From assembly GCF_964204645.1 (NCBI RefSeq), contig NC_134026.1:8889950-8953949 (forward strand): a DNA stretch of 64,000 nt, in the 5' to 3' direction. Of this stretch, positions 1 through 64,000 are shown piece by piece. The first letter of the stretch is position 1. Every line of letters starts with the position of its first letter. The position numbers and the translations under genes were made by a program. Source of the stretch: Tubulanus polymorphus. Lineage: Eukaryota; Animalia; Nemertea. The notes below the pieces were generated by a model. It ran no database searches and was not told where the DNA came from. It saw only the letters and a list, made by a program, of their open reading frames with translations.

Positions 1-1250
1 TCACCGGTCTCCAGAAGGATCGGTCAGTATCACTGGTAACAGTGGTATCGGGGTAGCAGTAGTATCACCGGTCTCCAGAAGGATCGGGCAGTATCACTGG
101 TAACAGTGGTATCGGTGTGGCAGTAGTATCACCGGTCTCCAGAAGGATCGGGCAGTATCACTGGTATCAGTGGTATCGGGGTAGCAGTAGTATCACCGGT
201 CTCGGAGAGGATCGGACAGTATCACTGGTAACAGTGGTATCGGGGTAGCAGTAGTATCACCGGTCTCCAGAAGGATCGGTCAGTATCACTGGTATCGGTG
301 GTATCGGGGTAGCAGTAGTATCACCGGTCTCGGAGAGGATCGGGCAGTATCACTGGTAACAGTGGTATCGGGGTAGCAGTAGTATCACCAGTCTCCTGAA
401 GGATCGGGCAGTATCACTGGTAACAGTGGTATCGGGGTAACAGTAGTATCATCGGTCTCGGAGAGGATCGGACAGTATCACTGGTAACAGTGGTATCGGG
501 GTAGCAGTAGTATCACCGGTCTCCAGAAGGATCGGGCAGTATTACTGGTAACAGTGGTATCGGGGTAGCAGTAGTATCACCGGTCTCCTGAAGGATCGGG
601 TAGTATCACTGGTAACAGTGGTATCGGGGTAACAGTAGTATCACCGGTCTCCAGAAGGATCGGGCAGTATCACTGGTATCAGTGGTATCGGGGTAGCAGT
701 AGTATCATCGGTCTCGGAGAGGATCGGACAGTATCACTGGTAACAGTGGTATCGGGGTAGCAGTAGTATCACCGGTCTCCAGAAGGATCGGTCAGTATCA
801 CTGGTATCGGTGGTATCGGGGTAGCAGTAGTATCATCGGTCTCGGAGAGGATCGGACAGTATCACTGGTAACAGTGGTATCGGGGTAGCAGTAGTATCAC
901 CGGTCTCCAGAAGGATCGGGCAGTATCACTGGTAACAGTGGTATCGGGGTAGCAGTAGTATCACCGGTCTCCAGAAGGATCGGGCAGTATCACTGGTAAC
1001 AGTGGTATCGGGGTAGCAGTAGTATCATCGGTCTCGGGAGAGGATCGGGCAGTATCACTGGTAACAGTGGTATCGGGGTAGCAGTAGTATCATCGGTCTC
1101 GGGAGAGGATCGGGCAGTATCACTGGTAACAGTGGTATCGGGGTAGCAGTAGTATCACCGGTCTCCAGAAGGATCGGGCAGTATCACTGGTAACAGTGGT
1201 ATCGGGGTAGCAGTAGTATCATCGGTCTCGGGAAAGGATCGGGCAGTATC
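1..1250 (+). repeat. 64-bp tandem satellite/minisatellite (~19 copies, runs off window start)
   Basis: Unit CCGGTCTCCAGAAGGATCGGGCAGTATCACTGGTAACAGTGGTATCGGGGTAGCAGTAGTATCA, period 64 (TCACCGGTCT at 1 and 65). Two main variants (ctccagaagg / ctcggagagg). Confidence 0.97.
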
Positions 1251-3779
1251 ATTTAACGGTGAACGATTCTTCCGGCTCATATTGTGTATCATCTACTATT
1301 CTGACTTCACAATGTTTCACCTTAAATAACATTATTCGGGTGTACATGCATTAATGAAGACAAGATTAATTTCAAATACTGTTTCCTAAAATCCTAGCCA
1401 TAATCTTTGACTCATTCACAAACATCATCGAAGATGAGATATTAGGATGATTGTTGACAAATGGTCAGGACAGTCATGTACATATTAACTTTAAGATACA
1501 CTGATATAGTAAAAAATGCTGAGAGAACATAAGAAAATAAGAGTAGATGAAATGACAAAACTATTGAAAATAATTGAGATTGAAAAAAAAACGAGTGAAG
1601 AAAAAAAAGAAATATTGATAACTGAATGGTCTTCTGGATATCATTAGTACAATGAAATTGTATTAATTTCAGCCATGCGATTCTCGATATCCAAATTTTG
1701 ACACGACAACCAATCATTGATCAAGTATGAATGGGAGGTAGCGTTACCGTTAGGTACGAACGGATTACATTTACCGTTTCAATTAGTCCTGGCCGACACC
1801 GTTTTCACGAGCGTCGATCGTTCGGTTCTGGATAGTATATATTTTCGCGGCGGCTTCAGCGTGCGATGCGTCGCTCGGCCGACATCCGGCGACGGCTCGT
1901 TCTTCGGAGTCCCGATAAAAAGCCGTCCGGTCGTCGTCAGTCGCGAAAACGGCGTCTGCCAGTCGGCGATCGTTTCCGGGCACCGATACGGCCTTCAAGG
2001 TTATTCGTTCGTCGCTACGATGAAATACGTGGAGCCGAACGACGCGATTCATCCGAACAGGATACATATCAAAATCGAGATTCCTCACCAAGACGGCATG
2101 ATTCCGCTTATATCGACGTTTCCGATTCATAATATGCGATTGTTGCTGTCAGATTCGATCTATCAACGCCAGCATACGTGTTCGAATTTCGTCGACGTCG
2201 GAGGAGAATTTCGCGGAGACGGATTTATCGACGACGACCGGACGAACGCCGAGGACGCGACAAAACGCGGCATTTTATTCGACGAAAACATTCGAGAGGA
2301 AAAGTCGCTGAAACTTTACCGGACACTGGATTTGAAATCGTGCGCGTGGGCGTTCGAGGCTTGGTATCACATGACCGATTTGATCGACATGTGCGGAGGC
2401 TCTCGGTCTTGTCGGATTTTCAAATGCGGAAACGCGGCAAAACATTTCTAACATTTCGCGTGCCTCTATACGTGTCTTACATCTACGCGTCAGCGCCCTC
2501 TAGCTGGGCGTCTTTGGAGCATCGTACGACGATGGAGTTTTCGTTTTTCTATGATACGGTTCTGTGGCGATCGGGACTAGAAGCCGATGGTCGTCTCGGT
2601 GGACGACTGCAGGTTCTGCGAGTTGCTACGAATCCAGATGGAAACCTCGTGATTGAATTCAGTACAGAAACTAGATTCAGATGTCGGTATCAACAGGTCC
2701 TGCCTTATCCAGGGCTGTACTACTTAGCATTTGAATGTTGTGGGGGTGGGGGGGGGGGGGCAAACAAACCCGAGAAAAGGGCAGCTACCTAGTCAAAAAT
2801 CGATATACCGATTCTTCTGATTAACCTAACAAAAACTGGTAAGGCCTATTATAGTCCAATGTCACTACAATTACATAAGTGATTCTACATGAAATTTCTA
2901 TTGGATATAACAATGATATCTGCAAAAAGATATTTGCACTTTTCCAAAATTTCTAGGGGGCAACTGCCCTGCCCCTTGCCCCGGTTATGTACGGCTTGTA
3001 CTTAATGAAACGGATGAAATGGGCTTTACTACAAAAAAGTAGTCACCATTTCTGAAAAGATGCCTTCCTAAGATATCATATTATCTAAATCAATAACTTC
3101 GAGATTTCTTCAATAATTCAAAATCATTTCGAAAAAGTATAGCATCTTCGAAACAACTTCTACATTGTGTTTCTGAACTTACTCTTCGTTTGTTTCAGGG
3201 CAGTTTGTCTTGAATCATTACACATTCCCCGGTTATAAAAGTCGAGTGAATCCGCCACCTAATTTACCGGTGACTTTCGATTTGGCTTTAGTTTGGAGTC
3301 AGCCGACATACGCCGGACCCGATCAATTATGGAGGGCAACGAGTTCGTACAGTTTGAAGGTATTCGCCGCAAAGCGATTTAGAATGATTTGATTTCGGCA
3401 TCGATTCATACTTCGTTTCTGTTTCTTATACAGGATTATTCGGGTGTTTACGAGATCGAATTGATACCGTGTTTAGTGTTACCTCGGCAGCATTACACAA
3501 CCGTAGATATCGTTGATAGTCAGTGCGTCGCCAAACAACCTCAAAAGTAAGTCTTTATAGCATCTCGGAGAAATTAGTCTATCCCCTAGGAAACGATGTT
3601 CAGCACAGCCCGACTATGCCGAACAGTAGCAAATACACAAGCTGTGTGCCTCTTGCGATTGGCCACTACATGATTGACAGCGACGTGCATTGTCTGATAA
3701 AAATGAACTGCGTGCGTCCACCATTCAGTCCGATACTCCAAGTTTGCACAAAATTCTAAATATCGACCATATAGTTTAG

Positions 3780-5881
3780 GATCCTAGGACAAATTCCCCC
3801 GGACAATTACCGCCGGACAATTCCCCCTGGACAATTGCCCCCAGGGTAATTGCCCCCCCCCCCCCGGACAATTGCCCTAAGTAAATCTTAACCCTAAAGT
3901 AGCAGCGCAGATACTAACTTCTGATAAATTAGCCTATTAACTTAGAACTAAGTAAATTTAGACTAGCTAACTACAGTTTACAGTTTACAGTTTATTTGAC
4001 AAACTCAAGGTCTACAAATTAGACAATATGAGTGAAAAATAGAACATTATACAAAATAACATAGCAGCGAATGCCGTGTTTACACAAATATTTTAGCAAT
4101 TTTACTTATAAAGATACATAAATTATAAAGTGTTCTGATGTTTTTTGTCTGCATAAGGGAGGAGAATTTATACTGGTTTGGATAAATTGAAAATTTTCTC
4201 TCAATGTACTTGGTCCTTAAAACGTCGAGGGTTGGACAACATAATATATAATGATATTCGTCCCCTATAGCACTGTTGCAAAGAGGACAGGTCCTGTTTT
4301 CTCTGGGTACTTTCATCCATCTACCAGTTTCAATTGGAAGTTTGTGGTTACACGTTCTAAATCTACTTAAACTATATAGCAGGTCATCAGGAATGTCCGA
4401 CGTGTAAATAAACTCCAGGCTATGATTATCTTTGAATAGAGAGTAATAGTCACCTTTAGGTGATTCCCTTATGGATGCTCTCCATTCTTGGAGGAACTGG
4501 TCCATTATTTTTTGTTTTAAAGTAGATTGCAGCCATCTAGTGTTTGGGAAGGATTGATCATCCCATATATTGTTTAAACCTACAGAATACAGAATATCTT
4601 TTACATTTCTAATCCATTTGAAATTTGGAGCTATGCCGTTAATGTAAAAAGGTCGCATAACTGATTTATACAGAATGCTAGAGAGTTTGTTCTGAGAACT
4701 GACTAAATTAGCCCAAAAGGAGACAATTCTAGATTTAATTACTATAGAAAGGGGGAATCTACCAGTTTCTCCGTACAACATGAACGTTGGTGTACTATTT
4801 CGCGCTTTCAGTACGTGTCTCAGAAAACTTAAGTGAACAGACTCAATAGAATCTATGTTAGAGAACCCCCAGACTTCACAGCCATATAATAAGACGGGTA
4901 CCACCGTCTGATCAAATAGTTTTAACTGACAATCTAGAGGAAGATTTAGACTATAAGTCTTACAGTATAGAGCGTGTAGTGCCTTTTTTGCTTGTGAGAC
5001 TAGGTATTTCTTAGTCGACAAAAAACCTCTATTTTGATGTAATAATAATCCCAGGTACTTATAGCTGGTAACAACCTCAATATTTTGATTTCCCATGTGG
5101 AACTGTTCATTTCCTAAGCCTCTAGAACCAAATATTATAATCTTTGTTTTTCTAGTATTGACCTTTAGTTTCCATACATTGCAGTATTCATGGAAATTAT
5201 CTAGGTTGCGCTGAAGTTCTTGCGCATTCTGCGCAAAAATTACCGTATCGTCCGCGTAGAATAGAATTACCAAGTTTGCATAAACGATGACATCGTTATG
5301 ATCGGACAAACTGATCCCATTACTGGCTCTATTATGTAAAAATTCTTCTAAGTCGTTTAAGTACAGGCAGAAAAGAAGCGGTGACATATTTTCACCTTGT
5401 CTGACACCTGTCTCACAAGGAAAAAAGGCAGATAGGTTACCATTAGCTTTCACACATGATTTAACATTGTCATACATGTTCTTCACACAGTTAAGTAATT
5501 TACCGTTTATACCATTTGTAAGAAGCTTTTGCCATAGTCCGGCTCTCCAGACTGTGTCAAAGGCTTTGGTAAAATCTACGAAAGCACAATATAGTTTCTT
5601 CTTCTGAGTTTTAATAACTTCAGCTAAAATATGTAAAATGTAGAGGTTGTCAACTAACTTTAGCTAAATACTTTGTTAAACACTAAAACTCATTCCAATA
5701 AATTAGTCACTAATAAGTTGAGGATGGATTTTAAAAGTTTTGATCTGCTAAAGTAACACTAAAACTAATTCAGATAAATCTAGTGATATATGTATTTTGG
5801 TGGTGTTAATCCAGATTTAAAAGGATTTACTTCGGTCGGGGGTGGGGGCAATTGTCGAGGGGGAATTGTCCTGATAGGGTC
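3780..5881. mobile_element. Non-autonomous TIR DNA element (8-bp TSD, hAT-like) interrupted by a LINE
   Basis: Imperfect TIRs GATCCTAGGACAAATTCCCCC / GGGGGAATTGTCCTGATAGGGTC, subterminal GGACAATT(G/C)CCCC repeats, and direct repeat TAGTTTAG at 3772-3779 and 5882-5889. Confidence 0.7.
3972..5652 (-). mobile_element. 5'-truncated non-LTR retrotransposon (LINE, RTE-X-like): RT domain + C-terminal CCHC
   Basis: ORF 4080-5486 extends upstream to ~5650 (YCAFVDFTKAFDTV). RT motifs GVRQG..MSPLLF, FYADD and YKYLG. C-terminal FRTCNHKLPIETGRW...CPLC...DEYHYILCC. 3' tail of (ACTGTAA)n at ~3972-3995. Possible TSD CTAACT. Confidence 0.92.
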
Positions 5882-8400
5882 TAGTTTAGTATATATTAAG
5901 CGTTTGTTTCCAAAAGATCATCTGGTGTTTGGAATTTTGCACTACAGGTTGTTTTGGCAGCCATTTATGAAGCATTTTTATAGCATTTTGTAGGCTTTCG
6001 ATAGTGACAACAAACAATCATATGAATTATGTCAAAAATGTTTATTTTCATTCAGATTTACAGTGCCAATATCCTATCAACAAACTTTACAACCAGTTCC
6101 TCTTGTCTATTCACTGAACACACTATTCCAAATGCTATGCAGTGAAAGGTTTTTTTCTGCAAGATCCGAGGACCCTGAAAGGAATTGGCTTGGAAGAGTT
6201 AGACTACAGGGGCCAGTTTTCACCAGGTTAGTACAATATATTCATCCTTGGTATAGTTGAGGCAATGGATTGACAGTTTTTTGGTCCATTTTCTTTGATT
6301 TGCATATAAGCATTTGCAACTCGTGACTTTCTCTAATTGGAAAGCTACAAGAAAAGATCATTACTGTGAAGTCTCTCTGCATCTTCTGTAATATATCTCA
6401 ACTTGATAATTTTCAGGCGAAACAGTGTACGGCCGCGTACTATGGGATCCGCAGCAAGATCTGAATTCTGCCTATAGATTGACTATAGAAAAAGTTTTTC
6501 TATGCACCGGTGGGTAGCGGAATATCGATTCAGAACTTATCAATGTTTGCTCTCAATAAAAGATGTATGTGCTGGTATTTCAATTTTAGGTCGGGAAGGC
6601 TACACTCCGATTTATGACCCAACCGGTGAAATGTTTGGTCAGGGGGCACAATACGGCTGCATTCAACCCACATCCAAACTCAGACATCGCTTTCTTATCT
6701 TGGTAATTACTAATAGTCATAATTTATAAGTTTAGATACCTTATATGGGGATAATTGATCCAAGCTATTTTTGAGTAATGCATTCAGAGACACAGCAACC
6801 CAGGGGAATAGACAAAACTAGCAACAAGGCAGCCGTATATATGGAACAAATATGTTTCCCCGGCCAATAGTACAAAATTTGTTTTAGAATGAAAGTCATT
6901 CAAAGTTTTTTCATTTTTGTTGTTGTAGGATAGAGGAAGCCCGCACGTCATCGACGAGGTGTTTAACAATGTTCCGTTTAAGGCTAAATTCAGAGGAAAT
7001 GTTGAAAAGTTACGATCCATTGAAGCGGTTCCAGGGATGGATGGATTTGTATTCAGTATTGATCCGTTATATAAAGTAATTATCGGTCATTGTTGAATAT
7101 TTTAACAGAACGATTTTTAAGAATTTATTTTTTTCCGTGGTCCAAATCAATACAGATCAAAGTTATTCATCCATGTTCATTCATTCATCTTAAAAAAGAA
7201 ACACTAAGAAACTATATTTTACATGCTAAGAAACATTTTATCTGGTTTTCATTCATTTTTTGTGGCAAAATTTAGATTCTATCTACCGGTACATTTAGTT
7301 AGATTTCATCGAGACTATCTTAACCATCTTAATTACCAGAATTTACTGTTTTCTAAATGCAGGCAAGTTCGGGACAGCGATGGCATCTTCAAGTCATCTA
7401 TCTTATCACTTCTGCTGATAAACTCACGCGATACAAACGAGATACCGCCATCATACCAACAACGGAGATTAAAAACTCAACGAGACTGAAAAGTCGCGAG
7501 TCGACTGAAATTTTGGAAGAGATCGATTCGTCAATTCCGTATATTACTAGCAGCCCGAACCGTAAAGGGACAAATATGAAATTATTGAATCTCAGACAAT
7601 CTCAAAATAAACACCGCGATGAAAAAAATCGCGAAACGTTTTCGTCAACAATCGTTATACCTCAACGGATTTTATTACCGTTAGCAATTTGTGCTTGTTT
7701 GATATTGTTGATTTTTGCGGGTTGCACCGCCGAGATTTTTGTCGCGCGGAATAGGACTAATTCTGATCGTCGACGAACTTTGCCGGTTGTCGGAACAGCA
7801 GCAGCAGCAGATGATGATGAACCGGTAGAAGATGGAAATCCGTTGTCATGACAATGGTGAAAAACCCGCTTTTCGAGATAAAGTTACGTTGGAAACTATG
7901 GAATTTTATGAATGATTTATGATGTCAGTGAATTAGATTTTTTTAGGTACAGAATGGGTATGTATTTATCTCCGCTTGAACTTGATACCGACCTTGGAGT
8001 AATCAGTCTCCAAGTTGACCAACTGTAGTAATACCACTCAATTTGTTCATTTGATACCTTCTATTTCGCCGACAATCAACTCCTTGGTCAACTTGTTGAA
8101 ATAATTACAGTTCCAGCACTACCGAATAAACCAGCTATATATGTAAAGTTGTAATGTTTTATCAGTTATCCAAATTCATTTATCAGTTGACCAAATGAAT
8201 GCCTGTATAAGATTTTGCGGTATGAGTGTGTAATTGATTCAGCCCCCAAAATCTGATTGCTCTATTGCTTTACGGGTGGTTTCAAACCATATGAGAACAA
8301 TTTGTCTGGTTGTAACAAAAGATGTAACGTCGTTAAGCAATTAATGTATTTTTTGCAAAGCTTCAAATTTGTTTCTTCATAAAACGAGATGTTTGGTATG

Positions 8401-9177
8401 CTATTTGTGTATGTCTATGTTTATGTGCTGCCAGTTTTCATCAAATATTAAACCAGATCCTTCAAAATATTTCTCTTCTATTTTAGTTTTTACTTCATTA
8501 TAACACTTATCTAATTTATCATCTATATGTTGTTTAGATATAATATGTTGTGAATTTGAATTTATATTATATATTGGTTTATCTTCAGATTTTATAAATT
8601 TAACTTTTGATGAAATACTTATTTTAGGATATTCAACATCAGTTATTATTTCTATTATATCTTTCATATTTTCTAAATGTTTTTTATTTTCTTCTAATGT
8701 TTTTCCTTTATGAAATTTAAACTCGATAGCTGCTGGACCAATATCACTTTTAAATGCTTCGGTTATCTCTATATCTTTTTTATTATCTAATGAATTAATA
8801 TAATTTCTTACATCTTCCATGTATGGTCTTTTATTGTTTAATTTATTTCTTATTCTTTTAATTGTCTTATGTTTCTTATCATTGTCATTATCAAAATAAT
8901 CTTCACCTAAAATATCATTATTCATATTTCTAATATGACCTTTAGATTTTAAATGTTCTTTATAATATCTTTTATCACTGAATGATTGATTACATGTATC
9001 ACATTTGTATGTTTCTTTTTCATTCTTTAATTCATCTAATTTAGTTTCTAATATATAATCTTTATATTCTAGTTTCAATTTATTCTCTAAATGTGTTTTA
9101 GTTTTATTGTGTCTTGCTTTTTGGGATTTATCTATATTGATTTTACATGTTGAACAGTAGTACTTAATTGCTTCCAT
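8401..9177 (-). CDS. Truncated AT-rich two-C2H2 zinc-finger ORF resembling the N-terminus of Polinton/Maverick-like PolB-associated proteins (endogenous viral/TE fragment)
   Basis: CSTC...H..TKTH and CDTC...H..SKGH fingers. FEGSGLIFD...INIDIHK resembles the 'GSGW' motif that precedes pPolB domains. Extreme AT and K/N/I bias unlike host genes. Intronless. Confidence 0.55.
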   Translation of the reverse strand: MEAIKYYCSTCKINIDKSQKARHNKTKTHLENKLKLEYKDYILETKLDELKNEKETYKCDTCNQSFSDKRYYKEHLKSKGHIRNMNNDILGEDYFDNDNDKKHKTIKRIRNKLNNKRPYMEDVRNYINSLDNKKDIEITEAFKSDIGPAAIEFKFHKGKTLEENKKHLENMKDIIEIITDVEYPKISISSKVKFIKSEDKPIYNINSNSQHIISKQHIDDKLDKCYNEVKTKIEEKYFEGSGLIFDENWQHINIDIHK

Positions 9178-9439
9178 TTTAATACTAAATTTTTTTTTTT
9201 AATTGATTTTAGAAGTTCAACTATTTAAATATGTATTATTTCAATCACACTTTACTAACACTTTTAATGTTTAAAAATCTAACTCATACAAATATAAATA
9301 TTGAAATAATGTTTAAAATATATCTATATATCTATTCTATAAGAGCTCGTACTCTCGTACTCTGGCTTGAAAGCCTACTTTTCTAATTACTTATATATGT
9401 TATTCATTTATATTTTATTCATATACATGAATATTTTAA

Positions 9440-9799
9440 GAGTAATAGGGGTTTAGTTGTTCTAGGTTAAAGGTTGAATGGTCGAGTTCATTAAAAACAA
9501 ATATTAAAAGTAATTTAAAACTATAATATATTTTCATAGTCGTGTGTATTTTAGTTAAATAATAGAATAATTATTATTATTTGAATATATTTGATTATAT
9601 GAATTTGTGTATTGTAAATAAATCAATTGGTATGCTTTTAAGATTTAAATTATTAATATCTTAGAATAAATATTTAGTTATAATATAAAATACACATGGC
9701 TATGAAAATATATTATAGTTTTAAATTACTTTTAATATTTGTTTTTAATAAGCTCGACCGTTCGACCTTTGATCTAGAACAACTAAACCCCTATTACTC
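9440..9799. repeat. ~115-bp inverted repeat pair with ~130-bp AT-rich spacer
   Basis: GAGTAATAGGGGTTTAGTTGTTCTAG...GTGTATTTTA (9440-9553) is the reverse complement of TAAAATACAC...CTAGAACAACTAAACCCCTATTACTC (9686-9799). Confidence 0.9.
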
Positions 9800-10131
9800 A
9801 TGTATATTTAATTCTTTTCAATTCGATTAAACGTTATTCATTAACACTGGTTATAGTAACAGTCGTATATGTATTAGACAATTCATACTGGTCTGCATCT
9901 TGAGATGATTGCTCGTGGGTTTATCGAGGGTTGACTGTATATCATTTAACATGCGTGATGAATACATCCGGTGTTTGTGGAATCTGTTTGAATACTCGTC
10001 GTACGGAACTAGGTTCTTTTATACGGGAATAATTTTTTTTCACTTTCAATTACTATTACCATGATATCATTTCCCCAATTAAAACAAAGATACGTATTCG
10101 TAAATCCTTACGTTTAGTTTTGACATGTTAA

Positions 10132-10640
10132 CCCTTTGTTAACCAAGCACATTCCTAGTGGGCAAAAAATTACTCAATTCATTTTCTGAACGTGTTAAGA
10201 TACTAATAGTCCATAATTATAGTTATTTTAATTGCTGCCTCTGTTTGACCTAGTTTTTAAAAATGTTGCAAATTCGCAACATTGGTAAAATAAGAAAAGT
10301 TTCCATAAACCTGACAAGAAAATGTTTTCAGATTTATTCTTCTGATTTTAAAGAACATAGTTTCTTCTAATAAAAACTTACAAAATATTGTGATTTAGTC
10401 TTTAAACATAGCATTTTGAACAACCATTTATGGCGTAACCACCTGGGCATAGTCTACCCCTCTGGTGAATCCCGATATGGTCAGCCCATGATCTAAGAAA
10501 TCATATCTAACATCATCATGTAATAGGGGGTTTATAACAGATTCTACAACATTGGTTGATAATGGACAAATATTAATAATAAGAGTACCAACCGAGCCCA
10601 AAAATGTTGTTGCAAATTCGCAACCTAGGTTAACATAGGG
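10132..10640. mobile_element. piggyBac-type MITE
   Basis: TTAA|CCCTTTGTTAACC ... GGTTAACATAGGG|TTAA. Confidence 0.85.
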
Positions 10641-11282
10641 TTAACTTTTTGTCTATCGTCCTGTCACCATACGCGGCAGTTTAGAGCCTAAATTGGCAAC
10701 CACCTGAGAAGTCACAAAACGTTCACAAAAGTCACATTCGACCCCGAAGGATGAACAACAAGTATTTCCATATAACATCTTTCTTTGGCGACATAACTTG
10801 AATTAGACCCTGGATCTTCCCCTGATGGCAAAAGTGAATTTTACTACAAGGGATATAGTTGAGATAGAAAATCAAATTATGATCTCACCATTCTCCCTGT
10901 TCGGAGTGAATTTAGAGTGAATGGATACCGTGGAATTTAAACTCTCAACATGCATGAATTGTGTCCAATTTAGCCAATTTCCATTTCGTCAAAATACATG
11001 TATATGAATTTTCAGTTGTATTCAGGTCTTAACTTAATTCATAGAATATTTGTTTTATTCTGTAAACATTCTAACTGCCGCGTATAGACCATAGAACTGT
11101 GAAGACAAACTGTGAAAATAATTTCTATCCTGGGCAGCAGCAGGGGAAGTAGATTAGAAAATATACGGATATTTTTAACTTTTGATAAACTGTTGAAGCC
11201 AGAATGAAGAATCTCTGCACGACATGATCGAGCAGACTGGGCACACTTTTGTCTGGGTTCTGATATGACCAGGTAATGGAAG

Positions 11283-12365
11283 ATGGATTTGAAGAATATT
11301 TCAACGACTTTCGAACCGACTGTGACAACTCCCGGTGATTGGTGCGCGTGGACTGTGAAAAACAGACCGTTCAAATGGAACCTACAATTCAGTGTTTACA
11401 TGTATATTTTCTGTTACGGACCCGTCACGATACTCGGCATCGCTCTGAACGTCGTCACAATTTTAGTGTTAAAGAAAATGAACAATGAAGCGTACTATCT
11501 GATACAAGTTTTAGCTATTTTTGATTTATCTTACAGTCTAAGTGTATTCACCATGTACCCTCTACGTACACTGCACATCTATATACATTTAGGAGACGTT
11601 CTTTTTCGCAATGATGACTGGTATTACGGTTGGGAATTCATACAAGTCGCTTTAGGCCCGTATCGCATGTTTCAACAAATTCGAAATTGGTGCGTGATTC
11701 TTATCAGTTTAGAAAGACTCGTCATAACAATTTTCCCATTGAAATCACGATTATTCTGGACTCGAAAAGTGGTGAATTCTCTGATATTTTTGATTACCGC
11801 ATACGGCGTTCTCGTTTATTTACCGCATTTGTTACCGGAACGGGGGCTTGAACCAATAGGTTGCATAGAAGGGGGACCAGGCGTGACACTTGTTCGCGAG
11901 TCTTATCTCATCAATTCTGCATTAATCAGTAGATGGAATGACTTTGCAGAAGGCTGGGAAGGAACGATATCCAGTATTGTTGTGCCCATGTTTTCATTAA
12001 TTGTTTTAAACATTATTTTGGTAATCAGTTTGATAATTATCAAATTATCGAGCGGGAAGAAGTTGAATAAGAGCGCTGCCAGTAGTTTAGAGCTGCGAGT
12101 TTTACGAATGTCGTTAGCGTTAGTCGCTTCATACATTATTTGTGAATCATCAATTTTCATCGAAAAAATGGGGTATTACAACAAGTTTCAAATCAAAATT
12201 CATTTTCCAGGTTTAAATCCTGAAGCATCGTATCTGATATATCGGAAATTAGCTATCGTTCTGACCGTCGTCGATTCCTGTTTAAATTTCTTCGTGTATT
12301 GTTTCACTAATAACAAATTCAGACTTGCTGTAAAAATTGTGTCCATTAAATCTACGCTTGGTTAA
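11283..12365 (+). CDS. Intronless class A (rhodopsin-like) GPCR, FMRFamide/peptide-receptor-like or chemoreceptor expansion member
   Basis: 360 aa with 7 hydrophobic segments. TM1 G..LN, TM2 LAIFD, TM3 SLERL, TM7 DSCLNFFVYCF. Confidence 0.9.
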   Translation: MDLKNISTTFEPTVTTPGDWCAWTVKNRPFKWNLQFSVYMYIFCYGPVTILGIALNVVTILVLKKMNNEAYYLIQVLAIFDLSYSLSVFTMYPLRTLHIYIHLGDVLFRNDDWYYGWEFIQVALGPYRMFQQIRNWCVILISLERLVITIFPLKSRLFWTRKVVNSLIFLITAYGVLVYLPHLLPERGLEPIGCIEGGPGVTLVRESYLINSALISRWNDFAEGWEGTISSIVVPMFSLIVLNIILVISLIIIKLSSGKKLNKSAASSLELRVLRMSLALVASYIICESSIFIEKMGYYNKFQIKIHFPGLNPEASYLIYRKLAIVLTVVDSCLNFFVYCFTNNKFRLAVKIVSIKSTLG

Positions 12366-12421
12366 ATCGCTTTCGAACACGTCTAGATGTACATTGTATC
12401 GCTAACATATCCATATATCCT

Positions 12422-12461
12422 TGTTACGGATCCGTCACGATACTCGGCATCGCTCTAAACG
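12422..12461 (+). pseudogene. Short remnant of a second copy of the upstream GPCR (TM1 region)
   Basis: TGTTACGGATCCGTCACGATACTCGGCATCGCTCTAAACG is ~95% identical to 11412-11451. Confidence 0.75.
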
Positions 12462-12469
12462 CGACTCCA

Positions 12470-14726
12470 CACTGTAAAAAGTAAAACGGTAAATTCCCGT
12501 TTTCCCGTAAAGGTGCGGTTTAAAAACGTCTGAGAACGGAGAAGGTCGTCAATTAACGGCGTTTTCCGCTATTATACGGCAATGACCACGTCGTACCTTT
12601 CATACGACTTAATTTCAGTCAATATACGGTTTTGGAACCGTCCAATCCGTGAATAGACGTATGAAACCGTTTAAAATCGGTGATGCCGTTGAACAACGTT
12701 TTTCGTCCCGACCTAAAATTAGAGAGGGATATGGAACCGTCTATGGACTGTTGTTGCCGGTTTAGCACGGTGTTAAAATCGTCATTTGACGGTTTTTTCG
12801 CGTTTCACACCACAATTTCAAAATGGCGGGTACCACTGAGGATGACGGCAAACTTTAAGCAGGTAAATTGCTTTTTAAACCATGATTTATTGTTTGATGC
12901 AGTGGAATCATTGAAGCACAATGTGTGTGTATTTGTTTGATACCAAAACGGCCCATGAACTTATCGAAGAAGCTAAGAATAATACAAATTTGGCTTTGCC
13001 TGTCGGTTGGACGGTGTCATTTTGATGTCATGATCCTTGGACATTGTTCCTTTGCTATTGTTCACTGTCAAAATGGGAACAAGAAGAATAGGTAGGCCTA
13101 TACACCTATGCCCAGGATCTTGCAGTTAACCCAGAACTGCCCTTGGGTTAGTGACAATGCTTTCACCAAGACCATCACTGTCGCAGGGTGGCAATTAAAT
13201 TTAAGATCATGTACTTTTTGCATTTTCTCTGTTACAGTAAAGATCGATAGTTAGCAATACATCATCACGGTTCACGTCACCTCGCGAGTCGTTGGTATAT
13301 AAATGGCCGACCAGAATCCGGTTGTACCGATAACAAATGACATGAGGCTTCTGTTGGAATTCCCGTTAAATGGACCAATCAGCGAACTTTGGGCGAACAA
13401 GGAACTATTTCGCAAGTTGATACATGACGTCATGTGCAAAAGCGCCAGTAATGAAATCACGCGTCGTGAGTCCAGGGGGTGGAAGCGAGTTCGCGGGCGA
13501 TACAGGACCCCTGGCAGGCGAGGATGCGTGTACCGATACTTCGGTTTGAACTACTATCCAGAAGTAAAAAGATAGCCAGTATTTCATTACGCGTTTCATT
13601 GTTCGATACGACCCAGGAGGATGTACTAAATCCAAGGCTGCCTAGCTTGGACATCAACATATGTAATACCAATCAAGTTTATAGAATGGTGGTTCTAAAC
13701 TATCATACAATCATATATTTCATTCATGGTATTTTGCCATTATGTAAAAAGTTATTTACCCAATCTAGCATCTATATCGAGTTGTACTTAAAATACTTCG
13801 AATATTTTCTATGTTATCTGCTTAATTTTTCAAGGCATACATGAGACTTGGTACAGTGTACATGTATTAAGGAAAGTAATCTGCTTCATTTTGATCAAAT
13901 ATAGTGTTTCTGAATAATTACATTTTGAAAAATGAATTTGATGTTGTTGAATCAAACAGTACAGATGGACAGTCGGTGCTGATTATGCTTTAAGCTGGAT
14001 TTTTTTTAGTGCTAAGTTTCAAACCAAAGTAGCCAAAGCTTTACTTTATTTTATCCCATGTATAATAGTTTTAAAGAATAATTTGTTAAGAGCCAATTTT
14101 TTCTCTATCAAATAATTATGTACCTATAATTAAAGTCGTGGATAGTAATCAAATGATATTTTCCTCAGCCAAATATTGATGGATTTTTTACCATATCTTT
14201 TGAGACAAGTAATGAGTGCAAATATTAAGATATTGTGCAATTGAGAAATGTGATCTTATGTATATAATTCAATGGGTAGAAACACCTGGAAAATATATTT
14301 CCATTATATTACATTTTTTTTAATGTTTTCGTATCTGATTTGATTGAGACAAGATTGCCCTTGCTGCATACATGTTCAGTGGTAGTTGGCAAGCACCGTC
14401 ACGCGAGCCAGGTTTCAGCAACTGGAGTAGTATATCGGTTCGAACCCTGGAAGGACGAACTCTCTACAGGTCAAGTATTTGAGGATTTCACACCGTTTGG
14501 GAGCGGTTTTACAAACGTCTATTTACGGATCTCTATCGTTATAAAACGGATCAGTTTCTGGTCTGGCCCGTAAAGTTTACCGTATAATGACGGAAATACG
14601 GTTCTCAATCCGTTGACCATCCATGCCGTTCTTAAACGGTGAATCACGCATTTTTTTCCGGAAACACTGCTGCAACTTCAAATTACGGCTTTTAGCCGTT
14701 AACTTACGGAAATACTTTTTACAGTG
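12470..14726. mobile_element. Non-autonomous EnSpm/CACTA-like DNA transposon
   Basis: TIRs CACTGTAAAAAGTA ... TACTTTTTACAGTG, many subterminal AACGG/CCGT motifs, no transposase ORF. Confidence 0.75.
13275..13530. repeat. Interspersed repeat family (other copies ~38150-38820 and ~55410-55620, in opposite orientation)
   Basis: Shared GGCCGACCAGAATC...AGGCTTCTG..GGAATTCCC.TTAAATGG.CCAATCAG.GAAC...AAAAGCGCCA.TAATGAAATC blocks. Confidence 0.8.
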
Positions 14727-14870
14727 TAGTGTTTGAAAAAATAAAACAAAAATCGCTTCGGTGCAAACCGCCAAAATCAACAATATCAAAGAAGTGCTAA
14801 CGGTAATAGAATTCGATTAAGAAATCTGTTCCAAAATTTCAGGTGACTCGCCACTTTTCAGTGTAGTTGA

Positions 14871-16147
14871 TTTTTTTAGCCCACTTGGGACTTTAGTCGT
14901 CCCAGCGGGCTATTGCATTCACTTTTCGTCCGTCGTCCGTCCGTCCGTCCGTAGACGGAATCCAGTTATTTTGGGAAGTTTTGAAGACGCTTCAAGGTAA
15001 TGTCTTGATATTTGGTTTATACATGTATCTACCCTAGACACATCTTCAGCCCAAAAAATGGCCCTGTCAGAATCAAGATGGCCGACTGGCAGCCATTGTT
15101 GTTCGCCAAAATCAGCACTTTTTACACATTTTTGAACTTATTGAGGGAAATTTTGAAGATGCTTTGATCAATTACCTTGATCTTTCGGATATATGTGAAT
15201 CCCCCCAGGGCCCATCAGCATAACAAAAATTGGGTCGATCGGACTTAAGATGGCCGTCCTATGACCTTTTTAGTGCCCAAAAATGTTAATATTGGCCCGA
15301 ATTCTGAGTCCTGTAGCTTCCTACTGGTTTACCATTTCTCATTGCAATTTGTGATGGGTATTCTTTGAAAGGGATGTTTTATACCTGAGACAAGTATTTT
15401 TCATCAGCCAATTATGACGCAATTGGCGGCCATCTTGGTGTCACCAGTACTCATTCGTAAGTGGGAAAAAGTTTTTCCACATTATATTGATACCTAAGCG
15501 TATTTTGTTACCACAATCATTTAGAAAGTTGTAGCTCATAACGTGTTCTATGATTGTAGTGAGTTTCAAGGTCATTGGATTTTGTATATGGCCACCAGGG
15601 GGCGTTGAATAATGCAATATCTAGCATTTCTATATTATATTCGTACCTATGCATATTTTGTAACCACAATCAATTGGAAAGTTGTAGCTCATGACATCAT
15701 CTACTATGGTTGCGAGTTTTAAGGACATTGGTTATTCTATATGGTCACCAGGGGGCGTTGAATAGTAGAATAACTTAATATTTCCTTATTATATTGGTAC
15801 CTAGGCATATTTTGTTACCATGATCAATTGCAAAGTTGTAGTTCATGACATGTTCTATGAATGTGGTAAGTTTCGAGGTCATTGGGTTTTGAATATGGTC
15901 ACCAGGGGGCGTTAAATAGAAGAATAACTTAGTTTTTCCATATTAAATTGGTAACGAGGCATATTTTGTTATCACAATCAATTACAAAATCGTAGCTGCT
16001 GACATGTTCTATGATTGTGGTGAGTTTCAAGGTTTCGCATTGGTTTTTGTATATGGTCACCAGGGGGCGTTGAATATTGAAATTGTTAGATTGTTGAGCA
16101 TTTGGAACCACTTCCCAAGTGGGCATGGTGTCCCTGGACCCCTAGTT
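14871..16147 (+). mobile_element. Helentron-associated non-autonomous element (HINE/DINE-1-like) with internal ~155-bp tandem repeats
   Basis: Starts TTTTTAGCCCACTTGGGA and has a (GTCC)n microsatellite. Internal units carry GGTCACCAGGGGGCGTTGAAT at ~15590, 15742, 15897 and 16055. 3' subTIR TCCCAAGTGGGC, small stem-loop, then CTAGTTT. Confidence 0.8.
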
Positions 16148-16194
16148 TAAATCTCTGTTGTTATGTTGTTATTTTGATCGATTTATCGTTAGAA

Positions 16195-16286
16195 CTGATG
16201 GCGATATATCGTTCGTATCGCGTGGGTTTATCGGCTGAACTGATCTGATAGACGACGTGAAGATGACATCGCTATTCCGAATGTGC
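16195..16286 (-). pseudogene. FRAS1: Diverged remnant of the FRAS1-like last exon
   Basis: CAG|GCACATTCGGAATAGCGATGTCATCTTCACGTCGTCTAT...GATAAACCCACGCGATACGAACGA aligns to 7363-7452 (AHSE*RCHLHVVYQISSADKPTRYER vs ASSGQRWHLQVIYLITSADKLTRYKR). Confidence 0.8.
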
Positions 16287-16348
16287 CTGCGTTTAACACA
16301 AAAAAAAACGATAAATCTATCTTGTAAAATGGTTGGCTTTGTATTTTG

Positions 16349-18031
16349 CTCGTTGTCCTCCATAATTGATCGGGTCCGGCGTATGTCGGCTGACTCCAAA
16401 CTAAAGCCAAATCGAAAGTCACCGGTAAATTAGGTGGCGGATTCACTCGACTTTTATAACCGGGGAATGTGTAATGATTCAAGACAAACTGCCCTGAAAC
16501 AAATGAAGAGTAAGTTCAGAAACACAATGTAGAAGTTGTTTCGAAGATGCTATACTTTTTCGAAATGATTTTGAATTATTGAAGAAATCTCGAAGTTATT
16601 GATTTAGATAATATGATATCTTAGGAAGGCATCTTTTCAGAAATGGTGACTACTTTTTTGTAGTGAAGCCCATTTCATCCGTTTCATTAAGTACAAGCCG
16701 TACATAACTGGGGCAAGGGGCAGGGCAGTTGCCCCCTAGAAATTTTGGAAAAGTGCAATTATCTTTTTGCAGATATCATTGTTGCAGATATCATTGTTAT
16801 ATCCAATAGAAATTTCATGTAGAATCACTTATGTAATTGTAGTGACATTGGACTATAATAGGCCTTACCAGTTTTTGTTAGGTTAATCAGAAGAATCGGT
16901 ATATCGATTTTTGACTAGGTAGCTGCCCTTTTTTCGGGTTTGTCTGCCCCCCCCCCCACCCCCACAACATTCAAATGCTATGTAGTACAGCCCTGGATAA
17001 GGCAGGACCTGTTGATAGTTACCGACCTCTGAATCTAGTTTCTGTACTGAATTCAATCACGAGGTTTCCATCTGGATTCGTAGCAACTCGCAGAACCTGC
17101 AGTCGTCCACCGAGACGACCATCGGCTTCTAGTCCCGATCGCCACAGAACCGTATCATAGAAAAACGAAAACTCCATCGTCGTACGATGCTCCAAAGACG
17201 CCCAGCTAGAGGGCGCTGACGCGTAGATGTAAGACACGTATAGAGGCAAGCGAAATGTTAGAAATGTTTTGCCGCGTTTCCGCATTTGAAAATCCGACAA
17301 GACCGAACCTCCGCACATGTCGATCAAATCGGTCATGTGATACCAAGCCTCGAATGTCCACGCGCACGATTTCAAATCCAGTTTCCGGTAAAGTTTCAGC
17401 GACTTTTCCTCTCGAATGTTTTCGTCGAATAAAATGCCGCGTTTTGTCGCGTTTTCGGCGTTCGTCCGGTCGTCGTCGATAAATCCGTCTCCGCGAAATT
17501 CTCCTCCGACGTCGACGAAATTCGAACACGTATGCTGGCGTTGATAGATCGAATCTGACAGCAACAATCGCATATTATGAATCGGAAACGTCGATATAAG
17601 CAGAATCATACCGTCTTGGTGAGGAATCTCGATTTTGATATGTATCCTGTTCGGATGAATCGCGTCGTTCGGTTCCACGTATTTCATCGTAGCGACGAAC
17701 GAATGACCTTGAAGGCCGTATCGGTGCCCGGAAACGATCGCCGACTGGCAGACGCCGTTTTCGCGACTGACGAAGACCGGACGGCTTTTTATCGGGACTC
17801 CGAACGAGCCGTCGCCGGATGTCGGCCGAGCGACGCATCGCACGCTGAAGCCGCCGCGAAAATATATACTATCCAGAACAGAACGATCGACGCTCGTGAA
17901 AACGGTGTCGGCCAGGACTAATTGAAACGGTAAATGTAATCCGTTCGTATCTAACGGTAACGCTACCTCCCATTCATACTTGATCAATGATTGGTTGTCG
18001 TGTCAAAATTTGGATATCGAGAATCGCATGG
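16349..18031 (-). pseudogene. FRAS1: Inverted near-identical duplicate of the first two FRAS1-like exons and intron (copy of ~1673-3342)
   Basis: ORF 17019-17987 is ~97% identical to the + copy. Identity runs from 16349 through the AT-rich flank (to ~18455) and into the satellite. Confidence 0.92.
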
Positions 18032-18451
18032 CTGAAATTAATACAATTTCATTGTATTAATGATATCCAGAAGACCATTCAGTTATCAATATTTCTTTTC
18101 TTTTCTTTACTCGTTTTTTTTTCAATCTCAATTATTTTCAATAGTTTTGTCATTTTATCTACTCTTATTTTTTTATGTTCTCTCAGCATTTTTTACTATA
18201 TCAGTGTATCTTAATGTTAATATGTACATGACTGTCCTGACCATTTGTCAACAATCATCCTAATATCTCATCTTCGATGATGTTTGTGAATGAGTAAAAG
18301 ATTATGGCTAGGATTTTAGGAAACAGTATTTGAAATTAATCTTGTCTTCATTAATGCATGTACACCCGAATAATGTTATTTAAGGTGAAACATTGTGAAG
18401 TCGGAATAGTAGATGATACACAATATGAGCCGGAAGAATCGTTCACCGTTA

Positions 18452-18836
18452 AATGATACTGCCCGATCCTCTCCCGAGACCGATGATACTACTGCTACCC
18501 CGATACCACTGTTACCAGTGATACTGCCCGATCCTTCTGGAGACCGGTGATACTACTGCTACCCCGATACCACTGTTACCAGTGATACTGTCCGATCCTC
18601 TCCGAGACCGATGATACTACTGCTACCCCGATACCAATGTTACCAGTGATACTGCCCGATCCTTCTGGAGACCGGTGATACTACTGCTACCCCGATACCA
18701 CTGTTACCAGTGATACTGTCCGATCCTTCTCGAGACCGGTGATACTACTGCTACCCCGATACCACTGATACCAGTGATACTGCCCGATCCTTCTGGAGAC
18801 CGGTGATACTACTGCTACCCCGATACCACTGATACT
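18452..18836 (-). repeat. Same 64-bp satellite, inverted (~6 copies)
   Basis: Reverse complement of the unit at 1-1250. Confidence 0.95.
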
Positions 18837-19231
18837 ACGGATGCTTTCGGCCCGTGTTGTATGCGGTGGAAATGTTCTGTTCTTACTGTATTGTCCCATC
18901 GCTCCCTCTACATAGCCGCCATCTTGAAACGGTGTTCTGCTACACCACTGACTAACCGTGTAATTTGACAAGTGAAGACTTGTTCACGTAGTTTTTGATG
19001 TTCCATTCGTTGTAAGAGCCTTGTGGCGATCGTGAAATCGTGAAACTGAATGGAGCCCAGTCGTTAACTCTGTATCTACTCTATTGATTCAACATTAATC
19101 TTTGGATAAAAAATTACAGATTTTGTTTGGGTAAAAGACAAAAAAGAGTAACGGTGGTAGTTTGGTACTGGTATTTCGACGAAGTACACAACAGTCACCA
19201 CTGGGGACTGCCACTGGATACGATGACAGTC

Positions 19232-22200
19232 ATGCCGAAGGATAAAGGAAAAGGGAAATCTCCTCGTAAAATAACGGACACATTTAAGAAGCAAAAATCC
19301 ACAAATAAGCTTAGACAACATAATAAGCCTCAACCACGTAAGTTCATCGCCTTTCGGTTTAAGTTTTGCTATCAGATATTTTCAAAAAGACGGGTGATGT
19401 ATTGTCAATGCTGCATTACTCCAGTTAGGCCTAAGGCTATTTTGCCGATTACCTGGTGTGATTGGCTAATGTACGCCGAGATGCTCGACGCACTTTCCTT
19501 GAGTTTTCTATGTATAGGCTGGCCGGGCCTTCAGAAAATTCAAGGAAGGTGTGGAGAATATAATATTATAGGGTTAGGGTTCCGTTTTAGGGTCAGAAAA
19601 CGCCTCAAGGGTGAGAAAAGAGTCCAGAGGGTTAGGGTTAGGTTTAGGGTTCGTTTTACATCTAGGGTTAGGTTTAGGGTTAGTGTTAGGTTAAGTGCAA
19701 CATGCCGCTGGTGGTCAAGTGGCAATATGCTGACCAGGGTTTGAGTCTTGCAGCATCCGCTCTATTTTCTCTAAATCTTTCTACCGCTTTCTTTGAATTT
19801 TTGTAAGTCGTACACCTTTGTGCGCATGGGTTAGATGAGCTTATAAGAACGCATCTGAACGAAAATTGACCCTTGCTTATTGGAACTAGACCTAGCCTTC
19901 AACAGGAGATTGTGAGTGATACGATATAGTTACACCCTAGAAAATAGAGCGGGTAGAACAGTATTCGAACCTGGGCTAGTAACGTTGTATCATTAGGGTT
20001 TTCTGTTATTTCACAGAAAACCCTATTGATATCCGTGTGATTATTAGGGTTTTCTGTTACATCACAGAAAACCCTATTGAGATTCGCGTGTTTCTTTTTA
20101 TTATTATTTTATGTCACACTATTTTCACTAAAAGAACTAAGGCTTTGTTACCTTGCCGCTGTTGTCGATACAATCCGTATGATATCGTTCAGCTCACTGA
20201 GATCTACAAATACTCCGCGTGTTTTTTCACGAATCATCGTTACAAAAGCACTTTCGGGCCGTAAACATGGAAAATTTAGCCCCATTCAATGGGGCGACAT
20301 GTTTTTCGAGTCGTCATCCCGAAATCAACCAGCAGGCCGATTGTCACTTCGATTATCAATTCAAGTATAAATGAACTAATTTATTGCCGCAGACTTCACA
20401 TTCAGCCGCGGGTCTTCAAACAGTGATTTTAACAATAGCCCATTTTCCTCATAAAATCATATTACCGATACACTGGAAATTTACTACTTTAGATTTTAAA
20501 AGCACTGTCGAGCCGTAAACATCGACGAATGGACGTGTGTTACTACATCGTCATTCCGGGGATCAGCTGCGAGTTTCTCCTCATCATGAGAATCAAATCG
20601 ATTACAAATTAATTTATTACTACCAGTGATTTGGCTGCGGGTTTCAAGGAGTTAGTTTAACAATAGGCCTACCTATTTTTCTTTACCGAATTAACCGTGT
20701 ATTTACTAAGATAAATCTTTAGTGTACTGGGGAATCGTAGGCCTAAACTAAACACGCCGAAGAGAAATAGCAGAGAAAAGCTGTTATGTCGACGAGGTAT
20801 CAAAATAAAAGAATATATTACTTTATTCGGCCGCGGGCTTCAACCTCTATATCAATACCATCAATGCTCTATATTTCCTACAGTACATACCGATCATTGT
20901 CAAATGCACAAGGTATTTACTAAATACAAGTATATAACATACTCCTATCCGTATGCTGGACTCACACTTGACATTCGGAGTAAGCGTTCGCTGTGGGGGA
21001 AAGGGATCATTCGCTGTGTCGCTTGAAGTGTTTATCGAGTTTGACGCGGCTTTAGGCCTATCGGTACTGAGCTTTACTGTCTCAAACAAACACAGTATAA
21101 AATTGTTGCGTTTATTAACGGACTCATTGGATTGAACTTCAAAACAAAGTTTACGATATTTAGGTGGGTTGTTATTCAATAGGCCTACGACCAATCTGTC
21201 CGGATGTTAGGCCTACGCATATACATAGGCCTACATAGGCTAGTAGCCTCTACTAGGTTAAGCGTTCGCTGTGGGGGAAAGGAGATCGTTCGCTGTGTCG
21301 CTTGAAGTGTTTATCGAGTTTTACGCGACCTGAAGGCTTTAGTATGGTGGCTGATAAGGGCCATGCGTAAAAAAAACACGAATATGCAAATGAGGGCGAC
21401 ATTATGACAAAACGACAAAACTAAAATAACGCGACAAAACAATAATTTTGGTTTTGTCGCCCGCGACAATACATTATTTTGGTTTTATCGCCCGCGACAA
21501 TTCATTATTTTGGTTTTATCGGCCGCGACAATTCATTAATTTGGTTTCGTCACCCGCGACAAATCAATATTTTGGTTTTGTCGCCCACGACAATTCAATA
21601 TTTTGGTTTTATCGCCCGCGACAATTCATTATTTTGGTTTTATCGCCCGCGACAATTTTTTTTTTTGTCGCGGTTTTATCGCCTGCGACAATTCAATATT
21701 TTGGTTTTATCGCCAGCGACAATTCATTATTTTGGTTTTATCGCCCGCGACAATTCATTAGTTTGGTTTTGTCTCCAGCGACAATTCGATATTTTGGTTT
21801 TGTCGCCCGCGACAATTCAAGATTGGAATTGAATTCCTACCCAGTTAAGATGGTTCTTAGATTAATGTGTGAGTAGTATTAGTAGAAAGGGGCTACTGTA
21901 TCGGTTAAACGCCAGACGTTATTCTTAATCGAAATGTTATTTGCAGATGATGATGATGTTGTAGCAAGTACGTCGACGGCTACCAGTACTACATTGATCT
22001 CCGAGAAGGACTTGTCAATTCTCCGAGATTTCGACTTGGATTGGCAGTTCGGACCCTGTTTAGGTTAGAAAATCCATCAATCGCATTTCGTGCAGTTCTT
22101 TTTCGTAGCAGTTGATGTTAATACAGGGTCCCTACGACTCCTTGATTACTTGAAAGCTCCTTCTGAACAGAAAATATTTTTCAAAGCCCTTGAATATCCT

Positions 22201-22716
22201 TGAATTTGAGCAAAATGCCCAAAAGTCCTTGAAAACTTCTTGAATTTTGAGAAAGTGGCAGTCAGAAACATTTAAGGTTTTAGGCCTAGTTAATAGTCAT
22301 ATGCCTTACACACAGATTCCACCGAATTAACGGTTTCCTGAGATAACAGTACTGATTTAGGAGTCTACTATAAGGGATATGATAGCAATGATGCAGGCAC
22401 TCCACGAAACTTGAAATTTTCTCCATGAAAACTCCTTGATCTGTAGGGACCCTGTAATAAGCGGTTTAGATACTGTACAGTCAAAAAAGCTCTCATGCAC
22501 AGCTCAATCGATGCAAACATTTTTGTAATTCGAATGGCAGCGTCTTAAAGGACTTCGAATCTATTCGTTATTTGTCGGGTGTGAATTTGATTTATTGTTG
22601 TTAGGAATAACTCGTATTGAGAGATGGGAGAGAGCTAGAAAAAATGGCCTGAATCCACCTGAACACGTAATCGAGCTGATCGAAAACAACTCAACAAATG
22701 ATAGTTACACTCAGTG
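19232..22716 (+). CDS. POLD4: DNA polymerase delta subunit 4 (p12); short last exon not resolved
   Basis: Exons 19232-19337 (MPKDKGKGKSPRKITDTF, PIP-like), 21947-22063 (LRDFDLDWQFGPCLG) and 22605-22716 (ITRIERWERARKNGLNPPEHV). Splice phases are consistent and the peptide matches the p12 motif FDL.W.(Y/F)GPC.GITR..RW.RA...GL.PP. Confidence 0.9.
19568..19695 (+). repeat. Degenerate TTAGGG/TTAGGT-like repeat patch (probably internal to a MITE)
   Basis: GGGTTAGGGTTAGGTTTAGGGTT runs in POLD4 intron 1. Confidence 0.6.
19992..20860 (+). mobile_element. Probable Helentron/HINE-like element (duplicated 5' hairpin, internal subrepeats)
   Basis: ATTAGGGTTTTCTGTTA...CAGAAAACCCTATTGA occurs twice (19992, ~20044). 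Internal repeats AAAAGCACT.TCG.GCCGTAAACAT at ~20244 and ~20498. Confidence 0.5.
21445..21818 (+). repeat. 31-bp tandem minisatellite (~12 copies), preceded by a TATGG IS3EU-like end at ~21344
   Basis: Unit ATTTTGGTTTTATCGCCCGCGACAATTCATT, with no unique spacers. Confidence 0.93.
22123..22454. mobile_element. hAT-like MITE
   Basis: TIRs CAGGGTCCCTAC ... GTAGGGACCCTG with CCTTGAA subrepeats. Confidence 0.65.
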
Positions 22717-22971
22717 GTAAGTAGCCTATTGTTGCAAGTTGTCTGCAAATGTCTATTTTACTTATGGGCTCAATCATTGAAGAACTAGGCATTTCTCTCG
22801 TTGCACCAAAATTGTGCATATTGTTAGTTAGGCAAAACCAAAACATTGGGATTTGACTTCAAATAAAATCTTTTTGCTCTGAAACATTTTGGTAAGATAA
22901 CGCTAACATTAATAACCGTATAATCCATTTAAGTAATTCGCAGATAATAAGTTGCTGAACCGAAATACATT

Positions 22972-23280
22972 TTCCTTTCGGCAGCGATTTGAACCTGATG
23001 GCATCGAGACTCGCCACGGTACGAAGCCCGCCACACTAGCTCGAGTGCGCAGCTTTGATGATGTTATTATTATATCATATATCCCGCTTTATTTTAGCCT
23101 GGGTTTTCCCATTTGCAGTTTTTCCGTGAAATTTGCCTCAGCGATCATACAACGGGCCATCCAATTGATGTTGCAACTTTTCGTGCCGCAAACCTGTGCA
23201 CCTGGTCTAGTGTGGCAGGGTTTCGCGTCGTGGCCGAGTGTAGCGATGCCATCAGGTTGGAATCCCTGCCGAGAGAGGAT
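22972..23280. mobile_element. MITE family with B-box-containing TIRs (copy 1)
   Basis: GGCAGCGATTTGAACCTGATGGCATCG ... CGATGCCATCAGGTTGGAATCCCTGCC; homologous to 26954-27299 and 31420-31758. Confidence 0.8.
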
Positions 23281-25158
23281 ATAGAAATCGGGCGTTTGTA
23301 AAGGCATTCATTAAACTGTGTTGGCTTTGAATAATGACTTATCATTGATATATCTTTCATGCAGCATTTGGGCGGATTATAAACAGCTTTGAACGGAGAT
23401 GGTTGAATGAACGGAAGTCTCATTTCTCGTCGACACTCGTAGCGATGTCCATTATGTTGCAAAGGCAGACAGTTCGCCTTAACGAAGATCGCACTATTGT
23501 TATACAGGACCCGGTGGATTTGCTCTTAAATAACGGGTAGACAGTATTTCACAATCTATTCCAAGTCGACGAAACAGACTGGTCAACAAGAGAAATTGTG
23601 GTTCCTAATATTCTGCGTACTATTGTACCTGTATACATTTAACCTAACATTTGACTAGGGTATGCCAGTGTAATCCACAGGTTGAGATAAACCATCCTGA
23701 AAAACTGGCCCTTGGACTCGGGCTTTTGCCAAAGTTATTTTACGATGTATCAAAACAAAATTTGACTGGATCTACGTTGACATTTTGTTGTTATTACAAC
23801 ATATAGTTGTAACAGCGAACGATATCTTCCTAATTGTGTTGATTATACCCATATTTAGTCAGGAATGCTATGTAAAGTACAACATCTTTGTTTTAGAATT
23901 ACAGTAGACTCAGCCTTACCTTGTACCACTCAGCTAAGTCATCGAAGATTTTCAATTTCTTTGAATACAATACAATTGGTATCAAATGTGTGTGATTTCA
24001 GTCCCACAGCGACTGAATAATGCAAAGTCTAGAATATTGTGTAATTTGTAAATAATATATTTAATCTTAATGAATGTTTTATCTATTTACGTGGAGATAT
24101 TTTTAATTTACAACTTGGTACCTTTATCTGTTTTCATAGAAATATTTGTATTTACAATTCTCTGCTGCAATATTTGTATTGAGTTTATTGTTAACAAGTA
24201 TATTATATACCGGTAATCAGAACTTCTTGAAGACTTCTCTTTTCAGTAGTGAATAAAGTAATTTCCTGTGAAATAATTAAAATTTCAATTAAACTTCCAA
24301 TACATTTTATGTTTTGTTTTGATGAGCCAAGTTTATTAGGTTAAAAGTCTGTTTTGGGTCTGCGTAGATTACGGTAGTTCAGTGCTATGTATTACTATTG
24401 CATGGTATTGCAATAATTTAAATAACACATCGTACAAGATCAACCATCATCAAAACCTCATCATCAAGATTTGAAGCCCAAAAGCCCTGTAGAGCCCTCT
24501 ACCCAAGTCGGATCCAATAAACTTGGATAACCATTCAACTCGGATGATTTTTTGAAATAATTTTTGTGACACTGTATATGAACTACATAACATCCAACTC
24601 GGATATCACTTACCGGTAAGTCGGACACATTTTTACGGTCCCAAAAGATTGGAATTGAGGGGAGACTACTGTATATGACAAAACCACTTATCTCGAAGAA
24701 CATAAGCGCATCGGTGCCTCCTCTGTTCATGGTTTGTGATGCATTTCAGCGAGCTAATCGATGAGTACTGTAGATGGTTTAACAACTGGGTCTTAAAACA
24801 ACGCAAATCCTCATCTTACTATGCTTCTGTCAAAATCTCACGAGTTTGAAGAAAAAGATACCGTCGAAGACGAAAAGAATTGCATCTCTTGCGTGTATAT
24901 ACGTATTTACAGATCCTTTATTCGAGACTTAAAAATAAACCATCTATAAATAATGTTGCAATTTCAACATTGCAATATATTATATTGGATAAAATCTGCA
25001 CTTGAAGCAAATTGAAAAACCAAGCGATTACACTTTATTCTTAAACTGGGAATAGAAGATAATCAGATAACTGAATACCGTGGGTGCGAATGTGTATCAT
25101 AGCTTTCTTGCTAAAATATGGCTAAACACAGCAAAATTAATTGCTCATTTAAACTTAT

Positions 25159-25646
25159 ACAGTCAACCTCGCTTAATTCGTCATCGGTTAATTCGTATCA
25201 AAATGAAAGGTCCCGAATTTTCCTGCGTTATTCCCTTTGATTTTCATTGGATAATTCTTAAATCGTAGCCATGTCCACGGTCCCTTTTCTTAAATCAGTT
25301 GAAAATTTGACCTGTAATTCGTATCCCATTGTCCCACCTGCTGGCAGTGATTTGGTGTGGCAAGCTAATCAATTACTCCTCAGTCTATCGGCACTGAGCG
25401 TGCCGTATTTTCCCGCCAGTCAAGTCTAAACAGTGAATGGCCATGGTACGCGGCGTTTGTTCCAATGGCATTGGAACAAACGCCGCCATTGGCCAATGGC
25501 AGGTTTTAATTTATAGTTTATACAAATTAATAGCCGATAAATCGCTAATTCTACGAATTATAAATAATTCATAGCAAATAAGAATTACGTATTATCTGTA
25601 TAAAACAAACAGTACCAAGAGATACAAATTAAGCGAAGTTGACTGT
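25159..25646. mobile_element. Tc1/mariner-type MITE (TA TSD)
   Basis: TA|CAGTCAACCTCGCTTAATT ... AATTAAGCGAAGTTGACTG|TA, with a central palindrome at ~25452-25484. Confidence 0.75.
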
Positions 25647-26307
25647 AGTTTTCTTTTGAAGACAAGTCGGAATAAAATCTTGTCTGATTTATGGTACAAT
25701 ATTATGGTGTTCTGTCCCGCCTATGGTATCACCTATCAACTAACTACAAAGTGGCTATCACAATGATATGAATATATACAGGGTACATATTTAGCACTAG
25801 ATTAAAACATTTGACAGAATCCTTGATGTACCACGAGATCGGTATCATCGATCAGTTTTAACTTCACCCTGGGTTATCTGAATTTAACTACGGATTGAAT
25901 TCCATACATTTCTAACTCCCAACTGTGGAACTGGATGCGAGTAAAATTTATGTTTTATAATGCATTGGCAGAATAGAGAACAGCAGTATCTTCCTCCAAA
26001 TATCTACCCTGTATATACATGTACATATTTGTACAGACAAACTCACTCGAGTCATCATAGCTGAAACAATCATTAGGTTGGAGACTGACACTTCCTAAAT
26101 TAAATTGGAAAGAAATACAAATATTGGGACTCAAAAATAGATGACGACTTAGCCAGGTTCCACCGTACTTTCAAAAACCTAAAAGTCACGAAAGAGGGGT
26201 TCCATTCGAGCCGGGAGGAACACCCGCGGCGAATAATCTCGGTTTTTCCATTAAACGATAAGTAGTTGAACACAAAATATTTTCTATAACCTAAAGTTCG
26301 GACGTCG

Positions 26308-29300
26308 TCAATCGTCGTCATCGCTGAAATCTTCGGGATCGGGGATCGGAAATCGAAGGATTGCAGCTACGCCGGATAGTTGTCCTAGTTCTATGATAGA
26401 ATAGAAAGAAAAAACAATCTGAAGTTTTATCGCGGTAGCCGGCATCTCTTAACGACGTATGTCTAGCCTGTGTTTAGGTTACGCAGCATTTTATTTAGCA
26501 GTTGGCATTTAGTTGTCGTGGAATAAACTGAGTTGAAATCGCCTTCGAAGCAATCGCAAGCTATGGGCATGTCATCTTTTCAGCTCAGTCTTTGTGAGAT
26601 TCTTCAGTATGTCTTGTCTCTCTTGGACTAAATCTGAAATTGCTTTACTTACGTTCACCAGATACATGTAAACTAGAAAATATCTTGACATCTCCGGCAT
26701 TATCTCTTACGCTATCGACGAGCGCGACATAGCGTTTTCGTTTCTCCAAGTCACTAGATCTGAAATGTGCTATTTTTGATGCAATGCGAATCTCATAATT
26801 GCGGCAGTGGTCGGAGACGTTATACGGGAGCGGATGTCGAAAAATTCAAGGCCGAGGTCCAGTACAAAAGTAAAGGCATTTTCTAGATATAGAGGCAGCC
26901 ATGTCAAATGGCACTAGGGTCCCACTTTAGATATCTTAGAAGAAGGCGAAACGCGTCCTCCCCAGCAGGGATTTGAACCTGATGGCATCAAGGCTCACCA
27001 AAGTACGAAACCCCGCCACGCTAGACCGAGTGCGCAGCTACATTGATATCATTTAGCCAATCAGATTTCCTGTTTGATGTCATTTAGCCAATCAGATATC
27101 CTGTTTTATTTTAGCCCGTGTTTTTCCATCCATAGTTCTTCCGTGAAAAATCTCTTCAGCGATATACAATGAGCAATCTGATTGGTGCTGCAAGTTTTTG
27201 TGCGGTAAACCTGCGCATGCACCTGTGCACCCGGTCTAGTGTGGCAGGGGTTTGTGGCTGTCTAGCGATCCCATCAGGTTCGAATCCCTTCTGAGGATGG
27301 CAAAAGGTTGCAATTTCTCAGAGGATGTGAACAAATTTGCACATTTTACAATCTCTGTTTTGATGAAAAGGGCAACCCTCATGGGAAGGTACGGTCCGGC
27401 CCCCGAGACCACCACCTAGATCTGCGCCTGGTTCTGTAGTAAAATCGTTGTGGGTGGACTTACCTAAATAATTCATCGGATACGAGCAATGTTTCTATCG
27501 CTTGAGCTTCATTGGCAATTTCTACATGATTGATGCTGAAAAGATAATCGTGTAATAAGAAGATATTTGGGTTTTGTTAAGAAATAATTCTAATCATGTT
27601 ACACCAGTAAATCATGTTAACAGGGCAGCGATTCATGAAAAAAAGTCAAAGTAATAGTATTCTGTTGAAATGCAGTTCATGAAAATTACTGATCAAACCA
27701 AGCGCAGACTTCTCTTGAAAAATGGGCCCCCGAAATGTAACGCTTACCCGTAGAATGCTCTGTTACTATCGGTTTGAAGCATTTGATAGAAATCATCTAA
27801 AGCCTTCACTTCACCGGCTGCTTTAGTATCGGCTAATTTACTAACAACTCCAGAATCACACAGCACCTCTATCAATATCGAAACATAAAACACGACGTGT
27901 CACGATCAATCAAAACTTTAAAATACTGTCAAACCCCCTAAAATGCTCGCCTGTTACCCAACAGTGGGCGGAAGCTTTCCTTGATTTCTAGGGTTGGGGT
28001 CACTGGTCAAGATATAGGTGCAGTCTATATAAGTTAAGTCTAGTAGCAGCTGATCCATTTATACCATTATGAAATGACACAAGTGCACTGACTCAGCAGT
28101 CAGAGTTGCCATAACTGCCACTGAAAAATCTGGTATTATTTTTTTCAAAGCGAGTACCAAAGGTGCAAAGCCTCAATGGGGTTTTTGGGGCCCTCCAACG
28201 AGAGTGTGATATTATGCAGATTGGAACCAAATATTTCCGAATTAAGCAGCACTGACTATATATCATCAATTGAGCGGTCTTGAAGAGGTCTTTTCATGGG
28301 CAAATATCAACTCTGAACTTGATTCCAGCATAGGCCTACCTTTCAATGAATGTTTGAAGCCGGATGAAGTGTGCACCATTATGAATTTGGATTTGTTTTC
28401 CATGAAGATCTTGTAGTCCATTTTAATCGCCTGTTGAAACATGTATTCGCAGAACTGATCCTGAAATTTAAAACCGGGTTCAATCATCTGTTAATCTGTT
28501 AAAAGAGAAATGGAAACCGAAGGTCGCAGAGAACCATCTAAGTGAACGTTACCTTAACGAATCCAGGACTACCAACTAGTACACACTTCACCACTGAAAT
28601 AGATTCGAATTGAAAATGTTGAAAAGTTTAAATGTTGAAACGTTTAATATCTAAGTATCTCGACGACCATGCAAATATCCACAAACTGTCCTTACCATCG
28701 AAATTGACGTGTCTTTGTACGGCTTGTATTACTTGGTCGTAAAACCTTTTTAATCCCTGGAAGAAAACACATACTGGTACACGCAAATGCATAGCTTATA
28801 TTCTCAAATAATGAAACTATAAGCTGAACATTAGTAGACTACGCCAGTCAGGCCTTTGGGACTACGAAAGTTTGTGCAACTTTAGTGATATATATTTTGT
28901 ATACAATCTGGGACAGGTCTAGGAAAATTCAAAAGCCTGCACCCAGAAGAAAAAAGCCATTTCTTGGATATAGCAGCCAAGTCAAAGGTCTTTATTGGGG
29001 TTCCCCATGGCTCTGCCTTGGTTTTAGATAAGAAAAACATCCAAAAGGTTTCCAAGAGGATATCTGTCAAATTTATAGGTTTTAACGACATCTTTCTTGA
29101 GAAAAAGGGCCACCTCAATGAGAAGGCAGGGGTCCAGACCCCAGAGACCACATCTTAAATCTACCCCTGATACACAGTGCCACAAACATGTTAAACTAAC
29201 AGTTATCCGAGTTGATCTGACGTGACTTGAGAGTAATTCACCGTACTTGAATTTGACATACCTTGTCGTGTTGCGAACAAGACCCTCTACGTTTTCTTGG

Positions 29301-32300
29301 AATGCTGACTTCGATCTTGGCGCGAACTAACGTCATACTGCCGGTGACTAGGCAAACGTGGGCTATTCCTTCCTGCATGATAACCGCTGCAAGGTCGGCG
29401 GATTGCGTCGGATCCGTCGCCAATTCTGTGAAATAGATACCGAAGTAAGTTGTATAGGTAAAGAATATCATGTTTTAAGAAGTTGTTATTTCTTGTTTTC
29501 GTTGAGGAGCTTCAACTTTCTCATGAAACCGGACGTATGCCCTATGATTAGTTGAGAGGTCCAAAACTGAACTAAGCCTTATCCAGGGTTCATTGTGCCA
29601 CTGCTGGCCCAAATGCAGTGTTCCTGTTATGCCGAATTCACTGCCAACTGCAGCAACTTTCTAAGAAATGAGCTAATTTTTGAGCTAGTTACCATATATG
29701 CGACACTAATACTATTTTGATTAGTTGAAGCATGGATTTTACAGTAGAACTCGCTTAATTTGGATCACCTGCGAACAACAGCGATCGTTTTGTTTTGAAT
29801 AGTCAGCACCTTACAAAAAAAAACCTTATAAAAATTGTTTTGCAAATCATCAAAATCTTCTAGATTGCGCATGCGTGTCAGTGGCAAAATCAAAATGATA
29901 ACTAAAATTTGGATTTTTCTTTATTCTGGCGTTCGTTCCATAATATTACTCCCATTACCGTACAGTGCTGCCATCTCTCCATAATCATTTTATAGGTTTT
30001 TATTTTCGATTTTTAGTGACTTTTTTCGGAAAATGATGGTTTTTAGTATGCAGGCGCGGATCTAGGGAGGGGGCCCGGCCCCCTCCCTCCTTTAAATGAA
30101 GATCGTTTTTTATGCTTTAGTTGATCAGCAGCAGAAAAGGGGAAAGTATTTGTCATGAATTCTTGCTTCAGAATGCAGGAAATAGCCCCAAAACAGAGTT
30201 AAATTTCAAAAATTTTCTGGGGGAGGACCCCCAGACCCCCGCACGGGCTAGGAACGTCTCGCACCTACGCTGCTCGGTGTCAATACAGTATCATCATAGC
30301 TACATTTACTAGGTGGTCCCCCCCTAAATTGGGCTCTAGATCCGCCCCTGGTATGGTCAGCCATATGTATCAAAATGGCCGCTATGGGATACCAAATGTC
30401 AAAATTATGAAATAATATATTCACAATTAGTCTTATGTGTTTCATATGTGAAAAATAGATCAATTGCAATTATTTTTTCAAAAAGTCAAATTTTGACAAA
30501 AGGGCTCAGCACAGGGCAAACACAGGCCTCAGCAGTGAAAGGGTTAAAGTCCTGACGCGAAGTGCTTTCTAGAAAAGTAACTGCAATGAGATTAGAGGTT
30601 TCAAGTAGCTTCCAGACAAAATCTTGAAGAATTATGAGCTTTTTGTTTAAAATTATCTACCTCGTCTTGTAAGAATGTGCCCTTCTTTGGGCATGGACAA
30701 ATTTTTTTTTAAAGGCACAAGATTTTTGCGCAGAAGTACATGCCTACGGTGCTATCGTCTTATTCCGAGCATGATTCCTCTAGTTATCAATCATCACACA
30801 GCAGCCATCTGAGAATAACACGCGTGTTTTTGTGTAAAACCTAGATCGGCTGTGGGCTAGTCAGTGGGCCATTTTTTCCTTTGCTGTATCCAGCTGTGAG
30901 GCTACGCGAGGGCCCCTTTACAAAACAATCAATACATACCTATGCGGTCCAGGGCAACGCTATCCCAGTAACGTTTAGCCAATGTAAAACTTCGGTTCAA
31001 CTCTAAATCTACAGTATGGTAAGCACCCATCTGCAACGAAAAAAATCAATTTCAATGCATTTGTAACAGGAAGAAATATCTGTCCTTCCCGAGATTCGAA
31101 CTCCCGATGCCTGGCGTCCAAGGCAGATGCTCTACCGTTGAGCCAAGGGGAATATTACCGCTAGCTGAGCTAGTAGGAATGCTGTTATACACCCTGTCAC
31201 ACTCACCCCTTCTTGGAAAGACACGTCCTCGTGTCGTGATTCCCTAAGGTGATTGACATTACCACTCATGACGACTGTGGGACGACATGAACTTGGACCC
31301 AGAGATATCGCAGAGACGGACGAGCCCCCAAATGTAACAGGAAGAAATATCTGTCCTTCCCGAGATTCGAACTCTCGATGCCTGGCGCCCAAGACAGACG
31401 CTCTACCGCTGAGCCAAAGCATCCTCCACCGGCAGGGATTCGAACCTGATGGCATCGAGATTGCCACGGCACGAAACCCTGCCATAATCGACCGTGTGCG
31501 CAGATACATGCGCAGTTCAGATGATGTGATTTTTAGCCAATCAGAAATCCCGTTTTATTTTAGCCCGGGTTTTCCCATTTATAGTTCTTCCTTGAAATTT
31601 GCCTCAACGATTATACAACGAGCAATCTGATTGGTGCCGCCAGTTTTCGTTCGGAAAGCTGCGCATGTACCTGCGCACCCGGTCTACTGATACAGGGGTT
31701 CGTGCCGTGGGTGAGTGTAGCGATGCCATCAGGTTCGAGTCCCTGCAGAGGGAGGATGAGCCAAAGGGAATATTCCTGCTAGCTGCTAGTAGGAACGCTG
31801 TTATACACCCTGTCACACATTCATGAGAATAAGTTCAAAAATATGATTATCATAATCATTATCATCCTTTTTAACTTCACACCTTAAAATGAAAAAAAAA
31901 TGTTTCCTATGGAAAAATGTAAAATATAAAAATAAAAAATATAAAAATCTTCAGAAAGCATAGAATTTCAGCTTCTTTTCCAGCTTATATCTAGAGAGAA
32001 TATAACGACTACAATCATTCTACATCATTTTCACGATGAAACTTTTATTCGATTAGATTTATATTTGACTTTATACACTTTTCACTTGCAATGGGGACAG
32101 GAAAACATAGAGAATCTCTACACCATTGCCAGTGACGATGTTATCTCGTCATTGAGTTTTTTTTATACAAAAATACATCAGTGTATTGATTTATCAATGT
32201 ACAAACAATGCTGGAAGCATATAAAATGCATGTCGTCAAAAATTAGCATCGGCAATGGCGACCGGACCAAAACCGCAGTTGTGACTAGGAATAGGATCTA

Positions 32301-35300
32301 TTTAGACATAGATATTGTGGCACTTATTTCAAAAATAATTTAATCAGTTTGTTCATTGATTAGTGTCAATCTGAGTATGATGCCCCTAGTCTCAACTTGT
32401 ATTGTCTCTGGTTGAGACTGCCCATCGTAGCTATATAATTCTCTAGCGGGAAACATATTGTACTGTCTTTGTTTTTGTTTGAGTATCATGTATGTGTATA
32501 AAATGTGATGTGTAATGGGCTGAAGGGAAGAAATTATACGATTGTAGACCGAGTTGGATCTCCGACCTTGGATCAAGAATAAAACTGCTATACCGAATAT
32601 TCTACATCAGTTGTCTGTCCCTTGCAACTATATAGAAATCCGAGTTGCTACACGGTCTCTTTCTGTAGCCCCGGAACATCAGTACTTTGTTCCAAGCAGG
32701 TTTCAATTGTTTTTTAAAGGACATACCAAGTATAAGCATAGATCACGAGAATGAACCAAATTAATATGCCGTAAGACCAGCTCATCTCTATTTCGAGGTC
32801 AAATATGCGTTGAAGGGAATCGGACTTACGAAAATATAATGGCTACTTCACTGAAGTTCTACAGCGGATTTTCGCGCAGAAATATTCACGAATTTCTCGT
32901 CCGAGTAAAAGATATATGTAGAAATTTATCACATAGTTACAAAAACAGAATTGAGTGAAAATGTCCAATAGCAGTTCTCTCCGTTTCTTCGAGAATGGTA
33001 AAAATACAGTCACAGCGGACGGAAGTGTGAATATTGCAAATGCGAGTGAAACTGTTACGAGCATTATTGTCGTACGTTTTGATTTTGTAGTTTTCTGATC
33101 AGACGAAATCATTTTTGAACCTCTGAATAACTGGATTATTATAACAGAATTTGACGCTAGAATAAAAGTCAAAGGTATAATGATCACGTGTATGACGATT
33201 ATGATGAAATATCTTATTTGGTCGAATAATTCAAAGTAACATCTGAAAAACTGTTCGGAAAATTGAATCGAAAAAGTTGGAAGAAGATACAGAACCAGTG
33301 CATTCACTGCAGTAATGATCAATATAGCAAATCTAGCGAATCTCGGTGTACATATCAAACGAGATGTGAATGGAAAGAGTACAACTGCCGCACGTTCTAG
33401 AGATACTATTAACCACGAACTATTGCCGTTTACAAGTGCCATTATGAATTCATAAATTTGACAACTGATCAGTGAATTCATGATGAATATAGGACCATCT
33501 TCAACGTGGAAGAGGACAAACTGCAAAACAGGCATCAGTGTAAAATGCATGCAAAATGTGTAATCACAGAGAGCCAACACGATAAGATAGTTAGCGTAAG
33601 ATAAACTGCGGAATCTGCGACTTATCATTATCAGGAAAGTAGCCGAATTTCCGAAGGCTCCAAACAGAAACACGATAGGCAGAACAACTAGAGACACAAT
33701 TAAATAGGTTCCAGACTTATTTACCACTGACATAAGAACTAAGTCACTGTTATATGATCGACCAATTTGCATTGGAGACGAATTCATGCTTCATGAGGCT
33801 TAAATAAGAGTGTACTGACTGTCTGTGAGTGTACTGACAAACTGATAGTATCTCCTTGTCTATTGGGAAAAAGTCTTACACACAGTTTTATCTATTTGTT
33901 CTATCATCTACAGTTCTATCAAATCTATCTATTTGCAAGATTTATTGCTCGCATCAAATATAAAGAGACAATTCTCCGCAAACTAACACGATTTACTTAG
34001 ATTTAATGAAAGTTCATCATGGTGTACCTAACTAAATCAAATTCAAATATTCATTTTACCTCATTGTAAATGAATAAGTAAAATCAGAGGGATAGTGCTT
34101 TATAGGTTAACCCTTTCATTACGTGGTACACTTCGCTTTGTGGTACACGGTCACCGGTGACCCGCATTTTCATAGAGAATTTTCATAACACCCATGCGCT
34201 ATCTAGCCCAAAACCTTGTATTTCAGCTACTTCGTACAAACAGTCGTTTCTTGATATATTTAGTGGATCAATAATAATTAATATATTCCTCTAATTGCGC
34301 GGACTACCTTGCTACACTAAACAGAAGCCCCATGGAGCTTGACGCAGCAGCTTCACAATTTCATATTTCAAATATGCTAGAAGGGCATATCTAGGAACGA
34401 ATCGACGGATACAAGAACATTGAAAACGGCAAGTAAAGAATCCACGCAGCCAAAACCAAGGGTCTAAAAATGTGATATTTCAGTGCAATTTTATACTATT
34501 TCTATGTACTGAGACGTAGCGGTCTTATTAGTTGCTGGTCGTGGAAAAAGTGCCCTGAAAAATATTGCCACTGTATTTTCAAAACGGCGTAGGAAAATAC
34601 ATCGCGACTGGAGCAAGTGCTCTTGGGTGCTCCCATCTGGATCCGCCACTCAGGTCTTTAGTTCATTTCCATGCAGAAACTTTCGGAAATATCAAGATAG
34701 GAATAACCTTAAAGGGTGATGGAAACACATCATGTTCAGAGGGGGTTCCGTGCAATATATACTTAAACAAGTAAGAAATCCTAAAAGATGGGCTTGCTGA
34801 CACGGTTGTACTGAAAGCTTTCGTGGCTTTGTATTTCTGTAGTAGAATTAATTGAACTTTGAACCGATTACTTTTTGTCTATATAAAAAGCTAAAAAGAT
34901 CGGTGCTGTCTTACAATCGTAACATGAAATGTTACACCCGCGGACTGGGAATTGGAATGGTTTTATTCATAGACGTCGACTAATTTAGTGCCAGCTTTTA
35001 AGCGGGCCGCACACTAGCGTCAAAGTCGCCGCAACAACTACGCCACAGCAATTTACCAACGGCATTGATGCTAAAAACTTTTCCCGCACACTAGCAGCAA
35101 TGAAGCAGCTTCGAGTGTTGTATCTGCAACGATTGTATGTCACGTGGCAAATTAATCAATAATATGATCTCCACGCATGCGCATTGAAACTCAATCCGGC
35201 TAAATCATGCGGCCTTGCCACAGAATTAGGCGCGCTCTCGGGCATACTTGCTGTGCCTAGTCAAAAATATCAAACATGTCGGCATCAAAGCCGTGTTGCA

Positions 35301-38300
35301 GCGCTAGCGTGCGAGGGGCTATAGATGGTTGTTATTTGAATATTGTGGCGTCATTTCGGAATCTATCATATGTTGATAATTGCTAGATTACCTGAAGATT
35401 GTGTCAAAATAATTTGCCGTCTAGAAAAATTTACAGCTGAAAGAAAAATCGTGACTAATTCAAGTCTCTGCCATCAATTCAAATGGCCACTAGATAATTG
35501 TGATTTCAGGTGAAGAGAAGCAAAAACGAAAATAGATTGGACCCACGATCTATCTATCTATGCCTGAATAGCATGGTTTCGGTAGGATTTGAACCCGCAA
35601 CCTCTCGATTGTGAGTCGAACTTTTTATCCACCGAGCTACAGCACAAATTTGACAATCATATAGAGAGAGCGCTGACATGCAAAAAATCACTCGATACTA
35701 AACAATGCTCAAACAAAGCGAAGAGGGTCATTTCCAGTACCGGTTTTTCAAACACAATCATCTGTCTCGTACTAAAATTTGGCTTGGGCCTGTTCTGATA
35801 TGGGCCTGAAACGCTTGTATGATCGCTCTATGATCACTTTATAATTGTCAGGAAAGTGGCTGAATTACCAAACAAGAACACAATATAGGCAGAACTACCA
35901 ATGACACAGTGTGGTAGTTTCCCGATTTGTTTCATCACAAGAGAAGGATGTTACTGCTGTATGTTCCACCAGTTTGAACCTGAATACAATTCATAGTACC
36001 TGCTGTGTTCTAGTAGTGTACTTGAACTTATGGTATCTTCCCGCATATTGTAAAATTTATTCAACAATAGAGACATCACTGAAAAGTAATCATTTAATTG
36101 TAAGACTTATCTTTCACTTCAAATTAGAAATCAATTCTATGAAATCTGACGCAATCATACCTAATATGCATGTAAAATGCATGTAACTGCAAAATATGAA
36201 TGTAACTAAATTAAATATCAATATTCATTGTCATCTAATCACTCAAATGCTATGTTTCAAATGTGTCTCTTTTTAACCGCACTCCGCAACTAAACCACCT
36301 AACCACAATGGAGAATCCGGAGACGTCTAGATCATCCACGTGATCGATAAAAGATTGAAACTAGAGGCATCCGGTAATGTACGGATTTCCAAAGAGTTTG
36401 CCCCAGGGCAAGTGAGGGACTTAAATCTCGCGGTAATCAATGCTCACCTTGACATATTGGTTTTCTTGTATATTTCTTCCCTTCACGCGTAGAACGCATG
36501 CTTGCGTGTCGAAATCGATATTTTCCACCGATATCGTTAATGTCGTACGAACTTTACTACTCGCTACACTGCCCGTAGCACTTTCCGTTTGCACCTTTCT
36601 GAAAATCAAAACCGCAATAATTGAGGTCTACAAATAGTGGTACATACCCTTCCCCATGTACTAACTACTCTTCTCTCAAAATGTCCATAGGGTAATTCAC
36701 TCTAATTTCGGCCTGCCCTTAACTTCAATTTCGGCGGTCAAATTGATTATAGTCAATTCCCCAATTTCATGTGGGGCCACGAATAGACAGGGGTGGACTT
36801 CGACATACACAAAAAAAATGAAAAGGTCATAGGGGCTTACTGCTTGAAAAGGCAGTATACACAAAGAGTGAGCGGCATAGCTGGAGGCATGGTTCCCACA
36901 GTTATATAAATTCAAAATTCCCAACTTTTTCCCAAGTATTTCATGGGTGATTTTTCAATTTTCCATGGGTAATTTTTCAATTTTTCCAAATGGAAATGAA
37001 CAGACATTATCATGCTTCAGTCAACATTTTACTGGTGACTGGTTGATAAAGGTGATTTTCAAGGGAAATCGCTGAAGAAAGCCAATCTGACAAATGCAAA
37101 ATGGGAAATGTAATGAATTTCCCAAACATTTCCCTGATTTGAGGAAAATTTATCAAATTCCCAAGTATTTCCAGACCAGGAATTATTATTTCCAAATTCC
37201 CAAGTTTTTCCCAATTTCCCTGTTCAGTGGGAACCATGTGGGGGGTCACGAAAATTTCAAAATCTGAACGCAATTTCAAAATTGCAGCTGTTTTTCAAAG
37301 GCGCACAAAAAATTGTGATGCTAACATATGCTCCTTGCACTACTTGTGGATCCGCCACTTGACTCCAATATGGATCCACCACTGATCGAGTCCTGCCCAT
37401 GGGACCTGAATAAACTGATGCTCACAATTAGATTAGTTCATGAAAAATCAATTTTCATTGTTTATTTCTGAATGCAAGTCTTTCATATTCTGAACTAAGT
37501 GATATAATAGTAAATGTCATGTTCTTCAAATGTCATGTATTATCAACGAAATTAAGATCAATCGCCGCATGGGGGGGGGGGGGGGTATGACAGACAGTAG
37601 TGAACAAATTATTGGTGTTTAGCTTTAAAATAACTGGACAGATCATGAAACTAAAACACATTTAACTAGCAAGTCAAAAACATTTTTATTCGCCTATTCG
37701 TACGAGGTGCGAACCACCAGGATAACGTCCCTTTTTTACCACCTTACTAACTTACCGAATCGTAGTAGATCGTACAGAGTCTCCGACCTGCACGAGATTA
37801 TATGCATGCCACATGTCTTCATCTTCCTCAGCTATCAGCGTTACTGACCTGCAATTGAAGAATCATATAGGCCTCTGATGATAAATGAAAGAAACGAGAC
37901 CCACCACATTGAAAGTGGATATTTGACGGCACTCCGGTTTTATTTCACGAGGCCTACAAGATATTTGACCGGATAAGTGGGTTAGCCTAAGTGAGAATAG
38001 TGTTGTTGAGAGGGTGAGGAGGAGGGTCCAGGGTTATTGCAACAAGCCTCGGTGGTTTAATACCAATGGGGAGATACTGCACTCGCCTCTATCTGCACTA
38101 TTCTCCCACGTACAAGCCATTGCACGATGTGCAATAGCCTATCACACTAAGGCCATGTCCATCCTCACTTGCCAGGGGTCCGGTATCTCTCCCCGAACTC
38201 GCTTCCACCAATCCCCTGGCCTCATGATGCATGATTTCATTATTGGCGCTTTTGTGCGTGACATCATATTATAGGCTACAGGCCTATCTATATTAATTTG

Positions 38301-39081
38301 CGAAATTCTTCCTTGTTCGGTAAAACGTTCACTGATTGGTCCATTTAACGGGAAAACCAACAGAAGCCTAATGTTGTATGTTACAAGCGCTGCGATTGGT
38401 ACAACCAGATTCTGGTCGGCTAGTAATAACTCGCGAGGTCAAGGAGTTCGGGGAACAGCGGTAAGATTCAAGAATAGGGGACTAGTGGTTAGGTTTAGGG
38501 TTAGGTTTAGAGATAGAGGTTAGGCTTAGAGATAGAGGTTAGGTTTAGAGATAGAGGTTAGGTTTAGAGATAGAGGTTAGGTTTAGAGATAGAGGTTAGG
38601 TTTAGAGATAGAGGTTAGGTTTAGAGATAGAGGTTAGGTTTAGTTCCCTAATCTTCATTAATTACTATATATATAACTATCATTATATATCATCATTATC
38701 AATTACTATTATTATTACTTATTTGATTACTATCACTACACATAGTCCCCTATTCTTGAATCGCACCGGAACAGCTTTAAAGCTTAAAGTGAGTTCGAAT
38801 CCCTTGACGGGTGAAGATGTGTCCAGCTAAATAAGTCCGAATACCAGTCGTTGTTGGGATACTCATAGACTAAAACTTAATGTGTTGATACAACAAACAA
38901 AACAGGATCCGGCTAAATATCCAATCCAATCCACTGCCTTCTTCATTCTCATTCATCATCGACCAAATAAAAATGAATTTTCATTTAGATTAGATCTTTC
39001 TTTTTGCCATTTTCTCGTCTCTATGAATCTATATTCTTACCCGAAGCCAGCTTTATCGATATCACGAGATTTCAGTTTCAT
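26308..39081 (-). CDS. PELO: Protein pelota (Dom34, eRF1-like ribosome rescue factor), 12 exons
   Basis: Exons 39081-39041, 37848-37756, 36598-36448, 31030-30940, 29425-29262, 28756-28696, 28593-28553, 28460-28340, 27868-27748, 27535-27464, 26759-26653 and 26390-26308. Motifs [72 protein letters not shown]. Phases are consistent. Confidence 0.97.
26954..27299. mobile_element. MITE family with B-box-containing TIRs (copy 2)
   Basis: CGTCCTC..CAGGGATTTGAACCTGATGG ... CCATCAGGTTCGAATCCCT..GAGGATG. Confidence 0.8.
30051..30350. mobile_element. hAT-like MITE
   Basis: CAGGCGCGGATCTAG ... CTAGATCCGCCCCTG. Related ends occur at ~27420, ~29170 and ~40100-40333. Confidence 0.7.
31083..31152 (-). ncRNA. 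tRNA-like Pol III cassette inside the TRIM LTR (second copy ~31353-31419)
   Basis: A-box/D-arm TGGCTCAACGGTAGAGC, anticodon-like loop CTTGGAC, B-box/T-arm GAGTTCGAATCTC. The acceptor stem is imperfect, so it is not a functional tRNA. Confidence 0.7.
31420..31758. mobile_element. MITE (copy 3) inserted in the TRIM LTR, 8-bp TSD
   Basis: AGCCAAAG|CATCCTCC...GGAGGATG|AGCCAAAG. Confidence 0.88.
32843..33787 (-). CDS. Intronless class A GPCR nested in PELO intron 3 (same strand)
   Basis: 314 aa. GAFGN (TM1), LALCD (TM2), SLER (TM3), FAIFTLP (TM6), NYVINFYIY (TM7). Confidence 0.85.
   Translation of the reverse strand: MNSSPMQIGRSYNSDLVLMSVVNKSGTYLIVSLVVLPIVFLFGAFGNSATFLIMISRRFRSLSYANYLIVLALCDYTFCMHFTLMPVLQFVLFHVEDGPIFIMNSLISCQIYEFIMALVNGNSSWLIVSLERAAVVLFPFTSRLICTPRFARFAILIITAVNALVLYLLPTFSIQFSEQFFRCYFELFDQIRYFIIIVIHVIIIPLTFILASNSVIIIQLFRGSKMISSDQKTTKSKRTTIMLVTVSLAFAIFTLPSAVTVFLPFSKKRRELLLDIFTQFCFCNYVINFYIYLLLGREIREYFCAKIRCRTSVK
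35001..35320. mobile_element. PIF/Harbinger-like MITE
   Basis: TTA|AGCGGGCCGCACACTAGCG ... CGCTAGCGTGCGAGGGGCT|ATA. Confidence 0.55.
35578..35642 (-). mobile_element. Degenerate tRNA-derived SINE head
   Basis: TAGCTCGGTGG...CTCACAATCGAGAGGTTGCGGGTTCAAATCC on the - strand (A and B boxes). Confidence 0.5.
36888..37238. mobile_element. hAT-like MITE
   Basis: CATGGTTCCCAC ... GTGGGAACCATG with TTCCC subrepeats. Confidence 0.6.
38459..38768. mobile_element. TIR element with 6-bp TSD carrying a 19-bp tandem array
   Basis: GAACAG|CGGTAAGATTCAAGAATAGGGGACTA ... TAGTCCCCTATTCTTGAATCGCACCG|GAACAG, with internal (TAGGTTTAGAGATAGAGGT)x7. Confidence 0.85.
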
Positions 39082-41619
39082 GATGTTGTTTTAAAGCCCA
39101 TCGTATGATCGAAAATTCGTGTCATTTTTGCTTTTTCGAGTTATGATTTTCTTACAGGTGTCATCATTTTACGCAATATGGCATAGATGGCAGCATTAGT
39201 TAGAGTCGAGGTTAGCACTTGCGGGCGGGACTTCTACTACGGCATTTCCCGCCGCGGCTGGACGCACGGCGCGCGAACCTAAAGACTATATTTTCGATCC
39301 CGTGTGCAATATAGGACGAACAATATTTAGAATAAAAAATCCACGTAAAATAATTTTTATAAAAAATCGTCAGGCACATTCTGAACCTTTATTACTGCTT
39401 GGCCTCGAGTGCCAGCGATGAGGCCAGGGACACTAAAAGCGTCTTCAATGCAAATAGAACCCGTCGATCATCGCTAAAAAGCATTTATAAAATTGTTAAG
39501 TTTTTGTATTAAATTGTTATATTCCAACAATGATATATTTTGGTTAAATCATTTACTCTATGTATTGTGTTTTAGCGCCACAAAATACTAAATTTAGAAT
39601 TTTGATCAGAATGAATGATGATTACCTAATTAGCCTCAAAAACCAACTTCTCTTAAACCATTGTTTGTTTTACTGAATTCGGATTTTTAAATCTGTATTT
39701 TCACATGATTCCGATGAAATATTTGGTCCATTTTAATCTGGAACCAAGTGAAGTTTTAGATTTTACTTGATTCCAAGGGAAATCTGCGCAGACCCTTCAT
39801 CCGAATTAGTGAGTTCTACTGCAGTTTTGACTCATGAATATGGATTAATCAATGTGTGGATTTAGTACCGATATCTCTCTTTTTCAGCCCCACACCAATC
39901 ATGTATCATCTATGCTTGCTGCGGCTTTGTCCAAGCGCAATTTATTCTGGTGTGCGAGATCAATATAACATACATATACCCCGGTAGATGAATGTCGTTT
40001 ACACGCTAAAAATAATTGCAGTGTAACAGGAAATTAGATTTTCAATATCCAATACTTTTATTGCCAACAGCAAACAGCATCTGCAGACTGTGGATACCAA
40101 GGCAGATCCAAGGGGAGGGTACGCATGCATGCCAATTCTGCCCAAAATTTTAATGGAAAATAAATATTAAATGCTGAATATCAACCGATTGTAAAATTTG
40201 AATTCATATGCATTTTTTCAGTATTTCGAAAAATAAGGTCATGTTTTCCGTTGATTGGGTGCCTTTTTAATTATATGATATGCCTTAGTTTGGGGGTGCA
40301 ATCCTCCATAACGAGACCCTAGATCTACCCCTGCAGATCGATGTAACAGGCAAAAACTCGACAAATATGTGATTTCCTTGAATGAATATTATTATTACCG
40401 TAATCGGTATTCTTACCGAATAAAATATACATGTTTTACATTATATCAATACGGAATGATGACGTAACTTGAGAAAGTAATAAAACATACATACATATGG
40501 AATAAATATACAGTGTAATTTTGATTGTTCGTTATAACAAGTTATAAAATTAGAAGCGGCATAGTAAAATATGAATACATGCGATAACATAGCACAATAA
40601 ATACAATACCCGGTATGATAAAAATTAATACATAAATATGTAGATATTCTTGTTTTTGCATTTTGTATCTATATGCTTATTTTTCAACCCACAAAAAAAA
40701 CAAGTCAAACAGTCGAAAAGATGCACGGCAGTGAAAGTTAGTAAACTTAACAAGATTTCCATTCCGTAAACATAAAGCGGAAATCGTTAACGAAACCAAA
40801 ATATTCTTGTCATGAAATATGATATCATGGGGGAACGTCATAAGAGGGAAATACTTCCAACACAATTAAAGCGAAGTCATGTTTACATCAGCATTTAGGC
40901 TTAAATGCTTCCAGCAATATTGTCAGCATATTTTTTTTTTCCAACTTAAAAAACAAAATAAAACAATATTTTAGGTATGTCATTTGCAGAATGTGTTTGA
41001 TGAAATTTGGTCCCGACGAAATTAACCCAACACAATCCCACCTGTGCACATTATATGCACTAGCATAAATGTAGGCCAAAAGGTATCAAGTTTATTTTGG
41101 TATGAAAATCATGATATATCAGTCTATAATTTTTCATAACTGTTGATCATTCTACACCATAGGCTATTATATTATTCTATGTACTAGGGCATGGATCATT
41201 CTGCCAGCACGAAAACGAGCGCTTAGATTTGGATCTGCAAATTACACCAAGTTCTGAATACCTTCGTAATTGAATGACTTCTAAAAATGGCAGCGTACAG
41301 CTGAAATCACCAATTCATAACGAGCGAGAATTAACCTCTTAATTACGATTAGCGAGCTGTAATTATTCTGCACTGTGTCGCACTGGTCGCGCAGGTGACT
41401 TTTGATTCGTGAAAAACACGGTAATACCGCAGGCTTGTTAACGTTGTACCCGTTATGGAACTAAGGAAGTTGACCGACGATAAAATGTAGCTGAAACTGC
41501 ATACAATACATTCATGTTGTACTATGAAATAAGTAACAAATGAAAAATAATTGATATAATACTGTTTACGAAAAATGCAACGAAATTCAAACAGATTCGA
41601 ATGGAACTTTGTTGATGAT

Positions 41620-41800
41620 AGTAGACTGCACCCAAGACAGCTGATCCAACCTTGGAGTAATCAGACTGAATACTCCAAGATTCAACCAACTTGGATAGCC
41701 ATTCAGAATTTTCTGACCCGCTTCCAGCCTGCATGTCACCCTTGTTAAGTGGGACATATTTTCACGGACTAAAAAGATTGGACTTGAGCGGAGTCCACTA
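41620..41800. mobile_element. MITE family (copies also ~24495-24672 and ~62440-62630)
   Basis: Shared GTAGACT...CAACT.GGAT...ATTTTT.ACGG..C.AAAAGATT..ACTT.AGCGGAGTC.ACT. Confidence 0.6.
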
Positions 41801-43239
41801 TACAAAACTAGGCCTACTAAATTCTAACATTAGATGTTTTAAGATATATTCGACCATGAACTAAATTACCCATTCTCATCTTACAAAGTGACATGTAGTC
41901 AACCTAGAAACTGTCATAATACTCATAACAATAATAGGACATTGGAGTGGTAGTTTTGAATAGTACGTTCATTTTTCGAGCTTTGAAGCCACTCCGTGCA
42001 GCGCTAACTAACTGAACAAAGCCCTTATTACTTTCAACAAAAACTAGCGTCATAAAATGAAAATAGGCCTATGCCATGAGTCAGATAAAATGACATTTTT
42101 AGAGAAAACATGTTAGCATGTTTGAATTGGCCGTAAACCAAAAACGGTATTTACCCGGTATACAAAAACCTCATGACATGATATATACTAATTTCCTAGT
42201 ACATAAAATGGGGGAAATAACGACTTCCACAGAACTAAGCGAAAATTCATCTCTTAATTCTAGAATAAGTGATTCCTAAACGCTTTAGTTAAATTCAACT
42301 CACAACTGTCAGAACTACCCATCGGTAGGTGGTTGACAATTTAACGACTTTTCACACATTTTCCTAAGAATCCTTTATCTTCTTTGTTACAACATCGAAT
42401 ACATAACATTAAATAGTTGTAAGTAGCTTACAGTGTTTCCAGTAATAAATTAATTTCTAAGATATAACATACCGGTACCTACGTGCCCATACAAGAGCTA
42501 GGTGATTAGTCTTGAGTGAATAATATTTGGAAAAGACGTTTTCAAACAGAGAACCACCGTATAACTGAACCATGCGATATATCCTTTTAGCGACAATTAG
42601 GATAATCTTGATTACTGTAGACTTTTTGAGTCTAATTTGGTTAAATTCAGAGACTGATAGAACTTTTCTAACTAGGGCCATGTAGTGAATATGCGCTTAT
42701 GGGAATTAATATTTGCCAAAGATAATATAAAGAAATGACCCAGTAATCAAGACTTTTATCTATTGTACCAGGCTGGCTAAGATTGTTGTAGTGTAAGTGC
42801 TGCTTTCGGACCAGTTCCACAACCTCAAATTCTTGGTTGGATTGCTGGTTGACATAAGAATGGCAAGTTGACATATTAAATGAGGACATCGGTTCAAACT
42901 TAACTCATTTTTAGTTAAAATTTTTTTTCATGAAACTGTACCCTTTTAGTTTCTATCAAATACGCACTTTCTAGATTAATACGAATTTACAATTCTGTTC
43001 GGTATTATAACATAAAAGAATTCCTTAGCGAGAATTTCAACTGAAACAGGCTACTAAAAGTGCATTCGATTTGCTTAACCATTTACGGTATACTCCTTGG
43101 ACGACATGAAACGATTGCCGTGGGTTAACTAAAACTGGGATAGGTCATTCCTTTCAAAATACAGGTCATTGAGGATGCTTTGGCCTGACCAGGGGAAAAC
43201 CAGGTATGTAGCTTGTGACAGACAAAAACAAACGCTTCT

Positions 43240-43332
43240 GGACCCAGTTCCACAGTTGTGAGTTAGAGTTAAAATTAGTTCATTTTCAATGAGTTAACTC
43301 AAACTTTAACTCCGAACTGTGGAACTGGACCC
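43240..43332. mobile_element. Short palindromic MITE (copy at 49417-49527, partial ~25870-25935)
   Basis: GGACCCAGTTCCACAGTT.TGAGTTAGAGTTAA ... TTAACTC..AACTGTGGAACTGGACCC. Confidence 0.75.
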
Positions 43333-43511
43333 CGGGGCTTCCCTGAATTAACTCCGGGCTACCCGCGAGCGGGATAGGCTAATTTGCTCTAAAAATAGCT
43401 CAGCTGACTGTAGATTATGCAGTCATACTCGATACAGGTAAGCCTATATCGTATTATGCTTTGAACGAAGACGTTCGTAAAACCTCCCCGCACCGTGAGA
43501 TTAGAATCAAA

Positions 43512-44141
43512 TCAAACTTCGATATCATCTTCGGTGTAGCCGTTGAGATCGCCGTTGATGTACGGAAAATCGCAGTCGCCGTTTGTAAACACGAGCGCAT
43601 CGGTCGTGCTTGGGTAACTCCTGAACATCGGCTCGCAACTCGAAAATCCATCCACCTCGTACGAATCGTCGAACAAATCGCCGTTCCTCGATCCGTTTAA
43701 TTCGACGGCGACGCTCGCTACGTATTTCGACGAGGGCGCCAACTCGCAACTGACAGACGGCGATAGATTCACTTCCGTCGTGTACCACTTTTTACCCGGT
43801 TCGACGTAACGATAGTAAATACATCGGTACGAAATCTTCTCCGATTTCGGCAGGACGTAGACGGTTTCGGAAAATTCGACCGGTTTGTTTTTCGGCGCCA
43901 GTTCGACCGAGCTGACGTAATGAGTCGACGTGGAATTTTTCGCGTATTTAATGATCGTGCTGCCGTAACTGACCGGCGTTTGAACGAGTTTGATTTTGAC
44001 GGCGTTTTTGTGTCGTTTTTCCGAGTCGAATCGGAAGATGCTCGTCACTTTGGTTTCTTCGCGCTCCGATTCCGGGTCAACCGATATCGATTCGACATAG
44101 TTGGTCGGAATCATTCTCGTCAGTGAGTTCACATCCTTCAT
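43512..44141 (-). CDS. Uncharacterised 209-aa protein (single coding exon, probably with an upstream UTR exon)
   Basis: Host-like CG-rich codon usage, as in the FRAS1 and PELO exons. Acceptor AAACAG lies just upstream of the ATG (~44146). Divergent from PTCD3. No recognised family. Confidence 0.65.
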   Translation of the reverse strand: MKDVNSLTRMIPTNYVESISVDPESEREETKVTSIFRFDSEKRHKNAVKIKLVQTPVSYGSTIIKYAKNSTSTHYVSSVELAPKNKPVEFSETVYVLPKSEKISYRCIYYRYVEPGKKWYTTEVNLSPSVSCELAPSSKYVASVAVELNGSRNGDLFDDSYEVDGFSSCEPMFRSYPSTTDALVFTNGDCDFPYINGDLNGYTEDDIEV

Positions 44142-44639
44142 TGTCTGTTTTGATGAATAAACAAAATGATATAGGCAGTTAGCATCGGATTAGAAAAATG
44201 TTTAATCATGAATGAAAATATTGGATTAGAATATTCTAAACAGGCCTAGGCCAGGCTAATCTGAAATGAATAAAAATGACGACCATGTCCCTGTCCCTTC
44301 CCTGGCCTAATAATCAGAAAGTAAGTTAAGTAGGGGGAGAGCACAGGGCTTGACACAAGGATTTTGACCCCAGTATCCTAGGTACCTAGTTAAAAGACAA
44401 GGGAGCCAACTCCAGCAGATCGGTCGATAGGTATTTCACTTCAACAGTTCGTAACTTCGTTATTAGTAATCCAATCCGCTTCAAATAAGATTATTCTTAA
44501 AGATAACGAAGTAAGTACATAAAAGATACTCAACTGGGGTCAAAATCCTTTTTTTGTGTCAAAGTCAAGTCCCTGTGCCTGTGGTGTGTGGGGGAGAGAG
44601 AGAGTATTCAGGCCACTTCTGCCGGTGCCACCCCATATG

Positions 44640-44843
44640 AAACTCTTACTTACCACAATTTACTCTTAACTCTGTCCTTAACTCATTTACAAAGCGGTTC
44701 AATTTTCCTCACGACAGAAATCCAAGAGCGCCGCTGCTCACTCAAATCATTCGTTACGCTCGACTGAAGCTCTGGTGCGCGTACTTGGGTCGACTCCGAA
44801 ATTATCCCACACCCGGCGTCCACACGTCGCTTCCAAAAACAAA
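44640..44843. promoter_or_regulatory. Putative bidirectional promoter between the orphan gene and PTCD3
   Basis: CG-rich patch, YY1-like AAAATGGCAGC at the PTCD3 start, and a possible minus-strand donor (CTTAC) at ~44645. Confidence 0.4.
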
Positions 44844-47800
44844 ATGGCAGCCTCCATGAAGTTCGCGCACGGTTTCTGTTCGGCAAGACGTTTATACCCT
44901 TTATCTCGAAGGTACGTATCGTTCACTGCGAGTTGAACAGAATTTTATTTTCCGATCACATCTTAAGAATATATTTAAACTATTTTGATGCTTGATTCGG
45001 TCGTTATCGAGTTAAAAACTGATTTCATACCGCCGGTACGAATATTTCGTCGTCGATTGGGTTCGAATCCCATTCCCCGTATTTTGTAAAAAGTTATTTC
45101 TGTTTAAACGCTCAATTTTTAGATATTGCATCGTTTCATCAAGGTCAAGTAAAAAGAAAGTAGACACAGATGTACCTGTTCCTATGATAGCAAAAGGTAA
45201 TTCTTTTCCAGTAATGACGTAACTATTGCCAGACAGGCCGCGGGTTGGGCTGCAGCAAAAGTGTGTATATAACAACTATCTTATCTTAATTTTTTAAAGG
45301 CTCAAATGGTGAAGAAATCGTTATTCCTAAAAAGAAACACAGGTAAAATGCTTCTCTGTTAGAACGTGACCTTGTTATTGACCATCATAATTAATCGTTA
45401 ATTCTAATTATGACACTATACCTTTAATTTTATCAATATGATATTGCAGAACTCCCACTTCAATACTGGAAGCTTTGTCCCATACAGTTGGAAAAGTGAG
45501 TACAAATATAGGGCAATCATAAAGTTATGCATAATTTATGTTATGCACTTGCAACCTGAATTAACTTTACACTTGTTATGTAGGATCCTTTGGCTCCACA
45601 CTTCAAATATGTTGACGATCCATATCTGATACCAACAAGTAATTTACACAAGGTAAATTTTTCAAATCATTGATGTAGAAGTATAGGTTTTATCAGCGTA
45701 TAGTAAGTATCACAAGTCCTGGATTATGGCTGAAAAGAAAAGACTTGATTTTATGAGAAAACAGAACAGGTATATCAACGCGTTTCCTAGCTAGTGCTGC
45801 CATCTTCAGCCAATTCAGCTTTCAATATCGAATGGTTATTCAATGGTTTAATATCCAGCACCAGATATAGAGTACCAGGACACTCATAATGCGCTGCAAG
45901 TGTCCTAATCAAGTCAAGTGATACACTGTCCTATTAATTCTATAGACATACAGTCAACCCCGCATAAGTCGTCATCGAATTAGTCGTATCATCACATCTC
46001 GCGTATACTTATGTTGGTCCCAATTTTTTTCTTCCTTAAACCTTATCAAATTTAGTTTATAACTCATACTTCATAAGTCGTATTGCTCCCATGATTTACT
46101 CATGTGTATACTTACATAACTAGGATATTGATCCATTTCAGCGAACGTATGCTTTATCAAAGGCATCGGGGAAAAAGGCGGCTAAATGGATACTTGAAAA
46201 ACATCAGGATATTATGCCGGATGTAACTGCTGACCCGCCTATAATGGTATGTATAACTTACTGTGGTGAATTCATTCTAACATACCAGGTCTCAGCCTCA
46301 CAAAAAATCTCAGCTTAGTTACATCACATTCTCCGATTATCCTATAATGGGGTACCCGCAAAACCGGCTATCCCACTAGATGGCATGATGAGCACTAGGT
46401 CGTCCGTTGTCAAAATTAGCTCATTTTCAATGAACTTTGAACTGGAATTTTAAACTCCCCAATCGATATAATATCACAGCACCCACCGAATATACAATAG
46501 TTTCATTCTCCTACTCGGATATCGGTATAGTTTTCATAAATGATTGATTCATTTGAGAGAAAAGTTCATTCAGATTTAATTGAAATCTAGAAGAAATCGA
46601 AACGCGGACGACCAACGATCTACTAGCGCCACCTGGTTGGATCCTGGCCTGCTATACGTGGAATCCTCGATTGCCACAGTAGCACCGCGGGTACCCCATT
46701 GAACTCTCACTGTTACGTCTATTTTGTTCGTCCTTTTTTGAGAACGATATTTTCGTTCACATACCCGGAACATACATACGTACATTTATTTTGAATGTCT
46801 CTTTATGTCCTGTGCAGTTAGCTCAGTTGGTTGAGTGGAGGACTGGGAACCAAGAGGTCCCTAGTGCGAAACCACCTCTGGCGTTGGCTGTCGAGACACA
46901 TACATGGACTAAGCTCTGCTAACTTAGTCAGGTTGTGAGCCATAACAACCTATAAAAAGGCCCTGGCCGTCTCTTAAGACCCACTAGGGTTACACTGTAA
47001 GTAATTGCAGTCGGGACGTAAAACTCTTCTTCTTCTTAACTAAACTCTTCTTCAGGGCCGTCGGAACAGGGGCGGCCAAAGCCGCCCCACTTTTTTGCTT
47101 AACAAAATTTTTTCAAACGCATGCTGTACCTCGTAGCAGCTCGTCGTTCTATGTACTAGGTTGTTGGCTCCCGACTTCTCTTGCTTCTGTGAATGAGACC
47201 GTGAAATGGCCCCAAAACGCATCTCCGGCGATTGAATTTTCAAAATTTTTCTAGGGGGTGGCCCCCAAACCCCCTTCAGAAATAAGCCTTGCCGCCGAAA
47301 AATTCCTTCTGACGGCTCTGTTCTTCTTCTTCTAAACTCTGTATCAGAAATTCGATCCAGACGTCAACAGTGAACATATACGGGAAATATCGGAGGGAGA
47401 AGAATTATTGAAGGGTCTCATCGATGCTTCATGCGTGGCCGAAGCATGGGAGGATTATCAAAAACTTAAATCCGAAGGTAAGTGAACACATGCCCTGTTT
47501 CTAACACATGCCCTACAGTGCAACACTAGTTGAGTCATCGCTTAAAAAAGAGGATACTGATTAAATTGATTAATTGATATTGATTAAAACCTTTGGATAT
47601 TGTCCAGTAGCGCATCCTGGGGTTCAATCTGAGTACTGCTCGAGGTAATATTCTGGCTGAAGCCCCAAACTTTGGCGGCAGGGTTTTGAAATTTGAAATT
47701 TTAGGTGCTCTCAGAAGCTATCTCAGCAATTTCAAAACAGGAATTACTATTAGATAATCGGCAATGCTGGAGTGCCTGTGGTGCACTGTCTGATTCACTA

Positions 47801-50800
47801 CCAGTTCGGCACCCTATTTGCGACAAGAATCAGAGAGAGAGACTTGATACATGATGTATCAAGTCTCTCTCTGATACTTGTCGCAAATATGTTTCTGTGT
47901 CAATATTGTCTATATTGGAAATGTTGTGAGGGAAATCTTGAGTATCGCTCGAGCAGCACTCGCAGTAGGCTGAATCACTGTTGTCGCATTCAATCAATCA
48001 GGAATCAGGCCAATAAGTGATTGAAATTTATCAGATGCGATCTGAACGCATCACGAGATATTATTTTTCACATCAATTTTTTTTCTTCATTGTTGTTGGG
48101 AATCTTACTTTTGAAGAAGCGTTTCACTTTTGATTCGACAGGCAAAACTATTTCGCAAGATGTTAAACTACGGTTGTTAGATTTGTTGTGCGCATACAAC
48201 AGCGAACCCGTCGAAATGGAAAACATATCGGATGAACGTTGGTACTGGCGGGAACTAGGCCAGGATGTAGGGAAAAGGTTAAAGCGATCTTGGAAGTAAG
48301 TTGTACTGGTTAGTTCCTAGCAATTTCATTTCGGAGGAGGGACCTGGTTCAACCATTGTTCTATTAACCATTGCAAGTTTTGGCTCTAGTTTTATAAGTG
48401 CGTCAGACTCTGCCTTCCAGTCAACTTAGCGAATTTTGATATTTCTATTCGGAAAAACTTACAATTAGAATCCTACCAAATAAGGCTAGTCTACTGTAAA
48501 TCATCCTGGAATAACAAATTGACAAGATTATTTCTGAGATCGCACAATGAGAATAAGGTCAATGAGAGGCTATGGCAGCATAGGTGCAAAGGCACTCTGT
48601 GGTCCAAACGCTAATCAAGCCTCTCACCAATTTATACATACTAGCAGGATACCCGTCTTCGAAGGGTTGGTTGATGGATTGACATTTAAAACCATATCAG
48701 CGTTACTTGCAGTGAAAAATAGGTCATGAACTTCGTAGCTGGTAGGCTATAGGCTAGTTCACTGTTCCTCACAGAGGAAGATATCTTCTCAAATTGCTGA
48801 TGATGTTTTGTACTTCATTTTGTTAAGATTATTTCTTTAACTAAATCTAATGCCTCCTTGTTTATTCACATCTTAAACCATCCGAAAAACCTTCCCTGGG
48901 TTATTTAGGACCAAAAAATTGTTACATATGAAACACGCCCAATAACAGTGATGTGTCCTCCAAAAAACCTCCAACCAATTTATGTAGTAATCTAGATACT
49001 ACACTATAGGTCATCCTGAGAGATTGGGAAAATTATTTATGATTCAAATTTAACCTTACGTCTAAGGAACCAAATTTGGTCTGATTGGTTGGTCTGTTGC
49101 TGTATTTATAGAGATGGATGTCCCGCAGATCAATTGTTCGAAGAATTACAAGCGGAAAAAATTCCTGCAGCCTATAAAAGTATGATCCGTGGACTTAGCA
49201 AGGTAAATATGGATGATAAGAGTATGAGTTGTCCTATCTATGATACCCTCTATTAGAATACCTGTAATTTGAAAGGGGTTACATTGGAAATGTTGTATGC
49301 GCATTGACTTTACTCATTAACCTGATGAAGCTACTATGGACTAGTAGCAAAAGCTCATACTTTAGATAAATTAAGTTAACCTTCAGTATCATTTGACCCT
49401 TGGTTAACACGGCTCCTGGACCAAGTTCCACAGTTCTGAATTAGAGTTAACTTTGAGTTAAGGTTAGTTCATTTTCAATGAGTTAACTCAGAGTTAAATC
49501 TTAACTCACAACTGTGGAACTGGACCCTACATAACTCTCCATTGGAAATGATGCAAATAATATGGCTACTCTTTTTCTCATTTCAGTATTTACATGTTGA
49601 AGGTGCTCATTCGCTGTACAAAGAGATGCTCGAACTACAAATGACGCCGGATGTTCAGACATTCAATGCGATTCTGAGCATCGCATCGTTCTTGAGAGAG
49701 GACAATGAAGCGAGATGGGAACTTATTACTGTAAGTAAATGAACTGTATTATATGGATAATATACCGGGTACCGTAAATATTGCAGATTATCCCCTGTCA
49801 GATTTCGAAGCCAAACAGATCCCTTAAGCCCAACAACGCACACTATGCATTGAAACTGGGAAACACAGAAACACAGTCGGAAACAAACATGTTTAATCTT
49901 GCAGGGTTCGTCGGGGTGCTTGAAAAGCTTGAAATGGCTTGAATTTGAAAAATGTTATTCAAGCGCTTGAAAACAGCTTGAAAATAGATTGCAAGCTTGA
50001 AATAAATTTTTTTGGCTTGAAATAATACATATGGCTTGAAATGCTTGAATATGACAAATTCCCTTCTTCGAGAATTTTTTCCATGAAATCGCCAACAGAA
50101 TTTGGTAAAGATATGATAATTACTTTTTGTCTGGGTACATTTCAAAAAAGTTATGTGACTTATGGAACACCTTGTAGATAGCATGGGGGGAAATTTTGAA
50201 GATGCTTTGATCAATCAATTACCTTGATCTATTATATTTGTAGCCCCCAAGGCCCATAAACATAAAAAAATTTGGTCAATCGCACTCAAGATGGCTGTCC
50301 TGCGACCTTTTTTGTGCCCAAAAATGTCAATTTTGGCTTCCTGCTGGTTTGCCATTTTTCATTGAAAATTGTGATGGGTATTCTATGGAAAGAGATCTTT
50401 AACACATGAGGCAGGTATTTTTGATCAGCCAATTATCATGCAATTGGCGGCCATCTTCTTCGTGTCATCAGTACTCATACATACGTGGAAATAGGTTTTT
50501 TGAGGAAAATGTCATCAGGTTTTAATGTATAGTCTTGATGAATGATTATTATCAGCACTGTCATAAGATACATCTTCTCACATGGAATTAGAATCGCCCA
50601 ATTCTTTTTTCTTGCCACCAGGGGGAGTTAAATATTGAATAATACACAGTTTGTTCATTTATATGGGTACCTATGCATATTTTGTAACCGACAATCAATT
50701 GCAAAGTTATAGCTCATTTTGTTGCGAATTCGACTGTTGAAGTATCTTTTTACTCAGGCCTGGTAATTCAATTATCAGTAAGATTGAATAATTACCCTGA

Positions 50801-53800
50801 AATGTATGGCTGGTCTACATGACTAGCTTTCAGGCAAAGGCATTGCAAAAATGCTCCCTTATGAGCCCTCATTTTACTGGAAAGTACTTCTTTCTGAGTC
50901 TAAAAGTCCCTCCTTTTGGGTCTAAAATTGCCGAAAAGGTCTTTCTTAGTACTTCTTTTTACCCGAGCCTTACCACTGGAAACCCTGTATGAAGGATATT
51001 TGTATGCTGTTCTTTGTACAAGGTTACCATAAAATGAAATAGATGAAATTTAAGCAACGTTTAACGAGTAACTGGATGTAACATTGCTTGTTGAATAATT
51101 GATAATGCGTACGCCCAAGGGGTCGGTCTGGTGCAGAAAACCCTTCGACTTTCTTGAATCCTGTATGTATGTATCCGTCGCAGTGCATCATGTAAAATGT
51201 TATGGCTTTTAATTCTGCACATATTTCAAATTATTCACCGGTTCGGAATACCGATACCTAATAATTAACCTTATTAGTTAAACGTAGCAAATTTTTCACG
51301 TTCTGCTGCGATGTGTACCGGTAGATATTTTTATCAGAATGCAATATTAGAGTCACGTTACATTAAACATTTCGGATCAGACTCGAGTACTTTTTACACG
51401 TTGATTGCCGTCGAGAATTATCATACATAACATCGTGTTCAGTCGGTTTATGAGTACTCGCGCTCATGATGACTTCGACATTACTTCGACCAAATTACGA
51501 AAATATCACCGCTATAATCTCCGCAGAAGTCACGCCTGATCCAGCGGAATGCAACCCACCGGTCAGATGGCAATATACCTTCAGCGTCTATATGTACGTA
51601 TTGGCGTATTTACCGGCGTCGTTGATGGGAAACGTTCTCAATTCAGCTACGATAACAGTTTTTCGTCGTATCGATAGCGACGCGTATCTGACAGTCATAA
51701 TTCTCGCGTGGTTCGATTTGCTTTTTCTGATCGCGGTGTTTCTACTTTATCCACTGCGAACAATCGTTATCTACGCATCGCTCTACGAACGCATACACAG
51801 GTACGATGACTGGTATTTTGGACACGAAATAATTATTTGGGCGATGCTTTTTTTCTTCGTTTTTCAAATGGCCAGGAATTGGTCCGTTGTCATATTAACT
51901 TTAGAATGATTAATTGTTGTCGCTAGCCCGCTGTATTTCAGACAGTTTTGGGCCAAAACTCAAATCGCTTATCTTGCAGTTTTGAATTTCGTTGTATCCG
52001 TATTCTTAAACTGGCCTTACTTCTTTCCCCTGTATCTTCCTGCTAGAGCTTCTTGGCATTGTTTTCGAGAGATCTCGCTGTACACTTTGGGAACATTTGG
52101 AGCTACGCTTATCCGACCTCCTTTCAATTACAATTTCGGCATTGCATACGCATTTACATACCACACTTCTATGTTCATGTGCACTATTTCCCCATTCGTT
52201 ATATTGGTTGTGATAAACATCGCGCTGATGATAATAATCGTACGAAATCGTTACAAACTGCGAAAGGAATTAGCCCCATCTGTAGTCAGAATATCGTATA
52301 CAGATTCGAAAGAGCAGAAGATTTTGAAGATGGTTCTTTTGATAGTTTTGATGTTTATGATATTTGAAATTCCTGCTTCAATTGACCGTCTTATAACTTA
52401 TCACGAAACACGGTTTAGATCGAAGTTCAGCTTTTCACAGGATTCGTTGATGTTGATGAGAAAGATTGGAATTCTACTGAGCATTTTAGATTCGTCTCTA
52501 AATTTTGTAAAAAGTGTACTGTTCAACTAATATGCTTTTCAAAAAAACCGCTAAAGTATTTTTTCTCATTCACTATTTTACTCATTGAATACGCGCTTGG
52601 TTTATGAGATGGATTGTAATCGTGTAAACCCTGCTAGGTCTATTACTGATCGCTGGGTTTAGTTTCGGATCCTTCGGAAAACAACTGCAGGGTCCATTTG
52701 TCAAAAGATTATTTCTTTTTCGAATACAAATAATTAGATCCCATTTGATCATTATGACGCTTAAATTTCCAAATCCAATGAAAATTAAATTTTTGAGGTT
52801 TGTATCAGTAGTAGCAGCTGCCCTATGGCGGGCCAAAACCACCAAAACATAACAAAAAGGTTGAACGATGTCTGAAAGATATAAAACGATAAAAAAAAGA
52901 TATGAAACGATGATACTTAACGTATAGAACAATGGTATTAGTTATGAATCGATGATAGAACATGCATTGATGAAGAAAACTTTATTTAACGATATCATTT
53001 GATGATGTTAGTCTAAAAACGATGATCAAAGATAGACTGGTTCCCTTCGAACGTCTAAAACAGCGCGACCTTGAGAGAGTAGTTGAAAATAATCGGTTTT
53101 CATAACCGCACTCTGTGGGAACCAGTCTATCTTTCATTATCATTGGTCGGGCGACTGTCATTAGTGCTGCACCGTTTTAGACGTAGACTGGTTGCCTGTC
53201 CAATTCTGCGCTTGATTTTCGAACTATTTCCAGAATATAGTTCCAACTAACGGACATTCGGTTTCGTTTAGTTCGACTATAGTCGACTAACTCAGAAAAC
53301 CGAAGGCGGCCCAGAATAGCTGCCTAACTACCAGTCTATTTTAGACATTTGAAAGGGAACCCATTGTTTTTAGACTAACATCATCAAATGATATCGTTAA
53401 ATAAAGTTTTCTTCATCAATGCATGTTCTATTATCGATTCATAACTAATACCATCGTTTTATACGTTTTAGTATCATCATTTCCTATCTTTTTATTATCG
53501 CTTTATATCTTTCAGACATCGTTCAACCTTTTGTTACATTTTGGTGGTTTTGGCCCACCATACTGCCCAACGAAACAACGATTTCAAATATTCTTTATCG
53601 AATGTATTCGATTATGATTGATATGAAAACTGGACTTCACTTGCAATTCTGCACAGCACTAAACAATTCAACATGAATCACACAATAAACGTATGATGTC
53701 GGATTTTCATCAGTTCATTAAAGCAAAACTTAAACACGCGCTTGCATAGAAAATGTTAAACTTGCACTGATATCAACTGGGAAATCTGGGTCCACCGAAG

Positions 53801-56800
53801 TGGCATGATGGTGTCAATTGAGATGAAGCATCGTAATTTTCAATGCACCTTCGAACTTAGAACAAATTGGTTGCTACCGGTTAGAAAATTTACTCAAAAG
53901 AAGTTACCAACTAAACAATATATTGACCGTAGGAATAGCCAGAAAACCCATTATCGCTGCCTTGCAGCTGTATTTATTTTTATTACTAATAGTTATATCT
54001 TATCACATGGGAGTTATCTTATGTCAAAGCTTTCAGAAAACTTTTTTGTTTATACAGAATGTGTTACAACAGATGAAAGACGTTGAAGTCGCCCCGAACT
54101 TGAACACGTTCAATGCCGTTTTCGCCAGTTTAACGAGGATGTCTCGATGGAAACGTAGTAATTCACTAACATTGCAAACACTGAATGAGATGAACGCTTG
54201 TGGCATAGGTGAGATATAAAAATCCAAAACACGCAATGTGTAAGCGCTCGTTAATGGATTCATTTCAACTTGTTACTGAGAGAACGCATCCGAGAAGTTT
54301 ATTAAGGCCTGAATCCCTAGCATAGAAAATCCAACATCAGGTCTATCAGATATGTTAGTTAGTAAGGCGTGTTGCTTAGATAAGCTTATTGTGAAATTTC
54401 CTATGTTTGCTGTTGATAGTTATATTGGTTTTAAGGAATCATTCAGTAGCGGGGGGATGTCGGTACCTAAAACGTTTGACATGATAATCAATCGATGTGT
54501 CAGTTGACACAAACTTTATCGAACGGCGGCTAGCAGTTAACAGTTTTGGCTGGCTCTAACCACTCTTCGAGCAATCATCTCAACGTTGAGATGATTGCTC
54601 ATAAATGTATGAAACGAGCAGTTAGAGGCTCAGGCGGCAATGTTGGCTGCCTTTTGATAATTTCTGGTGTGCATTTTATATAGATTAACTTAATCCTGGG
54701 GATGGAATTGGTAATTACTGATCACGATAAATAATGTAGAGAACTTTCGAGGTTCAAGTGTACAGAATAGGACTGTAAAAAATGGCTAAAAATTTACGTC
54801 TTATAATTTCAGAACCGAGTCTAGGGACGTGGTCGTGTATTTTGCAAGTTTTTTACAGCAACGAAAGTAAGTCTTTTATACAAACTGCAGTCAAGTATGG
54901 ATGATAATATATCAGTGTCTGTCTAATACAGCATTTATGTTTCGATTGTCTGGTTAAATGATGATAGTACTACAGCATATCGGTGTGCCTAATCTATTTC
55001 ATGAATTCATGTGCATGGGGATTTTGACCTTTAACTGATGATTTGCAGTACCACTTCCCTGCATTCTCTATTAGATTTAGTGTCACAACATGGCAATTTT
55101 TAGGCCAGCTGTAGGCTGAGCCTATTACTATACAAATGGAGCGAATTTAAATGACATGGTTTCCACACAAAAGGCTCTTTTGCTTGCCAAGTGAGGGCAT
55201 ATTCGAACAAATCACGTATTTAAGCGTAATCCATTCTCGGAATCGTAGCGAGCAGAATTTTGAAATAGGTTCTCATAAAAATGTTTTCTGCATTTTTCAC
55301 AAAAGTTAAATCGGGAAAATTTCAATTTTTATCAGCCAATCAGGAAGTTGTGTCTTCCCTGTGATTGGTTTATCTGAAAATATCAGCAGCTGTTCACGTG
55401 AATTATCGCGATTTCATTACTGGCGCTTTTTCGCATGACTTCATGTATCAACACGCGACAATACTTCCGCATTCGCTACGTGTTCGCTGATTGGCCCATT
55501 TACTGGGAAATTCCACAGAAGCCTAATGTGGTTTGTTACAAGCGCTGTGATTGGCCCGACCCGATTCTGGCACGGCTTTAGCTTAGTGGGTTCGAATCCC
55601 TTGACGGGTGAAGATGATGGATCCTATCAATATCTATTGAAACTAATAAGTTTCCCGGTTGGGCAGCCGCGGATATCTACTGGAAGTATTCCGGTTCGAT
55701 ATTTCGAGGTTTCTTTGAATTTTGGAGTGATATTGAAATCCGGTAAATACCAGCGGTAGATTGTGAAAACCCATTGCATGATATTTGTATTACTTAATCA
55801 ACGAAAAGCGTCGGGGGCCGCGCCAGGAGTTTTCGTGATTCAAGTAGCGCAATAGCCTACTTCTTCGTGTTCGTCCACCTCAATTTTCACTCCGCCGATC
55901 GCTGACACGGCTCTGTCCCCGTCGGCGCTGTGATTGCACTTTCGTACCAACAAAATTTTTTATTTCTATATCAGGGAGGTCTGGAGAATAAAAAAGTCAA
56001 AATTTGGATATCACATAGGCCTGATTTCATCGAATAAGTCGACCATGGTCGTTACGTTTCCGTACTTATTACCACCTAAAACCTATTTCGTTTACAGAAA
56101 TCAGGTGTTCACGTGAACCCGCGGTATCGTCTACTGTTTTACTTCCGGGTTTTATTTTAAGATTTAAAATTGTATTTCAAGATCGATTTCTATGAAATCT
56201 TTAGTTGATTTGGTGTTTGGGAGGAATTTTTATTTGCTCTACAGAAAATTCATCCTTGACAATTGCGCAAGGTTCGCGAAAAAAAAGGTTTTACCAAATC
56301 GGGTGTATGACCTTGATATGCTAATTAGCCATGTGCCCGAATTGCAAATTCAATCAAATTTTATTCTGCCAAAAAAATGTTAAATACAATTCGCTTTCCG
56401 AGAGTTAATGGTATGCTGCATGGAACAAAGTTGTTTTGAGATGGGTCTTGAAGCTATTTAGGTCGAGAGATAACCATCTAGATAGTTCTTGAGAGTTCCA
56501 AAGTTTTGAAGACGCTTCAAGGTAATGTCTTGATATTTGGTTTATACGTGTATCTACCCTAGACACATCTTCAGGCCAAAAACTGGCCCTGTCAGATTCA
56601 AGATGGCCGACTGGCAGCCATTGTTGTTCGCCAAAATCAGCACTTTTTACACATTTTTGAAGTTTTCGAGGGAAATTTTGAAGACACTTTTATCAATAAC
56701 CTTGATCATTCGTATATATTTGTATCCCCCGAGGGCCCATCGGCATGAGAAAAATTGGGTCGATCGGACTCAAGATGGCCGTACTGTAACCTTTTTTGTT

Positions 56801-59800
56801 CCCAAAAATGTCAATTTTGGCCTGAATTCTGAGTACTGTAGCTTTCTAATGGTGTGCCATGTTTCATTGCAATTTGTAATGGGTATTCTTTGGAAAGGGA
56901 TCTTTTATATCCGAGAGGGTATTTTTGACCATGCAATTATGACGCACTTGGCGGCCATCTTGGGGTCATCGGTACTCATTCGTAGTTGGAAAAAAAGTTT
57001 TTCCACATCATAATTGATACTTAAGCATATTTTGCTACTATAATCAATTGGAAAGTTGTAGCTCATGACATGGTCTATGATCTTGGTGAGTTTCAAGCTC
57101 ATTGGTTTTTGTATATGGCCACCAGGGGCGTTGAACAATACAATAACTTGGTATTTCTATATTACATTCGTTCCTGCTGTCTGTGTTAACACACAATTTT
57201 ACTATGTAAATGATATCGAGCAGGGAGTGTATATTGATAAATATAACCCACAGATTACATCATTTATAAAAAGCAAATCTGACAGGCTGGCCATTGTGCC
57301 CCTTGGGGCTCTTGTTCATATTTTCAACTTAGGATTTTTCATGGGTAACTGATCCATGCAGACTTGAAACTAATACAATGTGTGAAACACTTTCTGGTCT
57401 GTGTAAAAAAGGCAGTTTAGGTCAAAACGGTTAAGGGTTATTGGATGTCACTGTTATTAATTTTTGTGGACGAATAATATATCATGTGTATCATATTTTG
57501 CCTATCCCAAGTGTCGAAGGCTCTTAAACGAGTATAGGCCTACACAAAATTGATTTCTTTCTGTCTCATTGGTTATAGATTACCAAAATACGATGTTGTA
57601 CGAAATCTTGGACCAAGTGGAGGGTAAAGAATTTCAGGTGCAGCATCCAATAGATGGTAAGTGATACCATGATCCAAAAGCTTTCAGAAAAAGTACATGC
57701 GTTTGCTAGACTAATGCACAAGTACTGTTCAGTATTAAAGACAATTTACTAAACGTTGCAAGAAAAATTAGAAATACTGAAATATACCCGGTATGTTTGT
57801 TCTAGGGGGCACTAGGGCCCTTGTTTTCGATATCTGTCTTCCTCTCAATCAATGACTAACAAATTCATCCCTAGCTGTTGGTTGAAATTTCAGGAGAAAA
57901 CTCTTTTAAATTTGTTTGTGGAAAACTTATCTTTTCCATTAAAGATTATAGAAATATACATTGATGTTAAGTATATGTTCCATAATCAGAGAAGTTGAAA
58001 ACTTAAGATATTGTGACGTGATTAAATCTATCATTAAAAATACCAATTTTCGGTTTGCACGAATATATTGCACATTGATGTATTTACTATTTTCAGTTGA
58101 GTTCTTTAGAATGGCTATGTTGAAGGTAAAAAGCTTTTCCACGTTCTATTGAACTTTCTTTTCTGAAATTATCCGTTCACATAAAAGCTCATTTAAGAAA
58201 TCGTGGTCGTTTTTACTTTTTTCGTTTCAGTGCCTGATTAATCTAAAGGACATCGATTTAGCCAATCGAATTGATCGACTGCTAAATACTGGAAATCATA
58301 AAGCATTGATGGGAGATAGCTACAAAGAAACGACTTACTAGTAAGTATCCGGTGCCTTAGTTTTATACTACAAAAGCTTAACAAGTCTCCATATGCTACT
58401 GATTACTGTGTGTGGCAGGAGTAATTTTTTGATGAATTATAACTACTAATACCAATGACAATGTGATATGAGGCAAATTTGATACCTTGATATGGTTGTA
58501 TGCTCTGGTACTTCAGTCCATGTGGCTCAATAGGAGAGGTGTTCAGTTTTGGCTCAGATCTGAATGTTGCAAGAATGAATATCAATATATGTCGTCATGT
58601 CGGATTTAATGCCACTGTACCCAATAACATAATATACTGTGAGAAAACCTGTTCAGCTCTTTCTCTAATGAGGGACTGTGCGGGGTTTTGGCAACAGCTA
58701 GGAATAGCTATCACGGAAACTTTGTATTTGGTTCGATAATACATGTACCGGCAGTTTAAACTCAAATGAGTTAATTTATGCAACCAGTTACCTGTAAATT
58801 CATATTTTATTGGTGTTCATTTTGCAGTAATTCCTATTTCCGTTTGATGTGTGAATTCGGTATGATTGAAGATATTATGGAGTTGTATGAACGTTATGTA
58901 CCAAATGTAAGTTGAATATATTTTGTAGGTTTTTGTGTTTTGCCCCATACACTAGGGACCGACTAGGCAATTTTGTATCTAGAATCTTTGTATTTCTGTG
59001 TGTACTTTGTATGCCCACCATCATAAATACCTTTCAAATGACAAAATAGCTCTCAATGGTGTAATAACTTACTCCTTAGGTTTGGACACCTGGCTTTCAT
59101 ATCATGCTCGACGTAATAAAGGCATTAGATCTTCAAGATGGCTTCATGCATCTGCCAAAAATCTGGTCAGGTATATTTGATTAATTCTTCTTTTTGTATG
59201 TTTGTAAACCTTCATATACTGGTAGGTGAAGAAGCGATTTTCAATGATTAAGAGTGAGCTCATTTACGAATATTATCAAAATCCCAGTCTACACTATGGA
59301 GAAATTTGTGTCCACAAAGCTGTGCCAACTGAAAGTTCCATATCAAAATGTACTTGCTTAACCAGAAAATGACCTGGGACCAGTTGCTCAAAAATTGGCT
59401 TAAGATAACCGATGGTTAAATACCATAGCAACAATGAAATTTTAATTGTCACTATGTCAACTATCCACTCGTTAACTGTAAACAACTTTAGAGCAACTGA
59501 CCCCTGCTATACTAGAAAACAGCTTACCCGGTAAACGCATAAGCTGGTGAATAAACTGTACTGTATAGCGTTTTGAAGTCTCGCAACATCGATTTTTAAG
59601 ATTTGGTACTGTTTGAATACACAAGAAGGGAAGATCTAGTTACACCAGCATTACATCTGATGACGAAATTAAAAGATGACGAACAGGTGCTTTATCTTGC
59701 TATTGATATCAAACGTCTTTCTCGGTCTGTGCAACTTTTTCATACAATTTTCTAATGGATACTAAAACTGTTAAATCCTGAATAAGATTTTGCTACCTAT

Positions 59801-61784
59801 TATTCATGGATGGATAATTATCTTGTCGATATGCCAAAAATAGTATTTGTGTATGATCTATATATTGTGCTAGGACGGAACGGGAGACACTGGTTATCAT
59901 AGTGTTTCTATTTTCCAGCTTCAAGAATTGTTTCACACCATATGTAAGCAAACATTAGAGCAAATAAAAGAAGTTGATGCTGACCCCATTGCGTACAGGA
60001 TGAGTGGCAATAAGTCAGTGATGTAAGTTAGATCCTGTGTAGAAACTTCAATTCAATTTCAATTTGACAGTTCTAGATAATATCTAATTTTCAATTATCT
60101 AACTCCTAAGCGTCATGAATCTTGAGTCCAGATTATAGAGTTACATGTTATCTTATGTCAAATGTTAAAGATCTTCTTGTTCGCCTTCATTTCTTCACAG
60201 TTTGTCCGGACCTATCATCAGCCATTTTATTGATATCTCATTGAATTCAAACGACTTGGAGATTGCATGGTATGTAAGGCTAGACGGGCAAATAGTTGAT
60301 TCATCCAATTACACATGCTCCTCACTGCTTATACAATGTAGAAAAGATACAGTCTTTATGTATCTTTTGATTGTAGGTTTTATAGTTATTAGCATTCACC
60401 TGGTATGTGTGTGTTTCATGTTTTGCAGGGAATTCTATGAAACTTTCATCAGAAAACAGGGGGAACTTACCGGTTTACCTAGGTAATGATTGTTTAACTA
60501 AACTTTGATGTTTTTTCCGCCCCTGATCTTTCTTTGCGTATGCTCAAATTTGTGCGTCCTTTTTTCCAGTGAAAATACCTTATTCAGATTAACGGAGAAA
60601 TTCATGAAAAATCAGGATTCCGTCAAAGTTATGGTGAGTGTTTTATAAGATATTGCTTAAGCATATTTTTTTGAAGTTTTGAAGCATATCAGAAAACCAG
60701 AAAATCTAGTCATTACAGTCAACTCTGCTTGCCTTGGAGCGAATTGATCCAATTCATGTGTGACAAATTTTATCGGTCCCAGGAGATCCAAAGCAAGCAG
60801 AATTTACTGTATAACCAATAGTTTGGGTAATAATTTCAGTAAATTGACCATGGAGACTACAGTAGTTTCCTGTAATAACAAACCAGAAAATCTGTTCACC
60901 TTAATCAAAACAGTGAACTCGGAAACAATGATCCGTGATTCATCGGATATGCCGAGAAAGATAATTTTATTAATTTCATACTGGATATAACAAACCATTG
61001 GTTATTTTCTAGTCCCGTGAAGTTCGCTGTAATGAGATTCCATTGTAATTTGTTGAAGTATACCATAGCATAGAGCTAATCTAATTTTCTCATTTCGAGA
61101 TTTTCCTTTGTTGTCTTGCGATAAATATTTATATTAGCATTTTCGTTGTAACTAGTTCAACTGCCTAAAATCTCCAAGCTCGGCAATTTGCATATCGTTC
61201 AAGTTTGTGGCAACTCCTTTTGTAGAAATTGATTAGCACAATGGCTGATTTAGCGTTACCAATGACAAAGGATCTCGCAAAGAAATGCCTTGAAGAGATG
61301 GAATTATCCGATATAGACAGGTGAGAAATATTTTGTCCAAGCCCTTTGATTATTGCGTCAAAAATATTTCCATAATCCTGCCTACGCTGGAAACAGATGT
61401 CATATTTATTTCAGTTTGTAACTAGTCTTTCAGTAAAGTATCAACAATATATGCACATGTACTACATTATTGTATGCGAGTAGTACCAGTCACCAATATC
61501 CAGTTCAACAATTTGACTAGTTTTGTTTCCAACACCTTAAAGTTCAAATTCTAATTGAAAATGTCGAACTGGGTCCTGTATCACAACAATTCGCTTTCCA
61601 AATCTGCCAAAAATCTAAATTTGAAGAATGGTGGTAAAGTCTGGTCCAGGGCTCGGGTCTTGGGTTCAGGCAGCAGATTCATGCAGATTAAGAAGGTACA
61701 TGTAGTTACAAAATAGCATGTCTTAGTATTAACATTTGTTAATTCTCTTATTTTTTCAGAAGTCATATGTCTGTTCTAGTTTAA
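44844..61784 (+). CDS. PTCD3: Pentatricopeptide repeat domain protein 3 / mitochondrial ribosomal protein mS39, ~20+ small exons
   Basis: MAASMKF... mitochondrial-type N-terminus, EEIVIPKKK (~45310), ILEALSHTV, DPLAPHFKYVDDPYLIP (45584-45651), YALSKASGKKAAKWI (46142-46246). PPR exons MTPDVQTFNAILS (~49588-49730) and VAPNLNTFNAVFASL (~54058-54208). Last exon 61760-61784. Some small exon boundaries are approximate. Confidence 0.88.
46811..47037 (+). mobile_element. tRNA-derived SINE
   Basis: TAGCTCAGTTGGTTGAG (A box), GTGCGAAACC (degenerate B box), 3' GGGACGTAAAAC followed by a (TTC)n tail. Confidence 0.65.
47053..47320. mobile_element. hAT-like MITE inserted in the SINE tail
   Basis: CAGGGCCGTCGGAA ... 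TTCTGACGGCTCTG, flanked by (C/T)TCTTCTT. Confidence 0.7.
47816..47888. repeat. Near-perfect ~72-bp palindrome at the centre of a larger foldback (arms ~47631-47652 / ~47940-47961)
   Basis: ATTTGCGACAAG.ATCAGAGAGAGAGACTTGATACAT-G-ATGTATCAAGTCTCTCTCTGAT.CTTGTCGCAAAT. Confidence 0.85.
50185..50716 (+). mobile_element. Partial copy of the HINE family at 14871
   Basis: GGAAATTTTGAAGATGCTTTGATCAAT...CAAGATGGC...GGCGGCCATCTT...GCCACCAGGGGG, homologous to 15145-15700. Confidence 0.8.
51466..52560 (+). pseudogene. GPCR pseudogene (paralog of the 11283 GPCR) nested in a PTCD3 intron
   Basis: ORFs 51466-51909 and 51982-52530 are one frame broken by TGA at the E-R codon (LE*L). A frameshift at ~52510 precedes VYCSTN. 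Shares FSVYMY, YPLRT, DDWY.G.E, RNW and DS.LNF with the 11283 GPCR. Confidence 0.88.
52824..53562. mobile_element. IS3EU-like MITE with ~200-bp TIRs and 6-bp TSD
   Basis: CTGCCC|TATGGCGGGCCAAAACC ... GGTTTTGGCCCACCATA|CTGCCC. Arms 52824-53025 and 53362-53562, with small TAGACTGG..CCAGTCTA inverted units nested inside. Confidence 0.88.
54569..54600. repeat. Perfect 32-bp palindrome
   Basis: GAGCAATCATCTCAAC|GTTGAGATGATTGCTC. Confidence 0.95.
56500..57317 (+). mobile_element. Copy of the HINE family (5' truncated, different 3' hairpin)
   Basis: Close match to 14978-15620, ending GCCCCTTGGGGCTCTTGTT (hairpin + CTTGTT). Confidence 0.82.
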
Positions 61785-62008
61785 GCCAACTGAATTATTA
61801 GGAAAAAGAAGTCATAATTAAATCATGTTCCAGTTTCTTCAAATAATGTATAGTGTGTTAGTAGTGCTTATCTTGCACACAGTGTTTTGTAAAATAATTT
61901 GTGTATGTGTAAATATAATAGTATTATATATCATGTGAAATTGAATATCTCTTATTTGAAAAACATAAAGGAATCATTGACGTTGGTTGGATAACATTTA
62001 CTCATTAA

Positions 62009-62285
62009 CCCTTTCAGTGCTGACTAATCAATACCCTTTATTGCTGGAGATTTTGAAAAATTCCAACCTAGTGTGTTGAATAACGGGAATACCACTATAG
62101 TGCGTCTACACCGCGGTTCAGTGTATTGTTAGTTACTAATATTTCACTATGTTTGACAGGTGCTACCATCTTTCAAAAGAGATAAAAACTAATTACTAAT
62201 TACATCAATACACCGTAGTGCGGTGTACTAGCAAAATCCATCACCGTTTCATACACTGCAGTGTGGTGTAGACGCACTGAAAGGG
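62009..62285. mobile_element. piggyBac-type MITE
   Basis: TTAA|CCCTTTCAGTGC ... GCACTGAAAGGG|TTAA. Confidence 0.85.
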
Positions 62286-63238
62286 TTAAGTGATTCGACT
62301 CTGGCCGAAAAGGTTCAAAATGCTGCTCCGGTAGAAAGGGTACATACCTCACACAGTCGAAAATAGTTTATGGTCATAAGCCGATCAATGATCTCATTCA
62401 TTTCTGATACGTGCTATGTTAACAAAGAAGTGCATATACAGTAGATTGCGCCAGAGTCAGATAACTGTTCAACTCGGATAACTGTTCAACTCGAATAACC
62501 GTTCAACTCGGATGCTTGTTGAAATATTTTTTGTGACACATTTAACAAATACATAACATCCAACTCAGATATGGCTCTCAAGTCAGACATTTTTACGGTC
62601 CCAAAAGATCCAACTTAAGCGGAGTCTACTAGTACTGTATATAGCAGGAAATCTGATTATACATCATTTTGTCTGCACACTCGTCTACTATGGAAGTGAT
62701 TTACTCTGGCTATGCTAGTATCAATCAGCTGCCCGAAACCCAGACATTCAATACTGTATCACCTGTGTTTAGGACTTTCACCAGACACCTAATTGAAAAC
62801 AAATTAGAAATTCCAGTTTTGTAAAGCGATCATCTTCAGTCACACTTCCCACTATGGCAATTGTCTAGGTACAGGCCTTTAGGCAGATAGATACCCCTTT
62901 AGAAGCAGGGTTTGTACAGTGGCGGAGTGTCAATCATATTTTGAATTTTTGTGAAGGAAAGATATCTATTGTACTCGCATTCTATAGATTGGAAAAGGAT
63001 CTCCTGAACCAACTATGAGGAAAGCTCTTCATAAACCATGCAGTAACGAACTGTGATGAGAGGAGAGTAAGAAACCAGAATCAAAGAACGCAGAGAAACT
63101 TGTTTGAGATAGAAAATATAAAACTTCATTTTAAAACTAATTTTAACAATTTAACATCTACCAGTATGCATGTCATGAGCGAATAATACTGCTAAGTTTT
63201 TTCAATGTTTTATGAATATGAATCAGGGTCTCAGATTA

Positions 63239-63435
63239 TTAACTATCCACTGAAGATGGTAGCATATAGTCCTGCTCCGAGAAGTTTGCCTCCAAAATGC
63301 TGCCGATCCAGTCCGGACCAATGCAATCCCTTATGAAATCCAATGTGATTTGATACAGTTCGGAATTCAAATTCTTCGGTTTACAGATTGTTAAATGATT
63401 CAATTTCATCCTGTAATATTCGCCAAACCCTGGAT
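63239..63435 (-). CDS. SERAC1: Last exon of SERAC1 (rest of gene beyond window end)
   Basis: TTTAG acceptor. DPGFGEYYRMKLNHLTICKPKNLNSELYQITLDFIRDC matches the remembered SERAC1 C-terminus (D.G.G....V.VNHLNICKP......LYQ.TL.FIR). Confidence 0.82.
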
Positions 63436-64000
63436 CTAAAATGGAAAGATAAATGTATGCAAGTTACTTGACCTCAAAACCAGACATGAAATCATAAAAT
63501 ACTAAGCAATGAACTATTTGGAAGCAAGAACTATGACCGATACAGTGGAACCTCATTACAACAAACTTCATCAATTTGTTATATCTGCTAGTTCATTACA
63601 TCCAGTTTATAAATTTTCTCATTTGGGACCTAGGTTTGTTATATCTGATAACAAAAATACATAAAGAGGATGTATTTTTGCTGATAAGTGTTAAACCAAA
63701 AATACATAAAGAGGATGTATTTTTGATTAAACTGATAAGTTATAACTAAACTGATTAACTAGTAACTGATATTATACCTGATAACTTCATTAAAGAGGGA
63801 GGTAAAATAAATAGGATAAAAAGATTTAAATAATCATTTAATTCTTGTTGGGCATGTCAGCCTTGTAATGAGGTTCACTGCAAAACAACAATTTTAATTC
63901 AATATAGTACCTAAGATGGGTCTATTTTCTGTAACTCGTCCTGGCATTGAAAAGTGATGCCGTCAATAGACAATTTATTTTGCGTAATGATTAGTTGAAA

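What the first reader, a model, noticed from the sequence alone, without database searches (positions are those of the whole stretch)
31062..31817. Miniature LTR retrotransposon whose LTRs are a tRNA-like Pol III gene (a tRNA analogue of Cassandra TRIMs)
Seen in the sequence: two ~140-bp direct repeats with TG...CA ends and short terminal inverted repeats, plus a 4-bp TSD (CATT). A 14-nt PBS (TGGGGGCTCGTCCG) lies 2 nt inside the 5' LTR, a purine tract abuts the 3' LTR, and the non-coding interior is only 131 bp. About half of each LTR is a tRNA-like sequence with an A box (TGGCTCAACGG) and a B box (GTTCGAATC), oriented like the PBS/PPT. Established knowledge: this PBS is the tRNA-Pro primer site, 4-bp TSDs are common for Ty3/Gypsy integrases, and plant Cassandra TRIMs carry a 5S Pol III promoter in their LTRs. 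Inference: this is a non-autonomous SINE/LTR hybrid, transcribed by Pol III but mobilised by Gypsy-type RT/integrase. I know of no described animal TRIM family with this design.
Basis: partly seen in the sequence, partly recalled or inferred. Interest (0 to 1): 0.85.

Follow-up and report, generated by a model that had tools for sequence, protein, structure and literature searches.

The report
Helenus mini-retrotransposon in a ribbon worm
This is a small, gene-less jumping element whose two end repeats each carry a decayed tRNA-gene look-alike; it is present in several copies in what appears to be a ribbon worm and fits the Helenus group described in 2024, so it is a new family of a known kind, likely copied by RNA polymerase III and likely moved by a larger Gypsy element.

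Summary
On the minus strand lie two LTRs (140 and 138 bp, 129 of 138 aligned bases identical), a 131-bp interior with a 14-nt tRNA-Pro primer site and a purine tract, a 4-bp target duplication, and A and B boxes in each LTR. The host is most likely the nemertean Tubulanus polymorphus. Raw reads give about 7-10 interiors and 26-51 LTRs per genome, with varied flanks breaking off exactly at both LTR ends. The novelty claim fails. Kojima 2024 (PMC10886601) describes Helenus: TRIMs with tRNA-derived LTRs, 4-bp duplications in animals, families in nemerteans and a Pro-primed bivalve family. Tubulanus is not listed there, so this is a new family. This scan has met Helenus-type elements in other genomes. 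One small addition: the LTR shares non-tRNA sequence with Lineus, oyster and coelacanth Helenus, which hints at one old lineage rather than separate origins. Pol III transcription and the Gypsy helper remain untested.

The parts
31058..31061 (.). 4-bp target-site duplication, left copy
31062..31201 (-). 3' LTR, 140 bp, TG...CA ends
   Evidence: reads break off to varied flanks at 31062 and 31201
31085..31152 (-). tRNA-like segment of the 3' LTR; A box 31145-31135, B box 31101-31093
   Evidence: Rfam RF00005 20.2 bits, E 0.28, model 1-71; boxes
31169..31181 (-). 13-nt stretch upstream of the tRNA part, identical in three published Helenus LTRs (Lineus, two oysters); leads into a short hairpin
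   Evidence: fold
31202..31214 (-). Polypurine tract next to the 3' LTR (12 of 13 purines)
31224..31231 (-). 8-nt motif 30 nt before the interior's end, also near the interior's 3' end in 17 Helenus families and 1 Ajax family
31202..31332 (-). Interior, 131 bp, no protein-coding capacity of use (one stop-free frame of 43 codons)
31317..31330 (-). Primer-binding site, 14 nt complementary to the tRNA-Pro 3' end, 2 nt after the 5' LTR
31333..31817 (-). 5' LTR, 138 bp of LTR sequence plus a 339-bp insert and its 8-bp duplication
31362..31416 (-). tRNA-like segment of the 5' LTR; A box 31416-31406 (left whole by the insert's duplication), B box 31372-31364
31420..31758 (.). Inserted 339-bp inverted-repeat (MITE-like) element with 8-bp duplication at 31412-31419 and 31759-31766; a separate high-copy family, likely hAT-type (class recalled from the 8-bp duplication)
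31818..31821 (.). 4-bp target-site duplication, right copy

Best explanation
It is a gene-less LTR mini-retrotransposon (TRIM) of the Helenus kind, multicopy in what appears to be the ribbon worm Tubulanus polymorphus, likely transcribed by RNA polymerase III from the tRNA-like boxes in its LTR and likely reverse-transcribed and integrated by an autonomous Gypsy element. Shown: the anatomy, the 4-bp duplication of this copy, many copies with different flanks and an excess of LTRs over interiors. Inferred cycle: TFIIIC would bind the A and B boxes of the 5' LTR and Pol III would start at the tRNA +1. The RNA would run through PBS, interior and PPT into the 3' LTR (no run of four or more T in between) and end after the second tRNA-like segment, making that segment the terminal redundancy (R). 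Host tRNA-Pro would prime minus-strand synthesis at the PBS and the PPT the plus strand, and a Gypsy integrase would give the 4-bp duplication. The excess LTRs are likely solo LTRs left by LTR-LTR recombination. This copy is old and decaying (LTRs 6.5% apart) and was later hit by an unrelated DNA element. Odds: Helenus membership about 0.95, Gypsy helper about 0.85, Pol III as the working polymerase about 0.65.
For: Anatomy. tRNA model matches in both LTRs in the element's sense. PBS equals the tRNA-Pro site used by Helenus-1_TeGr and Gypsy-13_CGi. Animal Helenus make 4-bp duplications, and only Gypsy elements share their PBS types. Size matches nemertean families: 140+131+140 = 411 bp against Helenus-1_LiLo 137/133/407 and Helenus-1_NGe 138/123/399. 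Sequence kinship outside the tRNA part: a 13-nt exact match with Helenus-1_LiLo, -1_CGi and -2_CVi, 36, 35 and 35 nt before the A box against 36 here (published spacings counted by eye); 20 of 22 nt with coelacanth LTR2_Lch at the U3-tRNA junction (by eye). Raw reads of run X7 (12% of the run read): flank depth about 7-8, interior about 55, LTR about 207-277; that is 7-10 interiors and 26-51 LTRs per genome over four baselines. Loose ends pile up at both LTR ends, 109 and 102 reads; the two largest piles have flank agreement of 0.42 and 0.44, meaning many different flanks. No T4 run in the stretch a Pol III transcript would cover, from the 5' tRNA-like segment to the end of the 3' LTR.
Against: tRNA matches are weak, below Rfam's gathering score. 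No transcript evidence exists for this family, and Kojima states Pol III activity of Helenus is unvalidated. No autonomous Gypsy partner was identified, and no genome was available to look. Only this one copy's target duplication was seen. The LTR has no canonical Pol III terminator (only T3 runs), while published relatives such as Helenus-1_LiLo have T5 at that place, which would stop Pol III inside the 5' LTR unless it leaks; the Pol III model has to handle both cases. Depth over the tRNA half (about 277) exceeds that over the other half (about 207); I cannot tell edge effects and double-fitting reads from a subset of copies that share only the tRNA half.
Confidence: 0.85

Rival explanations
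1. Same element and same Gypsy helper, but the template RNA is made by Pol II (from U3 or by read-through from host DNA). The tRNA-like segment is kept as a TFIIIC-binding insulator or as an RNA structure for packaging, not as the working promoter.
For: Published Helenus LTRs often carry T4-T5 runs right after the tRNA part, which would end a Pol III transcript in the 5' LTR. Sequence upstream of the tRNA part is conserved across phyla, which an internal Pol III promoter does not need.
Against: What is conserved across Helenus is the A and B boxes. U3 is only about 50 bp. The transcribed stretch of this element has no T4 run. Cassandra, the 5S analogue, is Pol III transcribed (as stated).
Confidence: 0.25
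2. An ordinary TRIM in which a tRNA-derived SINE has inserted into only some LTR copies; the tRNA part is a passenger.
For: Depth over the tRNA half is about a third higher than over the U3 half. One contig of run X1 has a variant A-box region.
Against: Both LTRs carry the segment at the same place. The best-supported loose ends of run X7 fall at the LTR ends, none at the tRNA boundary (6 rows shown for X7; 39 rows over all runs not shown). Depth is tens of copies, not SINE-scale. The U3-tRNA junction is homologous with Helenus of three other lineages. An ancient SINE insertion as the origin of the group is Kojima's own proposal and is not excluded.
Confidence: 0.03
3. A functional tRNA gene pair or a local duplication that mimics an LTR element.
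For: The whole tRNA model can be aligned to the 3' LTR.
Against: Score below threshold, broken anticodon and T stems in the alignment, no ARAGORN call; PBS, PPT, terminal repeats and target duplication all in register; dispersed copies.
Confidence: 0.01

Closest known systems
Helenus (TRIMp3), animal families; Kojima 2024, Biology 13:119, PMC10886601 (whole main text read, parts 1-6 of 6; supplement parts 1, 10, 11 of 11 read, the rest only as search passages)
   Same: TRIM under 1 kb, tRNA-like segment with A and B boxes in each LTR, tRNA 3'-end PBS, PPT, 4-bp duplication, solo LTRs. Size and LTR sequence closest to Helenus-1_LiLo (Lineus longissimus) and Helenus-1_CGi / -2_CVi (oysters); Pro PBS as in Helenus-1_TeGr (Tegillarca granosa).
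   Different: Host is a palaeonemertean; the paper lists only two heteronemerteans (Table 1; 'Tubulanus' 0 hits in the supplement). The three nemertean families there start with Lys-type (two) or Ile-type (one) primer sites by comparison with Fig. S2; this one uses Pro. The 14-nt PBS string has 0 exact hits in the supplement (line breaks can hide a hit). No T4 run after the tRNA part.
Cassandra (plant TRIM with 5S rRNA in the LTR) and Ajax (nemertean TRIM with a 5S promoter), as described in PMC10886601
   Same: TRIM with a Pol III-type small-RNA segment in each LTR; Ajax-1_NGe shares the 8-nt motif before the PPT.
   Different: 5S-type promoter instead of tRNA-type; Ajax makes 5-bp duplications and uses tRNA-Leu.
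biv-TRIM (Satovic et al. 2019, PMC6934838; passages read)
   Same: Small animal TRIM in lophotrochozoans with a short interior and PPT.
   Different: Repeats of 202-218 bp, no canonical PBS identified, no tRNA-like LTR in the passages seen.

Membership tests
Helenus | TRIM: two LTRs, non-coding interior, under 1000 bp | tested here: met
   411-bp unit without the insert, 756 bp with it; 131-bp interior; published range 311-1263 bp
Helenus | tRNA-derived sequence in the LTRs, with A box (TRGCY..YGG) and B box | tested here: met
   Rfam tRNA is the best match in both LTRs though below the gathering score; A and B boxes 44 nt apart. The base before the B box is A where most families have G; some published families share this
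Helenus | PBS complementary to a tRNA 3' end just after the 5' LTR | tested here: met
   14 of 14 to tRNA-Pro as printed in Fig. S2C
Helenus | PPT before the 3' LTR | tested here: met
   12 of 13 purines
Helenus (animal) | 4-bp target-site duplication | tested here: met
   CATT on both sides of this copy, not 5 bp; other copies not checked
Helenus | Dispersed family with solo LTRs | tested here: met
   7-10 interiors, 26-51 LTRs; varied flanks at exact LTR ends. Solo LTRs inferred from the ratio, not assembled
Helenus / TRIMp3 | Transcription by RNA polymerase III | not testable with these tools
   Needs 5'-end mapping or ChIP; unvalidated for Helenus in general
Helenus (animal) | Mobilised by a Gypsy element with the same primer type | not testable with these tools
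   No genome held; 0 matches for LTR end plus Pro PBS in viral contigs
Cassandra / Ajax | 5S rRNA-derived segment in the LTR | tested here: not met
   No 5S match in Rfam scans of the region
Functional tRNA gene | Cloverleaf above Rfam and ARAGORN thresholds | tested here: not met
   20.2 and 14.8 bits against 29; ARAGORN 0

The most novel reading that the evidence does not exclude
A large part of animal Helenus is one ancient lineage, not a set of independent SINE captures. The same U3 hairpin and U3-tRNA junction occur in a palaeonemertean, two heteronemerteans, bivalves and the coelacanth, implying an origin before these phyla split, or transfer between marine phyla, with repeated primer switching (Lys, Ile, Pro). 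The 8-nt motif about 30 nt before the interior's end, shared by Helenus of wasps, bivalves and this worm and by Ajax, is the cis signal (likely a relic of the Gypsy pol end) by which these elements are recognised by their helper.
Probability: 0.35. Interest if true: 0.45.

Novelty: new member of a known kind. Interest (0 to 1): 0.2.

Why it matters
As it stands it extends Helenus to a further nemertean class and adds a Pro-primed nemertean family: useful for repeat libraries and for avoiding false tRNA calls, not a new principle. The shared non-tRNA motifs bear on two questions Kojima leaves open, single versus multiple origins and how a TRIM stays tied to its helper, and they name two short sequences that could be mutated to test this.

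Tried and rejected
No whole genome is held, so the genome-wide search for copies, their target duplications and a Gypsy partner could not be run; read depth was used instead. BLAST in the window found no second copy of the LTR or interior. Sequencing runs: no RNA holder listed; this says nothing on expression. Viral contigs: 0 matches for LTR end plus Pro PBS. Metagenome scan: 2 loci, L001 and L002, hold a different tRNA-LTR TRIM with a Pro PBS (160-bp LTR, 83-bp interior, tRNA scores 36-53 bits); it lacks the 13-mer and the pre-PPT motif and matches this element only at the LTR end and PBS. The idea that the insert's arms are tRNA-derived found no support in Rfam (2 chance-level hits, neither tRNA). 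Earlier notes: none for this genome or sequence. Literature: 'Helenus'+'TRIM'+'retrotransposon' gave 3 listed papers of 4; 'TRIMp3' gave 1 relevant of 6; a four-term search for Tubulanus repeats gave 0; a four-term search for the pre-PPT motif gave 0. PMC13570524 only cites Helenus (passages). Repbase and Dfam cannot be searched here, so a Tubulanus entry deposited since 2024 is not excluded. Contig depths of runs X1, X2, X4 and X5 were not used for copy number.

Full report
Observation. The element lies on the minus strand. The 5' LTR spans 31817-31333, the interior 31332-31202 (131 bp) and the 3' LTR 31201-31062 (140 bp). CATT flanks it on both sides and does not extend to 5 bp. The LTR ends are TGTGACAGG and CCTGTTACA, an 8-of-9 inverted repeat. 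The two LTRs agree at 129 of 138 aligned bases with one 2-bp indel. The PBS starts 2 nt after the 5' LTR and matches 14 of 14 bases of the tRNA-Pro 3' end printed in Fig. S2C of PMC10886601 (by eye). The last 13 nt of the interior hold 12 purines. Each LTR has an A box and a B box 44 nt apart; they were the only 2 of 22 B-box matches in the window with an A box at such a distance (box patterns recalled). Rfam's tRNA model matches both LTRs in the element's sense, at 20.2 and 14.8 bits, below the gathering score of 29, and ARAGORN calls nothing. The segment is therefore tRNA-derived but not a tRNA gene.

The 5' LTR carries a 339-bp inverted-repeat element (31420-31758) with an 8-bp duplication. 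It has two more copies in the window at about 76% identity and about 760-1120 copies per genome by read depth, with unrelated flanks. An 8-bp duplication suggests a hAT-type MITE (recalled). It inserted at the start of the A box, but the duplication leaves the A box whole downstream of it, so the internal promoter of this copy is formally intact; the predicted start would fall in the last four bases of the insert (inference).

Host. A FRAS1-like reading frame in the window is 100% identical over 68% of its length to a protein named for Tubulanus polymorphus; the next hits are 55% or lower. That species is a palaeonemertean. This rests on one protein. Flow-cytometry sizes of 358 and 313 Mb are published for two forms under this name (PMC8468679, passages).

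Family. No genome was available, so I laid runs on the locus. In raw reads of run X7 (12% of the run), unique flank has depth about 7-8, the interior about 55, the U3 half of the LTR about 207 and the tRNA half about 277. Over four baselines this gives 7-10 interiors and 26-51 LTRs per genome. Loose ends pile up at both LTR ends, 109 reads at one and 102 at the other; the two largest piles, at exactly 31062 (64 reads) and 31201 (76 reads), have flank agreement of 0.42 and 0.44. The LTR therefore moves as a unit to many sites, and LTRs outnumber interiors by more than two to one, as expected with solo LTRs. Of 435 laid reads, 228 are 90-95% alike to this copy. At 6 of the 9 substitutions between the LTRs most reads side with the 5' LTR, at 3 and at the indel with the 3' LTR, so each LTR has drifted on its own since insertion and the copy is not recent. 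About 11 of 210 reads keep this copy's own base at 31138, near single-copy depth, which suggests the X7 animal carries the same insertion (inference). Against: the tRNA half is about a third deeper than the U3 half and I cannot say why; target duplications of other copies were not seen.

Comparison with what is known. The first literature search returned Kojima 2024, PMC10886601 (whole main text read; supplement parts 1, 10, 11 of 11, the rest as passages). It defines Helenus as TRIMs with tRNA-derived sequence in their LTRs, in six animal phyla including Nemertea, with 4-bp duplications in animals and PBS types shared only with Gypsy elements. Helenus-1_LiLo is 137/133/407 bp, against 140/131/411 here. 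Helenus-1_TeGr and Gypsy-13_CGi use tRNA-Pro. Every structural criterion I could test is met. Tubulanus and Palaeonemertea are absent from Table 1 and the supplement, and the three nemertean families have Lys- or Ile-type primer sites, so this is an unlisted family as far as that paper goes; Repbase and Dfam were not searchable. This scan's notes hold 71 findings with these words in at least 18 genomes, 8 shown; I had reached the paper before seeing them and take no support from them. A metagenome scan found another Pro-primed tRNA-LTR TRIM in 2 contigs, so the combination is not unique.

Beyond the paper. Kinship extends outside the tRNA part. A 13-nt stretch upstream of it is identical in Helenus-1_LiLo, -1_CGi and -2_CVi (3 hits in the supplement), 36, 35 and 35 nt before the A box against 36 here (published spacings by eye). 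I chose that 13-mer after seeing the Lineus sequence, so the chance figure (0.07 for a hit anywhere among about 230 families) applies fairly only to the oyster hits. The U3-tRNA junction matches coelacanth LTR2_Lch at 20 of 22 nt (by eye). An 8-nt motif lies 30 nt before the interior's end; it occurs 19 times in the supplement against about 1.4 expected, and 18 of the 19 are near the 3' end of an interior, in bivalve and wasp Helenus and in Ajax-1_NGe; related families are not independent counts. The paper's main text mentions neither motif and favours multiple origins; one targeted literature search found nothing. The motif resembles the end of Gypsy pol reading frames (recalled, not tested). 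The metagenome family lacks both motifs, as do many published families, so they do not mark all of Helenus.

Mechanism. Shown: anatomy, dispersal, LTR excess. From established LTR biology: tRNA-Pro priming at the PBS, PPT priming, integrase-made duplication, solo LTRs by recombination. Inferred: a Gypsy helper (4-bp duplication, Pro PBS) and Pol III transcription from the 5' LTR's boxes. There is no T4 run from the 5' tRNA-like segment to the end of the 3' LTR, and the first long T run lies in the flank at 31045-31039, so Pol III could make a full-length template with the tRNA-like segment as R; a T3-C-T2 stretch near each LTR end might act as a leaky terminator (recalled, untested). Published relatives often have T4-T5 there, which keeps a Pol II model alive at about 0.25.

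Verdict. A real feature, correctly described apart from the insert, and a new family of the known Helenus group. Interest 0.2. The boldest reading not excluded, a single ancient lineage with a shared helper-recognition motif, has probability about 0.35 and would deserve about 0.45.

Noticed in passing
window 31420-31758; further copies about 26954-27299 and 22979-23280: High-copy inverted-repeat element (about 760-1120 per genome). Both arms carry an outward-pointing B-box match (31733 on +, 31445 on -; also in the second copy) and inner CCAAT-type inverted repeats. Rfam sees no tRNA in it. It could scatter TFIIIC-binding sites; untested.
   Followed up: partly
window 855-3343 and 16349-18848: 2.5-kb inverted duplication at 97% identity holding a FRAS1-like reading frame; 327 aa open in the second copy, 249 aa with a shifted end in the first. 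Each copy abuts a 64-bp tandem array (1-1251, 18454-18835).
   Followed up: partly
window 4080-5663 (-): 527-aa reading frame with a reverse transcriptase domain (RVT_1, E 8.5e-30), probably a 5'-truncated non-LTR retrotransposon; no link to the TRIM shown.
   Followed up: partly
window 11277-12365 (+), 32843-33790 (-), 51454-52530 (+): Three intronless rhodopsin-type receptor frames (7tm_1 hits); the third is split by one in-frame stop at 51907-51909. The TRIM lies about 1 kb downstream of the second.
   Followed up: partly
window 8401-9198 (-) and 43512-44189 (-): A lysine-rich 265-aa frame with weak C2H2 zinc-finger hits in an AT-rich stretch, and a FAM101-family frame (E 1.2e-18).
   Followed up: no
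L001 1389-1717 and L002 1405-1792: A different tRNA-LTR TRIM with a Pro PBS in two metagenome contigs: 160-bp LTR, 83-bp interior, tRNA scores 36-53 bits, above Rfam's threshold. Host unknown.
   Followed up: partly
window about 31950-32200: Another moderately repeated sequence begins about 130 bp from the element (depth 60-100 in run X7).
   Followed up: no
window 31127-31170 (contig of run X1): A variant LTR with a rewritten A-box region appears in one contig; possibly a subfamily or decayed copies.
   Followed up: no
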